This document shows, piece after piece, positions 1 through 64,000 of a stretch of 64,000 bases of DNA. The stretch comes from Elusimicrobiota bacterium. Its GTDB lineage: Bacteria; Elusimicrobiota; Elusimicrobia; UBA1565; UBA9628. The stretch's first letter is position 1; every line of letters begins with the position of its first letter. The notes beneath the pieces were generated by a model that ran no database searches, had not been told where the DNA came from, and saw only the letters and a program-made list of their open reading frames with translations. Made by a program: the position numbers and the translations under genes. The stretch covers positions 8,764-72,763 of the forward strand of contig JAUYSH010000026.1 in assembly GCA_030696455.1 (NCBI GenBank). Direction: 5' to 3'.

Positions 1-52
1 CCCCGAGCCCCAGCCCAAGCTCGCCCCCGCCCCCAAGCCCGACCGGCGCTGA

Positions 53-1696
53 ATGCTGGTTCCCCGGCTCATCGTCTTCAGCCTGGCGCTCGGCGGCCTG
101 CGCGACCCGCGCCTGTTCGCCTTGGCCGGCGCCGCCGCCTGGGCCGCCGTCTGGCTTCAGCGCCCCGCTCTCGGCCCCGCGGCCGCTTGGCTTCCCTGGC
201 TCGGCTGGGCCGCGCTCTCGACCGCCGTCTCCGCCCAGCCCCTCGCGGGCCTTCCCGTGCTCGCGCGCTGGTCCGCGGTCCTCGCCTGCGCCTCCCTCGC
301 CGCCTCCTGGAACGCGCGCGAGCGCGAGGACTGGCTCAAGTCCTTCCTCGTCGTCGCCGCCGCGCTGGCCGCCGCCGCGCTCGTCACCGGCGGCCGCCAT
401 GACTGGCGCAACGAGATGACCGGGCTGCTCCCTCCCTACTACAACTACACGGCCTTCGCCCTGTCCGCGGCGGCCGCCGCGGCCGCGGCCTGGGTCCTTC
501 ATCCGCGCGGAGCGAAGGTCGACGACGCGAAGGCCGCCGTGGCGCTGTGCGCGTTGGCGGTCGCCTGCCTTTTCCTCGCCCGCTCGCGCGGGGCGCTTTT
601 GGGCCTAAGCTCCGCTGCTGCCGTCTGGGCCGTCCGTCGCTGGGGCGCGCGCGCCGCGGTCCCGCTCGGCGTCGCCGCCGCCCTGTTCGCGGGCGCGATC
701 GCCGGAGGACTCCTGCCCGATCCGGTCGAGGATCTCCTCTTCAAAAAATACCGCCTTCACGCCGAGGCCCGCCCCCGCCTTTGGCGCGCGGCCGCCGCCG
801 TCGCGTCGGACCGCCCCTGGCTCGGCACGGGCCCCGGCAGCTTCGCCGTCGGCTTCCGCCATGTTCCCGTCGTGTTCGAAGACGGCGCCGCCCGTTGGTC
901 GTTGAGCACGGACTACGCCCACAGCGAGCCGCTGCAGACCGCGGCTGAGACCGGCTGGGCGGGCCTCGCGCTGTGGCTGCTCGGCGCGGGCGCCGCCCTG
1001 CGCGCGCTCCTGCGCCGCGCCGACGCCGACCCCATCCGCGAAGCCGCCGCCGTCGCCGCCGCCGCGATGACGGCCCAGATCGCGGTCGACAACATGCTGC
1101 AGATCCCCGCGCTGGCCGCGCTGTGGCTGTGCGCCCTGGCGATCTCTGCGCCCCCGGCCGAGATGAAGCCCCGGCCCTGGCCTCCCGCGGCCATCCTCGC
1201 CGGCGCGGCCCTCGTGCTTACCGCGTGGATACCCGGGACCCTCGCCGCGACCTCTCCCTCGCGCGCCGCGGCGATCTTCCCGGCGGAGCCCGGCCCGCGC
1301 GAGGACCTGGCCTACGCCGCGATGGCCGCGGGCCGCGCCGCGGAGGCCGAAGCGCACTGGGCCGCCGCCCAGCGCCTCGAGCCCTTCAACGCGATCTATC
1401 CCTGGCGCCGCGCCCAGCTCGCGGGCGTAGCCGGGCAATGGGCGAGAGCCGAGCCGCTGGCCGCGCGCGCCATCGAACTCGAGCCGGGCTTTTTTAGCGC
1501 GCGCCTCTTGCGCGCCGAGGCCTTGGTCCGCCTAGGCCGAATCCGCGAGGCCCGCGCCGAACTCGAAGAGGTCCTCAGGCGGCGCGCCTCCCCCCTCCCC
1601 GCGGCGGCCTCCGGCTATGACCGGACCGTGGCGTCCTTCGACGAGCCTTCCTTCCAACGAGTATCCGCCCTGGCTCGCCGCCCGCCGCCTCGCTGA
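53..1696 (+). CDS. O-antigen ligase / Wzy_C-family membrane protein with C-terminal TPR domain
   Basis: 547 aa. Multi-TM Ala/Leu-rich N-terminal part. Wzy_C-type motifs SRGALLGL, RPRLWRAAAAVASDRPWLGTGPGSF and AHSEPLQTAAETGWAGL. The last ~120 aa read as TPR repeats (AEAEAHWAAAQRLEPFNAIYPW, AIELEPGFFSARLLRAEALVRLGRIREA). Confidence 0.75.
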   Translation: MLVPRLIVFSLALGGLRDPRLFALAGAAAWAAVWLQRPALGPAAAWLPWLGWAALSTAVSAQPLAGLPVLARWSAVLACASLAASWNAREREDWLKSFLVVAAALAAAALVTGGRHDWRNEMTGLLPPYYNYTAFALSAAAAAAAAWVLHPRGAKVDDAKAAVALCALAVACLFLARSRGALLGLSSAAAVWAVRRWGARAAVPLGVAAALFAGAIAGGLLPDPVEDLLFKKYRLHAEARPRLWRAAAAVASDRPWLGTGPGSFAVGFRHVPVVFEDGAARWSLSTDYAHSEPLQTAAETGWAGLALWLLGAGAALRALLRRADADPIREAAAVAAAAMTAQIAVDNMLQIPALAALWLCALAISAPPAEMKPRPWPPAAILAGAALVLTAWIPGTLAATSPSRAAAIFPAEPGPREDLAYAAMAAGRAAEAEAHWAAAQRLEPFNAIYPWRRAQLAGVAGQWARAEPLAARAIELEPGFFSARLLRAEALVRLGRIREARAELEEVLRRRASPLPAAASGYDRTVASFDEPSFQRVSALARRPPPR

Positions 1697-1709
1697 TCCC
1701 CGGGTGAAA

Positions 1710-1718
1710 TGCTAGGAT
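1710..1718 (+). promoter_or_regulatory. Extended -10-like box TGCTAGGAT, 7 nt upstream of the rfbF ATG
   Basis: AT-rich TGnTAnnnT match in the 29-nt gap between two genes. The spacer to ATG 1726 is 7 nt (candidate leaderless start). The AGGA inside the box could alternatively act as a Shine-Dalgarno site. Confidence 0.35.
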
Positions 1719-1725
1719 TAACCTC

Positions 1726-2505
1726 ATGAAAGTCGTCATCTTGGCGGGCGGAAAAGGCACGCGTTTCGCCGAGGAGACGGATCGGCGCCCGAAGCCGATG
1801 ATCGAGATCGGAGATCGGCCGATTCTCTGGCACATCATGCATCGCTATTCCGCCTTCGGCCTGAGGGATTTCATCATCTGCCTCGGCTATAAAGGCTATA
1901 CGATCAAAGAGTATTTCGCGAACTACCTGCTCCACTCTTCCGACGTCACCATCGACCTGCGCCGCGGGACCACCTTGATCCACCGCCGCAACGCGGAGCC
2001 TTGGAAGGTCACCCTCGTCGACACCGGAGAGGAGAGCATGACCGGGGGACGCCTCAAGCGGGTCAAGGATTACGTCGGTCGCGGCACCTTTCACATGACG
2101 TACGGCGACGGGGTTTCCGATGTCGATCTACGCGCCCTGACCTCGTTTCATCGTAAGGCCGGCCGCGACGCGACCGTCACGGCGGTGCGCCCGCCGGGAC
2201 GTTTCGGCTCCCTCGAGCTCAAGGGCGACCGCGTCGCGCGCTTCCAGGAGAAGCCCGGCGGCGACGGAGGCCGGATCAACGGGGGCTATTTCGTCTTGGA
2301 ACCTTCGGTCATCGACCTCATCGACGGCGACGATACCTTCTGGGAGCGCGTGCCGATGGAGCGCCTCGCCGCCCGCGGGCAGCTCGGCGCGTATTCCCAC
2401 GACGGGTTTTGGCACCCGATGGACACATTGCGCGACAAGAAGTACCTGGAGGAGCTGTGGATGAGCGGCAAGGCGCCGTGGCTGGTCCGCGGCCGCAAAT
2501 CCTGA
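1726..2505 (+). CDS. rfbF: Glucose-1-phosphate cytidylyltransferase (CDP-glucose synthase)
   Basis: 259 aa. MKVVILAGGKGTRFAEETDRRPKPMIEIGDRPILWHIMHRYSAFGLRDFIICLGYKGYTIKEYFANY is a near-textbook RfbF/DdhA N-terminus. A CDP-glucose 4,6-dehydratase lies downstream. Confidence 0.93.
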   Translation: MKVVILAGGKGTRFAEETDRRPKPMIEIGDRPILWHIMHRYSAFGLRDFIICLGYKGYTIKEYFANYLLHSSDVTIDLRRGTTLIHRRNAEPWKVTLVDTGEESMTGGRLKRVKDYVGRGTFHMTYGDGVSDVDLRALTSFHRKAGRDATVTAVRPPGRFGSLELKGDRVARFQEKPGGDGGRINGGYFVLEPSVIDLIDGDDTFWERVPMERLAARGQLGAYSHDGFWHPMDTLRDKKYLEELWMSGKAPWLVRGRKS

Positions 2506-3737
2506 GCGCCGCGCACGCCTGCCGCTTCTGCGGCGCGTCCCTGACGCGCACGTTCGCCGATCTCGGCCTCACGCCGCCGTCCAACTCCTTCGTGCGTCCC
2601 GACGCGGCCGACCTCGGCGAGGCCTTCCTCCCCCTGCACGCCTTCGTCTGCGGCGGCTGCTTCCTGGTCCAGATCGGCGAATACCGCAGCCCGCAGGCGA
2701 TCTTCGAGGACTACGCGTATTTCTCCTCTTTCTCCGACAGCTGGCTGGCCCACGCCAAGCGCTACTCGGAAGCGATCACGGAGCGCCTGCGCCTGGGACC
2801 GAAGAGCCTTGTCGTCGAGCTCGCGAGCAACGACGGCTATCTGCTCCGCAACTTCAAGGAGCGAGGGATCCCCTGCCTCGGCGTCGAGCCCGCCAAGAAC
2901 GTCGCCAAGACCGCGGTGGAAAAAGGAATCCCGACCATCAGCGAGTTCTTCGGGACCGTCCTGGCCCGCCGCCTGGTCTCGGAAGGGCGCCGGGCCGACC
3001 TGCTGCTCGGCAATAACGTGCTCGCCCATGTCCCCGCGCTCAACGACTTCGTCGCGGGGATGAAGATCCTCCTGGCGCCGGGCGGCACGATCACGATGGA
3101 GTTCCCGCATCTCCAGCGCCTCATCGAGCAGAACCAGTTCGACACGATCTACCACGAGCATTTCTCCTATTTCTCGTTCGTCGCCGTCGAGCGCGTGTTC
3201 GCGAAGGCGGGCCTGGCCGTGTTCGACGTCGAGGAGCTTCCCACCCACGGCGGCTCCCTGCGCATCTACGCGCGCCACGCCGAGGGCGACCCCCGCCCGG
3301 TCACGCAAGCCGCGAGCGCGCTCGCCGCGCGGGAGCGCGCGCTCGGATACGAGAAGCTCGAGACCTACGACGCCTTCGCCGAGGGCGTGCGCCGCACGAA
3401 GCGAGATCTGCTGACCTTGCTCATCGGCCTGAAGCGCGACGGCAAGCGCCTCGCCGGTTACGGCGCGCCCGCCAAGGGAAACACGCTGTTGAACTACTGC
3501 GGCATCGGGCCCGACTTCCTCGACTACACCGTCGACCGCAGCCCCCACAAGCAAGGCACGCTTCTTCCCGGCACGCGCATCCCGGTCCGCGCGCCCGAGG
3601 CCCTGAAGGAGACCCGGCCCGATTTCGTGCTCATCCTCCCGTGGAACCTGAAAGATGAGATCGTCTCTCAAACCTCGTTCATCCGGGAATGGGGCGGCAA
3701 GCACATCGTGCCGATCCCCGCGCCGGCCGTCCTCTGA
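2478..3737 (+). CDS. NDP-hexose C-methyltransferase (TylCIII-like, class I SAM-dependent)
   Basis: Zn-ribbon CRFCG...CGGC. MT core VVELASNDGYLL, NVLAHVP, FDTIYHEHFSYFS, HGGSLRIY. C-terminal GYGAPAKGNTLLNYCG...PHKQG domain. The track ORF starts at 2409 inside rfbF; GTG 2478 or CTG 2502 is more plausible, so the start is uncertain. Confidence 0.82.
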   Translation: MAGPRPQILSAAHACRFCGASLTRTFADLGLTPPSNSFVRPDAADLGEAFLPLHAFVCGGCFLVQIGEYRSPQAIFEDYAYFSSFSDSWLAHAKRYSEAITERLRLGPKSLVVELASNDGYLLRNFKERGIPCLGVEPAKNVAKTAVEKGIPTISEFFGTVLARRLVSEGRRADLLLGNNVLAHVPALNDFVAGMKILLAPGGTITMEFPHLQRLIEQNQFDTIYHEHFSYFSFVAVERVFAKAGLAVFDVEELPTHGGSLRIYARHAEGDPRPVTQAASALAARERALGYEKLETYDAFAEGVRRTKRDLLTLLIGLKRDGKRLAGYGAPAKGNTLLNYCGIGPDFLDYTVDRSPHKQGTLLPGTRIPVRAPEALKETRPDFVLILPWNLKDEIVSQTSFIREWGGKHIVPIPAPAVL

Positions 3738-3738
3738 C

Positions 3739-4824
3739 ATGAGGAGCTTCTACGCCGGGCGTCGCGTGCTCGTGACCGGCCATACCGGCTTCAAGGGATC
3801 CTGGCTGACGCTCTGGCTCCGGGCCCTCGGCGCGCGCGTCACCGGGATCTCCCTGCCGCCGGAGCGCGGGACGTCGCCGTTCCGCAGCCTCGGCCTCGCC
3901 GGGATGGTGGATTCGCGCTTCGTCGACATCACCGACGCCGCGCGGCTGCGCCGCGCGGTCGCCGCCGCCCGTCCCGAGATCGTCTTCCATCTCGCCGCGC
4001 AGTCCCTGGTGCGCCGCTCCTACCGCGAGCCCGAGCGGACCTTCGAGACCAACGTGATGGGGACGCTTCACGTGGCGCGCGCGGCCGCCGCCGCCGGGGC
4101 GCGCGTCGTCCTCTGCGCGACCACCGATAAGTGCTACGACCGGCCCGAATCCGGCCGGGCTTTCGTCGAGACCGATCCGCTCGGCGGGCACGACCCCTAC
4201 AGCGCGAGCAAGGCCTGCTCCGAGATCGCCGCCGCGAGCGTGCGCGACTCGTTCCTGCGCGGGACGCGCACCTCGCTCTCGACTTTGCGCGCCGGCAACG
4301 TGATCGGCGGCGCCGACTGGGCCGAGGACCGACTCCTCCCGGACTGCGCTCGGGCCTTCGCCGCCGGCCGCCCGGCGGTCATCCGCAACGCGCGCTCGAT
4401 CCGTCCGTGGCAGCACGTCCTCGACCCTCTGGCCGGCTACCTCTGGCTGGCGGCGCGGCAATGGCGCGACCCGGCGCTGGCGGGCGCCTGGAACTTCGGT
4501 CCCGATCCCCGCTCGGGAGACTTGACCGCGCTCGACGTCGCCCGCCGGGCGGCGTCTCGCTGGGGCGCGGGCGCGACCGTCGTCGTGCGACCGGCGAAGC
4601 ACGCGCCGCCCGAAGCGCCGGTCCTGCGCCTGAACCCCGCGAAGGCGCGCCGCGGCCTCGGCTGGCGGACCATGCATTCCCCCGCTGAGGCGGTGGACAT
4701 GACCATCGACTGGTACCGCGCCGCGCCCCGGGGCGGACGCGAGGGCGCGGCCGCCGCGCTCCTGCAGATCGACGCGCACGTCTCCCGGGCGCGCGCGCGC
4801 CGCGCGGCCTGGGCGGCCGCGTGA
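3739..4824 (+). CDS. rfbG: CDP-glucose 4,6-dehydratase
   Basis: MRSFYAGRRVLVTGHTGFKGSWLTLWLRALGARVTG. Extended-SDR fold with YSASKA (Y-x-x-x-K). ATG 3739, right after the upstream stop, was chosen over the track start 3655. Confidence 0.9.
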   Translation: MRSFYAGRRVLVTGHTGFKGSWLTLWLRALGARVTGISLPPERGTSPFRSLGLAGMVDSRFVDITDAARLRRAVAAARPEIVFHLAAQSLVRRSYREPERTFETNVMGTLHVARAAAAAGARVVLCATTDKCYDRPESGRAFVETDPLGGHDPYSASKACSEIAAASVRDSFLRGTRTSLSTLRAGNVIGGADWAEDRLLPDCARAFAAGRPAVIRNARSIRPWQHVLDPLAGYLWLAARQWRDPALAGAWNFGPDPRSGDLTALDVARRAASRWGAGATVVVRPAKHAPPEAPVLRLNPAKARRGLGWRTMHSPAEAVDMTIDWYRAAPRGGREGAAAALLQIDAHVSRARARRAAWAAA

Positions 4825-5591
4825 GCGCCGTCGCCCGCACGATCCGCGTCATCCCGCGGTTCGACATCAAGGGGCCCAACCTCGTCAAAGGCGTCCGGCT
4901 CGAGGGCCTGCGCAAGCTGGGCCCTCCCGGTCCGTTCGCGGCGAAGTACTACGCGCAAGGCGCCGACGAGCTGATCTACATCGACATCGTCGCCAGCCTG
5001 TACGGCCGGAATAACCTGACCGAGATCGTCGAGCAGACGGCGGGCGAGATCTTCGTGCCGCTGACGGTCGGCGGCGGCGTGCGCTCCGTCGACGATTTCA
5101 AGACGCTGCTGCGCTCCGGCGCCGACAAGGTCGCGGTGAACACCGCCGCGATCCGCGACCCGAAGATCCTGACCGACGCCGCCCGCGCCTTCGGGGCGCA
5201 ATGCGTGGTGCTCTCGATCGAGGCGATGAAGCAGCCCGACGGCCGGTGGGAGGCGTTCACCGACAACGGCCGGGAGCGCACCGGCGTCGACGCCGTCGAT
5301 TGGGCCAGACGGGCGGAGTCTCTCGGCGCCGGAGAAATCCTGCTGACCTCGGTCGACCGCGAGGGAACGAAGAAGGGCTACGATCTCGAGCTGATCCGCG
5401 CCGTCTCGGACCTGGTGAGCATACCGGTGATCGCCAGCGGCGGCGCCGGCGCGCCCGGGCATTTCCGCGCCGCGATCGAAACGGGCCGGGCGGACGCGGT
5501 CGCGGCCGCGCACGTCCTGCATTACGGCGAGATGACGATCGCCGGCATCAAGTCGGCGCTGGTCGGCCCCGGCGTCGAGGTGCGCGCGTGA
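4821..5591 (+). CDS. wbuZ: HisF-like cyclase subunit of a glycosyl amidation system (WbuZ/AglZ type), copy 1
   Basis: RVIPRFDIKG..VKG, GADELIYIDI, PLTVGGGVRS, GADKVAVNTAA, LTSVDREGTKKGYD, PVIASGGAG. GTG start overlaps the rfbG stop (GTGA). Partnered with HisH-like and WbuX-like genes, not with his biosynthesis genes. Confidence 0.88.
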   Translation: MSAVARTIRVIPRFDIKGPNLVKGVRLEGLRKLGPPGPFAAKYYAQGADELIYIDIVASLYGRNNLTEIVEQTAGEIFVPLTVGGGVRSVDDFKTLLRSGADKVAVNTAAIRDPKILTDAARAFGAQCVVLSIEAMKQPDGRWEAFTDNGRERTGVDAVDWARRAESLGAGEILLTSVDREGTKKGYDLELIRAVSDLVSIPVIASGGAGAPGHFRAAIETGRADAVAAAHVLHYGEMTIAGIKSALVGPGVEVRA

Positions 5592-6223
5592 GCCTCTCCG
5601 TCGCGGTCGTCGACTACGGCCGAGGAAACCTGTTCAGCATCTCCCGCGCGCTCGCGCACCTCGGCGCGGAGGCGCGAGTGACCGCCGACCCCGCCGAGAT
5701 AGCGTCCGCCGGTCGGCTGATCCTTCCCGGCGTCGGCGCGTTCGGCGACGGCATGGAGAACCTGCGCGAGCGGGGCCTCGTCGAGCCGCTGAAGGCCTAC
5801 GCGGCGACCGGTCGCCCGCTCCTGGGCATCTGCCTCGGCATGCAGCTGCTCATGGACGAGAGCGAGGAGTTCGGACGGCACGCGGGGCTCGGCCTGGTCC
5901 CCGGACGGGTGCGCCGCTTCCCCGATTCGCCCGAGCGCCGGTGGCGGGTGCCTCACGTCGGGTGGAGCGCCCTCGAGACGGGCGGCGCCGGCTGGCGCGG
6001 CTCCGCGCTCGAAGGCTTGAAGGCCGGGGAGCGCATGTATTTCGTGCATTCGTACTTCGTCGAGACCGCGAAGCCCGAGCACCGGCTCGCCGTCACGCCC
6101 TACGCGGGGCTCGAGTTCTGCTCGGTCCTGCGCGCGGGCTCCGTCGAAGGCTGTCAATTCCATCCCGAGAAAAGCGGAGAAAGCGGCTTATGCCTCCTGA
6201 AAACCTGGCTGACGAAACACTAG
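5588..6223 (+). CDS. wbuY: HisH-like glutamine amidotransferase subunit (WbuY type), copy 1
   Basis: VAVVDYGRGNLFSISRAL, ILPGVGAFG, LGICLGMQLL (Cys nucleophile), HVGW, FHPEKSG. GTGA overlap with the upstream gene. The track ORF 5201 carries an out-of-frame-shadow N-terminal extension. Confidence 0.88.
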   Translation: MSLSVAVVDYGRGNLFSISRALAHLGAEARVTADPAEIASAGRLILPGVGAFGDGMENLRERGLVEPLKAYAATGRPLLGICLGMQLLMDESEEFGRHAGLGLVPGRVRRFPDSPERRWRVPHVGWSALETGGAGWRGSALEGLKAGERMYFVHSYFVETAKPEHRLAVTPYAGLEFCSVLRAGSVEGCQFHPEKSGESGLCLLKTWLTKH

Positions 6224-7467
6224 CGACGAAATTCGGGCTTCCGGCGAAGGTCGCCTTCTGCAAGATCTGCGTGATCTCGAACCAGCGCCCGAACTCCGCC
6301 GTCGAATACCAGCACACGAAGGACACGAAGAAATCGACCATCGGCTTCGATGCCGAGGGCGTGTGCGACGCCTGCCGCTTCACCGAAAAGAAGAACCGCG
6401 AGATCGACTGGAAACAGCGCGACCTCGAGCTGCGCGCGCTGTGCGACCGCTTCCGCCGCGACGACGGCCGCTACGACTGCCTCGTGCCCGGCTCCGGCGG
6501 CAAGGACAGCTTCTACGCCGCGCACAAGCTCAAGGTCGAGTACGGCATGCACCCCCTGACCTTGACCTGGGCGCCGCACATCTACACCGACTGGGGCTGG
6601 CGCAACCTCCAGCTGTGGATCCACGCGGGGTTCGACAACCATCTCGTCACGCCGAACGGCCGCGTGCACCGCCTGCTGACGCGGCTCGCGCTCGAGCGCT
6701 TGTTCCATCCGTTCCAGCCGTTCATCATCGGCCAAAAGGCGATCGCGCCGAAGGCGGCGGCCGCGCTCGACATCCCCCTCATCTTTTACGGGGAGAACGA
6801 GGCCGAATACGGCAATCCGCTGCTCGACAACTCGACCGCCAAGCGCGACCACGCCTACTTCGCGTCGGCCGACCAGTCGAAGATCTTCCTCAGCGGCACG
6901 TCGGTCAAGGAGCTCAAGGAGGACTTCGGCCTGGTCAGCAACGATCTCGAGCCTTACATGCCCGTCCATCCGGACGCGCTCGCGAAGGTCGGCGCCGAGG
7001 TCCACTATCTCGGCTACTACCTGAAATGGCATCCGCAGAGCTGCTACTACTACGCCGTCGAGCACGGCGGCTTCGAGGCCTCGCCCGAGCGCGTCCCCGG
7101 GACCTACAGCAAGTACAACAGCCTCGACGACAAGATGGACGACTTCCACTGGTGGACGACGCACGTGAAGTTCGGGATCGGCCACGCGACCTTCGACGCG
7201 TCGCAGGAGATCCGGTCCGGCGACATCGACCGGGAGGAGGGCGTCGCGCTGGTCAAGAGGTTCGACGGGGAATTCCCGGAACGCTTCCTCAAGGACTTGC
7301 TCGAGTATCTCTCCATCGACCCGAAGACCTTCCCGGCCGCGTCGGCGCGCTTCAAGGATTGGAAGATGACGCGTGAAAGCTTCCTCGCGCTCGCCGAGCA
7401 GTTCCGCTCGCCTCATCTCTGGAAGAAGGAAGGCGGCCAGTGGAAGCTCCGGCACCAGGTCCGGTGA
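6191..7467 (+). CDS. wbuX: N-acetyl sugar amidotransferase (WbuX/WbpG/PseA family), copy 1
   Basis: MPPENLADETL... Cys-rich CKICVISNQRPNS...CDAC followed by PP-loop LVPGSGGKDSFY. ~425 aa. Start ATG 6191 overlaps the wbuY end by 33 nt. Confidence 0.85.
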
Positions 7468-9338
7468 AGCGGCGCGTCGTCTGGGTCGAGCGCCTCACGG
7501 CCCCGACCGCGGCGCGGCTCTGGGCGCGCGCCGTCCTCGGCTCCGGCGAGGTGCGCTACGATCCCCGCGACGCCACGCCCGCCGGGCGGCGCGTCGCGGC
7601 GCTCGCCGGAGGCCGGTTCCAAGAGCGCTCGCTCACCTGCGCGCGGCGAGACGCCTCGGGCGAGGCGCTGTACTACCGCCGGGAGGACGAGCTGCAATCC
7701 GCCCTCGGGGGCTTCGCGGACTCCGCGCTGGCGGACCGCCCTCCCCGTGAGCGGCGCGCGCTGGCTTGCTTCTTGGCGAACTGGCTCGCCGACCGGGAGA
7801 CCTTCCTCGTGATGGCGGAGGAGGAGGCCAGGAGCGAAGGCGACCGCGAGCATGAATACCTCGTCGTGCGCCAGCCCGCCGCTTTTATGCTCGAACGCCC
7901 GGGCCGCCGCCGGCGGCAGGATTGGTCGCGTCGCGGCACGGTGCGCGCGTTCGCCGCGCCGCTCGCGGTGTGGGCGCGGGCGCTGAAGGCTTCGCTGCTC
8001 AAGCCGGCGGCCGCCAGCGGAGGCCTCCACGGGCGCGATTCCGTCTGGGTCGAATACTATCCCGACGACGTCGGAGGCTACGTCTCCCGCGCCTTCTGGA
8101 AGGACGCGGTCGACCCCGCGCGCTTCGACCGCGTGTTCTACGGCGACGCGCCGGACACGCCCGTCGCCGGCGCCGCCGCGAAGATCGAGGCCTTCGGCTT
8201 CGGCTGGATCGACGCCCGGCGGCCGTGGGAGATCGCGCCGCCCGGCTTCGGGACGCTGTCGCGCCTGCTGGGCGGGGCCCTGGCCTCGACGCGGCGGCCG
8301 TGGTGGCTGAGGATGTTCGAGTTCGAGCTCGCCCTTTGGACCGCCATCTGGGAGGGCGCCTTCCGCCGCCACCGCGTGCGGGCGCTGTATCAGTACCAGG
8401 ACTTCTCCTGGCGCCAGGAGGCGCAGGCGCGGGCCCTCGAGCGCACGGGCGGGACGATGATCGGAGTGCACTGGGCCGAGGCGCCGTTCCTCGCCGAGCC
8501 GGAGCACCTGACCCCCTTCGACGTCTATTTCGCCTGGGGCGTCAATCAAAGCCGGCGCCTCGCGGGCAAAGGCCACGACTGCCGGGCGATACTCCCCTGC
8601 GGATCGTGGATCCTCCCCGAGGAGAAGGAGACCGCCGCCGTGCGCGACGCGCTCGGGACCAAGGCGTTCGCGCTCGCCTTGTTCGACACCTCCTACTCGG
8701 ACCGGATATTCGTCTCGGGACGGATGCTGTCCGATTTCCTGCTCGGCGCCCTGACCTTGGTGGAATCCCGCCCCGGCTGGAAGGTCGTCCTCAAGCCGAA
8801 GGGCAACGCCTCCTACGCAGCCCTCCCGGACGGAGGCCGGATCGACGCAATGATCTCCCGCCTGCGCGCCGAAGGCCGGGCGGTCCTCGTGGACCGGCTG
8901 GTCTCCCCGGTCAGCGTCGGCCTCGCCTGCGACCTGTCCGTGGGCATCGGCGTCAACAGCGCGTCGGTGCTCGCCGGAGCCTTCGGAGGGCGCTGCATCC
9001 ATTGGGACTGCGCCGGCTGGAAGCGGCACCCCCTGGTCCGAGACGGGGCCGGGACGGTGGTGTTCGACCGGCTCGAGGAGACCCTCGCCGCGGCCGCGGC
9101 CGCCCCGGGAAACCCGAAGATCGGCGATTTTTCGCGCTGGGCCCGCCTCGTCAACCATTTCGACGACCGCCGCGCCCCAGGACGCGTCGGGGGCTGGATG
9201 GCGGATTACCTGGACGCGCTCTCGAAAGGGGCCTCCGCGGAAGAGTCCCGGGCCGCGGCAACCTCCGCCTACCGCGGCCTCCACGGGGTCCCGGACGGCT
9301 TCGCCGAACGCGGAGAATGGTGGACCCGGGGGCTCTGA
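7464..9338 (+). CDS. Hypothetical protein, candidate non-classical glycosyltransferase
   Basis: ~624 aa with balanced composition (W/F/Y/D/E rich), unlike the Arg/Gly/Pro-rich antisense ORF 7413..9365. GTG 7464 gives a GTGA overlap with wbuX. Shares the collinear motifs GGTMIGVHW and FDVYFAWG with the proteins at 21460 and 51560. Confidence 0.65.
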   Translation: MKRRVVWVERLTAPTAARLWARAVLGSGEVRYDPRDATPAGRRVAALAGGRFQERSLTCARRDASGEALYYRREDELQSALGGFADSALADRPPRERRALACFLANWLADRETFLVMAEEEARSEGDREHEYLVVRQPAAFMLERPGRRRRQDWSRRGTVRAFAAPLAVWARALKASLLKPAAASGGLHGRDSVWVEYYPDDVGGYVSRAFWKDAVDPARFDRVFYGDAPDTPVAGAAAKIEAFGFGWIDARRPWEIAPPGFGTLSRLLGGALASTRRPWWLRMFEFELALWTAIWEGAFRRHRVRALYQYQDFSWRQEAQARALERTGGTMIGVHWAEAPFLAEPEHLTPFDVYFAWGVNQSRRLAGKGHDCRAILPCGSWILPEEKETAAVRDALGTKAFALALFDTSYSDRIFVSGRMLSDFLLGALTLVESRPGWKVVLKPKGNASYAALPDGGRIDAMISRLRAEGRAVLVDRLVSPVSVGLACDLSVGIGVNSASVLAGAFGGRCIHWDCAGWKRHPLVRDGAGTVVFDRLEETLAAAAAAPGNPKIGDFSRWARLVNHFDDRRAPGRVGGWMADYLDALSKGASAEESRAAATSAYRGLHGVPDGFAERGEWWTRGL

Positions 9339-9357
9339 ATCCCCCCCTTTGCATATT

Positions 9358-9366
9358 TGGTACAAT
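9358..9366 (+). promoter_or_regulatory. Extended -10 box TGGTACAAT upstream of pseB
   Basis: Lies in a true 41-nt intergenic gap that is the most AT-rich stretch nearby (tttgcatatttggtacaat). 13 nt upstream of ATG 9380. Confidence 0.45.
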
Positions 9367-9379
9367 CCCGTTTCAACCC

Positions 9380-10396
9380 ATGCTCAACGATAAAGTCGTC
9401 CTGATCACCGGCGGAACCGGCTCCTTCGGCAAGGCCTTCATCGCCTCCGTCCTGAAGGATCAGAAGCCCCGGAAGCTGATCGTCTACAGCCGCGACGAGC
9501 TCAAGCAGTTCGAGATGCTCCGCCTCTTCGACGCGAAGGCCTACCCGGCGATCCGCTACTTCATCGGCGACGTCCGCGACCGCGAGCGGCTGTACCGCGC
9601 GTTCGACGGCGTCGACGTCGTCATCCACGCCGCCGCCCTCAAGCAGGTGCCCACCGCCGAGTACAACCCGATGGAGGCCATCAAGACGAACGTCCTCGGG
9701 GCCTCGAACGTGATCGACGCGGCGATCGACCGGAAGGTCAAGACCGTCGTCGCGCTCTCGACCGACAAGGCCGTCAACCCGGTCAACCTGTACGGCGCGA
9801 CGAAGCTGTGCTCCGACAAGCTCTTCGTCGCCGCGAACAACTACGCGGGAGCCACCGGCACCCGCTTCTCGGTCGTGCGCTACGGCAACGTCGTCGGCAG
9901 CCGCGGCTCGGTGATCCCGTTCTTCCTGAAGGCCAAGAAGACGGGGGTCCTCCCGATCACCGACAAGCGCATGACGCGCTTCTGGATCACGCTCGACCAG
10001 GCGGTCGCGTTCGTGATGCGCTCCCTGGAGATGATGGAAGGCGGCGAGATCTTCGTCCCGAAGATCCCGAGCATGAACATCATGGACCTGGCCAAGGCCG
10101 TCGCGCCCGAATGCCAAACCCAAGAGGTCGGCATCCGGCCCGGCGAGAAGCTCCATGAGGTCATGGTCACCGAGGACGACGCGCGGGACACCCTCGAGTA
10201 CCCGGATCGGTACGTGATCCTGCCCGCGTCCCACGAGTGGAACGAGAACCTCGGCAAGAAGACGAAGGGCATCCAGCGCTGCCCCGACGGCTTCCGCTAC
10301 AGCAGCGACGGGAACAAGGACTGGCTCACCGTCGAGCAGCTTCGGACCATGATCAAGGGGCTGATCCTGGAGGACGCACCGGCCCATGCCGGCTGA
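9380..10396 (+). CDS. pseB: UDP-N-acetylglucosamine 4,6-dehydratase (inverting), pseudaminic acid pathway
   Basis: MLNDKVVLITGGTGSFGKAF, IRYFIGDVRDRERL, VIHAAALKQVPTAEYNPMEAIKTNVLG, STDKAVNPVNLYGATKLCSDKLF, RYGNVVGSRGSVIPFF. Only the last 339 codons of track ORF 7922..10396. Confidence 0.92.
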   Translation: MLNDKVVLITGGTGSFGKAFIASVLKDQKPRKLIVYSRDELKQFEMLRLFDAKAYPAIRYFIGDVRDRERLYRAFDGVDVVIHAAALKQVPTAEYNPMEAIKTNVLGASNVIDAAIDRKVKTVVALSTDKAVNPVNLYGATKLCSDKLFVAANNYAGATGTRFSVVRYGNVVGSRGSVIPFFLKAKKTGVLPITDKRMTRFWITLDQAVAFVMRSLEMMEGGEIFVPKIPSMNIMDLAKAVAPECQTQEVGIRPGEKLHEVMVTEDDARDTLEYPDRYVILPASHEWNENLGKKTKGIQRCPDGFRYSSDGNKDWLTVEQLRTMIKGLILEDAPAHAG

Positions 10397-11897
10397 GGCG
10401 CCGCTCCTCCTTCTTCGCGCCGACGCCGGGCCCGGGATCGGCTCCGGGCATGTCTCCCGCCTGCTGTCCCTCGCCGAAGCCTGGATCGACGCCGGAGGCC
10501 GCGCCCGCCTGCTGACCGCCGGCCTCTCCGCCGAGATGTCCTTGCGCGCCGGAGCGCTAGGCGTCGAGATCGCTCGGCTCCCCGCCGCGCATCCTGCCCC
10601 CGCCGACCTCGCCGCGCTGAAGGCCGCGATCGCCGCGGCCGGCCCGAAGCCCTGGGTCGCCGTCGACGGGTACCTTTTCGACGCCGCGTACTACCGCGGC
10701 GCCCGCGAGGCCGGCGCGCGCGTGCTCGCGGTCGAGGACGTCCCGCGCCTGCCGGACTACCCCGTCGACGTCTTCCTCAATCAGAACGCCGGCGCCGAGA
10801 CGCTTTCCTATCCGCTGCCGCCCGAGGCGCTGCCCCTGCTCGGTCCCGGGTGGGCGCTGCTGCGCCGCAATCGCTCCGAGGCGGCCCCGAGCAGGACGCC
10901 GGCCCAGGAGCCCCGGATCCTCGTCTCGTTCGGCGGCGCGGATCCCGGGGACGCGACGGGGCTCGCGATCCGCGCGCTGAAGCGGCTCAAGTCCCCATAC
11001 CGCGCGCTCGTCGTCGCCGGCCCGGACAACCCGCGCCTCGCGGCGCTCACGGCGCTCGCGGAAGGCTCCCCGATCGTCGTCAAGAAAGCCGTCAACATGG
11101 CCGTGGAGATGGGAAGCTCCGACGCGGCCCTGCTCGGGGGCGGCGTCACGATGCTCGAGTCCTGCGCCGCGGGCCTGCCCTCGCTGATCGCGACGGTCGC
11201 CGCCAACCAGGAGCCCGGCGCGAGCGCCCTGTCGCGCGGCGGCGCCGTGCGCCTGCTCGGCCGCGCCGCCGATCTTTCCGAGGAAGCCGTCGCGGCCGCG
11301 CTCGACGGACTTCTCGGAGACCGGACGGGGCGCGAGGCGCTCGCGCGCCAAGGCCGGCTGGCGGTCGACGGCCGCGGCGCGGCGCGCGTCGCCGCGGCCC
11401 TGCTGGCGCTGTCCGAGCCGCGCCTCTCCTCCGACTGGGTCCGCCTGCGGCGCGCCGTGCCGGATGACGCCCTGGAGGTCTGGCGCATCGCCAACGATCC
11501 GTCGGTGCGCGCTCACTCCTTCCGCCGCGAGCCGATCCCGCTCGCCGACCACCTCGCGTGGTTCCGCGCGCGGCTCGAGGACGAGAACGCCCGCTTCTGG
11601 GTCATCGAGGCCGGGTTCGTCGTCGCGGGCCAGGTGCGCTACGCCCGCTCCGGCGACGAGGCCGAGGTCCACTACTCCGTGCGCGGCGCGTTCCGCGGCA
11701 AGGGGCTCGGCACCTTGGCGCTCGAGCAGTCGCGCCGGCTCGCCTGCCGCGAGCTCGGCGTCAAGCGCCTGACGGGCGCCGTGATCTCGCCCAACGAGCC
11801 GTCGGAGCGTTCGTTCGTCTCGGCCGGCTGGACGCGCAAGGGCGACGAGACGCGCGACGGCGCGGCCTGCGCCGTCTACGAGGCCTCATGCTCGTGA
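10386..11897 (+). CDS. pseG: Bifunctional PseG (UDP-2,4-diacetamido-2,4,6-trideoxy-beta-L-altropyranose hydrolase) / PseH-like GNAT N-acetyltransferase fusion
   Basis: N-terminus LLLLRADAGPGIGSGHVSRLLSLAEAW is the PseG GT-B-like start. The C-terminal ~160 aa (LRRAVPDDALEVWRIANDP...VRGAFRGKGLGTLALEQS...NEPSERSFVSAGW) is a GNAT fold. Single ORF, no stop between the domains. Confidence 0.82.
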   Translation: MPAEAPLLLLRADAGPGIGSGHVSRLLSLAEAWIDAGGRARLLTAGLSAEMSLRAGALGVEIARLPAAHPAPADLAALKAAIAAAGPKPWVAVDGYLFDAAYYRGAREAGARVLAVEDVPRLPDYPVDVFLNQNAGAETLSYPLPPEALPLLGPGWALLRRNRSEAAPSRTPAQEPRILVSFGGADPGDATGLAIRALKRLKSPYRALVVAGPDNPRLAALTALAEGSPIVVKKAVNMAVEMGSSDAALLGGGVTMLESCAAGLPSLIATVAANQEPGASALSRGGAVRLLGRAADLSEEAVAAALDGLLGDRTGREALARQGRLAVDGRGAARVAAALLALSEPRLSSDWVRLRRAVPDDALEVWRIANDPSVRAHSFRREPIPLADHLAWFRARLEDENARFWVIEAGFVVAGQVRYARSGDEAEVHYSVRGAFRGKGLGTLALEQSRRLACRELGVKRLTGAVISPNEPSERSFVSAGWTRKGDETRDGAACAVYEASCS

Positions 11898-12931
11898 TCG
11901 GCGGCCGCAAGATCGGCGCGGGGCATCCGATGTTCGTCATCGCGGAGATGTCGTGCAACCACCACGGCCGCTACGCCGAGGCGGCGCGCCTCGTGCGCGC
12001 GGCCAAGGCCGCCGGCGCCGACGCGATCAAGCTGCAGACCTACACGCCCGACACCATGACGCTCGACGGCGACCAGCCGTGGTTCAAGATCAAGGGCACG
12101 ATCTGGAACGGCCGCGGTCTCTACGGCCTGTACAAGGAAGCGATGACCCCGTGGGAGTGGCACGCCCCGCTCAAGAAGCTCGCGAACTCCCTCGGCCTCG
12201 TCCTTTTCTCCTCTCCGTTCGACGCCAGCGCCGTCGACTTCCTCGAGAGGCTGCGCATGCCCGCCTACAAGATCGCCTCGTTCGAGAACGGCGACATCCC
12301 TCTGATCCGGAAGGTCGCCCGGACGCGCAAGCCGGTGATCGTGTCGACCGGGACGGCGACGACCGCCGAGGTCGACGAGGCCGTCAAGACGCTCAGGGCC
12401 GCGAAGGCGAAGTTCGCTTTGCTCAAGTGCGTGAGCGCCTACCCCGCCCCCGAGTCCGAGATGAACCTGCGCGCGATCCCCGCCCTCGCCGCCCGGCACG
12501 GAGTCCCCGTCGGGCTCTCCGACCACACGCTCGGAGCCACGACGGCGATCGCGGCGGCCGCCCTCGGGGCCTGCGTCCTCGAGAAGCACCTCATCCTGAA
12601 GCGCTCCGCCGGGGGGCCCGACGCCAAGTTCTCCATGGAGCCCGCCGAGTTCAAGGCCATGGTCCGGGCCATCCGCTCCGCCGAGGCGGCGCTGGGCGAC
12701 GGCAAGCTCGGCCCCGCGCCGAGCGAGGCCCCCTCGCGCGCGTTCCGGCGTTCCCTGTTCGTCGTCGAAGACGTGAAGAAGGGAGAGCGGCTCACGCCCG
12801 GAAACCTGCGGGCGATCCGGCCCGGCAACGGTCTTTCGCCCCGGGAGTTCGACGCGGCGATCGGCCGCCGGGCCAAGGCCGACATCGCGCGCGGCACCCC
12901 GCTGTCGTGGGACCTGCTGAAGAGCCGCTGA
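11888..12931 (+). CDS. pseI: Pseudaminic acid synthase
   Basis: FVIAEMSCNHHG, GADAIKLQTYTPDTMTL, TIWNGRGLYGLYKEAMTPWEW, FSSPFDASAVDFLERLRMPAYKIASFENGDIPLI, C-terminal SAF domain. ATG 11888 lies within track ORF 11558. Confidence 0.9.
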   Translation: MLVIGGRKIGAGHPMFVIAEMSCNHHGRYAEAARLVRAAKAAGADAIKLQTYTPDTMTLDGDQPWFKIKGTIWNGRGLYGLYKEAMTPWEWHAPLKKLANSLGLVLFSSPFDASAVDFLERLRMPAYKIASFENGDIPLIRKVARTRKPVIVSTGTATTAEVDEAVKTLRAAKAKFALLKCVSAYPAPESEMNLRAIPALAARHGVPVGLSDHTLGATTAIAAAALGACVLEKHLILKRSAGGPDAKFSMEPAEFKAMVRAIRSAEAALGDGKLGPAPSEAPSRAFRRSLFVVEDVKKGERLTPGNLRAIRPGNGLSPREFDAAIGRRAKADIARGTPLSWDLLKSR

Positions 12932-12932
12932 G

Positions 12933-13940
12933 ATGAGAAAGCCCCCGATCAGGACGGCCCTCATCGTCGGCTGCGGCTCGATCGCCCGCCGTCACGCCGC
13001 CAATCTCAAGCGTCTCGGAGTGAAGCGCGTGCTCGTCTGCGACCTCGACGCCGAGCGCGCCGAGCACATGCGCCGGGAATCGGGCTGCGTGATCGTCGCC
13101 TCCGTCGCGGCCGGCCTCGACTCCCGCCCCGGCGCGGCGCTGATCTGCACGCCCCCCTCCGCGCACGCCGAGGCGGCGCTGGCGGCCATCGCCCGCGGCG
13201 TGCCCTGCTTCGTCGAAAAGCCCGCCGCCCACACGGCGCTCGACGCCGAGCGCATCCGGCGCGCGGCCGCGAAACGGCGCGTGCCCGTGATGATCGGCTA
13301 CCAGCTCCGCTTCCATCCGGCGATCGCCTGGATCCGGCGCGGCCTGGACCAGCGGCGCTGGGGGCCGATCCAGTACCTGCGCGCCCAGGTCGGCCAGTAC
13401 CTTCCCGACTGGCGGCCTTGGCAGGACTACCGCAAGAGCTACACCGCCCGGAGGTCCCTCGGCGGCGGCATCCTGCTCGACGCCTCGCACGAGATCGACC
13501 TCGCCCTCCATCTCGCCGGCCCGGCGAAATCGGTCTACTGCGCCGCCGACCGTCTCAGCGCTCTGGACGTCGACGTCGAGGACACCGCGGAGATGACCCT
13601 GCGCTTCCGAGGCGGGGCCATGGGCAGCGTCCATCTGGACATGATCCGGCGCGCCTACGACCGCTCGTGCCAGCTCCTCTGCCGCGACGGCGTCGTCGAG
13701 TGGTCCTACCAGGACGGGCTCGTGCGCGAATACCGGGCCCGCTCGAAGAAATGGACGGAGCACGCCTTCACGAAGGACCCCAACGCGATGTATCTCGCCG
13801 AGATGAAGGCCTTCCTCGCCCTCGCGCGCGGCGCCGGCGCGGCGGACGCGGCCGGGCCCGAGGAAGGCGCCGCGGCCCTGCGCATCGTCGAAGCGGCCAA
13901 ACGCTCGGCGGCCGCGGGACGGAACCTCCCCGTCCGATGA
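12933..13940 (+). CDS. Gfo/Idh/MocA family NAD(P)-dependent oxidoreductase
   Basis: IVGCGSIARRHAANL Rossmann start and CFVEKP motif. 335 aa. Confidence 0.8.
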   Translation: MRKPPIRTALIVGCGSIARRHAANLKRLGVKRVLVCDLDAERAEHMRRESGCVIVASVAAGLDSRPGAALICTPPSAHAEAALAAIARGVPCFVEKPAAHTALDAERIRRAAAKRRVPVMIGYQLRFHPAIAWIRRGLDQRRWGPIQYLRAQVGQYLPDWRPWQDYRKSYTARRSLGGGILLDASHEIDLALHLAGPAKSVYCAADRLSALDVDVEDTAEMTLRFRGGAMGSVHLDMIRRAYDRSCQLLCRDGVVEWSYQDGLVREYRARSKKWTEHAFTKDPNAMYLAEMKAFLALARGAGAADAAGPEEGAAALRIVEAAKRSAAAGRNLPVR

Positions 13941-16012
13941 GGATCGTCGCGATCGTCCAGGCCCGCATGGGCTCGACCCGCCTGCCGGGGAAGGTGCTCG
14001 AGCGCCTCGACGACCGCTCGATGCTGTGGCATGTCCTGCGCCGGGCGCGGGCGGCGAAAACCCTCGATCAGGTGATCCTGGCCACCACGACGGCCCCGGA
14101 GGACCGGGCCCTCGAGGCCGTCGCCCGGGAGCTCGGCGTCGAAACGGTTTTCGGCCACCCCACCGATGTTCTCGACCGCTACTATCAGGCCGCCCGCGCC
14201 GCCGGCGCGGACGCGGTGGTGCGCCTGACCGCCGACTGCCCGTTCCTGGACCCCGGCGTCATCGACGAGTGCGTCGCTCTGTACAAGTCCTCCGGCTGCG
14301 CCTACGCCTCGAACGCGATCAAGCGCAGCTTTCCCGACGGCCTCGACGTCGAGGTGATCTCCCTCGCCGCCCTCGAAGCCGCCTGGAAGGAAGCCCGGCT
14401 CGCCTCCGAGCGCGAGCACGTGACCCCCTTCATCTGGAAGGACCCGGCGCGCTTCCCCGCGGCCGAGCTCACGCGGGAGACGGACCTGTCCGGGCTGCGC
14501 TGGTGCGTCGACAACCCCCGGGACCTCGAGCTCGCCCGGGCCGTTTGCCGCGGCTTGGCCCCGGACGGCCGCCTGTTCGGTTATCAGGAATTGCTAGAAT
14601 TCATCAAGGCGACGCCGGGCCTGGCCGACCTCAACGCCGGCATCGATTGCAACGAGGGCTACGCCAAGTCCCTCAGCCAGGACCATGCCGTCGCCCCCCC
14701 GATCAAAACCATGGAAACCGCCAAAAAACCCAGCTTTTCCGCCTCCCAGGACCTCATGGCGAAGGCCGCCCGCCTCATTCCCGGCTGCAGCCAGACCTTC
14801 AGCAAGGCCCCCAATCAATTCGTGAAAGGCGTCACCCCCGTGTTCGCCGAGCGGGCCGAGGGCTGCCGCTTCTGGGACGTCGACGGCAACGAATTCGTCG
14901 ATTTTCCGCTGGCCCTCGGCCCGATCATCCTGGGCCACCGGGATCCGGATGTCGAGGCCGCCGTGCGCGCTCAGCTCGATAAGGGCACGCTGTTCTCGCT
15001 GCCGCACCGCCTCGAGGTCGAGGTCGCCGAGCTCGTCGCCGCGACCGTGCCGTGCGCCGAGATGGTCCGCTTCGGCAAGAACGGCTCCGACGTGACCGCC
15101 GCCGCGGTCCGCATCGCGCGGGCGTTCACGGGCCGGGACCTCGTCGCTTGCTGCGGCTACCACGGCTGGCAGGACTGGTACGTCGGGACGACGACCCGCA
15201 ACGCGGGCGTTCCCGAAGCCGTGCGCGCCCTGACCAAGACCTTCGACTACAACGACCCCGCGTCGCTCGAGCGGCTTTTCGCGGCCAACCCCGGCAAGAT
15301 CGCCTGCGTGATCCTCGAGCCGATCGGCGTCGTCGAGCCCAAGCCCGGCTTCCTGAAGGCCGTCGCCGAGCTCGCCCGCAAGAACGGCGCCATCCTGATC
15401 TTCGACGAGGTCGTCACCGGCTTCCGCCTCGCCCTCGGCGGGGCGCAGGAGCATTACGGCGTGACGCCGGACCTGGCCTGCTTCGCCAAGGCCATGGCCA
15501 ACGGCTATCCGGTCTCCGCCGTGGCGGGCCGACGCGACCTCATGACGGTGTGCGAGACCGACATCTTCTTCTCCTTCACCTTCGGCGGAGAGGCCCTCTC
15601 GCTGGCCGCGGCGAAGGCGACGATCACCAAGCTCAAGACGCACAAGGTCATCCCGCACCTTTGGCGCCAAGGCAAGAAGCTCCAGGACTCGTTCAACGCC
15701 GAGTCCAAGCGTCTCGGCATCGGCCAGGTGGACTGCATCGGCCTGCCGCCGCACACCGTGGTGCGATTCCGCGACGCCAACAACGCGGATTCCCTGCCCA
15801 TGCGCAGCCTGTTCTCGCAGGAGATGATCAAGCGCGGATTCCTGTTCCTGACCGGCTTCAACATCTGCTTCGCCCACGACGACGAGACGATCGCCGCCGC
15901 GATCCGCGCCTGCCGGGAATCGCTGGAGATCCTCGCCGCCGCGGCCAAGGCGGGAGACGTCGAGAAGCGGCTGGAAGGGCCGTGCGTCGAAGCCGTGTTC
16001 CGCAAAGCCTGA
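13937..16012 (+). CDS. Fusion: SpsF/FlmC-type cytidylyltransferase domain + class III (glutamate-1-semialdehyde aminomutase-like) PLP aminotransferase domain
   Basis: N-terminus MRIVAIVQARMGSTRLPGKVL...RLTADCPFLDP (CTP_transf_3 type). From about METAKK (ATG 14711): FWDVDGNEFVDF, GKNGSDVTAAAVRIARA, IFDEVVTGFRLALGGAQ, FAKAMANGYP (class III AT with Lys). No stop between the domains. ATGA overlap at 13937. Confidence 0.8.
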   Translation: MRIVAIVQARMGSTRLPGKVLERLDDRSMLWHVLRRARAAKTLDQVILATTTAPEDRALEAVARELGVETVFGHPTDVLDRYYQAARAAGADAVVRLTADCPFLDPGVIDECVALYKSSGCAYASNAIKRSFPDGLDVEVISLAALEAAWKEARLASEREHVTPFIWKDPARFPAAELTRETDLSGLRWCVDNPRDLELARAVCRGLAPDGRLFGYQELLEFIKATPGLADLNAGIDCNEGYAKSLSQDHAVAPPIKTMETAKKPSFSASQDLMAKAARLIPGCSQTFSKAPNQFVKGVTPVFAERAEGCRFWDVDGNEFVDFPLALGPIILGHRDPDVEAAVRAQLDKGTLFSLPHRLEVEVAELVAATVPCAEMVRFGKNGSDVTAAAVRIARAFTGRDLVACCGYHGWQDWYVGTTTRNAGVPEAVRALTKTFDYNDPASLERLFAANPGKIACVILEPIGVVEPKPGFLKAVAELARKNGAILIFDEVVTGFRLALGGAQEHYGVTPDLACFAKAMANGYPVSAVAGRRDLMTVCETDIFFSFTFGGEALSLAAAKATITKLKTHKVIPHLWRQGKKLQDSFNAESKRLGIGQVDCIGLPPHTVVRFRDANNADSLPMRSLFSQEMIKRGFLFLTGFNICFAHDDETIAAAIRACRESLEILAAAAKAGDVEKRLEGPCVEAVFRKA

Positions 16013-16023
16013 CGGAGAATTTC

Positions 16024-17190
16024 ATGTCGAAAGAAGTCAGCCTGAAGACCTGCAGCAGCTGCGTGATGCCCGAGACCCACGAGTCGATCGTCTTCGACGC
16101 GTGCGGGGTGTGCAACGTCTGCCGTCAGGTCGAACACAAGCAGACCCTCGTGGATTGGACGGCCAAGGGGGCCGAGTTCCGCGAGCTCGTCGAGCAATAC
16201 CGCGGCAAATACGACTACGACTGCATCGTCCCCTTCAGCGGCGGCAAGGACAGCGTCTACACGCTGTACGAGCTCATCACGAAGCACAAGCTCAAGCCCC
16301 TGGTCGTGAGCTTCGACCACGGCTTCCTCCGCCCGAACATGCTGGCCAACATCGACCGCGTGCTCAAGAAGCTCGGCGCGGACTACATCAAATTCCGCCC
16401 GAACTGGCACGTCGTGCGCAAACTGATGCTCGAGACGCTCACCCGCAAGGGCGATTTCTGCTGGCATTGCCACACCGGTATTTTCGCCTACCCGATGCAG
16501 CTCGCGGTCAAGTTCAAGGTCCCCTTCGTGATCTGGGGCGAGCCGAGCGCCGAATACACCAGCTACTACACCTACGAGGACTCCGAGGAGGTCGACGAGC
16601 GCCGCTTCAACCGGTTCGTGAACCTCGGCATCACGGCGGAGGACATGGCGGGCTTTCTCGACGGCACGGTCACGATGCGCGATCTCGAGCCTTTCGCCTA
16701 CCCCCCGCTCAAGGACATGATGAAGCTCGGCGTCCGCTCCGTCTGCCTCGGCAGCTACCAGCCCTGGGACGTCAAGAAGCAGGTCGAGATCATCAAGTCG
16801 GAGCTCGGCTGGAACGGCGACCAGGTCGAAGGCATCCCCGGCGAATACAGCTACGAGAAGATCGAATGCATGATGCAGGGCGTGCGGGACTACCTGAAGT
16901 TCCTCAAACGGGGCTACGGACGCACGACCCACCTCGCGAGCATCGACATCCGCAACAAGCGGATGACCCGCGAGGAGGCCGCGAGGCTCGTCAAGGAGTT
17001 CGACGGCAAGCGGCCCGCGAGCCTCGACGTGTTCCTCGATTACATCGGCATCGACGAGCCCGAGTTCCTGCGCCTGGCGATGAAGAACGTCGTGGCCCCG
17101 CATCAGCCCGACGTCGCGGCGATCCCGCGCGGTCCCGAGCTGCCCGATCAGCGCCTCTGGGACCGGACCCAGCCGCTCAAGAAGGACTGA
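16024..17190 (+). CDS. wbuX: N-acetyl sugar amidotransferase (WbuX/PseA family), copy 2
   Basis: CSSCVMPETH...CGVCNVC zinc-ribbon and PP-loop IVPFSGGKDSVY. GGAG 6 nt upstream of the ATG. Clearly diverged from copy 1. Confidence 0.85.
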   Translation: MSKEVSLKTCSSCVMPETHESIVFDACGVCNVCRQVEHKQTLVDWTAKGAEFRELVEQYRGKYDYDCIVPFSGGKDSVYTLYELITKHKLKPLVVSFDHGFLRPNMLANIDRVLKKLGADYIKFRPNWHVVRKLMLETLTRKGDFCWHCHTGIFAYPMQLAVKFKVPFVIWGEPSAEYTSYYTYEDSEEVDERRFNRFVNLGITAEDMAGFLDGTVTMRDLEPFAYPPLKDMMKLGVRSVCLGSYQPWDVKKQVEIIKSELGWNGDQVEGIPGEYSYEKIECMMQGVRDYLKFLKRGYGRTTHLASIDIRNKRMTREEAARLVKEFDGKRPASLDVFLDYIGIDEPEFLRLAMKNVVAPHQPDVAAIPRGPELPDQRLWDRTQPLKKD

Positions 17191-17840
17191 TGATCGCGGT
17201 CGTCGACTACGGCTCCGGCAACCTGCATTCCGTGACGAAGGCCTTCGAGGCCATCGGCGGCGAGGTCCGCATCGCGTCGACCGCCGCGGACCTCGAGGAA
17301 GCCGAGCGGATCGTCCTGCCCGGGGTGGGTTCGTTCGCGGAGGGCATGAGGAATCTGCGCCAGTCCGGCCTCGTCGAAGCCCTCGCCGAGCAGGTCCTCG
17401 TCCGGCGCAAGCCCTTCCTCGGCGTCTGCCTCGGGATGCAGATGCTCGCCGACGAGGGCAGCGAGGACGGGGCGCACGCCGGGCTGGGCTGGATACGGGG
17501 GCGCGTCGTGGCCATGACCCCCCCGGACCGCGGGCTGAAGATCCCTCACATGGGCTGGAACGACGTGGCGCCGTCGGCCGGCGCGCGAGAATTCTTCGCG
17601 GGCCTGCCGGCCAAAACGGCCTTCTATTTCGCCCATTCCTACCATCTGATCGACGCCGCCCCCGGGAGCGTCGCCGCCACGACCGATTACGGCGGCGCCG
17701 TCGTCGCCGCGGTGCGCCAGGACAACATCTTCGCGACCCAGTTCCATCCGGAGAAGAGCCAGCACATCGGCCTTCTGATGCTCCGCAATTTCGCCCATTG
17801 GAAGCCCGCGCCCCGGCCGGCGGGAGGCGTCTCTGCTTAA
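17190..17840 (+). CDS. wbuY: HisH-like glutamine amidotransferase subunit, copy 2
   Basis: MIAVVDYGSGNLHSVTKAF, VLPGVGSFAEG, LGVCLGMQML, HMGWN, FHPEKS. TGATG junction with the upstream gene. Confidence 0.88.
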   Translation: MIAVVDYGSGNLHSVTKAFEAIGGEVRIASTAADLEEAERIVLPGVGSFAEGMRNLRQSGLVEALAEQVLVRRKPFLGVCLGMQMLADEGSEDGAHAGLGWIRGRVVAMTPPDRGLKIPHMGWNDVAPSAGAREFFAGLPAKTAFYFAHSYHLIDAAPGSVAATTDYGGAVVAAVRQDNIFATQFHPEKSQHIGLLMLRNFAHWKPAPRPAGGVSA

Positions 17841-17859
17841 GCGCCGCCTCATACCGACG

Positions 17860-18591
17860 TTGCTGCTTCGCGGCGGCCGCATGGTCAAGGGCGTCCGCTT
17901 CGGCGACTTCCGCGACGTCGGCGCGCCCGTCACCACCGCCAAGATCTACGACGCGCAGGGCGCCGACGAGCTGATCTTCCTCGACATCGAGGCGAGCACC
18001 GAGGGGCGCGGCACGATCATCGACGTGGTCTCCAAGGTCGCCGACGAATGCTTCATGCCGCTGACGGCCGGCGGAGGGGTCCGCTCCCTCGCCGATTTCC
18101 GCCGCCTTCTGCTCGCGGGCGCCGACAAGGTCTCGATCAACACCGCCGCGGTCGAGACCCCGGGACTGATCACGCAAGCCGCCAAGCAGTTCGGGGCGCA
18201 ATGCGTCGTCGTGTCGATCGACGCGAGGGCCGGCGCCGGAGGCCGCCCGGAGGTCCACACTCACGCGGGACGCCGCCCGGCGGGGCTCGACCCCGTCGAA
18301 TGGGCGCGCAAGGCGGCGGCCCTCGGGGCGGGCGAGATCCTGATCACCTCGGTCGACCGCGAGGGGACCCGCGAAGGCTACGACCTGGAGCTGACCCGCC
18401 GCGTCGCCGAGGCCGTCGACGTCCCGGTCATCGCCAACGGCGGGGTCGGGAGCCTCCAGCACTTCGTGGACGGCTTCATCGACGGAAAGGCGTCCGCCGT
18501 CGCCGCGGCGAGCATTTTCCACTTCACGGACCAGAGCGTCATCAAATCCAAGACCTTCATGAAGCAGGCCGGGATCGACGTGCGTTGGTGA
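17860..18591 (+). CDS. wbuZ: HisF-like cyclase subunit, copy 2
   Basis: VKGVRF, GADELIFLDI, PLTAGGGVRS, GADKVSINTAA, ITSVDREGTREGYD, PVIANGGVG. The track start is TTG 17860. The conserved LKRRLIPTLLL N-terminus suggests a CTG start near 17833. Confidence 0.85.
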   Translation: MLLRGGRMVKGVRFGDFRDVGAPVTTAKIYDAQGADELIFLDIEASTEGRGTIIDVVSKVADECFMPLTAGGGVRSLADFRRLLLAGADKVSINTAAVETPGLITQAAKQFGAQCVVVSIDARAGAGGRPEVHTHAGRRPAGLDPVEWARKAAALGAGEILITSVDREGTREGYDLELTRRVAEAVDVPVIANGGVGSLQHFVDGFIDGKASAVAAASIFHFTDQSVIKSKTFMKQAGIDVRW

Positions 18592-18598
18592 GGACCAC

Positions 18599-19621
18599 TT
18601 GAAATTCAAGAACATCGACAACATCATGCTGTTCGGCGGCGCCCGCCTGCTGGCCGACTTCGCCGCCCATCTGAAGAAGGCCCGCATGAAGACGGTCGTC
18701 TTCAGCAGCCCGCGCCACCTCGAGGAATCCGTGGCCGACGACGGGACCACCCTCTCCGGCCATCTCCAGAAGCTCGGCGTGCCGTGCTATTCTTCGGACG
18801 ACATCAACGCCGACCCGCGCGTCGCCCGCCACCTCACCCCGGGCACCCTCGGCATCGCGATGGGCGCGGCCTGGCTCTTCGAGAAGCCCTTCGCCCGGCG
18901 CTTCGACGGCCGCCTGCTCGACTTCATGGGCATACGCCTTCCCGAATACCGCGGCGGCGCCCACTACACCTGGCAGATCCTCGCGGACAACCGCCGCGGC
19001 GCCTGCAACCTCCAGGTGATCGAAGGCGGAAAGGACACCTTCCACCTCGGGCCGATCGTCAAGACGCGGGACTACGCGTTCCCTCGCGCCTGCCGCATCC
19101 CCCTCGACTACTTCGCGAGCGCGGTCCCCCAGGAAAGAGCGTTCCTCGATCAGTTCCTGAAAGAGGTCCGGGCCGGACGAAACTTCAAGCTCCGCCGGCT
19201 CGACGAATCCGTCTCGTCCCACTTCCCGTTCCTGCACACGAAGACCCAGGGCTTCATCGACTGGTCCTGGACCGCGGAGGAGATCGAGCGCTTCATCCGC
19301 GCTTTCGACGAACCCTACGCCGGCGCCTCGACCTTCCTGGGCCGCCGCCGCCTGCACCTGAAGTCCGCGTCGCTGGCGCGGACGCGCGAGCGCTTCCATC
19401 CTTTCCACGCCGGCTTGATCTATCGCCTCCACGGCGGCGGGGTGTTCCTCGCGGCCCGGGGAGGCGCGCTCCGCGTCGAACGGGCGCTCGACGAGCAAGG
19501 CCGCGACGCGCTCGCCGGGCTGCGCCTCGGCGACCGGCTCGCCACCCCCGCGTCCGCTCTCGAAGACGCGATGGAATACAGCGCCGAATACGGGGCGCGC
19601 GGAGTCCAACGCCGAAAATGA
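18599..19621 (+). CDS. Formyltransferase-fold protein (Fmt-like, N- and C-terminal domains) with a non-canonical catalytic block
   Basis: 340 aa, TTG start after GGTGAGGA. Fmt-like core LDFMGIRLPEYRGGAHYTWQIL aligns by eye to the N-x-H-x-S-L-L-P-x-x-R-G block, with Asn->Asp and His->Met. Confidence 0.65.
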   Translation: MKFKNIDNIMLFGGARLLADFAAHLKKARMKTVVFSSPRHLEESVADDGTTLSGHLQKLGVPCYSSDDINADPRVARHLTPGTLGIAMGAAWLFEKPFARRFDGRLLDFMGIRLPEYRGGAHYTWQILADNRRGACNLQVIEGGKDTFHLGPIVKTRDYAFPRACRIPLDYFASAVPQERAFLDQFLKEVRAGRNFKLRRLDESVSSHFPFLHTKTQGFIDWSWTAEEIERFIRAFDEPYAGASTFLGRRRLHLKSASLARTRERFHPFHAGLIYRLHGGGVFLAARGGALRVERALDEQGRDALAGLRLGDRLATPASALEDAMEYSAEYGARGVQRRK

Positions 19622-20154
19622 GCGACAAGCACCGCATCGATGGCTCCCGCCTCCACCTCCGCTCCGTGCGTCCCTCGGACGCGACCGAGCGCTACGTCTC
19701 CTGGCTCAACGACCCGGAGATCAACCGCTTCCTCGAGGTCCGGTTCTCGCCGCAGACGCTCGAAGGCGTGCGCGCCTACGTCACGGAGATGGCGGGAAGC
19801 GACGACTACGCCTTCATGGCGATCGTGCTGAACGACGGAGGCCGGCACATCGGGAACATCAAGATCGGTCCGGTCAACCGCGCCCACCGCTTCGCCGACA
19901 TCGGCATCGTCATCGGCGAAAAGGACTGCTGGGGCAAAGGCTACGCGACCGAGGCCATCGCGCTCGCCACGCGCTACGCCTTCGAGACGCTCGATCTGCA
20001 CCGGCTCGAGGCGGGCGCCTACGCCCCGAACATGGGCTCCGCCAAGGCGTTCTTGAAAGCCGGCTGGAAGGAAGAAGGCCTCGAGGCCGCCAAGTGGCTC
20101 GTGGACGGGGTCTTCGTGGACGGGATCCGCGTCGCGTGCGTGCGAGGGAGATAA
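19618..20154 (+). CDS. GNAT family N-acetyltransferase (RimJ/RimL-like)
   Basis: LRSVRPSDATERYVSWLNDPEINRFLE, IGIVIGEKDCWGKGYATEAIAL, NMGSAKAFLKAGW. ATGA overlap at 19618. Confidence 0.8.
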   Translation: MSDKHRIDGSRLHLRSVRPSDATERYVSWLNDPEINRFLEVRFSPQTLEGVRAYVTEMAGSDDYAFMAIVLNDGGRHIGNIKIGPVNRAHRFADIGIVIGEKDCWGKGYATEAIALATRYAFETLDLHRLEAGAYAPNMGSAKAFLKAGWKEEGLEAAKWLVDGVFVDGIRVACVRGR

Positions 20155-20158
20155 ACGG

Positions 20159-21454
20159 ATGAAAATGTACGAACTGCTCAAAAAGATCTATCCGCACCGG
20201 ATGTCCCCGAACTCGCCCGGGCTCGACGCGGTCGTCGACATCCTCAAGGAGGAGCTCCCTTTCGAGGTCCGCGAGTACCAGGGCGGCCGCGAGCACAACG
20301 GCTGGTTCGTCCCGCTGAGCTGGCATCCGGTCAAAGCCGAGATCCGCAAGGGCGGCAAGCTGATCTACGACGGCATGAGCCATCCCCTCGGCGTCATCGG
20401 CTACTCCCGCTCCTTCAAAGGCAAGGTGTCCCTCGAGGAGCTCAAGAAGCACCTGTTCCACCACCCGAAATTCCACGACGCGCTCGTCTATCACTGCGAC
20501 CTGTTCTATAAATCAGGCCAGAAGAACTGGGGCTTCTGCATGCCGTATAACCTCGTCAAGACGCTCAAGCCCGGCGCCTACGAGGTCGAGCTGACGACCG
20601 TGCACGCGCCGGGAACGATGAAGGTCGCGGACTACCTTCTCCCCGGCGATTCCACCGACACCATCGTCCTGAATTCGCACACCTGCCACGCCGGGCAGGC
20701 CAACGACGACGTCGCCGGCCTGGTCGTGGCCGTCGAGGTCATGAAGCGCCTGGCCAAGCGGAAGCACCGCCGCTTCAGCTACCGGCTCATCGCCGCCCCG
20801 GAGCATTTCGGGACCGTCTTCTACCTCGCCGACCTTCCCGACAAAGTCCGAAAGACCTTCCGCGCCGCGATGTTCCTGGAGATGCTCGGCAACGACAACC
20901 GCCTCGCGCTGCAGGAATCGTTCACGGGCGAAGCCGAGATCGACCGCGCCGCGCATCATCATCTGCGCCACAACTTCCCGGACTATTTCTCGGATAAGTT
21001 CCGCACCATCGTCGGCAACGACGAGACGGTCTGGGAGGCTCCCGGCTACGAGATCCCGACGATCTCGCTCTCCCGCTTCCCTTACCCGGAATACCACTCC
21101 AGCCGCGACACCCACGAGATCATCCGCGACGACAAGCTCGAGGACTCCGCGAACGCCGTGCTCGGCATCATCGACGTCTTCGAGACGAACCGCGTCATGA
21201 AGCGGAAGTTCACGGGCCTCATCGCGCTGAGCAACCCCAAATACGACCTGTACATCAGCCAGGCCGACCCCTCGATCCGGCCGACGATCCCGGCCGACCA
21301 GCTGCGCTGGAACCGGCTCATGGACTACATCCCGCGCTACTTCGACGGCAAGCACACCGTGCTCGACGTCGCCGTCAAGCACGAGCTCCCCTACCATCTC
21401 GTGCTCGACTACGTGCGGCGCTTCGAGAAGAAGGGGCTCATCGAGTTCGCCTGA
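20159..21454 (+). CDS. Aminopeptidase-like (M28-fold) DUF4910/COG4310-type protein with C-terminal winged-helix
   Basis: 431 aa. NSHTCHAGQANDDVAGLVVAVEVMKRL (metallopeptidase-like His/Asp block), PEHFGTVFYL, NDETVWEAPGYEIP, PYPEYHSSRDT. GGGAGA 8 nt upstream of the ATG. Assignment from memory of the family pattern. Confidence 0.6.
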   Translation: MKMYELLKKIYPHRMSPNSPGLDAVVDILKEELPFEVREYQGGREHNGWFVPLSWHPVKAEIRKGGKLIYDGMSHPLGVIGYSRSFKGKVSLEELKKHLFHHPKFHDALVYHCDLFYKSGQKNWGFCMPYNLVKTLKPGAYEVELTTVHAPGTMKVADYLLPGDSTDTIVLNSHTCHAGQANDDVAGLVVAVEVMKRLAKRKHRRFSYRLIAAPEHFGTVFYLADLPDKVRKTFRAAMFLEMLGNDNRLALQESFTGEAEIDRAAHHHLRHNFPDYFSDKFRTIVGNDETVWEAPGYEIPTISLSRFPYPEYHSSRDTHEIIRDDKLEDSANAVLGIIDVFETNRVMKRKFTGLIALSNPKYDLYISQADPSIRPTIPADQLRWNRLMDYIPRYFDGKHTVLDVAVKHELPYHLVLDYVRRFEKKGLIEFA

Positions 21455-21459
21455 GCGCG

Positions 21460-23238
21460 ATGTTCCTCGTCACGACGGCGGTCCCCGAGTTCTGGAGCCG
21501 GAAGGAGCCGTTCGTGCTGCTCGGCCCGTGGTGCCTCAACGGGGAGCCCTTCTCGAAGATCTCCGGCCACCCGTGGAAGACGATGCCGAACCTCTGGGAC
21601 GACCGCCGTCTTCTCCGGGAGTCGGCGAAGGCCTGCGCCGGGAAATACGAGATCCTTCTGCCCCGGCTCGCCCGGAAGCTCAACGACCTTCACGGCGTCG
21701 AGCACGGCGACCGCCATTGGGACGTCCTCATCGGCCCCTGGCTGACCTATTCGATCCATCACTACTACGACCGCTGGATGCAGATCCGGGCCGCGCTGCG
21801 CGAACATCCGCATCTGACGAGCCTCACGCTCGAGCCCGCCGATTACATCACGCCGACGGACAGCGAGGACTTCCTGCGCCTGTTCACGTCGGACTACTAT
21901 AACCTCCAGCTCTACTCCCAGATCCTGGGGCATCTCGGCGTGAAGACCGGGACCGCCAAGACGCCGTTGACCGGGCTTCTCCGGCAGGCCCGTCCGGCCG
22001 CGCGCTCCCGCTCCCTCCGCGCGCGGGTCGAGGGGGCCTTCCGGTCCCTGTGCGACGCCGCCGTGCGAGCCGGCCTCGTCCCCGCCGCCACCGACCAGCT
22101 TTACCCGTCGGGCTATCTCCTGTGGCGCTTCGCGGCGAACACGGGCTTCCGCGCGCTTCCGATCCATCCGGACCCTCTCCCGGCGCCGCCGGCGGAGCGG
22201 GACGCGGTGAGAGCCGGCCTCGCGGAGATCGCGGCCGACGACGAGTTCGAGCGCCTGTTCGTCTCGTCCCTGCCGTATTCCTTCCCGTCCCTCTTCCTCG
22301 AGGGCTACGCGCGGGCGCGCGCCCGGACGGAGCGCGCCTACCCGCGCGCGCCCAAGCTCGCGTTCTTCGGCTCGAGCGTCTATTACGAGGACCCCATCAA
22401 GTTCGCGGTCGCCGGTTGGGCCGAGAAAGGCACTCGCATCCTCGGGTTCCAGCACGGCGGCCAATACGGCACCGCCGAGTACAGCCTCGCCGAGGAACAC
22501 GAGCGCCGGATCTCGGACCGCTACTTCACCTGGGGCTGGGCCGAGCGCGAGGGCGACCCGAGGCTCGGGGACCTTCCCGTGCCCAAATTCTCGGCCGGCG
22601 CTCGCGCCCGGCCTTTCCCGTGGTCGGAGCGGACACGCGACATCCTCGTCGTCTGCGCCGAGGGCCTGATGAACGCCCACCATCTGTTCCCTTATCCTCT
22701 CGGCGATCAGTGGCGCGCCTACTTCGACTGGCGCTGCCGGTTCATCCAGACCTTCTCGTCCGGGAGCTTCCCCCGCCTCAGGGTCAGGCACTCGCCCCAG
22801 GAATACGGCTGGCGGCAGAAGGAGGGCCTCGCCGGGCGGTTCCCGGCGATCCGCTTCGACGACATGCGCATGCCATTCACCCGCAGCTGCGACGAGGCCC
22901 GTTGGATCGTCACCGACCATCCCGGGACGACCTTCCTCGAATGCCTGGCTCTCAACCGGCCGAGCACGCACTATTGGGACCCCGGCCTCTGGGAGGTCCG
23001 CTCGAGCGCCCTCCCCCTCTTCGAGGAGCTCCGCCGCGTCGGCATCGTGCACCACTCGCCGGAGGACGCGGCTCGGTTCATCGAGAAGACCGACGACGCG
23101 CTGGCCTCCTGGTGGCTGTCCCCGGCCGTTCAAGCGGCGCGGGAACGCTTCATCGCGTCCTACGCGCGCACCTCCCCCGATTGGGCCTCGGACTGGGCGG
23201 CGGCCCTCGACAGAGAGCTGGCGGCGTCAAACAGGTAG
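21460..23238 (+). CDS. LIC12162-family putative transferase (nonulosonic-acid-locus associated)
   Basis: 592 aa. N-terminus MFLVTTAVPEFWSRKEPFVLLGPWCL and body GTRILGFQHGGQYGT / SDRYFTWGW resemble the Leptospira LIC12162 family as I recall it. No TM segments. Confidence 0.6.
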   Translation: MFLVTTAVPEFWSRKEPFVLLGPWCLNGEPFSKISGHPWKTMPNLWDDRRLLRESAKACAGKYEILLPRLARKLNDLHGVEHGDRHWDVLIGPWLTYSIHHYYDRWMQIRAALREHPHLTSLTLEPADYITPTDSEDFLRLFTSDYYNLQLYSQILGHLGVKTGTAKTPLTGLLRQARPAARSRSLRARVEGAFRSLCDAAVRAGLVPAATDQLYPSGYLLWRFAANTGFRALPIHPDPLPAPPAERDAVRAGLAEIAADDEFERLFVSSLPYSFPSLFLEGYARARARTERAYPRAPKLAFFGSSVYYEDPIKFAVAGWAEKGTRILGFQHGGQYGTAEYSLAEEHERRISDRYFTWGWAEREGDPRLGDLPVPKFSAGARARPFPWSERTRDILVVCAEGLMNAHHLFPYPLGDQWRAYFDWRCRFIQTFSSGSFPRLRVRHSPQEYGWRQKEGLAGRFPAIRFDDMRMPFTRSCDEARWIVTDHPGTTFLECLALNRPSTHYWDPGLWEVRSSALPLFEELRRVGIVHHSPEDAARFIEKTDDALASWWLSPAVQAARERFIASYARTSPDWASDWAAALDRELAASNR

Positions 23239-23241
23239 AAT
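23236..23241 (+). promoter_or_regulatory. -10-like TAGAAT box, 6 nt upstream of ATG 23248
   Basis: The hexamer incorporates the TAG stop of the upstream gene. The 6-nt spacer fits a leaderless start. Confidence 0.3.
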
Positions 23242-23247
23242 CCAGCC

Positions 23248-23985
23248 ATGCTCGCGGCCTACGCCGAGAACTATCGGGACCTCTGGAATAACCACTGGTG
23301 GTGGCAGGTGCGCCGCCGGTTCGTGCTGCGCCTCCTGGACGCCCTCGCGGCGCGGCGGCCGCTCAAGAGCATCCTCGACGTGGGCTGCGGCGACGGGCTG
23401 TTCTTCGAGCAGCTCTCGCGCTACGGCGAGATCCGAGGCGTCGAGGCCGACGCCGGGCTCGTCGACCCCTCCGGCCCCTGGGCCTCCCGCGTGACCATCG
23501 CCCCCTTCGGCTCCTCTTATCCCGACGACCGCCGCTACGACCTGGTGCTGATGCTCGACAGCCTCGAGCACATCGAGGACGACCGCGGCGCCGCGCGGCG
23601 CGCCCACGACCTCCTCGAGCCCGGAGGGTTCCTGCTCCTCACTGTCCCGGCCCTGCAGAGCCTTTGGAGCGTCCATGACGCCGCCAACCGCCATTTCCGG
23701 CGCTACGACAAGGCCGCGCTGCGCGCCGTGCTCGAGTCGGCGGGCTTCGAGATCGAGACGCTGTCGTTTTACTTCGGCTGGCCGGTCCTCCCGATGTACG
23801 CGCGCAAGCTCCTCGGCGGGAGGCGCGGCGAGAGCCGCGCGGGCGACTACGCCGTCCTGCCCCCGCCACGCCCCCTCAACGGCCTCCTTTACGCCGCGAG
23901 CGCCCTCGAGCAGGCTCTGACGGGCCTGAAAGGAACCCCGATCGGCTCCTCGCTGTTCGCCGTCGCGCGAAGGCCCAGGATATGA
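23248..23985 (+). CDS. Class I SAM-dependent methyltransferase
   Basis: ILDVGCGDGLFFEQL (motif I), YDLVLMLDSLEHIED, LEPGGFLLLTVP. Confidence 0.8.
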   Translation: MLAAYAENYRDLWNNHWWWQVRRRFVLRLLDALAARRPLKSILDVGCGDGLFFEQLSRYGEIRGVEADAGLVDPSGPWASRVTIAPFGSSYPDDRRYDLVLMLDSLEHIEDDRGAARRAHDLLEPGGFLLLTVPALQSLWSVHDAANRHFRRYDKAALRAVLESAGFEIETLSFYFGWPVLPMYARKLLGGRRGESRAGDYAVLPPPRPLNGLLYAASALEQALTGLKGTPIGSSLFAVARRPRI

Positions 23986-24938
23986 CGACCCCGAAACATG
24001 CCCCCGAACTGACCCTCGTGATCCCGCTCTACAACGAGAGCGAGGTGCTCCCCCAGCTCCTCGCGCGTCTCGACGCCGCCTTGCCCAAGCTCGGCGCGGA
24101 CACCGAGGTCATCCTCGTCGACGACGGCAGCGGAGACGGCACGGCGGAGCTGATCGACCGGGCCTGCCGCGAGCGGCCGTGGTGCCGCGGCGTCATGCTC
24201 TCCCGGAACTTCGGCCATCAGATCGCCGTGACCGCCGGCATGCAGCACGCGCGCGGACGCGCGGTCGCCATCCTCGACGGCGACCTTCAGGACCCGCCCG
24301 AGGTCGTCGCGGAATTCCACGCCAAGCTGAAGGAGGGCTACGACGTCGTCTATGCGGTCCGCCGCCAGCGCAAGGAGGGGATCCTCAAGCGCGCCGCGTA
24401 CGCTCTCTTCTACCGCCTGATGCGCGCGCTGTCGACGATCCCGATACCCCTCGACAGCGGGGACTTCTGCGTGATGAGCCGACGGGTCGTCGACCGCATC
24501 AACGCGATGCCGGAGCGCCACCGCTTCGTCCGCGGCCTGCGCAGCTGGGTCGGCTACCGGCAGACCGGCCACGAATACCCGCGCTCGGCCCGCGCCGCCG
24601 GCGAGAGCAAGTACGGCTTCTCGAAGCTGCTGAAGCTGGCCTTCGATGGGATCTTCACGTTCAGCGAGGCTCCCCTGCAGTGGTCGATGCAATTCGGGTT
24701 CCTCGTCTCGGCCGTCTCGTTCGCGTGGGGCGCCTACATCGTCCTTTGGCGGCTCTTCGTCCCCGGCGCGACCAGCCTGCCCGGCTGGGCGACGCTCACG
24801 GTGGGGATGTTCTTCCTCGGCGGGGTCCAGCTTTTCTCCATCGGCATACTGGGAGAATACGTCGGCCGCATCCACAACGAGGTCAAAGGACGCCCCCTCT
24901 TCATCGTCGAGCGGACGGTCAACTTCGACGACCGCTAG
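23982..24938 (+). CDS. GT2 polyprenyl-phosphate glycosyltransferase (ArnC/GtrB/DPM1-like)
   Basis: LTLVIPLYNESEVL, ILVDDGSGDGT, ILDGDLQDPPE, YAVRRQRKEG, plus two C-terminal TM helices (FLVSAVSFAWGAYIVLW, LTVGMFFLGGVQLFSIGILGEYVGR). Confidence 0.85.
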   Translation: MTTPKHAPELTLVIPLYNESEVLPQLLARLDAALPKLGADTEVILVDDGSGDGTAELIDRACRERPWCRGVMLSRNFGHQIAVTAGMQHARGRAVAILDGDLQDPPEVVAEFHAKLKEGYDVVYAVRRQRKEGILKRAAYALFYRLMRALSTIPIPLDSGDFCVMSRRVVDRINAMPERHRFVRGLRSWVGYRQTGHEYPRSARAAGESKYGFSKLLKLAFDGIFTFSEAPLQWSMQFGFLVSAVSFAWGAYIVLWRLFVPGATSLPGWATLTVGMFFLGGVQLFSIGILGEYVGRIHNEVKGRPLFIVERTVNFDDR

Positions 24939-24940
24939 CT

Positions 24941-24949
24941 TGGTACAAT
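24941..24949 (+). promoter_or_regulatory. Extended -10 box TGGTACAAT, 5 nt upstream of ATG 24955
   Basis: Same 10-mer (TTGGTACAAT) as upstream of pseB. Sits in the 16-nt gap after the GT2 stop. Confidence 0.4.
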
Positions 24950-24954
24950 AGGGC

Positions 24955-26502
24955 ATGGCCCGCGTCGTCCTCATCCGCCCGCCGTCGGTCTTCTCCGCCG
25001 CCAGCGCCAGCGCGCCCGTGACGATGCCGCTTTCGCTGGCCTACCTGTCCGCCAGCCTCCTCAAGGCCGGCCACGAGGCGCTCTGCATCGACGCGCTGGG
25101 CGAGGGCATCGACCGGATCGCGGTGTCCTACGGGCCGAAGGTCCGCTATCGCGGCCTCTCGGACGCGGAGATCGTCGAACGGATCGGCCCGCAGCCCGAC
25201 GCGATCGGCGTCACGACGATGTTCTCCCAGGACTGGCCCCACGTCGAGGGCCTCATCCGAGCCGCGCGCGCGCGCTTCCCCAAGACGGCGATCATCGTCG
25301 GCGGAGAGCACGCGACGGCGTGCGTCGATTACCTGCTGCGGGAGTGCCCGGAGGTCGACTTCGTCGCCTCGGGCGAAGGCGAGGAGACCATCGTCGAATT
25401 CGCCGAATTCCTCGACGGCCGCCGCCGCAAGGAGGACATCGCGGGCCTGCACTTCCGGGGCGCCGGCGGAGAGCCCGTCCACAACCCCGCGCGGGCCCGC
25501 ATGCGCGAGATCGGGCGCATCCCCTGGCCCGCCTGGCAGCTGTTCGATCTGGAGCCGTATTTCCGCGTGGGAGAAGGCCACGGCGTGGAGCGGGGCCGCT
25601 CGATGCCCATCGTCGCGACGCGCGGCTGCCCCTACCAGTGCACGTTCTGCTCGAACCCCCTGATGTGGACGACGCGCTACGTCATGCGCGACCCCGCCGA
25701 GGTGCTCGATGAGATCGAGCATTACCTCAAGGACTATCGCGCCGACAACATCGACTTCTACGACCTGACGGCGGTCGTCAAGAAGGACTGGGTGCTCGCT
25801 TTCTGCCGGGAGATCGCCCGGCGCGGGCTCGTGTTCAGCTGGCAGCTTCCGAGCGGCACGCGCTCGGAGGCGATCGACGCGGAGGTCCTCTCCGCGATGG
25901 CCGCCTCCGGCTGCCGCAACATGACCTACGCCCCCGAGAGCGGCTCTGAGGCGGTGCTCGAGGCCATCAAGAAGAAGGTCAAGCTTCCGCGCCTTTACGA
26001 ATCGATCCGCTGCGCCAAGCGCGAGAAGATCTTCGTTAAGTGCAACCTGATCATCGGCTTTCCCCGGGAGACCCGCTGGGACATGCTGCGCACCGTGTGG
26101 TCCGCCGTGCGCTTCGCGTTCCTGGGCGTCGACGACTGCGGCCTCTACACCTACTCCCCCTACCCGGGCTCGGAGCTGTACGACTATCTCCTCAAGACCG
26201 GGGCGATCCCCAAGGTCGACCGCCGCTACTTCGAGAGCCTGATGACCTTCATGGACATCAGCCAGCCCACGAACTACTGCGAGAACGTGGGGGCCCGGGA
26301 GATCGCGTTCTATCGTCTGCTCGGGCTCTCCTTGTTCTACGGCCTGAGCTACCTGCTTCATCCCTCCGCCGTCCTTCGCACCTGGAGGAACTGGCTGGCC
26401 GGCCGCTCCGACACCGTGATCGAGCAGCGGGTGTTCGCCCTCCTGCGGCGTCCGGCCCTGAGCCGGGAGCGCAAACACCCGGTCGGCGCCCCGACGAATT
26501 GA
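24955..26502 (+). CDS. B12-binding-domain radical SAM protein (class B radical SAM)
   Basis: N-terminal cobalamin-binding-like Rossmann segment (VLIRPP...IGVTTMF...IIVGGEHAT...DFVASGEGEE). Then RGCPYQCTFC (C-x3-C-x2-C) and YAPESGSEAVL. Confidence 0.85.
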   Translation: MARVVLIRPPSVFSAASASAPVTMPLSLAYLSASLLKAGHEALCIDALGEGIDRIAVSYGPKVRYRGLSDAEIVERIGPQPDAIGVTTMFSQDWPHVEGLIRAARARFPKTAIIVGGEHATACVDYLLRECPEVDFVASGEGEETIVEFAEFLDGRRRKEDIAGLHFRGAGGEPVHNPARARMREIGRIPWPAWQLFDLEPYFRVGEGHGVERGRSMPIVATRGCPYQCTFCSNPLMWTTRYVMRDPAEVLDEIEHYLKDYRADNIDFYDLTAVVKKDWVLAFCREIARRGLVFSWQLPSGTRSEAIDAEVLSAMAASGCRNMTYAPESGSEAVLEAIKKKVKLPRLYESIRCAKREKIFVKCNLIIGFPRETRWDMLRTVWSAVRFAFLGVDDCGLYTYSPYPGSELYDYLLKTGAIPKVDRRYFESLMTFMDISQPTNYCENVGAREIAFYRLLGLSLFYGLSYLLHPSAVLRTWRNWLAGRSDTVIEQRVFALLRRPALSRERKHPVGAPTN

Positions 26503-26508
26503 TAGAAT
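26500..26508 (+). promoter_or_regulatory. Extended -10 box TGATAGAAT, 7 nt upstream of ATG 26516
   Basis: Overlaps the TGA stop of the radical SAM gene. The first ATG (26507) lies inside the box; the second ATG (26516) is at leaderless distance. Confidence 0.4.
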
Positions 26509-26515
26509 GTCCCCC

Positions 26516-27508
26516 ATGAATTGGAAGGGAACGCGCGTCGCCGTCACCGGCGCCGGGGGCTTCATCGGCAGCCATCTCACCGAGGAGCTGGCGCGCCAAG
26601 GCGCCAAGGTGCGCGCCATGGTCCGCTACAACGGCGCCGGCAGCCGCGGCTTCCTGGAAGAGGCCCCGGCGGCGCTCCGCCGGCGCATCGAGGTCCGCGC
26701 GGGAGACGTCCGCGACCCCCATTTCGTCGAGGATTTCTGCGCCGGCCAGGAGGTCGTCTTCCACCTCGCCGCGCTGATCGCGATCCCCTACTCGTACGAG
26801 GCCCCCTCGAGCTACGCGCAGACCAACGTCCAGGGCACCTTGAACGTCCTTCAGGCCTGCCGGCGGGGCCGGGTCGGACGCCTCGTCCACACCTCGACTT
26901 CCGAGGTGTACGGCACCGCTCTTTATACGCCGATCGACGAGAAGCATCCGCTCCAGCCGCAGTCGCCGTACTCGGCCTCGAAGATCGGAGCCGACGCGCT
27001 GGCCGAGAGCTTCTACCGGTCGTTCGGCCTGCCGGTGACGATCGCCCGCCCGTTCAACACCTTCGGCCCGCGCCAGTCCGCCCGCGCGGTGATCCCGACG
27101 ATCGCCGCCCAGCTCCTGTCGGGCGCCGCGGAGCTGAGGATCGGCGCGCTCGAGCCCGTGCGCGACTTCAACCATGTCGCCGACACCGTCGACGGCTTCC
27201 TGGCCCTCGCCGCCTCCAAACGCTGCCTCGGCGAGACCGTCAACCTGGGCTCCGGCCGCGGCGTGACGATCGGCCGGACCGCGGACATGCTCATGCGCCT
27301 GGCCGGACGCCGCGCGAAGATCCGCGTCGAGAAGGCCCGTCTTCGCCCCGAGCGCAGCGAGGTCTACAAGCTGATCTGCGGCAACGCGAAGGCCAAGCGC
27401 CTCGCCGGGTGGCGCCCGCGCCGCACCCTCGAGCAGGGCCTGAGCGACGTCCTCGCCTATGTCGCCGCCCACGCCGAGCGCTACAAGCCGGGGCTCTACA
27501 ACGTCTAG
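26516..27508 (+). CDS. legB: NAD-dependent sugar-nucleotide 4,6-dehydratase (LegB-like, extended SDR)
   Basis: MNWKGTRVAVTGAGGFIGSHL, HTSTSEVYG, YSASKIGAD (Y-x-x-x-K), RPFNTFGPRQ. Heads a NeuA/B/C/D + aminotransferase + nucleotidyltransferase cassette. An alternative ATG is at 26507. Confidence 0.75.
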   Translation: MNWKGTRVAVTGAGGFIGSHLTEELARQGAKVRAMVRYNGAGSRGFLEEAPAALRRRIEVRAGDVRDPHFVEDFCAGQEVVFHLAALIAIPYSYEAPSSYAQTNVQGTLNVLQACRRGRVGRLVHTSTSEVYGTALYTPIDEKHPLQPQSPYSASKIGADALAESFYRSFGLPVTIARPFNTFGPRQSARAVIPTIAAQLLSGAAELRIGALEPVRDFNHVADTVDGFLALAASKRCLGETVNLGSGRGVTIGRTADMLMRLAGRRAKIRVEKARLRPERSEVYKLICGNAKAKRLAGWRPRRTLEQGLSDVLAYVAAHAERYKPGLYNV

Positions 27509-27509
27509 C

Positions 27510-28187
27510 ATGACCGTGTTCGCAGTCATCACCGCCCGCGCCGGCTCGAAGCGTCTGCCGGGCAAGAACCTGCGCCCTCTCGGGGGCGTGCCGATGATCG
27601 GCTGGACGATCGCCGCCGCCAAGCGCGCCAAGACTCTCGCCGCCTGCTGGGTCAGCACCGACGACCCGGCGATCGCCGGGGCCGCGCGCGCCCTCGGAGG
27701 GGAGGCGCCGTTCCTGAGGCCCGCCGCCCTGTCCGGCGACAGCGCGTCCAGCGCCGACGCCGCCCGCCACGCGCTGGCCGAGTTCGAGAAGGGCGGCCGG
27801 AAGGCGGACGTCGTCGTCCTGCTGCAGCCCACGACCCCCCTGCGCGGCGCCGGGGCGATCGACGCGGCGGTGGGCCTGGTCGAGGCCGGCGCCGATTCGG
27901 CGCAGACGGTGACCCTCGACGAGGCGCACCCCCACCACAAGTTCCGGCTGCGCGAGGGACGCCTCATCCCGGTGAATCCCGACGCCGGCGGCGACGCCGA
28001 GGCGGTGTACCGCCCGAACGGCGGCGTCTACGCGGTGCGCGCGGATCTGCTGCGCGAGAAGGGTCTGCTCCGCGGCGCGGACCACCGCGGCGTCATCATG
28101 GACTTCGAGTCCTCGGTCGACATCGACACGCTGTGGGACTTCCGCCTCGCCGAGGCGATCATCGCCGAGACCGGGAGACGCCCGTGA
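27510..28187 (+). CDS. legF: Acylneuraminate (nonulosonate) cytidylyltransferase, NeuA/LegF family
   Basis: MTVFAVITARAGSKRLPGKNLRPLGGVPMIGWTI, VLLQPTTPLR. 225 aa. Confidence 0.82.
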   Translation: MTVFAVITARAGSKRLPGKNLRPLGGVPMIGWTIAAAKRAKTLAACWVSTDDPAIAGAARALGGEAPFLRPAALSGDSASSADAARHALAEFEKGGRKADVVVLLQPTTPLRGAGAIDAAVGLVEAGADSAQTVTLDEAHPHHKFRLREGRLIPVNPDAGGDAEAVYRPNGGVYAVRADLLREKGLLRGADHRGVIMDFESSVDIDTLWDFRLAEAIIAETGRRP

Positions 28188-29326
28188 AGAAGAACATCCC
28201 CTATGGGCGCCAGGTCATCGACGCCGCCGACCGCGCCGCCGTCGACAAGGTCCTGCGCTCCGACTGGCTGACGCAGGGGCCGAGCGTCGCGGCCTTCGAG
28301 GCCGCCGTCGCCCGGGCCTGCGGCGCCCGCCACGCCGTCGCCTGCTCCAACGGGACCACCGCCTTGCACCTGGCCTGCCTCGCCGCGGGGCTCGGGCCGG
28401 GCGACGAGGCCGTCGTCCCCCCGATCACCTTCGCCGCGACGGCCAACGCGGTGGCCTACTGCGGCGCCCGGCCCGTCTTCGCCGACGTCAAGGCCGACAC
28501 CCTGACGCTCGACCCGGCGGCGTTCAAGGCCGCGCTGACGCGAAAGACCAAGGCCGTGCTGCCCGTGCACTTCGCGGGCCTTCCCGCCGACATGGCCGAG
28601 ATCGGGGCTTTCGCGCGCGAGAAAGGCCTCATCGTGATCGAGGACGCGGCCCATGCGCTCGGCGCGAGCTATGGGAGGAAGAAGATCGGCGCCTGCGAGC
28701 ACTCGGACATGGCCATCTTGAGCTTCCACCCGGTCAAGCACATCGCCACCGGCGAGGGCGGCATGGTCCTGACCAACAGCGACGAACTGGCCGGCCGTCT
28801 TCGGCTGTTCCGCAGCCACGGCATCACCCGCGATCCCGCTTTGCTCGAGAAGAAAGACGAGGGCGGCTGGTATTACGAGATGCGGGAGCTCGGCTTCAAC
28901 TACCGGATTCCCGACATCCTGTGCGCGCTCGGGCTCTCGCAGCTCAAGAAGCTGCCGCGCTTCCTCGCGCGGCGACGCGCGCTCGCGAAGGCGTACCGCA
29001 AGGCGTTCGCCTCCCTCGACGGCGTGACGCTTCAGCATCTCCCGCCGGGACGCGAGCACGCCTGGCACCTGTTCACGATCCAGGTCCCGGCCGCGAGGCG
29101 CCGGGCCCTGTACGATTTCCTGCACGCGCGCGGCATACTGGCGAACGTGCACTACATCCCCGTTCATACGCTGCCGTACTACCAGCGCGCGGGCTGGAAG
29201 GGCGCGCGTTTCCCCCGAGCCGAGGCGTACTACGCCGGCGCGCTGTCGCTTCCCATGCATGCGGGGCTGACCGACGAGGACCAACGCCGCGTGATCGCGG
29301 CCGTGCGCGAGGGGCTCTCCGCGTGA
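28184..29326 (+). CDS. pseC: UDP-4-amino-4,6-dideoxy-N-acetyl-beta-L-altrosamine transaminase (PseC-like DegT-family aminotransferase)
   Basis: IPYGRQVID start, LTQGP, PPITFAATANAV, LSFHPVKHIATGEGGMV (PLP Lys), LFRSHGITRD, GFNYRIPDILCALGLSQLKKL, HLFTIQV, NVHYIPVH, LSLPMH. These match Campylobacter/Helicobacter PseC blocks as I recall them. GTGA overlap at 28184. Confidence 0.78.
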   Translation: MKKNIPYGRQVIDAADRAAVDKVLRSDWLTQGPSVAAFEAAVARACGARHAVACSNGTTALHLACLAAGLGPGDEAVVPPITFAATANAVAYCGARPVFADVKADTLTLDPAAFKAALTRKTKAVLPVHFAGLPADMAEIGAFAREKGLIVIEDAAHALGASYGRKKIGACEHSDMAILSFHPVKHIATGEGGMVLTNSDELAGRLRLFRSHGITRDPALLEKKDEGGWYYEMRELGFNYRIPDILCALGLSQLKKLPRFLARRRALAKAYRKAFASLDGVTLQHLPPGREHAWHLFTIQVPAARRRALYDFLHARGILANVHYIPVHTLPYYQRAGWKGARFPRAEAYYAGALSLPMHAGLTDEDQRRVIAAVREGLSA

Positions 29327-30345
29327 AGATCACCCGCCGGCCTTTCGTCATCGCCGAGGCGGGCGTCAATCACAACGGCAGCGACGCGCTCGCCGTGCGC
29401 CTCGTCGACGCCGCGGCCGACGCGGGCGCGGATGCGGTCAAGTTCCAGACGTTCCGCGCGGAAGCGCTCGCCGCGGCCGGCGCGCCGAAGGCCGCGTATC
29501 AGAAGACGCGCGGCGCCTCGCGCCGCGAATCGCAGCTCGACATGCTCAAGCGCCTCGAGCTGTCGGAAAAAGGCCACCGCCTGGCGCTCGCGCGGGCGAA
29601 GGCCCGCGGCATCCGGTTCCTGTCGACCCCTTTCGACGAGGACAGCGCGGACTTCCTGACGCGCCTGGGCGTGCCGCTGTTCAAGCTCCCCTCGGGGGAG
29701 GTCACCAACCACCCGCTTCTGCGCCACGTCGCGCGCAAGAATCGCCCCGTGATCCTGTCGACCGGCATGTGCACGCTCGCCGAGGTACGGGACGCCGTCG
29801 CCGTGCTTCGCCGCGCCGGCTGCCGCGACCTGACCTTGCTTCATTGCGTGTCGAACTACCCCGCGGACCCGAAGGACGCGAACCTGCGCGCGATGAAGAC
29901 GATGGCGGACGCCTTCCGCCTGAGCGTCGGCTGGTCCGACCACACGACCGGGACGGCGGTCTCCGTCGCCGCGGTCGCGCTCGGCGCGGCGGTCATCGAG
30001 AAGCATTTCACCCTCGATAAATCTCTTCCCGGCCCCGACCACGCGATGTCGCTCGAGCCCAAGGAGCTCAAGGTCTTCGTCGCGGCCCTGCGCGAAGCCG
30101 CCGTCGCGCTCGGAGACGGGGTCAAACGCCCCCGCCCGTGCGAGGAGCCCATCCGCCGCGTCGCGCGGCGCAGCCTCGTCCTGCGCGCTCCCTTGCCCAA
30201 GGGCGCGCGGCTGACCGCCGCGGACCTGACGTCCAAGCGCCCGGGGACCGGGCTGCCGCCCTCGCGCCTGGCCGCCGTCGTCGGCCGGCGGCTGCGCCGG
30301 GCGACCCCCGCCGACAGGCCTCTGCGGCCGGGAGACCTCTCATGA
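29323..30345 (+). CDS. legI: N-acetylneuraminate-synthase family enzyme (legionaminic acid synthase type)
   Basis: FVIAEAGVNHNG, GADAVKFQTFRAEAL, STPFDEDSADFL, LFKLPSGEVTNHPLL, ILSTGMCTLAEV, SDHT, C-terminal SAF domain. GTGA overlap at 29323. Confidence 0.85.
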   Translation: MKITRRPFVIAEAGVNHNGSDALAVRLVDAAADAGADAVKFQTFRAEALAAAGAPKAAYQKTRGASRRESQLDMLKRLELSEKGHRLALARAKARGIRFLSTPFDEDSADFLTRLGVPLFKLPSGEVTNHPLLRHVARKNRPVILSTGMCTLAEVRDAVAVLRRAGCRDLTLLHCVSNYPADPKDANLRAMKTMADAFRLSVGWSDHTTGTAVSVAAVALGAAVIEKHFTLDKSLPGPDHAMSLEPKELKVFVAALREAAVALGDGVKRPRPCEEPIRRVARRSLVLRAPLPKGARLTAADLTSKRPGTGLPPSRLAAVVGRRLRRATPADRPLRPGDLS

Positions 30346-31499
30346 AGGCCAAGCGCGTCCTGCTCGTCACCGGCACCCGCGCCGAGTACGGCCTCCTGGC
30401 GCCGCTGATGGCGCGCCTGCGCCGCGACCGGGCGTTCCGCCCCGCGTTCCTCGTCACCGGCGCGCACCTCGACCGCCGCCAGGGGCTGACCGTCAAGGAG
30501 ATCGAGGCCGACGGCCACCCGATCGCCGCGCGCGTGCCCCTGCGCCAGCGCGGCGACGACGCGGCGGGCGTGACCGGCGCCATGGCCGAAGGCGTGCGCG
30601 GATTCTCGCGCGCGTACGCGCGCCTGAAGCCCGCCCTGATCGTCGTGCTCGGCGACCGCTTCGAGATCCTCGCCGCCGCCGCCGCGGCTCTGCCGCACCG
30701 CATCCCGGTCGCGCACCTGCACGGCGGGGAATCGAGCGAGGGCGCCTGGGACGAGTCGATCCGCCACGCCGTCACCAAGCTGTCCCATGTCCACTTCCCC
30801 TCCCACGCGGAGTACGCCCGCCGCCTGCGCCTGATGGGCGAGGACCCGCGCCGCGTCTTCGTCGTCGGCGCGACCGCCGAGGACCGCGTGCGGTCCCTCC
30901 CCCGCCTGGGTCGCGGCGAGCTGTCCCGCTCGCTGCGGCTCGCGCTCGGACGCCCCCTCATCGCGGCGACCTATCACCCCGCGACCTTGTCCGCCGACCG
31001 CGGCCTGTCCGAATGCCGCGCGATGATCGCCGCCCTGGCCCGCCGCGGCGGGACCGTCGTCTTCACCGCGCCGAACGCCGACGCGGGCGGCGCCGCGGTG
31101 CGCAAGGAGATCGAGGCGTTCGTCCGCCGCCATCCGGTGACCTCGAAGCTGTTCGACTCTCTCGGGCAGACGCGCTACTACTCTTTGCTCGCCCAGGCCG
31201 ACGTGATGATCGGGAACTCCTCGAGCGGGCCGCTCGAGGCCCCGTACTTCGCCCTGCCCGTCGTCAACCTCGGCGCGCGCCAGCTCGGGCGCCGCCGCGA
31301 CCCCGGCCTGATCGACGTTCCGCGCCCGGACGCCGCCTCCGTCTCCCGGGCGCTCGCGAAGGCGCTGTCGCCGGCGTTCCGGCGCGGCCTCAAGGCCCGC
31401 GCGGCCGCGGGCAGCCCTTCCGCCCGCATCGTCGCGGCGCTCAAAAAGCTAGAATGGGGCGACGCTCTCCTCATCAAGCGGTTCCATGAAACCCAGTAA
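30342..31499 (+). CDS. legG: Hydrolysing NDP-sugar 2-epimerase (NeuC/LegG family)
   Basis: VLLVTGTRAEYGLLAPLM, VVLGDRFEILAAA, IPVAHLHGGESSEGAWDESIRHAVTKLSHVHF, IGNSSSG. ATGA overlap at 30342. Confidence 0.85.
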   Translation: MKAKRVLLVTGTRAEYGLLAPLMARLRRDRAFRPAFLVTGAHLDRRQGLTVKEIEADGHPIAARVPLRQRGDDAAGVTGAMAEGVRGFSRAYARLKPALIVVLGDRFEILAAAAAALPHRIPVAHLHGGESSEGAWDESIRHAVTKLSHVHFPSHAEYARRLRLMGEDPRRVFVVGATAEDRVRSLPRLGRGELSRSLRLALGRPLIAATYHPATLSADRGLSECRAMIAALARRGGTVVFTAPNADAGGAAVRKEIEAFVRRHPVTSKLFDSLGQTRYYSLLAQADVMIGNSSSGPLEAPYFALPVVNLGARQLGRRRDPGLIDVPRPDAASVSRALAKALSPAFRRGLKARAAAGSPSARIVAALKKLEWGDALLIKRFHETQ

Positions 31500-32148
31500 G
31501 AAAAAGGCTAATTTCGTCCTGGTCGGCGCCGGCGGGCACGCGAAGGTCCTGGCCGACCTCGTGGCCGCCGAAGGGCGCCTCATCCTCCTCGGCGCCGTCG
31601 ATCCGAATCCGAACGGCCGCGGGGCGCGAGCCTCGGGCCTGAGGATACTCGGGAACGACGACGCTCTCACGGGCCTTCTCGCGCGTGGTGTGACACAGGC
31701 CGCGGTCGCCGTCGGCTCGGTGGGCGACACCACCGCGCGCGCCCGCCTGCGCCGCCGCCTGCTCGCCCTCGGCTTCGAGACGCCCGCCCTCGTGCATCCG
31801 ACCGCGATCATCTCGCCCTCGGCGACCATCGCCCCCGGCGCTCAGGTCATGGCCGGCGTCATCATCAACCCCGGCGCGTCCGTCGGGGAGGGCGCCGTCG
31901 TCAACACGGGGGCCATCATCGAGCACGACTGCGCCCTCGGCGAGGACTGCTTCGTCGGGCCCGGCGCGGTGCTCGGCGGCGACGTCGTCGTCGGCGCGGG
32001 CGCGTTCATCGGCCTCGGCGCGAGCGTCCGCCAGGGCGTCGAGATCGGCGCGCGCGCCCGCGTCGGCGCCGGCGCCGCGGTCGTCAAGGACGTCCGCGCG
32101 GGCGCGACCGTCGTCGGGGTCCCGGCGAGGGAGGCGCGCCGCCCGTGA
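31486..32148 (+). CDS. legH: NeuD/PglD-type hexapeptide-repeat N-acetyltransferase (LegH-like)
   Basis: N-terminal Rossmann-like FVLVGAGGHAKVLADL followed by a left-handed beta-helix (HPTAIISPSATIAPGAQVMAGVIINPGASVGEGAVVNTGAIIEHD...). Confidence 0.82.
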   Translation: MKPSKKKANFVLVGAGGHAKVLADLVAAEGRLILLGAVDPNPNGRGARASGLRILGNDDALTGLLARGVTQAAVAVGSVGDTTARARLRRRLLALGFETPALVHPTAIISPSATIAPGAQVMAGVIINPGASVGEGAVVNTGAIIEHDCALGEDCFVGPGAVLGGDVVVGAGAFIGLGASVRQGVEIGARARVGAGAAVVKDVRAGATVVGVPAREARRP

Positions 32149-33215
32149 GCGTACGATACGACGTCGATTTCCGCCGCCTGATCCTGCCTCCGACCGCGAC
32201 CGTCAAGCGCGCCATCGAGGTCATGTCCGGCCCGCACGGCGCGGGGATCGTGCTCGTCGCCCGCGCCGACGCCCGGCTGCTCGGCGTCGTCGTCGACTCG
32301 GACATCCGCAAGTCGATCCTGCGGGGAGTCGGCCTCGCCGCACCCCTGTCCACGGTGATGAACCCCAAGCCCGTGACTTTGCCCGATGGCCTGTCCCGCG
32401 AGGAGATCGCCCACTTCTTCCGCAACGATCCGCGCGCGAGCATCCCGCTCGTCGACGCGAAGCGGCGGATCAAGGGCCTCGCCCAGCTCTCGCAGTACCT
32501 CGTCCCCGCGGGGGAGCGGCCCAACCGGGTCGTCATGCTCGTCGGCGGCGAGGGCCGCCGCCTGATGCCCCTGACCACGGACACCCCGAAGCCGCTGCTC
32601 AAGGTCGGCGACAAGCCGATCCTCGAGACCATCGTCGAGCAGTTCGCCGCCGCGGGCTTGCGCACCTTCACCTTCGCCGTCAACCACCGCGCCGAGATGA
32701 TCCGCCGCCACTTCGGGGACGGCTCCCGCCTCGGCGTCTCGATCGACTACGTCGAGGAGCGCAAGCGCCTGGGCACGGCCGGCCCGCTCTCGCTGCTGCC
32801 CAAGGGGATCGAGCATCCGATCCTGGTCATGAACGGAGACCTGCTCACCAAGGTCGATTTCGGATCCCTGCTCCGCTTTCACGAGGGCGAAGGCTGCCTC
32901 GCGACGGTCTGCGTGCGGGAGTACGACTTCCAGGTCCCGTTCGGCGTGGTGCAGATGAAGGGCCACCGCCTCGAGGCCATCGTCGAGAAGCCGACGCATC
33001 ACTTCTTCGTCAACGCGGGCATCTACGTCGTCGAGCCCAAGGCGCTGGGGCTGCTCAAGCGGGGCCAGGCCTGCGACATGCCCGACTTCCTCGAACGCGT
33101 CCGCCGCGGCCGGCCCGGCTCGGTCGGCTGCTTCCCGGTCCGCGAGTACTGGATCGACATCGGCCGCATCGACGAGTACAAGCGCGCGCAGGACGAGTTC
33201 TCCCAGTTCTTCTGA
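32145..33215 (+). CDS. ptmE: CBS-domain sugar-1-phosphate nucleotidyltransferase (PtmE-like)
   Basis: N-terminal CBS pair (IVLVARADARLLGVVVDSDIRKSIL; IPLVDAKRRIKGL). Then VVMLVGGEGRRLMPLTTDTPKPLLKVGDKPILE nucleotidyltransferase core. GTGA overlap at 32145. Confidence 0.8.
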   Translation: MSVRYDVDFRRLILPPTATVKRAIEVMSGPHGAGIVLVARADARLLGVVVDSDIRKSILRGVGLAAPLSTVMNPKPVTLPDGLSREEIAHFFRNDPRASIPLVDAKRRIKGLAQLSQYLVPAGERPNRVVMLVGGEGRRLMPLTTDTPKPLLKVGDKPILETIVEQFAAAGLRTFTFAVNHRAEMIRRHFGDGSRLGVSIDYVEERKRLGTAGPLSLLPKGIEHPILVMNGDLLTKVDFGSLLRFHEGEGCLATVCVREYDFQVPFGVVQMKGHRLEAIVEKPTHHFFVNAGIYVVEPKALGLLKRGQACDMPDFLERVRRGRPGSVGCFPVREYWIDIGRIDEYKRAQDEFSQFF

Positions 33216-34378
33216 TGGCCAAGCTCCCCCTCATCCCCCTCTCCGCTCCGGCCGTCGGCGGCAACGCCTGGCGCTACGTCAAAGACTGCCTCGACACCGG
33301 CTGGGTTTCCTCCGTCGGCCGATACGTCTCGGATTTCGAGCGCTCGACGGCCGCGTTCACCGGCTCCAAACACGCCGTCGCCTGCGTCAACGGGACCGCC
33401 GGCCTGCACGCCTCGCTGACGATGTCCGGAATCGGCCGCGGCGACGCCGTGCTCGTGCCCGCCCTCACCTTCATCGCGACGGCCAACGCCGTCGCCTACA
33501 CCGGCGCGGCCTGCCTGTTCGTCGACTGCGAACCCAGGCGCTTCAACATGGATTTCGCGCGCCTGGAGGAATACCTCGAGAAAAGCTGCGTTCGCCGTCG
33601 CGGCGGAGCGCTCATCCACAAGAGCACGGGTCTGCGCGTCAAGGCGTTGATGCCCGCCCACATCCTCGGCTACCCGGCCGATCTCGACGCCGCACAGCGG
33701 CTTTGCCGCCGCTTTGGTTTGATATTGATCGAAGACGCGGCCGAGAGCGTCGGTTCGACCTGGCGCGGGCGGCACACCGGGCTGTACGGCCGCTTCGGCG
33801 TGCTCAGCTTCAACGGCAACAAGCTCATCACCACCGGCGGCGGCGGCATGATCTTGGCCCAGAGCGCGAGCCTGGCCCGGCGAGCTAAGCACCTGACGAC
33901 GCAGGCGAAATCGCATCCGACCGAGTACGCCCACGACGCCGTCGGCTGGAACTACCGCCTGACCAACGTCCTCGCCGCGCTCGGCGTGTCGCAGATGGAG
34001 CTCCTGCCCTCCTACCTTGAGAAACGGCGCAAGATCGCCGGTTGGTATCGCGCGACGCTCCCCGGGGTCCCAGTCGCGGCCGAGGACCCTCGCGCCGTCT
34101 GGAACCGATGGCTGTTCGCGGCGGAGGTCCCCGGGGCCAAGGACAAGGCCCGCCTGCTCGCCGCGATGGACGCGGCCGCCTGCCAGGCCCGGCCCCTGTG
34201 GCAGCCGATCCCGACGCAGAAGCCCTACCGCGGACATCCGTCGATGCCCATCCCGGCCGCGCTCGCCGCTTACGCTCGGACCATCAACATCCCCTCCACG
34301 ACGACGATGACACGCGCCGACGCCGCCCGCGTCGCGGCGGTCCTGCGCCGCGCGCCCCTGACGCGCCTGCTCGCCTGA
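33215..34378 (+). CDS. legC: LegC-family aminotransferase (DegT/DnrJ/EryC1/StrS)
   Basis: IPLSAPAVGGNAWRYVKDCLDTGWVSSVGRYV, PALTFIATANAV, IEDAAESVGS, LSFNGNKLITTGGGGMI (PLP Lys), KHLTTQAK, GWNYRLTNVLAALGVSQ. Confidence 0.85.
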   Translation: MAKLPLIPLSAPAVGGNAWRYVKDCLDTGWVSSVGRYVSDFERSTAAFTGSKHAVACVNGTAGLHASLTMSGIGRGDAVLVPALTFIATANAVAYTGAACLFVDCEPRRFNMDFARLEEYLEKSCVRRRGGALIHKSTGLRVKALMPAHILGYPADLDAAQRLCRRFGLILIEDAAESVGSTWRGRHTGLYGRFGVLSFNGNKLITTGGGGMILAQSASLARRAKHLTTQAKSHPTEYAHDAVGWNYRLTNVLAALGVSQMELLPSYLEKRRKIAGWYRATLPGVPVAAEDPRAVWNRWLFAAEVPGAKDKARLLAAMDAAACQARPLWQPIPTQKPYRGHPSMPIPAALAAYARTINIPSTTTMTRADAARVAAVLRRAPLTRLLA

Positions 34379-34384
34379 TCCGAG

Positions 34385-36154
34385 ATGAGGCTCAAGAACT
34401 TCGCCGCCGACATCTGGAAGCGCCACCCCGCGGCGCTGACGAGCAACGCGCTCCTGATGCTCGGGACGAGCCTCCTCGAGGCGGCCTCGATCTTCCTGAT
34501 CGCCCCGGTCGTCGACAACCTGCTCGCCGCCCCCGGGCGCTCGGCGAGCGCCGTCACGCTCCGATTCGAAGCCGCGGCGGCCGCGCTGGGCCTGGGCGCG
34601 GGGCTGACGACCGCGCTCGGCGCGTTCCTCGTCTTCAATCTGCTTCGCGCGCTCATGCAGACCTTCGCCTGGAACATGATCCTGCGCACGAAGTATCGGG
34701 TGATGACGGACCTCACCGTCGGGACCTTCGAGGACTTCCTCAACGCGAGCTGGCGCTTCTTCAGCTCGAGCTCGCAAGGGACGCTCGTCAACGCGTTCAC
34801 GCGCGAGACGAACAACGTCGGCCAGGGGTTCATCTACCTCGCGAGCCTGATCTCCGTTCTCCTCCAACTCGCCATCCTGACCGCGGTGCCGCTGCTGATC
34901 TCCTGGAAGGTCACCGCGGCGAGCGTCGCCGTCGCGGCGGTCCTCGCTCTGCCGTTCATGCGCCTGGGCCGCCGGAACTACACGCTCGCGCAGACCATCA
35001 CGCGGTCGGCCAACGAGATGACGGCCGTGATCCATGAGCATCTGGGCCTGGCCAAGATCATCCTGAGCTTCGGCGAGCAGCGCCGCAGCGTGGGCGACCT
35101 CAACCGCGCCTACGAGGCGCTGGCCCAGCCGATCATCCGTTGCGAGACCTTGCTCATCGCGCTGCCTCAGCTCTACCAGCCCTTCGGCATCCTCATCGTG
35201 TCCGTCTCCCTGCTCATCGCGCGCAGGCTCGAAGTCCCCCTCTCGGAGACCGCCGTGCTCTTCTATTCTCTGTTCAAGCTGATCCCGCTCATCGGCCAGA
35301 TCACGGAGAAGAAGACCGCGCTCGACGCGATGCTCCCCAGCTACGAACAGATCTCCGGGCTGCGCGATAAGGCGCGCGCCCTGCGCCAGCCGACGGGCAG
35401 CCGGCCGTTCCGAGGCCTCGCCGGGGACATCCGGCTCGAGGACGTCGTCTTCGCCCATCCCGGGAACGCGCCCGCCCTCGCCGGCGTCACCTTGAGCATC
35501 CGCAAAGGCCGCATGACCGCGCTCGTGGGCGAGTCCGGCGCCGGTAAATCCACGGTCGCGGACCTGGTCCTCGGCCATTACGCTCCCCAGGCGGGCCGCC
35601 TGCTCATCGACGGCGCCCCCTTCGCCGAGCTCGACGTCGATTCCTTCCGCCGCCGCATCGGCTACGTGTCCCAGGAGAGCCTCCTGTTCAACATGAGCGT
35701 GCGGGAGAACATGCTCTGGGCCAAGGCCGACGCGACGCAGGCCGAGCTCGACGCCGCCTTCCGCCAGGCGAACGCCGATGAATTCATCGCGCGCCTGCCG
35801 GACGGAGACCGCACCGTGATCGGCGATCGGGGCGTGCGGCTGTCGGGCGGCCAGCTCCAGCGCCTCGCGCTGGCGCGCGCGGTGCTGCGCAAGCCCGACC
35901 TCCTGATCCTCGACGAGGCCACGAGCGCGCTCGACACCCAATCCGAGCGCCTGATCCAGGAAGCCATCGAGCGGATCGGCCGGGAGACGACGGTGCTCGC
36001 CATCGCGCATCGCCTGTCGACGATCAGCCGGGCCGACGCGATCTACGTCCTCGAGCAAGGGCGCGTCGTCGAGCAGGGGACTTACGAAGAGCTCGTGGCC
36101 CGCGGCGGGAAATTCAGCGCGATGGCCCGCCTGCAGAGCACGGAGAAGGCATGA
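34385..36154 (+). CDS. ABC exporter, fused permease/ATPase (MsbA/PglK-like)
   Basis: Six predicted TM helices. Then Walker A GESGAGKST, signature LSGGQLQRLALARA, Walker B LLILDEATSALD and H-loop IAHRL. Confidence 0.9.
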   Translation: MRLKNFAADIWKRHPAALTSNALLMLGTSLLEAASIFLIAPVVDNLLAAPGRSASAVTLRFEAAAAALGLGAGLTTALGAFLVFNLLRALMQTFAWNMILRTKYRVMTDLTVGTFEDFLNASWRFFSSSSQGTLVNAFTRETNNVGQGFIYLASLISVLLQLAILTAVPLLISWKVTAASVAVAAVLALPFMRLGRRNYTLAQTITRSANEMTAVIHEHLGLAKIILSFGEQRRSVGDLNRAYEALAQPIIRCETLLIALPQLYQPFGILIVSVSLLIARRLEVPLSETAVLFYSLFKLIPLIGQITEKKTALDAMLPSYEQISGLRDKARALRQPTGSRPFRGLAGDIRLEDVVFAHPGNAPALAGVTLSIRKGRMTALVGESGAGKSTVADLVLGHYAPQAGRLLIDGAPFAELDVDSFRRRIGYVSQESLLFNMSVRENMLWAKADATQAELDAAFRQANADEFIARLPDGDRTVIGDRGVRLSGGQLQRLALARAVLRKPDLLILDEATSALDTQSERLIQEAIERIGRETTVLAIAHRLSTISRADAIYVLEQGRVVEQGTYEELVARGGKFSAMARLQSTEKA

Positions 36155-37203
36155 GCCTCGACCGCGCCCTGACCGTCATCCTTCCGGTCCGCGGCAGGCT
36201 GGACTACACTTTGCGCTGGCTTCGCTGGCTCGAAGCCTCGGGGCTCCCCTGCCGCGTGATCGTCGCGGACGGCTCGGAGGCCGCCGACGCCGCGGCGGCC
36301 GCGCGCGCGGTCGCCGCCGGCGCGGCCAAGGGCCTCCCCTGGGCCCATCGGATCCCGGACCAGGCCCGCGCCGGCATACTCGCGCGCGTGACCGACGCGG
36401 CGGCGGCCGTCGAGACCCCCTACGCGGCACTCGCGGCCAACGATGATTTTCCGCTCGCCGCGGGCCTGGCCGCGTGCGCGGCCGCGCTCGATGCCCGCCC
36501 CGACGCGGCGGCCTGCGGCGGCCCCGCCATGGCCATCGCGCTGCCTGCCGACGAGCCGGTCTGGTCCAAGCGAGCGAGCGCCCGTCCTCCGGCGGCACGC
36601 GCGGCTTTCTCGGCCGGAACGGCGCTGAGCCGCGTCGAGGACATCCTCGACACCTACGACCCGCTCTGGTACGACGTGCAAAGGACCGGGGTGATGCGCG
36701 ACGCTTTCGTCCGCATCGAGCGTTCGGGCCTGCGCGACCTGAACCTCAGCGAGCTGCTTCACGCCGCCGCCGTCGCGGCGGCGGGCCCTGTGCTCCGCGC
36801 GAGCGTCCCGCATCTCGCCCGCCAGGAGGATGCCGCCAGCTCCGCCTCGGCGGAGATCGCTGGCCGGGGCGACCTCCTATCGGAGATCCTGTCCGACGGT
36901 TGGGGCGCCCAGTTCGAAGCGTTCATCGCCGCCGCGGCCGACGCCGCCGGCGATCCGCAGGCGCGGCCTCGAGTCCGCGCCGCCTATGCCCGCTACGCGC
37001 GCGCCGCCCTGGCTCGAACCCCCGGCTTCGGCGGCGGCCTCCCGCTGCGCCGCCGCGTCGCCGCCGCGGTGAAATCCGCCCTCGGAGAACGCGCGGTCTC
37101 GGCGCTGCGCCGCGCGCGGCCCGCTCCGTCCTTCCCGGTCCCCGACGAGCTGGCTCCGGTCCTCGCCTTCCTCGCAAGCGGGCCGTCCGGAGGCGGCCGG
37201 TGA
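36151..37203 (+). CDS. Hypothetical Ala-rich protein, possible GT-A-like glycosyltransferase domain
   Basis: LTVILPVRGRLDYTLRWLRWL...VIVADGS resembles a GT2-like N-terminus. The rest is low complexity. Supported mainly by ATGA/GTGA coupling at both ends and operon context. Confidence 0.45.
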   Translation: MSLDRALTVILPVRGRLDYTLRWLRWLEASGLPCRVIVADGSEAADAAAAARAVAAGAAKGLPWAHRIPDQARAGILARVTDAAAAVETPYAALAANDDFPLAAGLAACAAALDARPDAAACGGPAMAIALPADEPVWSKRASARPPAARAAFSAGTALSRVEDILDTYDPLWYDVQRTGVMRDAFVRIERSGLRDLNLSELLHAAAVAAAGPVLRASVPHLARQEDAASSASAEIAGRGDLLSEILSDGWGAQFEAFIAAAADAAGDPQARPRVRAAYARYARAALARTPGFGGGLPLRRRVAAAVKSALGERAVSALRRARPAPSFPVPDELAPVLAFLASGPSGGGR

Positions 37204-37745
37204 AGTTCCTCGAAACGAAGGTCGCCGGCGCGTTCATCCTCGACATCGAGCCGCGGCGGGACGCGCGCGGCTATTTCGCCCGGACCTTCGATCGCTCCGA
37301 GTTCCGCCGCCGCGGCCTGGCCTCGTCCTTCGCCGAGTGCAGCGTCTCCTTCAACGAGCGCCGCGGCACCCTGCGCGGCCTCCATTATCAGATCCGCCCT
37401 CATCCGGAGGCCAAGCTCGTGCGCTGCACGCGCGGGCGGATCCACGACGTGATCCTCGACCTTCGGCCCCGTTCGCCGACCCGAGGCCGCTGGCACGCCG
37501 TCGAGCTCGGCGCCGAGAACGGGCGCCTTCTTTACATACCCGAAGGCGTCGCGCACGGCTTCCTGACCCTCGAGGCCCGCTCCGAGGTCTACTACGAGAT
37601 CTCCGCCCCTTACGCCCCCGCGTGCGCCCGCGGCATCCGGTGGGACGATCCGACCTTCGCCATCCGCTGGCCCGCCCCGCCCAAGGTCATCTCGGAGCGC
37701 GACCGCGCCTACCCCGACTACGCCGGGCGCGGAGTCCGGCGATGA
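37200..37745 (+). CDS. NDP-4-keto-6-deoxyhexose 3,5-epimerase (RfbC/RmlC cupin family)
   Basis: FILDIEPRRDARGYFARTF, RGTLRGLHYQ, KLVRCTRGRIHDVILDLR, LYIPEGVAHGF. GTGA overlap at 37200. Confidence 0.85.
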   Translation: MKFLETKVAGAFILDIEPRRDARGYFARTFDRSEFRRRGLASSFAECSVSFNERRGTLRGLHYQIRPHPEAKLVRCTRGRIHDVILDLRPRSPTRGRWHAVELGAENGRLLYIPEGVAHGFLTLEARSEVYYEISAPYAPACARGIRWDDPTFAIRWPAPPKVISERDRAYPDYAGRGVRR

Positions 37746-38896
37746 CCCCGGCGTGCCCGGTCTGCTCCTCGACGCGCGTCGAGGAGTTCCTGCGCCGCGA
37801 CGCCGTCCCGGTGCATCAGAACCTCGTTTTCCGGGACCGCGCCGCCGCCGCCGCCGTCCGCCGCGGGAACCTGTCGATGAACGCGTGCTCCTCGTGCGGC
37901 TTCGTCTTCAACGCCGCGTTCGACCCTTCCCTGCTGGCCTACGGCGCGGATTACGACAACACTCAGGACTGCTCGCCGGCCTTCGGCGCGCACCTCGACG
38001 CCCTCGCGGCCCGCGTCGTCTCCGGGCGCGGCGTCCGCGGCGCGCGCATCGTCGAGGTCGGCTGCGGCAAGGGCGGATTCCTGCGCCGGCTCGTGGAGAC
38101 CGGCCCGGGCAACACCGGCGTCGGCTTCGACCCCAGCCATCAAGGTCCTGAAAGCGAGCTCGACGGACGGCTGCGCTTCGAGCGGCGCTTTTACGACGCC
38201 TCCTGCGCCAACGTCCCCGCCGACGCCGTCGTCTGCCGCCACGTGATCGAGCATGTCGCCGATCCGGTCGCGCTCCTCCGCGCCGTCCGGGGCGCGCTGG
38301 CGAACTCCCCCGGAGCCAAGGTCTTCTTCGAGACGCCTTGCGTCGATTGGATCCTGCGCGGCGGCGTGGTCTGGGACTTTTTTTACGAGCACTGCTCCCT
38401 GTTCACCCTCGCCTCCCTCTCGACGGCGTTCGAAACGGCCGGCTTCGTCGTCGAGGAGAAGCGGCACGTCTTCGACGGCCAGTACCTGTGGATCGAGGCG
38501 CGGCCCGCCTCCGCCCCGGCCCCCGTCACGAAACAGCCCGGAGATACGCCCGCCCTGGCGAAGGCGTTCTCCCGCGACGAGCCGCTCACGCTCGCCCGCT
38601 GGCGCGAACAGGCGGCCTCGGCCCGCGGGGCCGGGAAGGTCGCCGTCTGGGGCGCCGGCGCGAAAGGGGCGACCTTCGCGAACCTCATCGACCCCCGCGG
38701 CGAAGCCGTCGATTGCCTCATCGACGTCAACCCCCGCAAACGCGGCGCGTTTCTCGCGGGCACCGGACACCCGATCGTCGCGCCCGAGGACGCCGCCGTC
38801 CGCGGCGTCGCCAGCGCCGTGCTGATGAACCCGAACTACCGCGCCGAGATCGAAGCCCAGCTCGCGCGGCTCGGGACGCCTCTGCGTCTTTTATAG
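37742..38896 (+). CDS. Second NDP-hexose C-methyltransferase-like protein
   Basis: Zn-ribbon CPVCSS...CSSCGF. MT core IVEVGCGKGGFL, VCRHVIEHVADP. C-terminal VAVWGAGAKGATFANL...DVNPRKRG domain. Same architecture as the gene at 2478. Confidence 0.78.
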   Translation: MTPACPVCSSTRVEEFLRRDAVPVHQNLVFRDRAAAAAVRRGNLSMNACSSCGFVFNAAFDPSLLAYGADYDNTQDCSPAFGAHLDALAARVVSGRGVRGARIVEVGCGKGGFLRRLVETGPGNTGVGFDPSHQGPESELDGRLRFERRFYDASCANVPADAVVCRHVIEHVADPVALLRAVRGALANSPGAKVFFETPCVDWILRGGVVWDFFYEHCSLFTLASLSTAFETAGFVVEEKRHVFDGQYLWIEARPASAPAPVTKQPGDTPALAKAFSRDEPLTLARWREQAASARGAGKVAVWGAGAKGATFANLIDPRGEAVDCLIDVNPRKRGAFLAGTGHPIVAPEDAAVRGVASAVLMNPNYRAEIEAQLARLGTPLRLL

Positions 38897-38899
38897 GAT
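38894..38899 (+). promoter_or_regulatory. -10-like TAGGAT box, 6 nt upstream of ATG 38906
   Basis: Overlaps the TAG stop of the upstream gene. The AGGA could alternatively be an SD. Confidence 0.3.
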
Positions 38900-38905
38900 G
38901 ACATC

Positions 38906-39670
38906 ATGAAGATCACCATCGACAGCGAACTGCGCCGCCTCACCCGCGAAGACGGCGGACGGACGACCTCCTGCGACCTTTACTCCGATGAAGCCTTCGA
39001 GATCATCAGCCGCGAATGGGTCCGCATCGGCTGGAACCAGAAATACCAGTATTCCTTCAGCTGGATGGGCCGGCCGATCATCCAGCTTCCCGAAGACATG
39101 GTCCGCACCCAGGAGGTCATCCACCGCGTGAAGCCCGACGTGATCCTGGAGACCGGCATCGCCCACGGAGGCTCTTTGGTCTACTCGGCGAGCCTCTGCA
39201 AGATACTCGGAAAAGGCCGGGTGATCGGCGTCGACATCGAGATCCGCCCGCACAACCGCAAGGCGATCGAGGAGCACCCGCTCGCGCCCCTGATCACGAT
39301 GATCGAGGGCAGCTCCGTCGACCCCGCCGTCGTCGCGAAGGCCAAGGCGCTCGTGAAGCCCGGGGAAGCCGCGCTCGTGATCCTCGACTCCAACCACACG
39401 AAGGCGCACGTCCTCGCCGAGCTCGAGGCGTACCACGGCCTCGTCACCCCCGGCTCCTACATCGTGGCGACCGACGGCATCATGCTCGACCTGGCCGATG
39501 TCCCTCGCGGCGGGAAGGATTGGGCGAAGGACAATCCCACCGCGGCGGCCGCCGAGTTCGCCGCGAAGCACCCCGAATTCATCCTCGAGCAACCCGCGTG
39601 GCCGTTCAACGAGAGCACGCTCGCCGAGAACATCACGCACTGGCCCGGAGCCTGGCTGCGCCGCAGATGA
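38906..39670 (+). CDS. Cephalosporin-hydroxylase (CmcI) family methyltransferase
   Basis: WMGRPIIQLPEDMVRTQEVIHRVKPDVILETGIAHGGSLVYSA, VIGVDIEIRP, VILDSNHTKAHV. Confidence 0.78.
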   Translation: MKITIDSELRRLTREDGGRTTSCDLYSDEAFEIISREWVRIGWNQKYQYSFSWMGRPIIQLPEDMVRTQEVIHRVKPDVILETGIAHGGSLVYSASLCKILGKGRVIGVDIEIRPHNRKAIEEHPLAPLITMIEGSSVDPAVVAKAKALVKPGEAALVILDSNHTKAHVLAELEAYHGLVTPGSYIVATDGIMLDLADVPRGGKDWAKDNPTAAAAEFAAKHPEFILEQPAWPFNESTLAENITHWPGAWLRRR

Positions 39671-40599
39671 TCCCCCCGCACGGCGTCATGTTCCATCATT
39701 TCCACGGCGGGGATCATCCCGCCGGCCAGGGCTCCATGTCCGCCTCGGACCTGGAGGGGATGATCGCGTTCCTGGGGCGCAACAACATCCTGCCCGCACG
39801 GGAGTGGATGGACCGAGCGCTCGCGGGGCGCCTGCTCCCCGGCGAGCTGTGCCTGACCTTCGACGACGGGCTTCGCTGCCAGTGGGACGTCGCCTATCCC
39901 GTGATGAAGGCTCTGGGCCTCGACGCCTTCTGGTTCGTCTACACGTCACCGCTCGAAGGGCGCGTGGAGCGGCTCGAGCTGTACCGGTATTTTCGCACCG
40001 TCCGTTATCCCGACGTCGCGGACTTCTATCGCGCCTTCGACGCGGCCGCGGCCGCGGGCCCGCACGCCTCAGCCGTCGCGTCGGCTCTCGCCGGCTTCGA
40101 CCCCAAGTCCCATCTCAAGGATTTCCCTTTCTACACGGACGCCGACCGCCGCTTCCGCTTCACGCGAGACAAGGCGCTCGGCCCCGCGCGCTACAACGAG
40201 GTCATGGACGCGATGATGGCGGCCGCGGGCTTCGCGTCGAAGGGCCTCGCCGCGAAGCTGTGGATCGACGACGAGGTCGTAGCCCGCCTGCACGCCGAGG
40301 GCCATGTGATCGGCCTGCACTCGCACACCCATCCGACGCAGCTGTGCGCGCTGCCGCCCGCCGAGCAGGAACGCGAGTACAGGCTCAACTCCGCGCACCT
40401 CGCGAAGGTCATCGGCCGCGCGCCGAACGCGATGTCTCATCCGTGCAATTCCTACGATGAGAGCACCCTCGCCTTCCTGAAAGGCTTCGGCCTCGAGTTC
40501 GGCTTTCGCGCGAACATGGCGATGTCCGCCTCGCACGGGCCGCTCGAGCACCCGCGCGAGGACCACGCGAACATCCTGAAGGCGATGAGGGGAACATGA
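39667..40599 (+). CDS. Polysaccharide deacetylase (NodB homology) family protein
   Basis: LTFDDGLRCQWDVAYPVMKALGL (TFDDG motif), IGLHSHTHP. ATGA overlap at 39667. Confidence 0.75.
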   Translation: MIPPHGVMFHHFHGGDHPAGQGSMSASDLEGMIAFLGRNNILPAREWMDRALAGRLLPGELCLTFDDGLRCQWDVAYPVMKALGLDAFWFVYTSPLEGRVERLELYRYFRTVRYPDVADFYRAFDAAAAAGPHASAVASALAGFDPKSHLKDFPFYTDADRRFRFTRDKALGPARYNEVMDAMMAAAGFASKGLAAKLWIDDEVVARLHAEGHVIGLHSHTHPTQLCALPPAEQEREYRLNSAHLAKVIGRAPNAMSHPCNSYDESTLAFLKGFGLEFGFRANMAMSASHGPLEHPREDHANILKAMRGT

Positions 40600-41402
40600 A
40601 GATCGCGGTTTTCACCAGCAACCAGCCGCGCCACCTGTCGCTGATCGAGCGACTCGCCTCGGTCGCGGACGAGGTCGTCGCCGTCGTCGAATGCAACACG
40701 GTCTTCCCGGGAGAGGTCCAGGACTTCTACGGGAAGACCGAGGTCATGCGGCGATACTTCACCCGCGTGATCGCCGCGGAGACCACGGTCTTCGGACGGC
40801 CGCGTTTCCTCCCGGCCGCGGTGCGCGCCCTGCCGCTCAAGATGGGAGACCTCAACCGCCTCGAACCGGCCGCGCTGGCCCCGGCCCTCGACGCGGACGC
40901 CTTCATCGTCTTCGGCGCGAGCTACATCAAGGGCGCGCTGTGCGACGCCCTCGTCGAGCGCGGCGCCTACAACATCCACATGGGCCTTTCCCCGTACTAC
41001 CGCGGGAGCGGCTGCAATTTCTGGGCCCTGTACGACGGCCGGCCCGACCGCGTCGGCGCGACGGTCCACCTGCTGACCAAGGGCCTCGACTCGGGCCCGA
41101 TGGTCTTCCACGCGGTCCCCGCGCCGGAGGCCGTGGACGGCTTCGAGCTCGGGATGCGCGCGGTGGAAGCCGCCCATCAAGGCCTGGCCGCGAGGCTCGC
41201 CGACGGCAGCCTCCGGTCGCGAAAGCCCGTCCTCCAGGACAAGGCCCTCGAGCTGCGCTCCTCCCGCTACGCGGACTTCACGGACGCGGTCGTCGAGGAA
41301 TATCTCGGGCGGGAGATTCCGGCGGCCGAGATCGCCCGCGCCTTGAGCGCCCGGCGCGATGATGACCTGCTGCACCCGTTCATCGGAAGGAGACCTCAAT
41401 GA
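40596..41402 (+). CDS. Formyltransferase family protein (sugar N-formyltransferase-like)
   Basis: Canonical block YNIHMGLSPYYRGSG (N-x-H...P-x-x-R-G) and VHLLTKGLDSGPMV (Asp). ATGA overlap at 40596. Confidence 0.72.
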   Translation: MKIAVFTSNQPRHLSLIERLASVADEVVAVVECNTVFPGEVQDFYGKTEVMRRYFTRVIAAETTVFGRPRFLPAAVRALPLKMGDLNRLEPAALAPALDADAFIVFGASYIKGALCDALVERGAYNIHMGLSPYYRGSGCNFWALYDGRPDRVGATVHLLTKGLDSGPMVFHAVPAPEAVDGFELGMRAVEAAHQGLAARLADGSLRSRKPVLQDKALELRSSRYADFTDAVVEEYLGREIPAAEIARALSARRDDDLLHPFIGRRPQ

Positions 41403-42289
41403 CGACCGAAGTCGAGATCGGCTGGAAGGATTTTTTCAGGGTCAGCGCCTGCTCCGGCCTGCGCTACAAGCTGGACCTGGTGATCGGACGCGTCGCGCGC
41501 CAGGCGCTCGACGTCTACGACCTTCTGCAGAAAGGTGCCCAGGCCGCCCATGAAGGGAAGCTCACGCCGGAACGGGTCGAGGAGTTCCGCCGGCTCTGCG
41601 AGAACAAGCCCGACGATTACATCGACGCCCGCCAGGTGCCGTTCACCGAGGAGGAGCTCGCCCGCCCGACGGAATGGCAGCAATTCGGCGCCCAGCTCCT
41701 GCTCGAGACCCTGTCGGACGCGTCGCTCGGCATCCGCTCGGCGCTGAACGTCGGCGGATACAACGACCGCCACTTCAGCTACATGGCCCGGAAGTTCCCG
41801 GGCATCAAGTTCTGCTCCGTCGACTTCATGAGCGAAGCGAAGATGCACGTCTTCAACCGTCTGCTCCCGCAGAGCCCGAACTGGACGCTGAAGAGCGGCT
41901 ACGCGCTCGACCTGCTTCAGAAGGGAGCCGTCGACGCCGACCTGGTCTTCCTCGCCTCGACCTCCCTGCTGTTCAACAACGAGGAGCTAGACCTGTACCT
42001 CGCCGAAATGTCGAAGCGCTCGAAGGTGATCGTGATCAACGAGGGCTGGGGCGTCGTCTCGACGGGCAACCGCCTCTCCTCGCTCCCGATCCTGCCCAAG
42101 GTCATCCGTCCCGAGGACATCCCCGAAAACGAGCCCGTGGTGCGGTCGATGGCCGGCGTCTATTACTTCTACGCCCACAACTACCCGGCGAAGCTCGCCA
42201 AGCACGGGTTCGAGGTGCGGCTGTCGCGCATCCGGCCGAGCGGCAATCCGAGCCTCTACCTCTATCAGCTCGTCGCGGTCAAAAAATAA
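41399..42289 (+). CDS. Hypothetical protein (possible Rossmann/methyltransferase-like fold)
   Basis: 296 aa with balanced composition. ATGA overlap with the upstream gene. Last gene of the long + strand run. I recognise no family motif. Confidence 0.6.
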   Translation: MTTEVEIGWKDFFRVSACSGLRYKLDLVIGRVARQALDVYDLLQKGAQAAHEGKLTPERVEEFRRLCENKPDDYIDARQVPFTEEELARPTEWQQFGAQLLLETLSDASLGIRSALNVGGYNDRHFSYMARKFPGIKFCSVDFMSEAKMHVFNRLLPQSPNWTLKSGYALDLLQKGAVDADLVFLASTSLLFNNEELDLYLAEMSKRSKVIVINEGWGVVSTGNRLSSLPILPKVIRPEDIPENEPVVRSMAGVYYFYAHNYPAKLAKHGFEVRLSRIRPSGNPSLYLYQLVAVKK

Positions 42290-42301
42290 GAACCCGCATC
42301 A

Positions 42302-42333
42302 GGGCCGCGACTGTTTCCGGAAACAGCCGGCCC
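42302..42333. terminator. GC-rich hairpin between convergent genes (candidate bidirectional terminator)
   Basis: GGGCCG-cga-CTGTTTCC/GGAAACAG-c-CGGCCC: a 6-bp outer stem plus a palindromic inner stem. The A6 run at 42281-42286 gives a U-tract only for the minus-strand transcript and is ~15 nt away, so this is a weak intrinsic terminator. Confidence 0.35.
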
Positions 42334-42350
42334 GCTATCCTCAAGGATAG

Positions 42351-43298
42351 TCAGGACGGGTCGTAGATGGCGGCGATGAGCCGCATCGTCTCGACCGACT
42401 GGTCGAGCGTCGTGGACGCGGACGGACGGCCGAGGGCGGCCGCGACGGCCGCCTCCGCTTGGGCGAGGAAGCCCGGCTTGAAATCCTTGTCGCGCGAGTG
42501 GATCTCGACGGCGGCCGCGGGCGAGCCGAGCTCCTGGCGCGTGAGCTGCTCGAGCGGACGCATCTCCCAGCGCTTGGCGCCCGCCGCGACCGCGCACGAC
42601 CACGGGCCCGGCGCGCGCCAGACCGCCTCGTATAGGCCCTGGTCGCCGGAGTCGTACTCGACGCGCGCCAGCACGAACTCGGGCCGGGCCGGGTCGTATT
42701 TGGAGAGGCGCTCGACGCGAACGGCCTTGCCGCGCGCGAACAGCCGGAAGTAGTCGATCAGGTGCAGGGAGTTGGCGTACATCCAGTTGTCGGCGATGGG
42801 CTTCGGCACGCCGGCCGCGAGGACCCTGTCCATGTTCTGCTGGTCCTGGACGCGGACGAATCTGGGTCCCTCGGTCGCGGCGAGCTCGGCGGCGGCGGTC
42901 GTCGTCGCGGAATAAAAGGCGCGGTTGTGCGCGACGAGCGCCCGGCGGCCGGCCTTCGCCGCCGCGGCCTGAAGCGCAAGCGACTCTTTCAGGTCCAATC
43001 CCGCCGGCTTCTCGAACAGCACGGTCCACGGATGGCGGAAGCACGCCAGCCCGATCTCGAGCATCGAGGTCTCGTTGACGGTGACGACGACCAGCGCCGC
43101 CTTCGTCTTCTCGTACAGCTCGTCCACCGAGCCGCAGATCTCAGGGATCCCGCGCTCGGCCGCGAGCGCCACGGCCCGCGCGCGCGTGCGGCTGAAGATG
43201 CCGGCGAGGCGGACGCCCGGGACGGCGGCGAACGCCTTCGCGTGCTCCTTGGCCGTGTAGCCGGCTCCTATCAGCGCGACCGCGCAGGCTTCGCTCAT
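42351..43298 (-). CDS. Gfo/Idh/MocA family oxidoreductase
   Basis: VALIGAGYTAKEHAKAF Rossmann start and LFEKP motif. 315 aa. 4-nt overlap with the upstream minus-strand gene. Confidence 0.8.
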   Translation of the reverse strand: MSEACAVALIGAGYTAKEHAKAFAAVPGVRLAGIFSRTRARAVALAAERGIPEICGSVDELYEKTKAALVVVTVNETSMLEIGLACFRHPWTVLFEKPAGLDLKESLALQAAAAKAGRRALVAHNRAFYSATTTAAAELAATEGPRFVRVQDQQNMDRVLAAGVPKPIADNWMYANSLHLIDYFRLFARGKAVRVERLSKYDPARPEFVLARVEYDSGDQGLYEAVWRAPGPWSCAVAAGAKRWEMRPLEQLTRQELGSPAAAVEIHSRDKDFKPGFLAQAEAAVAAALGRPSASTTLDQSVETMRLIAAIYDPS

Positions 43299-44308
43299 GC
43301 GAAGGTGAAGCGGCGCTCGAGCGAGGCGGCCTCGTCGGACACGGCGACGGCCGCGTGGCCGTTCTCGTGAGACCGGTAAGCCGCCGCGACGACGGCGACG
43401 GCGGAGCGGCCATCCTCCCCCGTGGGGATCTCGCGGCCGGAGATGAGCGCCTCGAGCACGGACCGCGAGGGTGCCAGCGCGTCAGCCGGAGCCACGCGGA
43501 CCTCGCGCGTGGCGGACGGCATGCCGTAGCGCGTGGTGGGCAAGGCGCGGTGCTCGGCGAGGCGGCCGAGGACCTCGATGCGTCCGCCGAGCTCGTCGGC
43601 GACGAGCACCCCGTGCCGGCCGGCGTAGATCACCCGCACGCCGTGGCCCTGGTCGGAGCCCATCTCCATGTACAGGCGGCGGCCCGAGGGGTTCTCGACG
43701 CGGATCTCGCCCGCGCCGTCGTCGAACTGGGGCCCGCGGGGATTGGGTACTCGGTCCTTCGACAGCCACGCTGAGACCGTCGCGGGCTTCTCCCCGGTCA
43801 GCCAGCGGAACATCTCGAAGTAGTGAGAGCCGTTCATGGCGAGGCCGAAGTTCCCGGCGACGACGGTGACGCTGGCCAACGCGCCGATCTCGTCGGCGTC
43901 GATGAGCTCCTTGACCTTGGTGTACTGCTCCATGTAGCGCATCTGGTGGTTGACGGCCAGGCGTGTCCCGCTCGCGCGGCAGGCGGAGATCATCGCGTCG
44001 CACTCGGCCAGGGAGGTGGCCAGCGGCTTCTCGCACAGAACGGCCTTCGCGCCGCCGGCGGCCGCGAGCGAGGTCAGCGGGCCGTGCCCCGGGGCGGTGG
44101 TGGCCACGATGACGCACTCGGGCTTGACCGCCTTGAGCATCGCGGCGGGGTCGGCGAAGCGCAGCTCCGGGGAGGCGCCCAGGTCTCCGGCCTTGGCCAG
44201 GGCCTCGGGGCGGGAGTCGCAGACCCCGGCCAAGGGAAGGCCGAGCGTCTTGACGTTCTGGAGGTGGCGCAAACCCATCGAGCCGAGGCCGATCACCGCT
44301 GTCCGCAT
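43295..44308 (-). CDS. Gfo/Idh/MocA family oxidoreductase
   Basis: MRTAVIGLGSMGLRHLQN, VLCEKPLA, LAVNHQMRY. 337 aa. Confidence 0.82.
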   Translation of the reverse strand: MRTAVIGLGSMGLRHLQNVKTLGLPLAGVCDSRPEALAKAGDLGASPELRFADPAAMLKAVKPECVIVATTAPGHGPLTSLAAAGGAKAVLCEKPLATSLAECDAMISACRASGTRLAVNHQMRYMEQYTKVKELIDADEIGALASVTVVAGNFGLAMNGSHYFEMFRWLTGEKPATVSAWLSKDRVPNPRGPQFDDGAGEIRVENPSGRRLYMEMGSDQGHGVRVIYAGRHGVLVADELGGRIEVLGRLAEHRALPTTRYGMPSATREVRVAPADALAPSRSVLEALISGREIPTGEDGRSAVAVVAAAYRSHENGHAAVAVSDEAASLERRFTFA

Positions 44309-44314
44309 GGGCGT

Positions 44315-44320
44315 ATTCTA
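44315..44320 (-). promoter_or_regulatory. -10-like TAGAAT box (minus strand), 6 nt upstream of the minus-strand start at 44308
   Basis: The minus strand reads TAGAATACGCCCATG. Left arm of a 9-bp inverted repeat, CGTATTCTA (44312-44320) / TAGAATACG (44360-44368). Confidence 0.45.
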
Positions 44321-44359
44321 ATCAATTTGCGTTTGAATGTATTGCGGCGCGTCTTTGTG

Positions 44360-44365
44360 TAGAAT
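44360..44365 (+). promoter_or_regulatory. -10-like TAGAAT box, 13 nt upstream of ATG 44379
   Basis: Right arm of the same inverted repeat, in the 70-nt AT-rich divergent intergenic region. Confidence 0.45.
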
Positions 44366-44378
44366 ACGGCCTCCGACG

Positions 44379-45233
44379 ATGAAGAAGCTGCTCAAGATCT
44401 TGCTTCCCGAATCCACCCGCGGCGCGCTCCGGCGCGCGCGTGAGAGCCTCCTCCTCAGAAGCCTGCGGGCGGCCGTCGAGGAGCAAGGCCTGTCGGCCTC
44501 CGTGCGAAGGCACACAGAGGTGTTCCCCGAGCTGTCGCGGCAATACACCGACTTCGAGCTCGATACCGAGTTCCTCGAATACAAGGTCCGCGCCCAGCAG
44601 TCGTTCCAGGTCAGCCTCGCCGCCCCCGTCCTCGCCGCCCGTCCCGGGGCGACCGTCGTCGACATCGGCGACTCCTCGGGCGCGCACATCGCCGCCCTCA
44701 AGGCCATGCTTCCCGACGGCGGTCACCGCTTCCTGTCGGTGAACCTCGATGAGAAGGCCGTCGCCCGCGTGAAGGCTCGCGGCTTCGAGGCCCTGCTGTG
44801 CCGCGCCGAGGCGCTATCGGAAAAGGGCGTCAAGGCGGACATCTTCCTGTCCTTCGAGACCCTCGAGCACCTGAACGACCCCGCGACCTTCCTGCACCGG
44901 CTGTCGAAGACCGCCTGCGACCGTCTGGTCCTCACCGTGCCCTACATGACCGAGACGCGCGTGGGGCTTCACCACCTTCGGGCCGGGCTGACCAAGAAGG
45001 TGAGCCCCGAGACCGTCCATCTCTTCGAATTCAGCCCCGCCGACCTCAAGCTTCTGGCGGCGCATTGCGGCTGGGCGGTCGAGACGGAACGGATCTACCG
45101 CCAGTACCCCCTGAATTCGCCCCTGCGCGGGACGCGAGCCATCTGGAAGGACTGGGATTTCGAGGGGTTCTACGGCCTGGTCCTACGCCGCGACGAGCGG
45201 TGGTCTTCCCTCTATACGGGCTGGAACGACTGA
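44379..45233 (+). CDS. Putative class I SAM-dependent methyltransferase
   Basis: MKKLLKILLPEST..., VVDIGDSSGAHIAAL (degenerate motif I), DIFLSFETLEHLNDP, DRLVLTVP. The track ATG 44337 lies upstream of the -10 box and gives an odd N-terminus, so ATG 44379 is preferred. Confidence 0.6.
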   Translation: MKKLLKILLPESTRGALRRARESLLLRSLRAAVEEQGLSASVRRHTEVFPELSRQYTDFELDTEFLEYKVRAQQSFQVSLAAPVLAARPGATVVDIGDSSGAHIAALKAMLPDGGHRFLSVNLDEKAVARVKARGFEALLCRAEALSEKGVKADIFLSFETLEHLNDPATFLHRLSKTACDRLVLTVPYMTETRVGLHHLRAGLTKKVSPETVHLFEFSPADLKLLAAHCGWAVETERIYRQYPLNSPLRGTRAIWKDWDFEGFYGLVLRRDERWSSLYTGWND

Positions 45234-45257
45234 TCGCCCTTTGGCGCCGTGATTTTG

Positions 45258-45263
45258 TAGAAT
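45258..45263 (+). promoter_or_regulatory. -10-like TAGAAT box, 13 nt upstream of the kpsF ATG
   Basis: gattttgTAGAATtatcc in a 43-nt intergenic gap. Same 13-nt spacing as at 9361 and 44360. Confidence 0.45.
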
Positions 45264-45276
45264 TATCCTTGCGCAC

Positions 45277-46257
45277 ATGGCGAAATCAACGAATTCGTCG
45301 CTGATGGAGATCCGCCGCGTCCTCGCCCTAGAGGCGCGAGCCCTCACCCGGGTCGCCTCCGCCGTGGACGCGAGATGGGCCAAGGCCGTGGAGTTCATCG
45401 TCCGGTGCCGGGGCAAGGTGGTCCTGACCGGGGTGGGCAAGTCCGGCCTCGTCGCCCAGAAGATCGCGGCCACCTTCTCCTCGACGGGCACGCCGGCCCT
45501 GTTCCTCGACCCCGGCGAGGCCGCTCACGGAGGCCTGGGCGCCGTCCAGAAGGGCGACCTCGTACTCGCGATCGGGAAATCCGGCGAATCCGACGAGCTC
45601 AACCTGCTCCTGCCGGCCTTGCGCGCGCGCAAGATCGCCCTCATCGCGATGACCGCCAACCCCCGCTCGACCCTGGCCAAGGCCGCGTCGCTCGTCCTCG
45701 AGACGCCGATCGAGGCCGAAGCCTGCCCGCTCGACCTCGCCCCGACGACGAGCACCACGGTCGCGATGGCGCTCGGCGACGCGCTCGCCGTGGCCCTCAT
45801 GAAGCGCCGGGGCTTCAAGGCGGAGCATTTCGCCGCCAACCACCCGGCCGGGCGTCTGGGCAAGCGCCTGACCTTGCGCGTGCGCGACGTGATGCGCGCG
45901 GGCAAGGACAACCCGGTCGTGCCCCTCGGCGCCTCGGCGACGGAGCTCCTCGCCACGATCACGCGGCTGCAGGCCGGGGCCGCGTCCGTCGTGGACCGCA
46001 AGGGCCGCTTCCTCGGGCTCGTCACCGATTTCGACATCCGGCGCGTGCTCGAGGCGGGCGGGGATTTCCGCCGCCGCAAGCTGACCGACATCATGAACGC
46101 CGCGCCGACGACGATCCTGCCCGACGCGCTCGCCGCCGAGGCCGTCGAGGTCATGGAGGACCGGCGCACCCCCTTCAACGTCCTGCCCGTCGTGGACGCG
46201 AAGGGGCGCTCGGTCGGCATGATCCAGATCCACGACCTCCGGGCGCGAGGACTTTGA
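45277..46257 (+). CDS. kpsF: Arabinose-5-phosphate isomerase (KpsF/GutQ family, SIS + CBS pair)
   Basis: GKVVLTGVGKSGLVAQKIAATFSSTGTPALFLDPGEAAHGGLG, LAIGKSGESDEL, C-terminal CBS pair (VVDRKGRFLGLVTDFDIRR; VVDAKGRSVGMIQIHDL). Confidence 0.88.
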   Translation: MAKSTNSSLMEIRRVLALEARALTRVASAVDARWAKAVEFIVRCRGKVVLTGVGKSGLVAQKIAATFSSTGTPALFLDPGEAAHGGLGAVQKGDLVLAIGKSGESDELNLLLPALRARKIALIAMTANPRSTLAKAASLVLETPIEAEACPLDLAPTTSTTVAMALGDALAVALMKRRGFKAEHFAANHPAGRLGKRLTLRVRDVMRAGKDNPVVPLGASATELLATITRLQAGAASVVDRKGRFLGLVTDFDIRRVLEAGGDFRRRKLTDIMNAAPTTILPDALAAEAVEVMEDRRTPFNVLPVVDAKGRSVGMIQIHDLRARGL

Positions 46258-47009
46258 TGACCCTCAAGGACAAGCTGCGCAAAGGCGTCCCCACGATCGG
46301 CACCTGGCTCACCTTGGCCCATCCGGCGCTGGCCGAGATGGCCGCCCGGGCCGGCTTCGACTGGGTCGCCGTCGACCTCGAGCACAGCTCGATCACCCTG
46401 CGCGAGTGCGAGGACCTGATCCGGGTCATCGATCTCGCCGAGGGCACGCCGCTCGTGCGTCTGACCTCCAACGACCCCGACCTCATCAAGCGCGTGATGG
46501 ACTCCGGCGCGCGCGGCGTCATCGTGCCGACGGTGTCGACGGAAGAGGAAGCTCAGCTCGCCGTAGAGGCGGTGTATTATCCCCCTCGCGGTCGGCGCGG
46601 CGTCGGCCTCGCCCGGGCCCACGGCTACGGAGCGGATTTCGCGGGCTACATGAAGCGGCTCGCCAAGGAAGCCGTCGTGGTCGCCATGATCGAGACCGCC
46701 CAGGGTGTGGAGAACGCGGAGCGCATACTCGGCGTCGACGGCGTCGACGCGTACTTCCTGGGGCCGTACGACCTGTCCGCGTCCCTCGGCGTCATCGGCA
46801 AGACCTCGCACCCCAAGGTGGAGAAGGCGATCGCGAAAGTCCGCGCGGCTGGAAAGCGTACGGGCAAGCCCGGCGGCATCCACGTCGTCGAACCGGATCC
46901 CGCGGCATTGAAGCGCCGGATCAAAGAGGGCTTCAGATTCGTCGCCTACAGCCTCGAGACCCGGATCTACGACGTCAACGTGCGCGCCGCGCTGCGCGCG
47001 GCGCGATGA
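46257..47009 (+). CDS. HpcH/HpaI-family class II (pyruvate) aldolase
   Basis: GTWLTLAHPALAEMAARAGFDWVAVDLEHS, PLVRLTSNDPDLIKRVMDSGARGVIVPTV, YPPRGRRGVG, VVAMIETAQGVENAERI, DAYFLGPYDLSASLG. TGATG junction with kpsF. Confidence 0.82.
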   Translation: MTLKDKLRKGVPTIGTWLTLAHPALAEMAARAGFDWVAVDLEHSSITLRECEDLIRVIDLAEGTPLVRLTSNDPDLIKRVMDSGARGVIVPTVSTEEEAQLAVEAVYYPPRGRRGVGLARAHGYGADFAGYMKRLAKEAVVVAMIETAQGVENAERILGVDGVDAYFLGPYDLSASLGVIGKTSHPKVEKAIAKVRAAGKRTGKPGGIHVVEPDPAALKRRIKEGFRFVAYSLETRIYDVNVRAALRAAR

Positions 47010-47794
47010 ACGTCGTCGCCATCGTCCCGGCGCGCATGGCCTCGACGCGCTACCCGGGCAAGCCCATGGCCGCCATCCGGGGCGTGCCGATGATCGGCCA
47101 CTGCTATTTCCGCACCGCCATGGCCGAGACCGTCGAAGAGACCTACGTCGCCACCTGCGACAAGGTCATCTACGACTACATCCGCTCCGTCGGCGGCAAG
47201 GCGGTCATGACGAAGGACACGCACGAGCGCTGCTCGGACCGGACCGCCGAGGCGATGCTCAAGATCGAGTCGCAGACGGGCAAGCGCGTCGACATCGCGG
47301 CCATGGTCCAGGGCGACGAGCCCCTGGTGCGCCCGGAGATGATCGACGCCGCGGTCAAGCTGCTCCTGGACGACCCGTCCTGCCCGATCGCCTGCCTGAT
47401 GGGCCGCATCGAGGACGAATCCGAGCTCGACGACCCGAACTGCGTGAAGGTCGTGACCGACCTGAAGGGCCGGGCGCTGTATTTTTCGCGCGAGGGCATC
47501 CCATCGCGGCGCAAAGGCGCCGCGATGAGTTTCCCGCGATATCGGCAGGTCCCCATCATCCCCTTCCGCCGCGACTACCTCCTGCGCTTCAACGACCTCG
47601 CACCCACCCCGCTCGAGATCGCCGAGTCCGTGGACCTGATGCGCTGCGTCGAGCACGGCGACGCCGTCCGGATGGCCGTGATCGAGCGGGTGACGGTCAG
47701 CGTGGACACGCCCGGCGATCACGCTCGCGCGGAAGCCGTGATGAAGGACGACCCCCTTTTCGCGAGGTACGCCCCGGGAGCGGCGGCCCGATGA
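47006..47794 (+). CDS. kdsB: KdsB-family 3-deoxy-ulosonate cytidylyltransferase
   Basis: MNVVAIVPARMASTRYPGKPM, MVQGDEPLV, CVKVVTDLKGRALYFSREGIP, VDTPGDHARAE: collinear with E. coli KdsB blocks as I recall them. ATGA overlap at 47006. Confidence 0.8.
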   Translation: MNVVAIVPARMASTRYPGKPMAAIRGVPMIGHCYFRTAMAETVEETYVATCDKVIYDYIRSVGGKAVMTKDTHERCSDRTAEAMLKIESQTGKRVDIAAMVQGDEPLVRPEMIDAAVKLLLDDPSCPIACLMGRIEDESELDDPNCVKVVTDLKGRALYFSREGIPSRRKGAAMSFPRYRQVPIIPFRRDYLLRFNDLAPTPLEIAESVDLMRCVEHGDAVRMAVIERVTVSVDTPGDHARAEAVMKDDPLFARYAPGAAAR

Positions 47795-48840
47795 GGAAGC
47801 TGCGCGTCGGCATCGCGGGGTACGGCGTCGTCGGCAAGCGCCGCCGGCTGCACATCGACGCGCACCCCGGCCTGGCCGTCGTCGCCTTGAGCGAGGAGAA
47901 GTTCGGACGGGATGCCACGGCGCCCGACGGCGTCCAGCAATACGCCGACTATCGCGACTTGATCGCCAAGCAGCCGCTCGACGCCGTGTTCGTCTGCCTG
48001 CCCAACTACCTCGCCGCCGACGCCACGGTGCGCGCGCTCGAGAAGGGACTCCACGTCTTCTGCGAGAAGCCCCCGGGCCGCGACCTCGCGGACATCGCCG
48101 CGGTCCGCGCCGCCGAGCGCCGCCGGCCCAAGCTCGCGCTCAAGTACGGCTTCAACCACCGCTACCACGACTCGGTGCGCGACGCGCTCAAGCTCGTGCG
48201 CTCCGGCAAGCTCGGCCGCATCCTGAACCTCAACGGCGTCTACGGCAAGAGCCACATCATCCCCTTCGACAAAGGCTGGCGCGCCGAGCGCAAGCAGGCC
48301 GGCGGCGGCATCCTGCTCGACCAGGGCATCCACATGGTGGACCTCATGCGCCTGTTCGCGGGCGACTTCGACGAGGTCCGCAGCGTGATCTCCAACGCCT
48401 ACTGGAAGCACGACGTCGAGGACAACGCCTACGCGCTGATGAAGACGAGGTCCGGGATCGTCGCCCTGCTCCACTCCTCGGCGACCTCGTGGCGCCACCG
48501 CTTCAACCTCGACATCACGCTCGAGAAGGGCGCCTTGACCCTCTCCGGCATACTCTCCGGCTCCAAGAGCTACGGCGCGGAGACCCTGACGGTCTCCATC
48601 GCCGCGAAAGGCGACGCCGGCGATCCCAGCGAGACGACGACGCGCTACAACCAGGACAACTCCTGGCGCGACGAGGTCCGCGAGTTCGCCGACTGCGTGC
48701 TGAAGAAGAAGCGGGTGCTCCACGGCGATTCTCTCGAGGCCTTGAAGACGATGGAGCTGATCTACCGCATCTACTGCGCCGACCCGGCGTGGAAGAAGAA
48801 ATACCGGCTCAGCGACCGCATCCCGAAGGTGACCCGATGA
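47791..48840 (+). CDS. Gfo/Idh/MocA family oxidoreductase
   Basis: LRVGIAGYGVVGKRR, VFCEKPPG, KYGFNHRYH. ATGA overlap at 47791. Confidence 0.82.
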   Translation: MRKLRVGIAGYGVVGKRRRLHIDAHPGLAVVALSEEKFGRDATAPDGVQQYADYRDLIAKQPLDAVFVCLPNYLAADATVRALEKGLHVFCEKPPGRDLADIAAVRAAERRRPKLALKYGFNHRYHDSVRDALKLVRSGKLGRILNLNGVYGKSHIIPFDKGWRAERKQAGGGILLDQGIHMVDLMRLFAGDFDEVRSVISNAYWKHDVEDNAYALMKTRSGIVALLHSSATSWRHRFNLDITLEKGALTLSGILSGSKSYGAETLTVSIAAKGDAGDPSETTTRYNQDNSWRDEVREFADCVLKKKRVLHGDSLEALKTMELIYRIYCADPAWKKKYRLSDRIPKVTR

Positions 48841-49556
48841 AGAAACCTCTCTCCGGACGCAAAGCCCTCGTCACCGGAGGCACGCGCGGCATCGGCCTCG
48901 CGATCGCCGAGCGCCTGCGCGACATGGGCGCCGCCGTGACCGTCACCGGAACGCGGGGCGGCGGCCAGGCCCCGCGAGGCTGCGCCTACGAAGCCGTGGA
49001 TTTCTCCCACGCCGAGGCGGCCGAGGTCTTCGCCGCGGCCATGGCCGGCCGCCGCTTCGACATCCTCGTCAACAACGCCGGGATCAACAAGATCGCGCCG
49101 TTCACGGAGATCGACGGCGCCGACTGGGACCTGATCCAGCGCGTCAACGTCCGCGCCCCTTTCGTCCTCTGCCGCGCGCTCCTTCCCGGCATGATCAAGA
49201 AACGCTGGGGCCGCATCGTCAACGTCGGCTCGATCTTCGGCGTCATCAGCCGCGACCGGCGCGGGCCCTACTCGGCGAGCAAGTTCGCCCTCGACGGCAT
49301 GACCGCCTCCCTGGCGGCCGAGGCCGCCGCGCACGGCGTGCTCGCCAACTGCGTGGCCCCCGGGTTCGTGGACACCGACCTCACGCGCCGCATCGTCGGC
49401 GCCAAGGGCATGAAGGAGCTCGCCCGGCGCGTGCCGGCCGGACGCCTGGCCAAGCCCGGCGAGATCGGCGCCTTCGTCGCCTGGCTGTGCGGCCCCGAGA
49501 ACACCTACATCAGCGGCCAGAACCTCGTCATCGATGGCGGATTCACGCGAGTCTGA
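48837..49556 (+). CDS. Short-chain dehydrogenase/reductase (classical SDR)
   Basis: ALVTGGTRGIGLAIA (TGxxxGxG), NNAGI, YSASKFAL (Y-x-x-x-K). ATGA overlap at 48837. Confidence 0.85.
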   Translation: MKKPLSGRKALVTGGTRGIGLAIAERLRDMGAAVTVTGTRGGGQAPRGCAYEAVDFSHAEAAEVFAAAMAGRRFDILVNNAGINKIAPFTEIDGADWDLIQRVNVRAPFVLCRALLPGMIKKRWGRIVNVGSIFGVISRDRRGPYSASKFALDGMTASLAAEAAAHGVLANCVAPGFVDTDLTRRIVGAKGMKELARRVPAGRLAKPGEIGAFVAWLCGPENTYISGQNLVIDGGFTRV

Positions 49557-50625
49557 CCTCGTCATCTCCTCTCACAAGGGGCCCTACGCGGTGGAATTCC
49601 GCGGCGACCCCTTCGCGGAGCTGAGCCCGCTCGCCGCGTCCGGCGCCCATTTCCTCGTGGACGCGCGGGTCGCCGAGCTCTACTCCCGCGAATTGGCCCC
49701 CGTGCTCGCCTCCCCCTCCGTCCTCCGCGTCGAGGCGACCGAGGACGCCAAGTCCATCGAGTCGATGCCGGGATTCGTGCGCCACCTCGTGTCGAAAGGG
49801 CTCCGCCGCGGACAGAGCCTCGTCGCGATCGGCGGCGGGATCACCCAGGACATCACCTGCTTCCTCGCGGCGACGATGCTGCGCGGCGTGCCCTGGTCCT
49901 TCGTCCCGACGACCTTGCTCGCGATGGCCGACTCCTGCGTCGGCTCGAAAAGCTCGATCAACGGAGGCGGCGCGAAGAACGTTTTGGGAACCTTCACCCC
50001 GCCCAAGCGCATCGTGCTCAGCGCCGGCTTCCTGAAGACGCTCGACGAGAAGGACGTCCGCTCCGGCGTCGGCGAGATGCTCAAGGTCCACGCGATCGAC
50101 GGCCCCGCCTCCTTCGACCGGATCGCCGCCGATTACCCGCGCCTGTTCACCGAGCCCGCCGTCATGACGGCCTACCTGCGCCGTTCGCTGGAGATCAAAA
50201 AGCCCATCGTCGAGGCCGACGAGTTCGACCAGAGCGTCCGCCTGGTCATGAACTACGGCCACAGCTTCGGTCACGCCCTGGAGTCGGCGACGGCCTTCGC
50301 CATCCCGCACGGCATCGCCGTCACGATCGGCATGGACCTGGCCAACTTCGTCTCCGCGCGCCTGGGGCTGGGTGACCTGGTGCACTACCGCCGGATGCGC
50401 GCCACCCTCGCCATGAATTGGCGGGGCTACGAGTCGACGCCGGTCCCTCTCGACGACTTCCTCGCCGCGCTGGCCAAGGACAAGAAGAATACCGCCAAGG
50501 CCCTGGGCCTGATCCTGCCGGACAAGGACGGGAAGATCCGCAAGGTCGACGCGCCCGCCGACGAGGTCTTCCGCGCGGCCGTCGCCGAGCATCTCTCCAA
50601 AGGCCGCTCACAGGAGCTCTCGTGA
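49534..50625 (+). CDS. 3-dehydroquinate-synthase-family protein (sugar-phosphate cyclase-like)
   Basis: VAIGGGITQDITCFLA (GGG-x-x-x-D nucleotide loop), TTLLAMADSCVGSKSSIN, GEMLKVH, NYGHSFGHALE (metal His pair). No other shikimate genes nearby. Confidence 0.75.
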   Translation: MADSRESDLVISSHKGPYAVEFRGDPFAELSPLAASGAHFLVDARVAELYSRELAPVLASPSVLRVEATEDAKSIESMPGFVRHLVSKGLRRGQSLVAIGGGITQDITCFLAATMLRGVPWSFVPTTLLAMADSCVGSKSSINGGGAKNVLGTFTPPKRIVLSAGFLKTLDEKDVRSGVGEMLKVHAIDGPASFDRIAADYPRLFTEPAVMTAYLRRSLEIKKPIVEADEFDQSVRLVMNYGHSFGHALESATAFAIPHGIAVTIGMDLANFVSARLGLGDLVHYRRMRATLAMNWRGYESTPVPLDDFLAALAKDKKNTAKALGLILPDKDGKIRKVDAPADEVFRAAVAEHLSKGRSQELS

Positions 50626-51563
50626 GCCCCGTCGCCGTCGCGTCGCGCTCGTTCTCCAAGCACTCCGTCCTGCGCTCCGAACTGGCGGCCCGCTTTCCGA
50701 ACGCGAAGTTCAACGACGCCGGCGCCTCGCTGAAGGGCGAGGAGCTCGTCGCCTTCCTGTCGGGGTGCGAGAAGGCCGTGCTCGCCCTGGAGACCGTCGA
50801 CGACGCCCTGCTCGTCCGCCTCCCGGAGCTGAGGCTCGTCAGCAAATTCGGCGTCGGCCTCGACTCCTTCGACCTCAAGGCCATGGCGGCGCGCGGCGTC
50901 AAGCTCGCCTGGTCGCCGGGGACCAACTCGCGCTCGGTCGCGGAGCTGGCGCTGATGTCGATGATCGCCCTCCTGCGCCGGGTCCCCGAAGCCTGCGGAG
51001 ATCTGGCCGCCGGGAAATGGGGCCAGCCCAAGGGCTCGACCTTGACCGGCAAGACCGTCGGGCTCGTCGGCCTCGGCGCCGTGGGCCGGGAGCTGGCCGC
51101 CTTGTTGGCCCCCTTCGGCGTGAGCCTGCTCGCCCATGAGCCCGCGCCCGACCAGGCGGCCGTCGCGCGCCACGCCATCCGCCTCGTCCCGCTCGACGAG
51201 CTCCTCGCCCAGTCCGACGCCGTCAGCCTTCACATCCCCCTGACCCCTTCCACGCGGAACACGATCGACTCGGCGCGCCTGGCGCGCATGAAGCCTTCCG
51301 CGGTCCTGATCAACACCGCGCGCGGGGGATTGATCGACGAGGACGCCCTGCTCGAGGCGCTCGACTCAGGGCGTCTCGCCGGCGCCGCGCTCGACGCCTT
51401 CGCCGTCGAGCCGCTGAAGGACCGGCGCCTGGCGGTCCATCCCAGGATCCTCGCCACGCCGCACATCGGCGGGAGCACGGAGGAGGCGATCCTGGCGATG
51501 GGCCGGGCCGCGATCGCCGGACTCGACGCCGGGCGGGACGCCGCCGAGTTCATCCGCGGATGA
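50622..51563 (+). CDS. D-isomer-specific 2-hydroxyacid dehydrogenase (PGDH-like)
   Basis: GKTVGLVGLGAVGRELA (GxGxxG), LINTARGGLIDEDAL, TPHIGGST. GTGA overlap at 50622. Confidence 0.82.
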   Translation: MSPVAVASRSFSKHSVLRSELAARFPNAKFNDAGASLKGEELVAFLSGCEKAVLALETVDDALLVRLPELRLVSKFGVGLDSFDLKAMAARGVKLAWSPGTNSRSVAELALMSMIALLRRVPEACGDLAAGKWGQPKGSTLTGKTVGLVGLGAVGRELAALLAPFGVSLLAHEPAPDQAAVARHAIRLVPLDELLAQSDAVSLHIPLTPSTRNTIDSARLARMKPSAVLINTARGGLIDEDALLEALDSGRLAGAALDAFAVEPLKDRRLAVHPRILATPHIGGSTEEAILAMGRAAIAGLDAGRDAAEFIRG

Positions 51564-53407
51564 CGCGGCTGACCGTCTGCTGGACCACGCCGTCCGCCAT
51601 CCCCGAGGGGCCTCTCCTCAGCTTCCTGCCGCCGGCCGCGGAGGAGACCCTCGCCTCGCGCAGCCGGGGCTCCTTCCTGCGCGCCCGCGATATGCGCCCC
51701 GACGACCGGGCGGCCGCGCGCGCGGACTATCTCGGCGCGTGCGCGCGCATCGGAGCGGCCCGCGTCGGCGGACGGACCCTGCGGGAGGAATGCTCCGACG
51801 GCGAGGTCTCCGCCTGGTGGTTCCACCCGACCTCCTTCAAGGACTGCGAGAGCGACCCGGCGCTCGGCCGCCTCCTGGCCCTGCGCGCGATCCTGCGCGC
51901 CATCGCCGACGCCGGCGCCTCGGAGGTGGAGACGTGGGGCGCGCCCCGCGATCTCGCGCGCGTCCTGCGAGGACGCCTGCCCGTCATCGAGAGGGCCGCC
52001 CCCTGGGCGTCGCCGGAGCCGGTTTGGTGGCTGCGGGCCGCGGCCTCGCGCGCCTTCACCTTCGTCCAGGCGCTGCTCGACCTCGCGGCCTGCGCGGCGG
52101 CGGCCCCGCGGCCGTCCGTGCCGGGTCCGAAGGTCCAGCTGCTCGGCTTCTGGGACTGGTCGGTGCGCGCGGATGAGGGCGGCCGCCTGAGCGACCGCTA
52201 CTTCAAGGCCCTGCCCGACGAGCTGGCCGCGCTCGGCGCCTCCACCGGCCGCCTCTGCTGGCTCGACGCGGACAAGGACCCGGCCCGCCCCCCGCGCGGC
52301 CGCCTCGCCGCGGCCCGCGGCGCCGCCGCTTCCGGCGTCGTGCTCCTTCAATCCTTCCTCGACATCGGCGACGTCCTCGAGGCGGTCTCGGACATCAAGC
52401 CTCTGTCGGCCTACCTCAGGCGCCGCGGCGAGCCCGGCTTCCGCGCGGCCTTCTCCGCGGACGGGCTCGACCTTTTCCCCCTGTTCGAGGAACGCCTTCT
52501 CAGAGGCTTCCTCGACGGCGGCCTGCCCCGGTGCGAGCTGATCCGCAAGTCCGCGCAACGGGCCTGCGCGACGCTGAAGCCGTCGGTATGCGTTCATTTT
52601 CTCGAGCACTTCCTTCCCGCGCGCGCCGCCTTCGCGGGAGCCCGCGCCGCGGGGGCGGGCACGGCGGCGGTGCAGCACGCGAGCTTCTGCCGCGAGAAGA
52701 CCTTTTATTTCCTCGACCCCGCGCTCGAGTTCCGCGGCGAGCCCGACGGCCGCCCCGTTCCCGTGCCCGACCGCATCTTCGCGATGGGCCGCCTCTCGGC
52801 GGGCTATTTCCTGGAATGCGGCTACCCGTCCGAGAGGATCGTCGCGAGCGGCTCCCCGCGATACGACCACGTCCGGCCGCCCGCGCCCGCCAAGAGGCGT
52901 TCCGGACCCGGCGTCCGCGTCCTCCTCGCCCCGGCGCTCGACCTCGGGACCGAGGCCGCGCTGCTGGAAGCGGCGGCGGCGGCCTCCGCCGGCCTGCCCG
53001 GCGTCGAACTGCGCCTGCGGAACCATCCATTCGGCCCTTTAAGCGAGCGCCCGGAATTCGAGCCGCTCAAGGATCGCGTCGCGGTCTCGACCGGGACCCT
53101 CGACGAGGATCTCTCCTGGGCCGATCTGGCCATGTTCACCTACTCGACGGTGGCCGAGGAGGCGGTGCTCAAGGGAGTCCCCGCCTGGCAGTGGCGCCCC
53201 GTCTCCTACGACGCTTCCGCCCTGGCGGAGGCGGCCGACATACCCCGGTTCTCCTCGGTCGCCGCCCTGCGCGCGGCGCTGTCCCGTTTCCAGCCCGGAG
53301 ACGGCCTGCCGGACGACGCGGCGCGCGCCCGGCTCGTCGAAGACCTGTTCCTGATGGACGACGGCGGCGCGGCAAGGCGCGTCGCCAATTCGCTATACTT
53401 GCCCTGA
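51560..53407 (+). CDS. Hypothetical protein, candidate non-classical glycosyltransferase
   Basis: 615 aa. ATGA overlap with the upstream gene. Motifs GTAAVQHA and PDRIFAMG are collinear with those at 7464 and 21460. The C-terminal part (VRVLLAPA...FTYSTVAEEAVLKGVPAWQW) looks like a GT-B C-terminal Rossmann half. Confidence 0.6.
   Translation: MTRLTVCWTTPSAIPEGPLLSFLPPAAEETLASRSRGSFLRARDMRPDDRAAARADYLGACARIGAARVGGRTLREECSDGEVSAWWFHPTSFKDCESDPALGRLLALRAILRAIADAGASEVETWGAPRDLARVLRGRLPVIERAAPWASPEPVWWLRAAASRAFTFVQALLDLAACAAAAPRPSVPGPKVQLLGFWDWSVRADEGGRLSDRYFKALPDELAALGASTGRLCWLDADKDPARPPRGRLAAARGAAASGVVLLQSFLDIGDVLEAVSDIKPLSAYLRRRGEPGFRAAFSADGLDLFPLFEERLLRGFLDGGLPRCELIRKSAQRACATLKPSVCVHFLEHFLPARAAFAGARAAGAGTAAVQHASFCREKTFYFLDPALEFRGEPDGRPVPVPDRIFAMGRLSAGYFLECGYPSERIVASGSPRYDHVRPPAPAKRRSGPGVRVLLAPALDLGTEAALLEAAAAASAGLPGVELRLRNHPFGPLSERPEFEPLKDRVAVSTGTLDEDLSWADLAMFTYSTVAEEAVLKGVPAWQWRPVSYDASALAEAADIPRFSSVAALRAALSRFQPGDGLPDDAARARLVEDLFLMDDGGAARRVANSLYLP
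53394..53399 (+). promoter_or_regulatory. -10-like TATACT box, 7 nt upstream of ATG 53407
   Basis: Located in the last codons of the upstream gene, at leaderless spacing. Confidence 0.3.
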
Positions 53408-54036
53408 TGGCCGACAAACCGATGAGAAGCACCCGGCCCGGAGGCTACCATGCCCTCGGCCCGGGCGGGCTCGGGATCAAGGATTTCGCCCGTTGGTACC
53501 GGCGCCAGTCCCTCGAGCAGTGGGAAAAGCTCGACCTGGCCGCCCTCGAAAGGATCGCGCGCCTCGTCGAGTCGACGCGCGCCGCCGGAAGCTTCATCTG
53601 GGTCTGCGGCAACGGGGGTTCCGCCGCGACCGGCGCGCACATCGGCTGCGACTTCGGCAAGACCGCCGCCGCGCGCGGCCGCAAGCCCCTCAAGGCCGTC
53701 TCGCTCTGCGACAACACCGCCTTCATGACGGCGATCGGCAACGACCTGTCCTTCGACGAAACGTTCTCCCGCCAGCTGGAGAACGTCGCCGGCCGCGGCG
53801 ACCTCGTCCTCCTGATCAGCGGGAGCGGCAACTCGCCGAACCTACTGCGCGCCGCCAGGACCGCGCGCGCCAAAGGCGCCAAGGTCGTCTCCCTGCTCGG
53901 CTTCGACGGAGGCAAGCTCAAGGCCCTCTCGGACGAATTCCTCCTGGTGCCCTCGGATCAGTACGGGGTCGTCGAAGACATGCACATGTCGATCGCCCAT
54001 GTCCTGACCTTCTACCTCAAGCAGAAAAATGCCTGA
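53407..54036 (+). CDS. SIS-domain sugar-phosphate isomerase (GmhA / phosphoheptose isomerase-like)
   Basis: VCGNGGSAATGAHIGCDF, LISGSGNSPNLLRAARTARAKGAKVVSLLGFDGG, VVEDMHMSIAHVL. TGATG junction. Only the last 209 codons of track ORF 52531. Confidence 0.78.
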   Translation: MADKPMRSTRPGGYHALGPGGLGIKDFARWYRRQSLEQWEKLDLAALERIARLVESTRAAGSFIWVCGNGGSAATGAHIGCDFGKTAAARGRKPLKAVSLCDNTAFMTAIGNDLSFDETFSRQLENVAGRGDLVLLISGSGNSPNLLRAARTARAKGAKVVSLLGFDGGKLKALSDEFLLVPSDQYGVVEDMHMSIAHVLTFYLKQKNA

Positions 54037-54937
54037 TCGCATGAGCCGCGCGAAGACGATCCTCGTCACCGGCGGAACGGGGCTCCTCGGCAAGGGCATG
54101 GAGGAGACCGCGCCCGGCTCGGTCGCCCTCGTCAGCGTCCACCAGCGCGATTACCGCATACCGGGGTCCGCCGCCGAGCAGCTCGTGCTCGATCTGCGCG
54201 ACAAGCGCGCCGTCGACGCGCTGTTCGCCGAGCGGAAGTTCGACGCGGTCGTGCACGCGGCCGGCATCGCCAGCGTCGACTTCGTCGAGACCCACTACGC
54301 CGAGAGCCTCGAGTCCAACATCGTTTCCACGCTCAACGTCACCGCCGCCTGCCGCCGCGCCGACATACACCTCGTCTACGTCTCGACGAACGCCGTCTTC
54401 GACGGCACGAAGGCGCCGTACCGCGAGACCGACGCGGTCAACCCGGTCAACAAGTACGGGCGCCTGAAGGTCGAGTGCGAGCGCCTCGTCCAGGAGACGC
54501 TCAAGCACTGGACCATCGTCCGGCCGATCCTCATGTACGGCTGGAACCATGCCGAGACGCGCCCCAACCCCGCGACCTGGATCCGCGAGAAGCTGTCCAA
54601 GGGCGAGGGCGTCTCCCTCGTCACCGACGTGCACGAGAACCCCCTCTTCAACCTGCAGTGCGGCCGCGCGCTGTGGGCGGTCCTCGACAAGCGCCCCGAG
54701 GGGATATTCCATCTCGCCGGGGGCGAGCGCGTCGACCGCTATCAGTTCGGCGTCGCCGTCGCCGAGACCTTCGGCCTCGACGCCTCCTTGCTCAAGCCCG
54801 TGACGAGCGACGCCTTCCCCGGCATCGCGCGGCGCCCCCCGGACACGACCTTCGTCGTCGAGCGCATGGCGCGCGAGCTGGGCGTGGCGCCCATGACCCT
54901 GCGCGAAGGTCTCGCCGCGATGGCCGCGGGGGCGTAA
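54029..54937 (+). CDS. NDP-4-keto-6-deoxyhexose reductase-like SDR (RmlD family)
   Basis: ILVTGGTGLLGKG, VVHAAGIASVD, YGRLKVECE (Y-x-x-x-K). The start is ATG 54029 or ATG 54041 (MSRAKTILVTGG). Confidence 0.72.
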   Translation: MPDRMSRAKTILVTGGTGLLGKGMEETAPGSVALVSVHQRDYRIPGSAAEQLVLDLRDKRAVDALFAERKFDAVVHAAGIASVDFVETHYAESLESNIVSTLNVTAACRRADIHLVYVSTNAVFDGTKAPYRETDAVNPVNKYGRLKVECERLVQETLKHWTIVRPILMYGWNHAETRPNPATWIREKLSKGEGVSLVTDVHENPLFNLQCGRALWAVLDKRPEGIFHLAGGERVDRYQFGVAVAETFGLDASLLKPVTSDAFPGIARRPPDTTFVVERMARELGVAPMTLREGLAAMAAGA

Positions 54938-55848
54938 TGGCCGCGCCGCGGGTCTCCGTCGTTATCCCGGCCTGGAACGCGGCGGCCTTTATCGAGAAGA
55001 CCTTGGGCACGGTCGCGGCTCAGACCTTCGACGATTTCGAGATCATCGTCGTCGATGATGGCTCCTCCGATGACACGAAACTGGTCGTGGACCGGTTCCT
55101 GAAGGACAAGGGCCTGCGCGGCCTCTGTATCCGGCAGAACAACATGAAGATCGCCGGGGCGCGCAACACCGGCATCCGCGCGGCGGCGGCGGACCTGATC
55201 GCGTTCCTCGACCACGACGACCTGTGGTTTGCGGACAAGCTCGAGAAGACTTTGGCTGAGTTCGACGTGCGTCCCGACGCCGACCTCGTGTGCCATAACG
55301 AGAACATCGTCAAGGACGGCGCGCTCGTGCGCGTGTCGCGCAACGGGCCGCTGGTCGAGAATATGTACGAGCGCCTGCTGTTCGAGGGCAACGCCCTGTC
55401 GCCGTCGGCCGTGACGGTCAGGAAAGCGAAGCTCTTCGAGGCCGGTCTGTTCCGTGAAGACCCGGAGTTCAACACCGTCGAAGACTACGACCTGTGGATG
55501 CGGCTGGCCAAGGTCTGCCGCATCCGCTTCCTGGACGCGGTCCTGGGCGAGTACCAGCTTGTCGAGTCCGCCGCCTCCAACCGGATCGTCTATCACAACA
55601 CGAACCTCGAGAACCTCCTGCGCGATCACTTCCGCGGCTTCACCGACCCGGGGCCGCTGACGCGCGCGCGCATGCGCCGCCGCCTCGGCGTGATGTGCCG
55701 CTCGGCGGCGCAGCGGCTGCGGGCGCAAGGCGATCTCGACGGCGCGCGCCGCTACGCCGCGCGCGCCGTCGCCGAGTGCCCGTGGGATTGGAAGAATCTG
55801 GCCGTCGCCGGCCTGTGCGCCGTCGCGCGCCTCAAGGGGGTGCATTGA
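54937..55848 (+). CDS. Family 2 glycosyltransferase
   Basis: VSVVIPAWNAAAFIEKTL, IIVVDDGSSDDT, FLDHDDLW (DxD), EDYDLWMRL. TAATG junction. Confidence 0.85.
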   Translation: MAAPRVSVVIPAWNAAAFIEKTLGTVAAQTFDDFEIIVVDDGSSDDTKLVVDRFLKDKGLRGLCIRQNNMKIAGARNTGIRAAAADLIAFLDHDDLWFADKLEKTLAEFDVRPDADLVCHNENIVKDGALVRVSRNGPLVENMYERLLFEGNALSPSAVTVRKAKLFEAGLFREDPEFNTVEDYDLWMRLAKVCRIRFLDAVLGEYQLVESAASNRIVYHNTNLENLLRDHFRGFTDPGPLTRARMRRRLGVMCRSAAQRLRAQGDLDGARRYAARAVAECPWDWKNLAVAGLCAVARLKGVH

Positions 55849-55936
55849 AAATTCAATTGCACGAACCGAGATTTCAATGTGAGGCTCCCTCCCTCACTCC
55901 CTCCATGAAGATCGCGATCCCCCTGAGTAAGGTCCG

Positions 55937-56974
55937 GTGCGAATGAGAACGCCCGCCGACCTCGCCGCGACCGTTTACGCCCCGCCGCCGGCCGCGGCGC
56001 CCTGGCGCCTCGCGGAGCTATACGCCCCCGCCGCCGCGCGCTTCTACCGCTACGGCCGCCACGCGCTCGCCGACGCCTTTCGCGCCGCCGGAACCGGGCC
56101 CGTGCTGCTTCCGGGCTTCTTCTGCCGCGAGGTCCTGGCCTCCGCGGACGAACCGAGGCTTTTCTACACGGTGGGGCCGGACCTTCAGCCCGACCTCGAC
56201 AGCGCGGAGTGGCCGCAGGCCCGCGCGGTCCTGGCCGTCGACTACTTCGGCTTTCCCTGCGACCTGGAGCCGTTTCGCGCCTACGCGCGCCGCACCGGTG
56301 CTGCGATCATCGAGGACGCCTGCCACGCGCTGTTCTCGCGCGACGAGGATGGCCGCCTGCTGGGCACGCGCGCGGATTTCGGCGCGCTGAGCCCACGCAA
56401 GACCTTGCCCCTCGCCGACGGCGGCGTTCTGCTCGCGCCCGATCCGGCCCGCGTCGCCGCCCTGCCGCCCGCCCCCGCCGCCGGGGGAACGGGGACGACC
56501 CGGTCGGGCCTGAAGGCCGCCGCGCGGCCCCTTCTCGCCGCCGCCGGGGCGAGAACGGCCCGAGCTTTGCTCGAGGCCCTGCGCGCCGCGAAGGGCTTCG
56601 ATTGGCGCGACCGGCTCGGACGCGAAGGCAGCGAGGACGAGGCGCTCGGAGACCCGGCGCCCGGAGTCGCGCTCGCCGGGCCCATCGCCTGCGGCGACGA
56701 GGCGGGCGAACGCTCCCGCCGCCGCGCGCTGTACGAGCTGTGCGCCGCGACCGCGAAGGAGCTGGGGCTCGCCCCGGTGTTCCCGTCGCTGCCCGGCGGC
56801 GTCGTACCCTACGCCTTCGCCTTCCACGCGGCGCCGTCCGCCGCCGACGCCGCCTACGCGGCCTTCCGCCGCTTGGGGCTCAGCGTTCTGCCGTGGCCGG
56901 ACCTGCCCGCGGCCGTGCGCGCGGGCGCGCCCGCGCATTACCGCGACGTCTATCTCGCCCACTTTCTATGGTGA
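55937..56974 (+). CDS. DegT/DnrJ/EryC1-like (fold type I PLP) protein, divergent
   Basis: IIEDACHALFS and FGALSPRKTLPLADGGVLL align by eye to the DegT blocks IEDAAHALG and SFHPVK..GEGG, with a Lys present. The start is GTG 55937 or ATG 55943. Confidence 0.55.
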   Translation: MRMRTPADLAATVYAPPPAAAPWRLAELYAPAAARFYRYGRHALADAFRAAGTGPVLLPGFFCREVLASADEPRLFYTVGPDLQPDLDSAEWPQARAVLAVDYFGFPCDLEPFRAYARRTGAAIIEDACHALFSRDEDGRLLGTRADFGALSPRKTLPLADGGVLLAPDPARVAALPPAPAAGGTGTTRSGLKAAARPLLAAAGARTARALLEALRAAKGFDWRDRLGREGSEDEALGDPAPGVALAGPIACGDEAGERSRRRALYELCAATAKELGLAPVFPSLPGGVVPYAFAFHAAPSAADAAYAAFRRLGLSVLPWPDLPAAVRAGAPAHYRDVYLAHFLW

Positions 56975-58005
56975 ACGGAATCCGCTGGGAAGTCGTGCCC
57001 CCGGACGCGGCCGCGCGCGACTGGGACGGCTTCGTGTCCTCGTTCGAGGACCGCCACATCCGGCAGTCCCACGCCTGGGGCCGGCTCAAGACCGGCGTCT
57101 GGACGCCCGCGCACGCGGGCGTCTTCAACGGGCCGACGCCGCTGGCCGCCGCGCTGATCCTCGAGCGCCGCCTTCCCCTCGGCGCGGCCTCGCTGCTCTG
57201 GATCAACGGCGGCCCCATGTACCGCAAGCGCCACGCGCGCGGACAGGATCTCTCCGCCCTCCACGACTTCCTCGAGGGCGTCAAGGAACGAGCGCGCTCC
57301 CGGGGCCGTGCGATCATCCGCCTCAACTTCGACGGTGCGATGGACGCCGAAGCGCAGCTCGTCGTGCGCGCGGCGGGCTTCGCCCGTCCGCTCTCGCCCC
57401 TCGGCACCGGCCTGACCTACCGCGCCGACCTCACCAGGCCCTTGGAGGAGATCCGGACTGGCTTCGAGAAGAACTGGCGCAACCAGCTCAGTCGCGCCGA
57501 GAAGGCCGGCGCCGTCATCGAATTCGGCCGAAGCCCGGAGCTGCTGCGCCGCTATCAGCCCCTGCACGACGCGCTGTGCGTGCGCAAAGGCCTGCACGGC
57601 CAGCGCCTCTCGGTCGCGGACCTCGAGCGCATGTCGGATATTCTCGGAGAGTCGATCCTCTTCTTCGTCGTCTCCGCCGGCGGCGAGGACGGCTGCGGCG
57701 GGGCGGTTTGGATGCTCGGCGACCGGGCCTGGTTCGCGCTGTCTTCGGCCAACGAGCACGGGTTGCGCCACAACCTGCCCAACGCCATGTTCTGGCAGGT
57801 GATGAAGCGCCTCAAGGAGCAGGGCGTCGGCGTGTTCGACTTCACCGGCATCGATCCCGCCGGCAATCCCGGCGTCTTCAATTTCAAGAGAGGGCTGGGC
57901 CTGCCGCCCGTTGAGAATCTGGGCGAATGGCAGTGGGCGACGTCGCCGTGGCTCGCTCGCGCCATCGACGCCGCCATCTTCGCGCGTCGAGACTCCCTGC
58001 AGTGA
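56968..58005 (+). CDS. FemAB-family (aminoacyl-tRNA-dependent peptidyltransferase-like, double GNAT fold) protein
   Basis: IRQSHAWGRLKTGVWTP, NWRNQLSRAEKAGAV, FFVVSAGGEDGCGGAVWMLGDRAWFALSSAN, NAMFWQVMKRLKEQGVGVFDFTGI, FNFKRGLG. ~345 aa, typical FemAB size. Confidence 0.68.
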   Translation: MVNGIRWEVVPPDAAARDWDGFVSSFEDRHIRQSHAWGRLKTGVWTPAHAGVFNGPTPLAAALILERRLPLGAASLLWINGGPMYRKRHARGQDLSALHDFLEGVKERARSRGRAIIRLNFDGAMDAEAQLVVRAAGFARPLSPLGTGLTYRADLTRPLEEIRTGFEKNWRNQLSRAEKAGAVIEFGRSPELLRRYQPLHDALCVRKGLHGQRLSVADLERMSDILGESILFFVVSAGGEDGCGGAVWMLGDRAWFALSSANEHGLRHNLPNAMFWQVMKRLKEQGVGVFDFTGIDPAGNPGVFNFKRGLGLPPVENLGEWQWATSPWLARAIDAAIFARRDSLQ

Positions 58006-58766
58006 GTTGGACTCACGGCCTCTGGAAAACCGTCGCGCGCGCGCGGGGAGCGTTCGGCTCGCCGGAGAGGCCCGGCCTACGCGTGCTCGGCTATCACGCC
58101 GTCGGCTCGACGCTTCCCGGCGATCCCTACGGGCTAAGCACCCCGGCCGAGGCGTTCGCGCGGCAAATGGATTTGCTCTCCTCGGGACGATTCGGCAAGA
58201 CCGTCCCCCTGGGCGGCGCGAAGCTCGACGGCGGCGCCGAGATCGCCGTGACGTTCGACGACGGGTACCGGGACGCCTTGACGACCGCGGCGCCGATTCT
58301 CGCGCGGCTGTCGCTTCCGTTCTCGGTCTGCGTCACGCCCGGCCTGCTCGATTCCGGGCGCCCCCACCTCTCCTGGCCGGAATTAAAAGAGCTGGCGCTC
58401 GTCCCCGGCTGCGAAATCGGCGCCCATGGCCTCACTCACGCGCGTCTCGACGGCCTCGGCGCGGAGGACCTGGCCCGCGAGCTCTCCGAGTCCCGCCGCC
58501 GCCTCGAGGACGCGCTCGGCCGCGCCGTGAGCGTCATGACCTGGCCTCACGGGGCGGCCTCGCGCCGGGCCGCGGACGCCGCGCGCGCGGCGGGCTATTC
58601 GCGGGCGGGCTGCTCGCTGTACGGCGTCAACGGGCCGGATCGGGAGCCGCTCCTGCTCAAGCGCACCGAGATCGTTTCCTTCGATGACGAGCGCGACTTC
58701 GCCGGCAAGGCCTCGGGCGCCTGGGATTGGTTCGCCCTGCGCCAGGGCGACCCGGCGAACCGATGA
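58002..58766 (+). CDS. Polysaccharide deacetylase (NodB homology) family protein
   Basis: VTFDDGYRDALTTAAPILARL, IGAHGLTHARL, WPHGA. GTGA overlap at 58002. Confidence 0.78.
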   Translation: MSWTHGLWKTVARARGAFGSPERPGLRVLGYHAVGSTLPGDPYGLSTPAEAFARQMDLLSSGRFGKTVPLGGAKLDGGAEIAVTFDDGYRDALTTAAPILARLSLPFSVCVTPGLLDSGRPHLSWPELKELALVPGCEIGAHGLTHARLDGLGAEDLARELSESRRRLEDALGRAVSVMTWPHGAASRRAADAARAAGYSRAGCSLYGVNGPDREPLLLKRTEIVSFDDERDFAGKASGAWDWFALRQGDPANR

Positions 58767-61135
58767 CCGTGCGTCCGTTCGACGTCGTCATCCTCTCCAG
58801 CGTCGAATGGGGCGCGACCCGCCAGCGCCACCACTCCTTCGCCGAGCAGTGGGCCCGCGCCGGTCACCGCGTCTTCTTCGTCGAGAACACGGGGTTTCGC
58901 GAACCTGGTTTGCGCGACCTCGGCCGCGTGACTGAGCGCCTCAGCCGCGCGTGGCGGGGACGCCACGCCAAGCACGCGCGCGTTCCCAAGGGGATCACCG
59001 TCGTCAGCCCCCTCGTCCTGCCGCCCACACGGCGGCTGTTTCGCGAGGCCAACGCCGCCTTGCTGGCCCCGCGCCTGGCCGACATCCTGAACGACCGGGG
59101 ACTGCGCCGCGGTCCCGTCGTCTTCGCCTATCTCCCGACGGCGACGACCTTGGCGCTCCTGGACCGCTTAGCACCCTCGCTCACGGTCTACGACTGCGTC
59201 GACAACTTCTACGGCCTGCCCTCGCCGCCGCCGAACCTCGCCGAAACCGAGGCGGCGCTGCTGGCGCGCTCGGGGCTGGTGCTGACGACTTCGCGTACGT
59301 TGTACGAGGACAAGAAGCCGCTTCACCACAACGTCGTCGAGCTGCACCACGGCGTGAGCCGTGCGTTCTTCCTCCCTCCGCCGCCGGACCGCCCGCGCCG
59401 CCGCCTGTGCTATTTCGGCACGGTGTGGCGCGCGCTCGACTACGCGCCGATCCGCGCTTTGGCCGAGGCCGGTTTCGAGATCGAGATGATCGGCCCGGTC
59501 AAGGAAGCGCCGCCCCCGCTTCCTCCCTCCGTGACCTTCCGGGGTATTTTTCCCCACGAGGAGCTGCCGGCGATGCTGGCCGACTGCGACGCCTTGCTCC
59601 TCCCGTACGTCGACGACGAGTACAACCGCGGCGTGATCCCGGCCAAGATCTTCGAATGCCTGGCGACCGGCCGCCCGGTGCTGGCAAGCCCGCTGCCCGC
59701 GCTCGCGGGGCTCGCCGGCGCCCTAACGATCTGCCAGACCCCCCGCGACTGGGTCGCCGCGGCCCTCGCCCTCGAAATGGACGCGGGCAGAAGCGAGCGC
59801 GTTGAGACGGCGCGCGCGCACGCCGAGGAACTCGTCTTCGCCCGCCTGGTCGCCCTCATCGACGCCGCGCGCGCGAGCGCGCCCGCTCCGCGCGCCTCCC
59901 CGGAGCCGTCCCGTCACCGGGCGTTGCTCTCGGGCCTGGGTTGGATCGGGGTCCTGTACGGAACGGCGCGCGTCTCGACCTTTCTCGCCCAATTGTTGGC
60001 CGGACGCCTGCTCGGCCCCGTCGAGTACGGCCGCGCTAATCTCGTGATCGCCGCGGCGGCCTACCTGCAGATCATCCCGATGTTGGGCTTTCCCCTGGCG
60101 ACGAGCAAGCTCATCGCCGAGGAGGGCGACGAGAGCCGGCGCGCGCGCCTGGTCAGCACCGCGCTCGCCTCGTTCCTCGCCTGGGCCGTGCTGAGCCTGC
60201 CGTTGATGGCTGCGGCGCACCAGTGGCTCGAGCGCGCGATGCGCCTGCCCGCCGAGCTGTTCGCCCTGTCCGCTCTCCTGGCGACGGCCACCGCCTTGAG
60301 CCAGGTCCTGTCGAGCCCGTTGCTCGGCCTGAAGCGCTTCGCGCACCGCGGGCTCGTGGAAAGCGTGTACGGCATCGCCGCGCCCGTCCTCCTGGCCTTG
60401 CTCGTCGTTTTCTTCGGCGCCGATCACCGCGCGATGATCATCGCCTTCATCGGCAGCCTGCTCGCCAGCTCCGCCTACGCGCTTTGGGTCTTGCGGCACT
60501 ACCTGCGCCCCGCCTTCGACTGGAACTTCGTGAAATCCGTCGGCCGCTACGCCGCGACGGCCGCGCCGACCTTGCTCGCGACGGCCTGCGTGCTGGCGCC
60601 GGCGCGCCTCTTCCTGAATCAGCACGGCAGCGCGCATGAGGTCGGCCTTTTCAGCGCCTACTTCACGGCGACCGTGCAGGTCGCGCTGGCCCTTCTCTAC
60701 ATGCTGCAGGCGGTGCTGGTGCCGATGGCAAGCGGGGCCGAGGGACAGCGCGACCTCTGGGCGCTGTTTCGCCGCTTCGGCGCGCCCGCGACGGCCGCGG
60801 CCTGGGTGTTTTTCGCCGCGACCGCGGTCGGCGGCCTCGCGCTGTTTGGCCGCCGCTACAATCTCGATCTGCGCTGGACGGCGGCGTTCGCCGGAGCGGC
60901 GGCGCTCATTCTCCTGCACGGGGCGATCTCCGCCCTGTACGCGGCGCGCGATTTCTCCGGTCTGAGGCTGTCGGTGGCCGGGGCCCTCGCGGCCGGCCTT
61001 GCCAACCTGGCCCTGACCTCCTGGCTCGTGCCTCCGTACGGCGTCCTCGGCGCGGCGCTGGCGCTCATGCTTTCCTTCACCGGCGGCCTCGCCTTTTACG
61101 GACTCGCCGGCCTCTGGGAGAGAGGGCGCGCGTGA
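58763..61135 (+). CDS. Fusion: GT-B glycosyltransferase (GT4/TuaH-like) + Wzx/MOP-family polysaccharide flippase domain
   Basis: N-terminal ~370 aa: FDVVILSSVEWGATRQRHHSFAEQWARAGHRVFFVE, YFGTV...PHEELPAMLADCDALLLPY, IPAKIFECLATGRPVLAS. Pro/Ala linker around 59860-59920. The C-terminal ~400 aa are polytopic and begin ARVSTFLAQLLAGRLLGPVEYGRANL (Polysacc_synt-type). No stop between the domains. Confidence 0.72.
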   Translation: MTVRPFDVVILSSVEWGATRQRHHSFAEQWARAGHRVFFVENTGFREPGLRDLGRVTERLSRAWRGRHAKHARVPKGITVVSPLVLPPTRRLFREANAALLAPRLADILNDRGLRRGPVVFAYLPTATTLALLDRLAPSLTVYDCVDNFYGLPSPPPNLAETEAALLARSGLVLTTSRTLYEDKKPLHHNVVELHHGVSRAFFLPPPPDRPRRRLCYFGTVWRALDYAPIRALAEAGFEIEMIGPVKEAPPPLPPSVTFRGIFPHEELPAMLADCDALLLPYVDDEYNRGVIPAKIFECLATGRPVLASPLPALAGLAGALTICQTPRDWVAAALALEMDAGRSERVETARAHAEELVFARLVALIDAARASAPAPRASPEPSRHRALLSGLGWIGVLYGTARVSTFLAQLLAGRLLGPVEYGRANLVIAAAAYLQIIPMLGFPLATSKLIAEEGDESRRARLVSTALASFLAWAVLSLPLMAAAHQWLERAMRLPAELFALSALLATATALSQVLSSPLLGLKRFAHRGLVESVYGIAAPVLLALLVVFFGADHRAMIIAFIGSLLASSAYALWVLRHYLRPAFDWNFVKSVGRYAATAAPTLLATACVLAPARLFLNQHGSAHEVGLFSAYFTATVQVALALLYMLQAVLVPMASGAEGQRDLWALFRRFGAPATAAAWVFFAATAVGGLALFGRRYNLDLRWTAAFAGAAALILLHGAISALYAARDFSGLRLSVAGALAAGLANLALTSWLVPPYGVLGAALALMLSFTGGLAFYGLAGLWERGRA

Positions 61136-62619
61136 GGCGCCGCTTCGCGTTGACGACGCTGAGCCTGATCTCCGCCGCGGCGGCCCTGGCCGCCACGGCC
61201 TGGCACATCGCGCGCAACGCCGCGCCCCCGACCTTCGACGACGCCTGGTATCTGGAGACGAGCTTCCGGCTTTTCTCCGCGCTGAAGGCCGGGTCAGGCG
61301 CGTTCGTTCAAGCCTACGTCGAGGCCTTCCGCATCAAGGCGCCGCTCATCAGCCTCGTCCCCCTGCCGCTGTACGCGCTGTTCGGCATGGGCGAGCGCGT
61401 CGCGGTCTGGGCGAACCTCCCGCTCGCCGCGCTCGCGGCGTGGTCCTGGTCGCGCGCCGCGGCTCTCTGGTGGCGCGACCATCCCCGCGGCAAGGACGCG
61501 GCCGCGCTCGGCGGAGCCCTCGTCGCGCTGACTCCTCTCGCCTACGGCCTGTCCCGCTTCTTCTTCGTCGAGACGCTGTTGTCCGCGCTGCTCGGCCTCT
61601 GGGCCTGGCGCTGCGCGGCCGCCCGCCCCGGCGACCGCCGTGAGGGAATTCGGCTCGGTCTGATTCTAGGCCTGGGACTTCTCGCGAAATCGACCTTTCC
61701 TCTATTGGCCGCCGGTTTCGCGTGGCCCGCGCGCGAACGCCTGCGGCCGCAGGCCAAGCGCGTCATGTTCGTCGGCGGTCTCCTCGCGGCGACCTGGTAC
61801 GCGGCCAATCTGCCTTATGTTCTCGGCTTCGCCTGGAGCGCGGGCTTCGGCTCCGTCGCCCGGGACTACGCCGGCGCGGGGGGCCTGGCGGCGCGCTTGG
61901 ACTGGCTGACGACGATCCTGCGCGACGGCCTGTCCTGGCCGCTCGCTTCGGCCATGGCCGCGACCGGCGCGGCGGCGGCTATTTCCGGGAAGAAATCCGA
62001 CGCCGGAACCCGCGCGGCGCTCTGGGGCCTGGCCCCGCTGCTCGTCTACGCCGCCGGCGTCAACCGCGAACCGCGCCTGATCGCGCCCCTTCTTCCAGTC
62101 GTCGCGCTGCTGGCGGCGCGCGCCTCGGTCTCCTTCGAACGGACCGGGCTCCGCGCGGCCGCGGCCGCCGCGCTGCTCGGAGCCGGCCTCGCCGTCTGCG
62201 CGGAACGAACGTTCCATTCCGCCGCCCCGAGCGCCGACCCCGGCTGGAGCCGCGTCGGGCTGGTGGACGCCGTCGCCGCCTCGAATGGACGGGTCGCGGC
62301 GGTCGCTCTCGAATCGCCCCGACTCAACGCCAACAACCTCTCCTCGCTCGCCGCCGCGCGCGGCCTCGGCCTGAAGTTCGTCAGCCTCGGCTACGCGCAA
62401 ACCTCCGCGGAGACCGCCCTCATCCGTCTCAAGGACAAGTCCTGCGACACGCTCATCTTCGTGGAAGGGGCGCCGGAGCCGGATTCACCCGCCTTCCTGA
62501 ACCGGGCCAACGCGGGAGTGCTCGCGATGACCGTTTCCGGTCGCCTCAAGACGAGCCCCGCGGCGCGGGTGACGCTCGCTCCGGGCGTCACGGCGACCGT
62601 GCTCCGGCTCATCTGGTAG
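61132..62619 (+). CDS. ArnT/PMT-like GT-C fold glycosyltransferase (polyprenyl-phosphate-sugar dependent)
   Basis: First-loop acidic motif PTFDDAWYLETSF, multiple TM helices, LGLLAKSTFPLL, C-terminal soluble domain. GTGA overlap at 61132. Confidence 0.68.
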   Translation: MRRRFALTTLSLISAAAALAATAWHIARNAAPPTFDDAWYLETSFRLFSALKAGSGAFVQAYVEAFRIKAPLISLVPLPLYALFGMGERVAVWANLPLAALAAWSWSRAAALWWRDHPRGKDAAALGGALVALTPLAYGLSRFFFVETLLSALLGLWAWRCAAARPGDRREGIRLGLILGLGLLAKSTFPLLAAGFAWPARERLRPQAKRVMFVGGLLAATWYAANLPYVLGFAWSAGFGSVARDYAGAGGLAARLDWLTTILRDGLSWPLASAMAATGAAAAISGKKSDAGTRAALWGLAPLLVYAAGVNREPRLIAPLLPVVALLAARASVSFERTGLRAAAAAALLGAGLAVCAERTFHSAAPSADPGWSRVGLVDAVAASNGRVAAVALESPRLNANNLSSLAAARGLGLKFVSLGYAQTSAETALIRLKDKSCDTLIFVEGAPEPDSPAFLNRANAGVLAMTVSGRLKTSPAARVTLAPGVTATVLRLIW

Positions 62620-62622
62620 ACT
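62614..62622 (+). promoter_or_regulatory. Extended -10 box TGGTAGACT, 7 nt upstream of ATG 62630
   Basis: Overlaps the TAG stop of the upstream gene, at leaderless spacing. Confidence 0.4.
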
Positions 62623-62629
62623 CTCCTCG

Positions 62630-63835
62630 ATGCGCTCCTTGACGCCCGTTTCCGCCGCGCTGCTGCTCGTCGCCGCCGTTCTCCCCGTGTCCATCGCGGC
62701 GACGAACATGGCGCTGGCTCTCTTGACGGTGGTCATGCTCGCCCGCGTCGGGAACGGAGGCGCCGCTCGGGCGCTCGTCCTTTGGCGGGGGACGCCGGCG
62801 GTCTGGGGCATCCTTCTCTACTGCCTCACGGGGCTCGCCGCGACCTGGTTCGGCGTCGACCCCGCGCACAGCCTGCGAGACAACGTGAAGGATTTCCACA
62901 AGCTGTGGGCTTTGCTCCTGTTCGTCGCCGCCTTCGCGGAGGACGAGGTCCCGGACGCCTGGACGGCGCTGGCCGCCGGCTTCGCGCTCATCGCGCTCGT
63001 CGGGCTGGGCCAGACCGCGCTCTCGCTGGCGCGCCACCAGCCGGGCTTTCCCCTTCCTCGTCCCCACGCCTTCATCCATCCTGTCGCGTATGGCGAGCAG
63101 CTGACCCTATGCCTCCTCGGAGGGATCTGCGCGTTCCTACGCCCCGGCGGCCCTCTGCGCACGCCCGCGGCCCGGCGCCTCGGCGCGGCGCTCATGGCCC
63201 TGACGGCGGGGCTCCTCGTTTTCAACCAGACCAGGAGCTCGGTCTTCGCCCTGACGGCCGGCTGCGCGGTGATCGGCGTCCTCGAGCCCTCTTCGCGCCG
63301 CCGCGGAGCCTGGATGGCCGCGGTCCTCCTGGCGATCGCCGTCGCCTGGGAGCTGCTCCCGACCGGAGGCCGGCGCTCCTTATTCCGGCTGATGTTGGAC
63401 TTCAACCCGCGCGATTCCCAGAACGCGCGCTACGTCCTCTGGTCCGTCGCCTGGCGGATGTTCCGCGACCATCCGCTGACCGGTGCGGGGCCGGCCAACT
63501 ATTCGACCCTGTTCACGACCTATTTCCAAGGAGCGCTCGACAACGAAAGAGTGTGGGGCTCGGCGCACAATCTCTACCTCCATCAGCTCGCCGAACGCGG
63601 CCTGATCGGCGCGGCGGGGCTGGCGGCCGCTCTCGGCACACTGGCCGCCGGCGCCTGGCGCGCCGCGCGCCGCGAGACCAGCGCCCGCTCGCTTTGGGCC
63701 GTCTCGGCCGTCGCCGCGTTCCTCGTCATGAATCTCACCGAAACCGCGTTCCAGAACGAGCAGGTGACGACGCTCCTGCTGTTTCTCTGGGCCTGGGGCA
63801 CCTCGCCCCAGAGACCGCGCGAACAAATCCTATAA
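62630..63835 (+). CDS. O-antigen ligase / polymerase (Wzy_C) family membrane protein
   Basis: FNQTRSSVFALTAG, RYVLWSVAWRMFRDHPLTGAGPANY, SAHNLYLHQLAERGLIGAAGL. Polytopic. Confidence 0.8.
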   Translation: MRSLTPVSAALLLVAAVLPVSIAATNMALALLTVVMLARVGNGGAARALVLWRGTPAVWGILLYCLTGLAATWFGVDPAHSLRDNVKDFHKLWALLLFVAAFAEDEVPDAWTALAAGFALIALVGLGQTALSLARHQPGFPLPRPHAFIHPVAYGEQLTLCLLGGICAFLRPGGPLRTPAARRLGAALMALTAGLLVFNQTRSSVFALTAGCAVIGVLEPSSRRRGAWMAAVLLAIAVAWELLPTGGRRSLFRLMLDFNPRDSQNARYVLWSVAWRMFRDHPLTGAGPANYSTLFTTYFQGALDNERVWGSAHNLYLHQLAERGLIGAAGLAAALGTLAAGAWRAARRETSARSLWAVSAVAAFLVMNLTETAFQNEQVTTLLLFLWAWGTSPQRPREQIL

Positions 63836-63836
63836 T
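63831..63836 (+). promoter_or_regulatory. Consensus TATAAT box overlapping stop/start codons, 7 nt upstream of GTG 63844
   Basis: ccTATAATgaccaccGTG. If used as a promoter, the downstream GT2 would start leaderless at GTG 63844 rather than at ATG 63835. Confidence 0.3.
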
Positions 63837-64000
63837 GACCACCGTGTCCCGCACGCTCTCGATCCTGATCCCGGTCTATAACGAAAAAACCACGGTGCTG
63901 GAGCTCTTGCGCCGCGTCGAGGCCGTGCCACTTCCCGTCGCCAAGCAGATCGTCATCGTGGATGACGGCTCGACGGACGGCACGCGCGACATCTTGAAGG
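63835..64000 (+). CDS. Family 2 glycosyltransferase (5' fragment, runs off the window)
   Basis: MTTVSRTLSILIPVYNEKTTVLELL...IVIVDDGSTDGT. Truncated by the window end. Confidence 0.75.
   Translation, partial: MTTVSRTLSILIPVYNEKTTVLELLRRVEAVPLPVAKQIVIVDDGSTDGTRDILK

Follow-up and report, generated by a model that had tools for sequence, protein, structure and literature searches.

An SpsF-type cytidylyltransferase fused to a class III aminotransferase is widely conserved in pseudaminic acid-type nonulosonate loci

We found that a single gene (P0001; positions 13937–16012, forward strand, 691 codons) in the 64,000-nucleotide stretch analyzed here, hereafter the window, encodes an SpsF-type cytidylyltransferase, a linker and a class III aminotransferase, and that this fusion is real and widely conserved. 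The architecture is already present in databases, where it is auto-annotated in IMG and NCBI. With a probability of roughly 50%, judged from sequence, the N-terminal domain is a CMP-pseudaminate synthetase, and the aminotransferase acts with a neighboring dehydrogenase to turn a sugar hydroxyl into an amine. Nonulosonic acids coat flagella, capsules and O-antigens and affect immune recognition and phage attachment. The module, which combines an oxidoreductase with a non-NeuA cytidylyltransferase and a class III aminotransferase, is found in hundreds of species, including Aeromonas and Legionella loci with unexplained glycans; the window contributes one further example, located within a dual pseudaminic (Pse) and legionaminic (Leg) acid operon.

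Translation of 13937–16012 yielded 691 residues with no internal stop, in agreement with the initial annotation of one two-domain open reading frame. The GC content at third codon positions remained at 0.82–1.00 in the same single frame throughout the gene, including the linker, and thus gave no indication that a frameshift or stop codon is concealed. The domain HMM search proposed at that stage recovered both halves above the Pfam cut-offs: CTP_transf_3 (PF02348) over residues 4–174, at 92.2 bits against a cut-off of 22.6, and Aminotran_3 (PF00202) over residues 300–602, at 175 bits against 30.5. The sequence elements quoted earlier were likewise located, with FDEVVTGFR at residues 489–497, FAKAMANGYP at residues 516–525, the ATG at 14711 corresponding to Met259, and TGCTAGAAT at 14592–14600. 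In a search for fused versus split forms, 119 of the 120 best protein clusters matched the entire query at 53–97% identity; in the best 80 species genomes, which span many phyla, residues 1–691 were matched and the fusion was present in every case. The one apparent close split form (P0012, 484 aa, 86% identity) proved to be a scaffold-gap artefact, its locus (L089) containing 172 N. Similarity is collinear over both domains, and most of the homologues lie in Pse-type operons behind an NAD(P) oxidoreductase; the window gene belongs to this fused, uncharacterized SpsF–aminotransferase family. The continuous frame and third-position GC content, together with the wide conservation, rule out a sequencing or assembly artefact; the error that might have masked a stop between the domains was not found.

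The N-domain (residues 1–232; 13937–14632, forward strand) showed the CTP_transf_3 fold (PF02348). Its closest solved relative is a Leptospira borgpetersenii cytidylyltransferase (PDB 6oew; E = 7e-38, 33% identity), a single-domain, structural-genomics entry whose title gives no function. An AF2 model of the domain (pLDDT 92.9) superposed on 6oew over its whole length with a TM score of 0.90, compared with 0.62–0.66 for KdsB structures and 0.57–0.59 for NeuA-type synthetases. Alignment with PDB 8ees matched the N-terminal Arg/Lys CTP-binding motif and the acidic metal-binding residues to the corresponding KdsB motifs, and R10, R15, K19, D100, D192 and D196 were invariant among 40 fused homologues. 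Score, motif and fold all place the domain in the CTP_transf_3 ulosonate cytidylyltransferases (KdsB/NeuA/PseF/SpsF superfamily). The PseF equivalog model TIGR03584 reached only 29.4 bits on the domain, under its cut-off of 205.7; the domain is therefore not a PseF of the NeuA type, but it may catalyze the same step. Fused homologues carry the JGI name SpsF. In B. subtilis, spsF mutants produce legionaminic acid but fail to transfer it (PMC7439481), and Caulobacter FlmC has been described as a non-PseF cytidylyltransferase that completes a six-enzyme Pse pathway functional in E. coli (PMC7591256); the genetic evidence in both cases is compatible with CMP activation. B. subtilis SpsF and C. crescentus FlmC share with the N-domain the CTP_transf_3 family and a pathway position after a NeuB-type synthase, but each consists of a single domain and lacks an aminotransferase; the likeness is one of family, name and position.

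The C-domain (residues 266–691; 14732–16009, forward strand) is a HemL-like class III PLP enzyme (PF00202). Lys518, encoded at 15488–15490, and Asp490 align to the Schiff-base lysine and the pyridine-nitrogen aspartate of glutamate-1-semialdehyde aminomutase (GSAM), and each is at least 90% conserved; with the Pfam score, these residues assign the domain to the class III (fold type I) PLP aminotransferases. It resembles HemL (PDB 2gsa, 2hoy) in fold, in the PLP lysine and aspartate and in an identity of ~35–40%, but differs in substrate residues, with HemL Arg32 replaced by Lys290 and Glu406 by Leu638 (family consensus Ser), and in a gating loop that is 9 residues shorter. HemL models fell below their cut-offs on the domain (TIGR00713, 282 versus 527.3 bits; PRK06209, 425 versus 486), whereas the true hemL of the source genome, on contig C23, scored 568 bits against the cut-off of 527. 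The description as HemL-like thus stands, and a bona fide HemL is ruled out by the sub-cut-off scores, the separate hemL, and the missing substrate residues and full gating loop. A role in place of PseC is also ruled out, since PseC is encoded in the window and in 68 of the 80 loci.

All genes of the window operon discussed here lie on the forward strand. PseB (9380–10396; TIGR03589, 531 bits versus a 408 cut-off) is followed by PseG fused to a PseH-like GNAT (10386–11897; TIGR03590, 152 bits against 153.6; GNAT at residues 353–481), the pseudaminic acid synthase PseI (11888–12931; TIGR03586, 462 versus 340) and a Gfo/Idh/MocA NAD(P) oxidoreductase identified by Pfam (12933–13940), the presumed redox partner, whose stop codon overlaps the start of the fusion in an ATGA. 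PseI and the oxidoreductase had been named as upstream neighbors on inspection, and both identifications held. Downstream, a WbuX-type N-acetyl sugar amidotransferase (16024–17190; TIGR03573, 361 bits) starts 11 nt past the fusion stop and is preceded by GGAGAA, and an extra GNAT acetyltransferase (19618–20154; Pfam) is a possible acylase of a new amine. A NeuA/PseF-type cytidylyltransferase of 225 aa (27510–28187; PF02348, 74 bits; TIGR03584, 122 bits, below 205.7) lies 11.5 kb downstream of the fusion and directly before PseC (28133–29326; TIGR03588, 491 versus 423.5), which is displaced into the legionaminic-acid cassette. With it, the operon has two candidate CMP-nonulosonate synthetases.

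Across the 80 loci, the general order was PseB–PseC–[GNAT]–oxidoreductase–fusion–PseG–PseI, and most loci share the core of a Pse operon. Gfo/Idh/MocA was encoded immediately upstream in at least 30 of the 65 loci for which an upstream ORF was called, and nearby in at least 44 of the 80; in all nine tested alternatives, the upstream slot was occupied by an aldo-keto reductase. In 26 of the 80 loci we found homologues of the extra GNAT, and the Gfo gene often followed immediately. Further fusions were detected in the same aminotransferase clade in other lineages: four Gfo–aminotransferase proteins (best match P0122, 61% identical), Gfo–SpsF–aminotransferase proteins (P0059 and P0123), a GNAT–aminotransferase protein (P0124) and NeuB–aminotransferase proteins, with IMPase, kinase, methyltransferase and PhyH as additional partners of the clade. 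The natural fusions that include Gfo speak for a partnership between the aminotransferase and the oxidoreductase. The initial annotation had taken the fusion to argue that both halves act on the same nucleotide-activated intermediate. The fusion does not show this, because Gfo/Idh/MocA, GNAT and NeuB are fused to the clade as well; these partnerships tie it to the nonulosonate pathway but do not fix the sequence of its reactions. Nor was a single fusion origin supported: in a FastTree phylogeny of 142 aminotransferase domains, in which support was low and some stand-alone forms may be fragments, fused and split forms interleaved with ~25 parsimony changes.

We then considered which cytidylyltransferase serves the Pse side. 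The fusion had been described as the only candidate adjacent to the Pse genes; the NeuA/PseF-type gene in the same operon contradicts exclusivity, but the SpsF-type half is still the best candidate, on the basis of synteny in the 80 loci and of CTP_transf_3 counts in five other genomes. A NeuA-type gene was present near the fusion locus in only one of the 80 loci and absent there from the other 79, and in three of the five genomes the strong CTP_transf_3 genes were limited to one KdsB-like gene and the fusion. The source genome encodes two nonulosonate synthases, PseI and LegI, and two cytidylyltransferases besides two KdsB-type genes. The Pse-side assignment thus follows from accounting, with two nonulosonate synthases matched to two non-Kdo cytidylyltransferases, and not from exclusivity.

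Taken together, these features suggest that the product of the fused gene is a bifunctional enzyme in a Pse-type nonulosonate pathway. The N-domain, of SpsF/FlmC type, would use CTP to form the CMP-activated sugar, carrying out the PseF step with an enzyme that is not of the NeuA type. The translationally coupled Gfo/Idh/MocA dehydrogenase would act on the nine-carbon sugar and oxidize one of its free secondary hydroxyls to a ketone; only those at C4 and C8 are expected to be free on the finished sugar. The PLP-dependent C-domain would then transaminate this ketone to an amine. The amine could then be acylated by a GNAT, a formyltransferase-like protein or the downstream WbuX/HisH/HisF amidotransferase. 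What the analysis shows directly is the fusion, with its catalytic motifs intact, its synteny and the fusions to other partners; the substrates, which carbon is attacked, which way the redox and transamination steps run and whether they precede or follow CMP attachment are inferred. Amination at the UDP-hexose stage was set aside on chemical grounds: the hexose C3 would become the ring-forming C6 and the C5 hydroxyl the ring oxygen, so that free hydroxyls should arise only after PseG and PseI. More tentatively, and with a probability of about one in three, the dehydrogenase, fused aminotransferase and acyltransferase would yield a CMP-nonulosonic acid with a third nitrogen, such as an 8-amino-8-deoxy or 4-amino-4-deoxy pseudaminic acid derivative. 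We found no tri-amino nonulosonic acid in the open literature that was searched; if the proposal is true, the product would be a bacterial sugar resembling sialic acid but of an undescribed class, and would be widespread among bacteria ranging from Acidobacteriota to Aeromonas and Legionella. The PseH scores of the GNAT partners are weak, and these proteins may be ordinary PseH enzymes rather than acylases of a new amine, which would speak against amination.

The chemical logic has a precedent in WbpB/WbpE/WbpD-type trios, in which a Gfo/Idh/MocA dehydrogenase, an aminotransferase and an N-acetyltransferase swap a hydroxyl for an acetamido group. In those pathways the aminotransferase belongs to the DegT type and its substrates are UDP-hexoses, whereas the fused enzyme is a class III member linked to a nine-carbon sugar and a CMP-transferase. 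Split SpsF-like and HemL-like neighbors do exist in glycosylation loci, with no assigned function (PMC3694923, PMC7874193), in line with the initial annotation. Our literature search for HemL-like (glutamate-1-semialdehyde) genes associated with pseudaminic acid returned only a Legionella gene table and a general review. The polar-flagellin islands of Aeromonas group I carry pseB–pseC–reductase–pseF–class III aminotransferase–pseG–pseI; in Aeromonas, the reductase and class III aminotransferase occur as a pair or not at all (PMC7874193). The fusion loci show the same order, and the Aeromonas islands have the aldo-keto reductase form of the upstream enzyme; their genes are split rather than fused, and the reductase takes the place of the Gfo/Idh/MocA enzyme found in the window. 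Strain AH-1, which belongs to this Aeromonas group, makes an unexplained 403 Da Pse derivative (PMC4691044). Identifying the product of the module would explain orphan glycan masses such as this one, correct the routine mis-annotation of these aminotransferase genes as hemL and perhaps extend the nonulosonate family by a new amino sugar.

Aldo-keto reductases mostly reduce carbonyls, so the pair could instead run as a deamination followed by a reduction. Such an opposite or redox-neutral module, in which the aminotransferase would convert an un-acetylated Pse-type intermediate to a ketone and the reductase would then form a hydroxyl or an inverted center, is unlikely in our estimate but is the strongest of the alternatives; it fits the aldo-keto reductases in the upstream slot of many loci and in Aeromonas. 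Classically, Gfo/Idh/MocA enzymes paired with aminotransferases oxidize first, as in the WbpB/WbpE scheme. Most loci also keep PseC and PseH-like genes, so that an amine would wastefully be added and then removed, and the GNAT–aminotransferase fusion fits acylation of a product amine. A related example of paired redox steps is the ElaB–ElaA–ElaC system of A. baumannii KL49, which makes 8-epi-legionaminic acid and, like the fusion module, places a cytidylyltransferase (ElaB) beside NAD(P)-dependent oxidoreductases (PMC13656337). From structures and genetics, ElaA and ElaC were proposed to epimerize C8 of CMP-linked legionaminic acid by oxidation and reduction (PMC13656337), which lends the opposite direction some plausibility; the system has two oxidoreductases and no aminotransferase, consistent with epimerization rather than amination, and belongs to the legionaminic rather than the pseudaminic pathway.

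Somewhat less probable still is that the N-domain activates a substrate other than Pse, with the fusion building a CMP- or CDP-linked aminated substituent. The NeuA-type gene beside PseC, for which PseF is the best model, could then serve Pse; the low PseF score of the N-domain (29 bits) and the varied partners of the aminotransferase clade, from IMPase to PhyH, would be in keeping with this. Against it stand the 79 loci that combine Pse genes and the fusion without a NeuA-type gene, the genomes in which the fusion is the sole non-KdsB CTP_transf_3 gene, and the legionaminic-acid cassette of the window, which requires a CMP synthetase of its own. An intramolecular, HemL-like aminomutase acting on a sugar intermediate, for example an α-amino aldehyde form of a hexose precursor, is improbable. 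The closest structures and NCBIfam models are indeed glutamate-1-semialdehyde aminomutases, with PDB matches to ~1e-64 and PRK06209 the higher-scoring model; yet every HemL cut-off is missed, the loop that retains the diamine intermediate is shortened, the residues equivalent to Glu406 and Arg32 are changed, and a mutase would have no need of the constant NAD(P) oxidoreductase partner.

Finally, we examined the linker (residues 233–265; 14633–14731, forward strand), which contains Met259 (ATG, 14711–14713). In the conservation profile of 60 fused homologues, its 33 residues were variable and 7 more than in most relatives, and the pLDDT of the AF2 model falls beyond residue 230. The extended −10-like nonamer TGCTAGAAT (14592–14600, forward strand) lies within codons E218–F222, and the initial annotation had considered separate expression of the aminotransferase from this site conceivable. 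The nonamer is present, but a promoter there is unsupported, and we regard a free aminotransferase made alongside the fusion from a start at Met259 as very improbable. A two-hexamer scan yielded no promoter at the site, the ATG has no Shine–Dalgarno sequence whereas the next gene has one in its GGAGAA, and Met259 falls in the variable linker and is unconserved. In favor of such a start, stand-alone aminotransferase relatives begin around residues 255–266, and the box is made of AT-rich codons that are unusual in the setting of the fused gene; it is retained as TGCTAAAAT in the closest relative (L001, 84% identical) but is lost in L068. TGNTANAAT is rare in a window of 70% GC, with four occurrences found against 0.18 expected, and the remaining three matches lie at AT-rich intergenic junctions.

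The gene at 13937–16012 on the forward strand is a single open frame of 691 codons, and third-position GC remains at 0.82–1.00 from start to stop in its own frame only, interdomain stretch included (genome 70% GC). Pfam placed CTP_transf_3 at residues 4–174 and Aminotran_3 at residues 300–602. These results bear out the two-domain ORF proposed in the initial annotation; every motif quoted there was found in the sequence, and the gene is indeed preceded by PseI (11888–12931) and a Gfo/Idh/MocA oxidoreductase (12933–13940). The observation itself is confirmed, and its interpretation is partly supported. The oxidoreductase stop and the start ATG of the fusion overlap as ATGA, and the next gene, a WbuX amidotransferase starting at 16024, is preceded by a GGAGAA box.

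A search of 5.8 billion proteins showed that both domains are carried in one chain, at 53–97% identity, by the best 120 clusters, with P0012 as the apparent exception. We rejected this cluster as a genuine stand-alone aminotransferase: at its source, the locus L089 (86% identical), scaffold gaps interrupt both the Gfo gene and the fused gene (2681–2765 and 3891–3983; 172 N across the locus), which produced the stand-alone appearance. Artefacts of this kind may also account for some other "split" forms recorded in metagenome catalogues. In contigs from one genome per species, we confirmed 593 relatives, the best 80 of which all match residues 1–691. The closest are from Elusimicrobia (84% and 68% identity), and the other hosts among these 80 comprise Acidobacteriota, Omnitrophota, Dehalococcoidia, Thermodesulfobacteriota, Aquificota, Proteobacteria, and two archaeal MAGs. 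Such homologs are annotated as [quoted passage not shown] by JGI and as "aminotransferase class III-fold PLP-dependent enzyme" by NCBI. The architecture is common and already present in public databases. Among 301 genomes of the same phylum, the fused form occurs only in the present genome and one other, and in at least four, SpsF and the aminotransferase are encoded by two neighboring genes arranged in the same order; the other genomes of the genus gave no full-length, fused match. This distribution fits a mobile, variable surface-glycan locus. The comparison of fused and split architectures suggested by the initial annotation recovered both, and the two forms are interleaved on the aminotransferase tree.

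We then considered the two domains separately. The N-domain scored weakly against the KdsB and PseF models, and its closest solved relative is 6oew, a Leptospira cytidylyltransferase without an assigned function (E = 7e-38). Its high-confidence predicted model (pLDDT 92.9) aligned to 6oew with a TM score of 0.90, followed by CMP-Kdo and CMP-sialate synthetases, and R10, R15, K19, D100, D192, and D196 do not vary among 40 fused homologs. The literature places stand-alone enzymes of the SpsF kind at the CMP-activation step (PMC7439481, PMC7591256). In Bacillus subtilis spsF mutants, legionaminic acid accumulates and is not transferred (PMC7439481), and Caulobacter FlmC, a cytidylyltransferase described as lacking homology to PseF, completes a set of six enzymes that is enough to glycosylate flagellin in E. 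coli (PMC7591256). In Vibrio, a Pse cluster lacking NeuA encodes a fusion of an SpsF-like domain with an aldo-keto reductase (PMC7371886). A NeuA-type gene close to the Pse genes occurs in just one of the 80 loci. When five other genomes were searched in full, three had no strong CTP_transf_3 gene besides the fusion and a single KdsB-like gene.

Among solved structures, the C-domain is nearest to HemL (about 1e-64), but it fell below the cut-off of every HemL model, and the genome has a true hemL on contig C23 (568 bits). Both the PLP lysine (Lys518) and the aspartate (Asp490) are conserved. HemL Arg32 is replaced by Lys290, which is invariant across the family, and Glu406 by Leu638 (family consensus Ser); the gating loop is 9 residues shorter than that of HemL. 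Judged from these sequence features, the most fitting label for the domain is HemL-like class III aminotransferase.

It had also been suggested that an internal promoter might allow the aminotransferase to be made separately, starting at Met259. The box TGCTAGAAT (14592–14600) is really present inside the fused gene, TGNTANAAT occurs four times in the window versus 0.18 expected, and the box is retained as TGCTAAAAT in the 84% relative; yet it is lost in the 68% relative, the other three matches fall in AT-rich gene junctions, and a scan found no full promoter. Moreover, Met259 is not preceded by a ribosome-binding site and lies in a variable linker, leaving independent expression unsupported. 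The junction matches, all on the + strand (9358–9366, 24941–24949, and 26500–26508), lie 14 nt before the start of pseB, 6 nt before that of the B12-radical SAM gene, and 0 nt before that of the LegB-like gene, respectively; they may drive leaderless transcripts or ones with short leaders, or may simply reflect AT-rich junctions.

The fusion belongs to one long co-directional operon running from position 53 to beyond 40 kb of the window. Its Pse block consists of PseB (9380–10396), a PseG–PseH-like fusion (10386–11897), PseI, the Gfo/Idh/MocA gene, and the fused gene itself. Behind this block are genes for tailoring and transfer: WbuX–HisH–HisF, a formyltransferase-like gene, a GNAT, DUF4910, a LIC12162-family transferase, a methyltransferase, a GT2, and the B12-radical SAM gene. 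A legionaminic-acid cassette then encodes the LegB-like protein, a NeuA/PseF-type cytidylyltransferase (27510–28187), PseC (28133–29326), NeuB/LegI, NeuC, a NeuD-type protein, PtmE-like, and LegC, so that the operon encodes two nonulosonate synthases. The fusion, which the initial annotation took as the only cytidylyltransferase candidate adjacent to the Pse genes, is therefore not the only one in the operon; the gene directly before PseC, for which PseF was the best model (122 bits, below cut-off), is in the same operon, giving two candidate CMP-synthetases in the genome with the KdsB-type genes (~47 kb; contig C36) set aside. PseC scored above its cut-off (491 bits), and its location outside the Pse block, within the legionaminic-acid cassette, means that the Pse and Leg pathways are interleaved in one operon.

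Several further features of the operon were observed. The GNAT fused to PseG matches PseH weakly (32–36 bits versus a cut-off of 93), and another GNAT with weak similarity to PseH is encoded at 19618–20154, one more than the canonical Pse pathway needs. WbuX/HisH/HisF triads occur twice, in opposite gene order (4821–7467 and 16024–18591), with both WbuX copies exceeding the cut-off of TIGR03573 (350 and 361 bits), which suggests two separate acetamidino-type modifications. A 595-residue protein directly before pseB (7551–9338) has no Pfam or NCBIfam match, and its homolog occupies the same position in the closest relative, L001. The operon opens with a CDP-hexose branch (1837–4824: glucose-1-phosphate cytidylyltransferase, C-methyltransferase, and CDP-glucose 4,6-dehydratase), and the KdsB-type gene at 47006–47794 (289 bits, above cut-off) is additional to the KdsB-like gene on contig C36.

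The 80 loci follow a core order of PseB-PseC-[GNAT]-oxidoreductase-fusion-PseG(H)-PseI. Gfo/Idh/MocA is the upstream gene in at least 30 loci when a strict upstream position is required, and at least 44 loci have one nearby. All nine tested alternatives have an aldo-keto reductase in this slot; the position is fixed, and a non-homologous enzyme fills it. A sensitive search of the C-domain against 1.84 billion representatives returned, among the best 150, 92 aminotransferases alone, 34 SpsF–aminotransferase fusions, four Gfo–aminotransferase fusions including the best match (P0122, 61% identical), and one Gfo–SpsF–aminotransferase chain (P0123), together with single examples of fusion to GNAT, NeuB, SDR, epimerase, or other domains. 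In Aeromonas, 96 group I flagellin islands have the order pseB-pseC-reductase-pseF-class III aminotransferase-pseG...pseI, and in some subgroups the reductase and aminotransferase are missing together (PMC7874193); strain AH-1, of the same type, carries an unidentified Pse-like sugar of 403 Da (PMC4691044). The L. pneumophila Sg6/Sg12 LPS loci contain the split pair adjoining PseG, HisF/HisH, and WbuX (PMC3694923).

The simplest reading of the locus is a three-step scheme, in which the Pse pathway would make the nine-carbon sugar, the N-domain would attach CMP, and the dehydrogenase and aminotransferase would swap one of the two remaining hydroxyls (C4 or C8) for an amine, perhaps capped by a GNAT or another N-acyl enzyme. 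No mention of a tri-amino nonulosonic acid was found in the open literature searched. A precedent is offered by ElaABC, whose oxidoreductases are proposed to act at C8 beside a cytidylyltransferase (PMC13656337). According to the same paper, 6IFD is the PseF of Aeromonas caviae bound to CMP-Pse, which conflicts with its title in the PDB copy searched, Vibrio cholerae CMP-N-acetylneuraminate synthetase with CDP.

Follow-up and report, generated by a model that had tools for sequence, protein, structure and literature searches.

The gene block described here is very probably a dedicated module for a CMP-activated acidic sugar that is unrelated to shikimate synthesis. It represents, at this locus, a widespread module in which a relative of a shikimate-pathway enzyme would build an unusual activated acidic sugar. 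We tentatively propose that it is the Elusimicrobial version of the module marked by the family TIGR04425 and that it may supply a surface glycan with a non-canonical 2-ulosonic acid in CMP-activated form, or with a carba-analogue of such an acid; a carbasugar outcome is possible. The original prediction, a non-canonical ulosonic-acid or carbasugar pathway of seven genes, is partly supported: the non-canonical CMP-acid-sugar route in a glycan locus stands, whereas the seven genes are not the conserved unit and the aldolase-based logic is disfavored as a general rule. No published characterization of the module was found in the literature, and the earlier statement that no characterized pathway is known holds. 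TIGR04425 and TIGR04326 are already named in NCBIfam; therefore, the conserved neighborhood was noticed earlier. The module is widespread but biochemically unstudied, and it is therefore a testable gap in sugar biochemistry.

Gene block and transcription unit

All seven predicted ORFs were present on the + strand at 45277-51563, and profile searches recovered every family assigned to their products with strong E-values. They are listed with three neighboring genes (g0, g8, and g9).

44379..45233, +, g0: SAM methyltransferase (Methyltransf_11, 6e-06), 43-nt gap to g1
45277..46257, +, g1: KpsF/GutQ-family sugar-phosphate isomerase (SIS and two CBS domains)
46257..47009, +, g2: class II pyruvate aldolase, HpcH/HpaI family (Pfam HpcH_HpaI, 3e-39)
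47006..47794, +, g3: KdsB/KpsU-like CMP-transferase, type A, aldolase-associated (CTP_transf_3, 7e-41)
47791..48840, +, g4: Gfo/Idh/MocA oxidoreductase, core member (Pfam GFO_IDH_MocA N- and C-terminal domains)
48837..49556, +, g5: classical SDR ketoreductase (adh_short, 5e-44)
49534..50625, +, g6: DHQS-like protein, TIGR04425 (DHQ_synthase, 4e-31; DHQS_C, 6e-29)
50622..51563, +, g7: PGDH-like D-2-hydroxyacid dehydrogenase, 2HADH (2-Hacid_dh(_C), 5e-57)
51560..53407, +, g8: GT-B-fold putative transferase, TIGR04326-related, 615 aa (profile, AlphaFold2, and Foldseek)
53407..54036, +, g9: GmhA-like SIS_2 sugar-phosphate isomerase, core member (SIS_2, 1e-17)

The block was thus confirmed in its genes, families, and overlapping junctions: TGATG at g1/g2 (46255-46259), ATGA at 47006, 47791, and 48837, a 23-nt overlap at g5/g6 (ATG at 49534, stop at 49556), and GTGA at g6/g7 (50622). 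It had been taken to end at the seventh gene, but the coupling continues through overlaps at g7/g8 (ATGA, 51560), g8/g9 (TGATG, 53405), and g10/g11 (TAATG), and the transcription unit therefore spans at least 45277-55848. The unit is larger than seven genes and includes the 615-aa protein and the GmhA-like isomerase; the methyltransferase g0 may be a further part of it. A TAGAAT hexamer exists at 45258-45263, but its reading as the block's own promoter was unsupported, as a promoter scan gave no sigma-70-like site there on the + strand and found one such site in the 15-kb region versus 0.7 expected from shuffles.

The window, i.e., the whole 64-kb stretch of DNA analyzed, constitutes a giant polysaccharide locus that also contains Wzy-like genes and genes for flippases and for two other nonulosonic-acid pathways. 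A domain scan of all 59 genes predicted in it detected no KdsA, KdsC, or HAD phosphatase domain, so the absence of KdsA and KdsC noted earlier holds within this window.

Conservation and composition of the module

Gene counts were made at 51 related loci from many phyla, and a wider survey covered approximately 65 loci. The DHQS-like gene was present at all 51, and the SDR gene, its obligate partner, adjoined it at 50. The 2HADH gene (46/51) is the third most conserved partner and nearly always adjoins the DHQS-like gene, and the Gfo protein (42/51) is better conserved than any other module protein, with 56-63% identity between phyla. A KdsB-like CMP-transferase occurred at 30 loci, with a NeuA-like type as the alternative, and a SIS_2 gene at 26, typically immediately upstream of the SDR gene. 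The HpcH aldolase was found at 21 of the 51 loci (~40%), and KpsF lay beside the module at six, all from Elusimicrobiota. Across the approximately 65 loci, the conserved core comprises the SDR, the DHQS-like protein, the PGDH-like 2HADH, and a CMP-transferase, to which Gfo and a GmhA-like isomerase are usually added. Given the restricted occurrence of KpsF and the aldolase, the conserved unit differs from the seven genes of the original prediction, and the GmhA-like isomerase and the GT-B protein, which lie beyond those seven, belong to the module.

The KpsF protein g1 (Pfam SIS, 1e-25; CBS, 7e-16) is a lineage-specific addition; it scored 287.9 with TIGR00393 kpsF (cut-off 203.7) and 306 with the KdsD equivalog (cut-off 505). 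The aldolase marks one sub-type of the module and is integral to that sub-type: all three independent g2 homologs sampled (58-61% identity) sit inside the same module, and percent identity to g3 across loci follows the presence of the aldolase. Scores of g2 were under every equivalog cut-off (HpaI, 191/369; GarL, 173/407; RhmA, 151/441), its nearest structures were GarL, HpaI, and YfaU (~2e-43), and the motifs DLEH, LVRL, MIET, and GPYDLS presumably supply the His/Arg/Glu/Asp catalytic residues by comparison with HpaI. The transferase g3 passed the subfamily model NF009905 (291; cut-off 255) and fell just under the TIGR00466 kdsB equivalog (149.6; cut-off 155.2). Its best structure was E. coli KpsU (3e-41), with which the QGDEP and VDTP motifs align. 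KpsF and KpsU are a classical pair in capsule loci, and these similarities would suit an arrangement in which g1 and g3 simply boost CMP-Kdo for a Kdo linker, with Kdo coming from kdsA and kdsC elsewhere in the genome and the product of the other genes not being activated by g3. This arrangement is highly improbable, because phyla that lack KpsF still have KdsB-like genes together with the DHQS-like core, the subtype of these genes varies with the presence of the aldolase, type A loci have no module cytidylyltransferase other than g3, and g1 to g9 are all translationally coupled.

The 615-aa protein g8, previously regarded as an orphan, has 66 homologs, some of them named TIGR04326 by JGI; its own TIGR04326 score was 79 bits versus a cut-off of 250. 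Its AlphaFold2 model (pLDDT 95.3) has a confident GT-B fold, with Foldseek matches of 1e-8 to 1e-6 to UDP-GlcNAc 2-epimerases, GT-B transferases, and TagF/TarL, and in other phyla its homologs accompany the module, adjoining aldolase/CMP-transferase genes. Other module loci carry Maf-like transferases. The isomerase g9 scored 116.7 with gmhA TIGR00441 (cut-off 209), and its best structures were phosphoheptose isomerases (6e-28); at the metal/catalytic positions, it has H, D, E, and H, whereas Burkholderia pseudomallei GmhA has H, E, Q, and H. Homologs of g0 precede the module at Elusimicrobiota loci and at some Magnetospirillum loci, and its membership is uncertain.

Several loci have no aldolase. 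Joostella sp. CR20 carries the string SIS2-Gfo-2HADH-SDR-DHQSL-DUF386-NeuA-like, and a Balneolaceae chromosome carries PF01182-HAD-2HADH-Gfo-SIS2-SDR-DHQSL-transaldolase-DUF386-NeuA-like. At a Legionella locus, a PF01182-like gene lies between the DHQS-like gene and the 2HADH gene. PF01182 is the 6-phosphogluconolactonase/GlcN6P-isomerase family, which also covers isomerases and deaminases. The genes found at aldolase-free loci thus include one of the lactonase family, one for a transaldolase, and one that is YhcH-like, with PF01182 seen at two loci only and the transaldolase at one. The keto-acid of the DHQS-like enzyme can therefore arise without a condensing enzyme, and these compact strings count against replacement of KdsA by the aldolase as the general logic.

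The module can also be split into the gene strings SIS2-SDR-DHQSL-2HADH and HpcH-CMP-transferase-methyltransferase, KdsB-like and NeuA-like transferases are swapped between loci, as are HpcH and NeuB, and the module often lies amid legionaminic/pseudaminic acid genes, this window included. Such patterns would fit a route parallel to legionaminic and pseudaminic acid synthesis, the two strings resembling precursor and condense/activate blocks: the core (isomerase, Gfo, 2HADH, DHQS-like enzyme, and SDR) would make a free dephosphorylated deoxy-aldose from a sugar phosphate, the aldolase, or NeuB at other loci, would then condense this sugar with pyruvate or PEP, and the CMP-transferase would activate the product. 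We regard this as improbable, because aldolase-free compact strings are known, a neutral-sugar route has no place for a PGDH-like 2HADH, and g6 retains the residues for binding the carboxylate of DAHP, Arg236 among them, whereas an aldose phosphate has no such group.

The DHQS-like protein and its partner dehydrogenases

Of the two relevant models, g6 passed TIGR04425 (445.7; cut-off 400), a family without assigned function that NCBIfam names 'AroB-related putative sugar phosphate phospholyase (cyclizing)', and failed aroB (246.6; cut-off 305). Its PDB sequence matches at E ≤ 1e-5 were only true DHQS (best 2e-41) and other sugar phosphate cyclases. In an alignment with 14 canonical AroBs, g6 matched them at all positions known to serve in metal binding, catalysis, or contact with the carboxylate or phosphate, keeping Arg117, Asp133, Lys139, Asn149, Glu181, Lys184, Lys222, Arg236, Asn240, His243, His247, His259, and Lys317/318. 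All DAHP-binding residues of DHQS are retained, with Arg236 equivalent to DHQS Arg264; at this position, the 2-deoxy-scyllo-inosose synthase BtrC has what we take to be Gly. The TIGR04425-specific changes cluster beside the phosphate-side residues.

Identical catalytic residues, together with source annotations of relatives as '3-dehydroquinate synthase' and '2-dehydro-3-deoxyglucarate aldolase', could suggest that g6 is the organism's 3-dehydroquinate synthase or an aromatic/quinate enzyme and that g2 is an aromatic-catabolic HpaI/GarL. Gene context effectively refutes g6 as a housekeeping DHQS or aromatic enzyme, and this assignment is hardly credible. No shikimate or aromatic-catabolism genes were found at any of the approximately 65 module loci; the DHQS-like orthologs occur with the same sugar genes, as do the three sampled aldolase homologs, which score below all equivalog cut-offs. 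In a control set, approximately 85 AroB-type genes had no module neighbors, whereas every match of the DHQS-like type had them.

The best structures for g7 were without exception D-3-phosphoglycerate dehydrogenases (2e-54), enzymes whose substrates are omega-phospho-2-hydroxy acids. A natural DHQS-like::2HADH fusion (P0335) scores above the TIGR04425 cut-off and has a PGDH-like 2HADH part; this fusion and the g5/g6 and g6/g7 overlaps indicate functional coupling. On balance, a phosphorylated 2-keto sugar acid is probably processed by the 2HADH, the DHQS-like enzyme, and the SDR working consecutively as one unit. The nearest structures for g4 (1e-26 to 1e-19) were inositol 2-dehydrogenase, 1,5-anhydro-D-fructose reductase, glucose-fructose oxidoreductase, and aldose-aldose oxidoreductase.

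Candidate order of the pathway

A complete order, including the place of the aldolase, can be drawn only as a rather doubtful scheme, every step of which we infer. The starting ketose phosphate, for which sedoheptulose 7-phosphate is the likeliest candidate, would be converted to an aldose phosphate by an isomerase, which in the core module would be the GmhA-like g9, with KpsF as a lineage-specific second isomerase. Gfo g4 would oxidize C1 to a lactone that opens to an aldonate phosphate, and the PGDH-like g7 would oxidize C2 to give hept-2-ulosonate 7-phosphate, a DAHP analogue with the carboxylate and phosphate for which the DHQS-like site has kept its binding residues. Oxidation of C1 and then C2 would mirror the Epd and PdxB steps of pyridoxal phosphate synthesis. 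The DHQS-like g6 would then run the DHQS cycle of NAD+/metal-dependent oxidation, beta-elimination of phosphate, and reduction, which would make a KdsC-type phosphatase unnecessary. The SDR g5 could reduce the resulting ketone, either trapping a 7-deoxy-ulosonic acid or acting after carbocyclization. At aldolase-containing loci, g2 might add or supply a pyruvate-derived C3 unit, creating the 3-deoxy-2-ulosonate end recognized by the KdsB-like enzyme; addition of pyruvate to a ketone is drawn solely from natural branched-sugar structures. In the last steps, g3 would form the CMP-sugar, which the GT-B protein g8 would then transfer.

The lactonase-family gene fits C1 oxidation, the transaldolase a supply of sedoheptulose 7-phosphate, and the GmhA-like isomerase a heptose. 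Membership of the Gfo family does not indicate which position is oxidized, and C1 is one of several possibilities. If the DHQS-like enzyme cyclizes its substrate, CMP would be attached to a tertiary alcohol of a carbocycle, an arrangement unsuited to ordinary glycosyl transfer. The aldolase and KpsF have no compelling role in this order, and their translational coupling (TGATG) instead suggests arabinose 5-phosphate plus pyruvate.

The original prediction placed the aldolase first, a route that we consider unlikely. KpsF or the GmhA-like enzyme would supply an aldose phosphate, here arabinose 5-phosphate, and HpcH would condense it with pyruvate, in place of KdsA, to a Kdo-8-phosphate-like 3-deoxy-2-ulosonate phosphate. 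The DHQS-like enzyme would oxidize this compound and eliminate its phosphate, in place of KdsC, to an omega-deoxy keto acid or carbocycle, which the SDR, Gfo, and 2HADH would tailor and the KdsB-like enzyme would activate; at aldolase-less loci, housekeeping KdsA or a NeuB-type synthase would condense. This route accommodates a KpsF that passes the arabinose-5-phosphate isomerase subfamily model and is coupled to the aldolase, the lack of KdsA and KdsC in the window, and the closeness of g3 to KpsU, a true CMP-Kdo synthetase. Its condensation product would bring both groups required by the conserved DHQS site, a carboxylate and a phosphate, and the family-specific changes at the phosphate end of the g6 pocket could fit a longer tail. 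The Thermoleophilia locus L115, the one clear monoderm locus, has both SIS_2 and aldolase. Diderm loci, by contrast, are often missing one of the two or both, which would be expected if housekeeping KdsD and KdsA can substitute. Locus L005, which keeps KpsF and lacks both aldolase and SIS_2, is likewise easier to explain if arabinose 5-phosphate and housekeeping KdsA feed the pathway.

Against the aldolase-first route, E1cB elimination of the DHQS type requires that the phosphate sit on the carbon adjacent to the ring carbon, which implies a C7 pyranose, and Kdo 8-phosphate is one carbon too long. The 2HADH is left without a specific role despite its frequency, its PGDH-like character, and its fusion to the DHQS-like enzyme, and the lactonase-family gene and the transaldolase are unexplained. 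Compact strings exist with their own CMP-transferase but with neither aldolase nor NeuB. A count on locus maps further showed that SIS_2 is independent of the aldolase, occurring at ~10/15 loci with it versus 12/20 without it.

Composition of the gene block and of the surrounding locus

All seven open reading frames of the block (g1-g7) are present with exactly the start/stop overlaps originally described, and profile searches returned the expected family for each: a KpsF-type isomerase (g1, SIS+CBS), an HpcH/HpaI aldolase (g2), a KdsB-like cytidylyltransferase (g3, CTP_transf_3), a Gfo/Idh/MocA protein (g4), an SDR (g5), a dehydroquinate synthase (DHQS)-like enzyme (g6, DHQ_synthase and DHQS_C), and a D-2-hydroxyacid dehydrogenase (2HADH) resembling phosphoglycerate dehydrogenases (PGDH-like; g7). 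The original prediction treated these genes as a unit of seven, but translational coupling continues past g7 through the g7/g8 (ATGA), g8/g9 (TGATG), and g10/g11 (TAATG) junctions, and the unit is therefore not a seven-gene block. The TAGAAT hexamer reported at 45258 does exist, but its role as the block's own promoter was not supported by a promoter scan, the consensus of which is that of sigma-70 and may not be that of this phylum. Among all the predicted proteins of the window, none carried a DAHP_synth_1-type domain (KdsA), and no HAD-type hydrolase or KdsC phosphatase is encoded there, in agreement with the earlier reading.

The entire 64 kb, with a G+C content of approximately 70% and approximately 59 genes, nearly all on the plus strand, is a surface-polysaccharide locus. 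It holds Wzy-like genes at both ends, flippases, GT2 enzymes, rhamnose-type enzymes, many methyltransferases, and the following features.

Features of the locus
4821-7467 and 16024-18591: two HisF/HisH-like pairs, each adjoining one of two paralogues of approximately 390 aa
9380-16012: second nonulosonic-acid-like, NeuB-containing set (PseB/Polysacc_synt_2 dehydratase, 503-aa protein with C-terminal GNAT, NeuB, Gfo, 691-aa fusion)
26507-33215: complete-looking legionaminic-acid-type set (4,6-dehydratase, CTP_transf_3 cytidylyltransferase, DegT aminotransferase, NeuB, hydrolyzing UDP-GlcNAc 2-epimerase family, PglD-like acetyltransferase, CBS+nucleotidyltransferase)
33215-34378: second DegT, after the legionaminic-acid-type set
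42351-44308, minus strand: two adjacent Gfo/Idh/MocA-like genes, divergent from the methyltransferase preceding the block
45277-51563, plus strand: g1-g7
51560-53407: g8, 615-aa GT-B protein
53407-54036: g9, GmhA-like SIS_2 isomerase
58763-61135: 790-aa protein, apparent fusion of a GT1-like domain and a Polysacc_synt flippase domain

Given the legionaminic-type set and the second NeuB set, the block under study would therefore be the third CMP-acid-sugar pathway in one locus. The 691-aa fusion combines a CTP_transf_3 cytidylyltransferase with a class III aminotransferase. The two paralogues of approximately 390 aa have no confident domain and are 29% identical to each other; together with the HisF/HisH pairs, they resemble the acetamidino-forming amidotransferase sets of nonulosonic acid loci. 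The Gfo/Idh/MocA-like pair at 42351-44308 comprises the sole minus-strand genes in that part of the locus.

The DHQS-like enzyme and its partners

Profile scores of the block proteins against named models
Protein; model; score; cut-off
g1; KpsF/GutQ, TIGR00393; 287.9 bits; 203.7
g1; KdsD equivalog; 306; 505
g1; GutQ equivalog; 272; 481
g2; HpcH/HpaI, Pfam; 134.9 bits; 25
g2; HpaI equivalog; 191; 369
g2; GarL equivalog; 173; 407
g2; RhmA equivalog; 151; 441
g3; kdsB equivalog, TIGR00466; 149.6 bits; 155.2
g3; NF009905 subfamily; 291; 255
g6; TIGR04425; 445.7 bits (E 1e-133); 400
g6; AroB equivalog, TIGR01357; 246.6 bits; 305
g7; SerA equivalog, TIGR01327; 227.9 bits; 454
g8; TIGR04326; 79.3 bits (residues 52-586); 250
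g9; gmhA, TIGR00441; 116.7 bits; 209

The DHQS-like protein g6 matched TIGR04425 from end to end and above its cut-off, and it fell under that of AroB. TIGR04425 is the NCBIfam model [quoted passage not shown], of the type hypoth_equivalog. An alignment with 14 canonical AroBs showed that the metal-, NAD-cycle-, phosphate-, and DAHP-carboxylate residues of DHQS are all kept in g6 (Asp133, Lys139, Asn149, Glu181, Lys184, Lys222, Arg236, Asn240, His243, His247, His259, Lys317/318, and Arg117), which supports a DHQS-like mode of working and not membership of AroB. Substitutions specific to TIGR04425 (GGKT to GSKS, FxQP to FxPP, DSS to DSC, F to W121, and Q to F123) adjoin the phosphate-side residues and sit in the nucleotide loop. 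Because the fold and all of these functional residues are held in common, g6 probably follows the chemistry of DHQS, that is, oxidation, phosphate elimination, reduction, and possibly aldol cyclization. The arginine equivalent to DHQS Arg264 is presumably replaced by glycine in BtrC (2-deoxy-scyllo-inosose synthase), whose substrate lacks a carboxylate; this arginine is among the carboxylate-binding residues kept in g6, which points to a substrate of DAHP size. A pyranose 2-ulosonate bearing CH2-O-phosphate on the ring carbon is thus the expected substrate, which is probably not DAHP itself.

The isomerase g1 has the SIS and tandem CBS architecture and exceeded the KpsF/GutQ cut-off, falling short of the KdsD and GutQ equivalogs. 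The aldolase g2 is closest to GarL, HpaI, and YfaU, and scored under every catabolic equivalog cut-off; it contains the motifs DLEH, LVRL, MIET, and GPYDLS, which we take to provide the catalytic His/Arg and the metal-binding Glu/Asp of HpaI. The cytidylyltransferase g3, whose nearest relative is KpsU, fell just short of the kdsB equivalog and passed the looser NF009905 model. For g7, which did not reach the SerA cut-off, D-3-phosphoglycerate dehydrogenases were the closest proteins in a structure-database search (2e-54), and PdxB was also matched. Phosphoglycerate dehydrogenases oxidize the 2-hydroxyl of omega-phospho acids. The g4 protein resembles C1-oxidizing Gfo enzymes (glucose-fructose oxidoreductase and aldose-aldose oxidoreductase) and inositol-acting or 3-keto-forming ones alike. 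The isomerase g9 aligns with phosphoheptose isomerases, with His, Asp, Glu, and His at the catalytic and metal positions occupied by His, Glu, Gln, and His in Burkholderia pseudomallei GmhA; these changes appear conservative, and by its alignment and score g9 is GmhA-like, not an equivalog. The 615-aa protein g8 had been called an orphan, a description that no longer holds: several of its homologues carry the JGI name TIGR04326, and its AlphaFold2 model (pLDDT 95) has a GT-B fold. By score it is a distant relative of TIGR04326, and no paralogue of it was found among the other large domain-less proteins of the window.

Among the best 150 representatives from a search of 1.8 billion proteins was a natural fusion of a DHQS-like enzyme with a PGDH-like 2HADH (P0335, 687 aa), which passes the TIGR04425 cut-off and has its parts in the order g6-g7. 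Another protein from the representatives search (P0433, 585 aa) joins a near-family DHQS-like domain to a HAD hydrolase of the beta-phosphoglucomutase type, a fusion that is unaccounted for if the DHQS-like enzyme itself takes off the phosphate. In one locus (L261, 14698-16368), a 556-aa open reading frame with 2-Hacid_dh and adh_short domains lies directly upstream of the DHQS-like gene; it may be an assembly artifact and not a true fusion because genes are fragmented elsewhere on that contig.

Conservation of the module across phyla

The closest relatives of g6 (77-93% identity) come from Elusimicrobiota metagenome-assembled genomes with identical gene order. All open reading frames of loci around DHQS-like relatives from many phyla were clustered, and the genes that accompany the TIGR04425 gene (the module) were counted over 51 loci. 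The DHQS-like gene (51/51), SDR (50/51), 2HADH (46/51), and Gfo (42/51) were the most frequent, followed by the KdsB-like gene (30/51), the GmhA-like SIS_2 gene (26/51), and the HpcH aldolase (21/51). KpsF lies outside the conserved module, being found in 6 of the 51 loci and in Elusimicrobiota only. Two strings recur: one is SIS_2-SDR-DHQS-like-2HADH, in some loci extended by Gfo, and the other is HpcH-cytidylyltransferase-methyltransferase, in some loci accompanied by a TIGR04326-like protein. Type A loci contain the aldolase and a KdsB-like enzyme at least 40% identical to g3; type B loci have no aldolase, a more distant KdsB-like enzyme, a HisC-like aminotransferase, and a second Gfo; a third type has a NeuA-like cytidylyltransferase. 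The co-occurrence of aldolase, KdsB-like, and DHQS-like genes for which a neighborhood search had been proposed is thus found elsewhere, in type A.

The original prediction had named, as evidence that would count against it, a consistent association of the aldolase or the DHQS-like gene with aromatic-catabolism or shikimate genes. In an aldolase-centered sample, all three independent homologues (58-61% identity, from Chlamydiota and two unclassified contigs) sit inside the glycan module, which makes the aldolase an integral part of type A and not a stray catabolic gene. No module locus examined contained shikimate genes, and the DHQS-like orthologues were accompanied by glycan genes instead. 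A canonical aroB on a module-bearing chromosome was not found among the fetched loci, the second match being the same locus. A degenerate DNA pattern designed to pull family members from named genomes matched mostly AroB and was reused as a negative control: in 119 loci among the matches listed, approximately 85 AroB-type genes had no module neighbors, and every gene of the DHQS-like type had them. Matches of a profile-based genome scan for g6 relatives were likewise dominated by AroB, and a search for annotated relatives in a plasmid database gave no match.

The proposed route, its alternatives, and known pathways

The loci that DISCRIMINATE between the schemes are found in several Bacteroidota and related genomes, where compact strings have no condensing enzyme. 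Joostella sp. CR20 has SIS_2-Gfo-2HADH-SDR-DHQS-like-DUF386 (YhcH)-NeuA-like, and a Balneolaceae chromosome has PF01182 gene-HAD-2HADH-Gfo-SIS_2-SDR-DHQS-like-transaldolase-DUF386-NeuA-like, in which PF01182 is the 6-phosphogluconolactonase/glucosamine-6-phosphate isomerase family and DUF386 is YhcH/YjgK/YiaL. A Legionella locus that does contain the aldolase has a PF01182-like gene between the DHQS-like gene and 2HADH.

Accessory genes in aldolase-free or Legionella versions of the module (PF01182 family, transaldolase, and DUF386 just upstream of NeuA-like)
L254: 240-944, 6007-7519
L116: 7964-8665
L221: 4473-4925
L239: 796-1251
L125: 11069-11515

The core that we rank first, still tentatively, and with which the compact strings agree, is C1 oxidation, C2 oxidation, the DHQS-like reaction, and the SDR. 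Sedoheptulose 7-phosphate, supplied by transaldolase, would be isomerized to a heptose phosphate; Gfo would oxidize C1 and the lactonase would open the lactone; the PGDH-like enzyme would then oxidize C2, as in the Epd/PdxB steps of pyridoxal phosphate synthesis, and the resulting hept-2-ulosonate 7-phosphate would be handed to the DHQS-like enzyme. Reduction of the ketone by the SDR would thus make the triad redox-neutral. In the YhcH/NeuA-like loci, the presence of a YhcH-family protein and of a cytidylyltransferase suggests that an anomeric 2-keto-acid centre persists in the product, which favors a 7-deoxy-ulosonic acid over a carbocycle, with cyclization being a possibility there too. In type A loci, the aldolase might put a pyruvate unit on a carbonyl of the core product and so give the 3-deoxy-2-ulosonate end recognized by the type A KdsB-like enzyme; this addition is the weakest part of the scheme, and neither the aldolase nor KpsF falls naturally into the C1/C2-oxidation order.

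The second-ranked scheme, which we consider unlikely, places the aldolase first, following the idea of the original prediction: arabinose 5-phosphate and pyruvate, or a housekeeping KdsA, would give a Kdo-8-phosphate-like acid. Such a scheme fits the coupling of KpsF to the aldolase in the window and the Elusimicrobia locus L005, which keeps KpsF and has acyl-modification genes in place of the missing aldolase and SIS_2; it also accounts for SIS_2 and aldolase being dispensable in diderms and both present in the sole clear monoderm locus. It leaves 2HADH without a place, however, is at odds with the ring-size requirement of DHQS chemistry, and does not explain the aldolase-free strings. In a further scheme, to which we give only a slim chance, the DHQS-like enzyme would cyclize a carboxylated analogue of sedoheptulose 7-phosphate to a cyclitol carboxylic acid, and the aldolase would add pyruvate to a ring ketone; the bicyclic, carbocycle-fused C10 3-deoxy-2-ulosonic acid would be CMP-activated and placed in surface glycans of many phyla, and bacterial monosaccharides would gain a new class. 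The module is present in several Magnetospirillum species, and unassigned CMP-activated C10 ulosonic acids are described for Magnetospirillum gryphiswaldense in a 2026 preprint (bioRxiv 10.64898/2026.04.20.719630); these might be related to the bicyclic acid, which is only a lead.

The window shares a KpsF-family isomerase and a KdsB/KpsU-like cytidylyltransferase with the canonical CMP-Kdo pathway, and it most likely leads to a CMP-activated 2-ulosonic acid for a surface glycan. In place of PEP-dependent KdsA and of KdsC, however, it has a class II pyruvate aldolase and the DHQS-like, SDR, PGDH-like, and Gfo enzymes; because KdsA and KdsC are absent from the window and g3 falls just under the KdsB equivalog cut-off, the module is not a Kdo pathway. 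Nor is it shikimate biosynthesis or a legionaminic/pseudaminic-type route. The g6 protein has the fold and residues of DHQS and the sugar phosphate cyclases (aminoDHQS, DOIS, EEVS, EVS, and DDGS), but belongs to its own family, and the loci that hold it are glycan loci that include a CMP-transferase gene rather than clusters for shikimate or natural products. Precursor tailoring, C3 condensation, CMP activation, and a dedicated transferase recall the nonulosonic acid pathways (legionaminic, pseudaminic, and Kdn), with which the module is often co-located, sometimes with NeuA-like and Maf-like partners. It lacks the nucleotide-sugar dehydratase and aminotransferase steps of the legionaminic and pseudaminic routes; where it has a condensing enzyme, this is a pyruvate aldolase and not NeuB, and its core consists of sugar-phosphate and sugar-acid enzymes. 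The proposed conversion of an aldose phosphate to an omega-phospho-aldonate and, via a D-2-hydroxyacid dehydrogenase, to a 2-keto acid would parallel Epd/PdxB/SerC and phosphogluconate 2-dehydrogenase. Unlike in Epd/PdxB/SerC, the chain is probably C7, the C1 dehydrogenase would be of the Gfo family and not GAPDH-like, and the keto acid would go to the DHQS-like enzyme and not to a transaminase.

TIGR04425 and TIGR04326 are NCBIfam family names, not functions. Full-text literature searches yielded no paper about these two families or the gene combination, and nothing relevant linking dehydroquinate synthase with nonulosonic acid, O-antigen, or flagellin glycosylation; the statement that no characterized pathway with this gene set is known stands, with no function, product, or paper found for the named families. 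Bradyrhizose and caryose were considered as products, and no link could be made: a dTDP-glucose dehydratase is the centerpiece of the operon proposed for bradyrhizose, the genes of which are described as unknown in that paper (PMC4743980), and the origin of caryose is stated as unknown (PMC9092360).

If the proposed logic holds, this would be a route to an activated acidic sugar sharing neither the condensing nor the phosphatase step with Kdo or sialic-acid-type pathways, in which a shikimate-type enzyme acts on a sugar acid oxidized first at C1 and then at C2. It would bring a new reaction to the sugar phosphate cyclase superfamily, a function for the long-standing "hypothetical equivalog" families TIGR04425 and TIGR04326, and probably a new monosaccharide on flagella, O-antigens, or capsules; the chance that the module makes a new class of sugar is modest. 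Carriers include members of Elusimicrobiota, Chlamydiota, Bacteroidota, Verrucomicrobiota, many Pseudomonadota (including Legionella and Magnetospirillum), Bdellovibrio-like predators, and Actinomycetota. Some carriers are in culture, among them Joostella sp. CR20, Magnetospirillum moscoviense BB-1, M. aberrantis SpK, and Bacteriovorax sp. BSW11_IV, and all of the enzymes are small and, by sequence prediction, soluble; the chemistry is therefore directly testable.

Several loci have further features. In L024 (Magnetospirillum) and L005, acyl-modification genes occupy the aldolase position upstream of the KdsB-like gene. Both have an FkbH-like protein and a MaoC dehydratase, the MaoC domain of L005 being fused to an SDR; L024 additionally has a separate SDR, an acyl carrier protein, and an MBOAT, and L005 a hexapeptide acyltransferase; these genes could point to O- or N-acylation of the product in those variants. 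In several phyla, a gene for a PF04199 "putative cyclase" (kynurenine-formamidase-like) recurs immediately downstream of 2HADH (L012, L013, L016, L125, and L260, e.g., L260 15150-15809). An intermediate class of DHQS-like proteins (33-41% identity, 160-220 bits) occurs in Actinomycetota and Lachnospiraceae (L140, L143, L196, L209, L212, and L242); SDR is its only pairing partner, and its members may form a sister family whose pathway is simpler.
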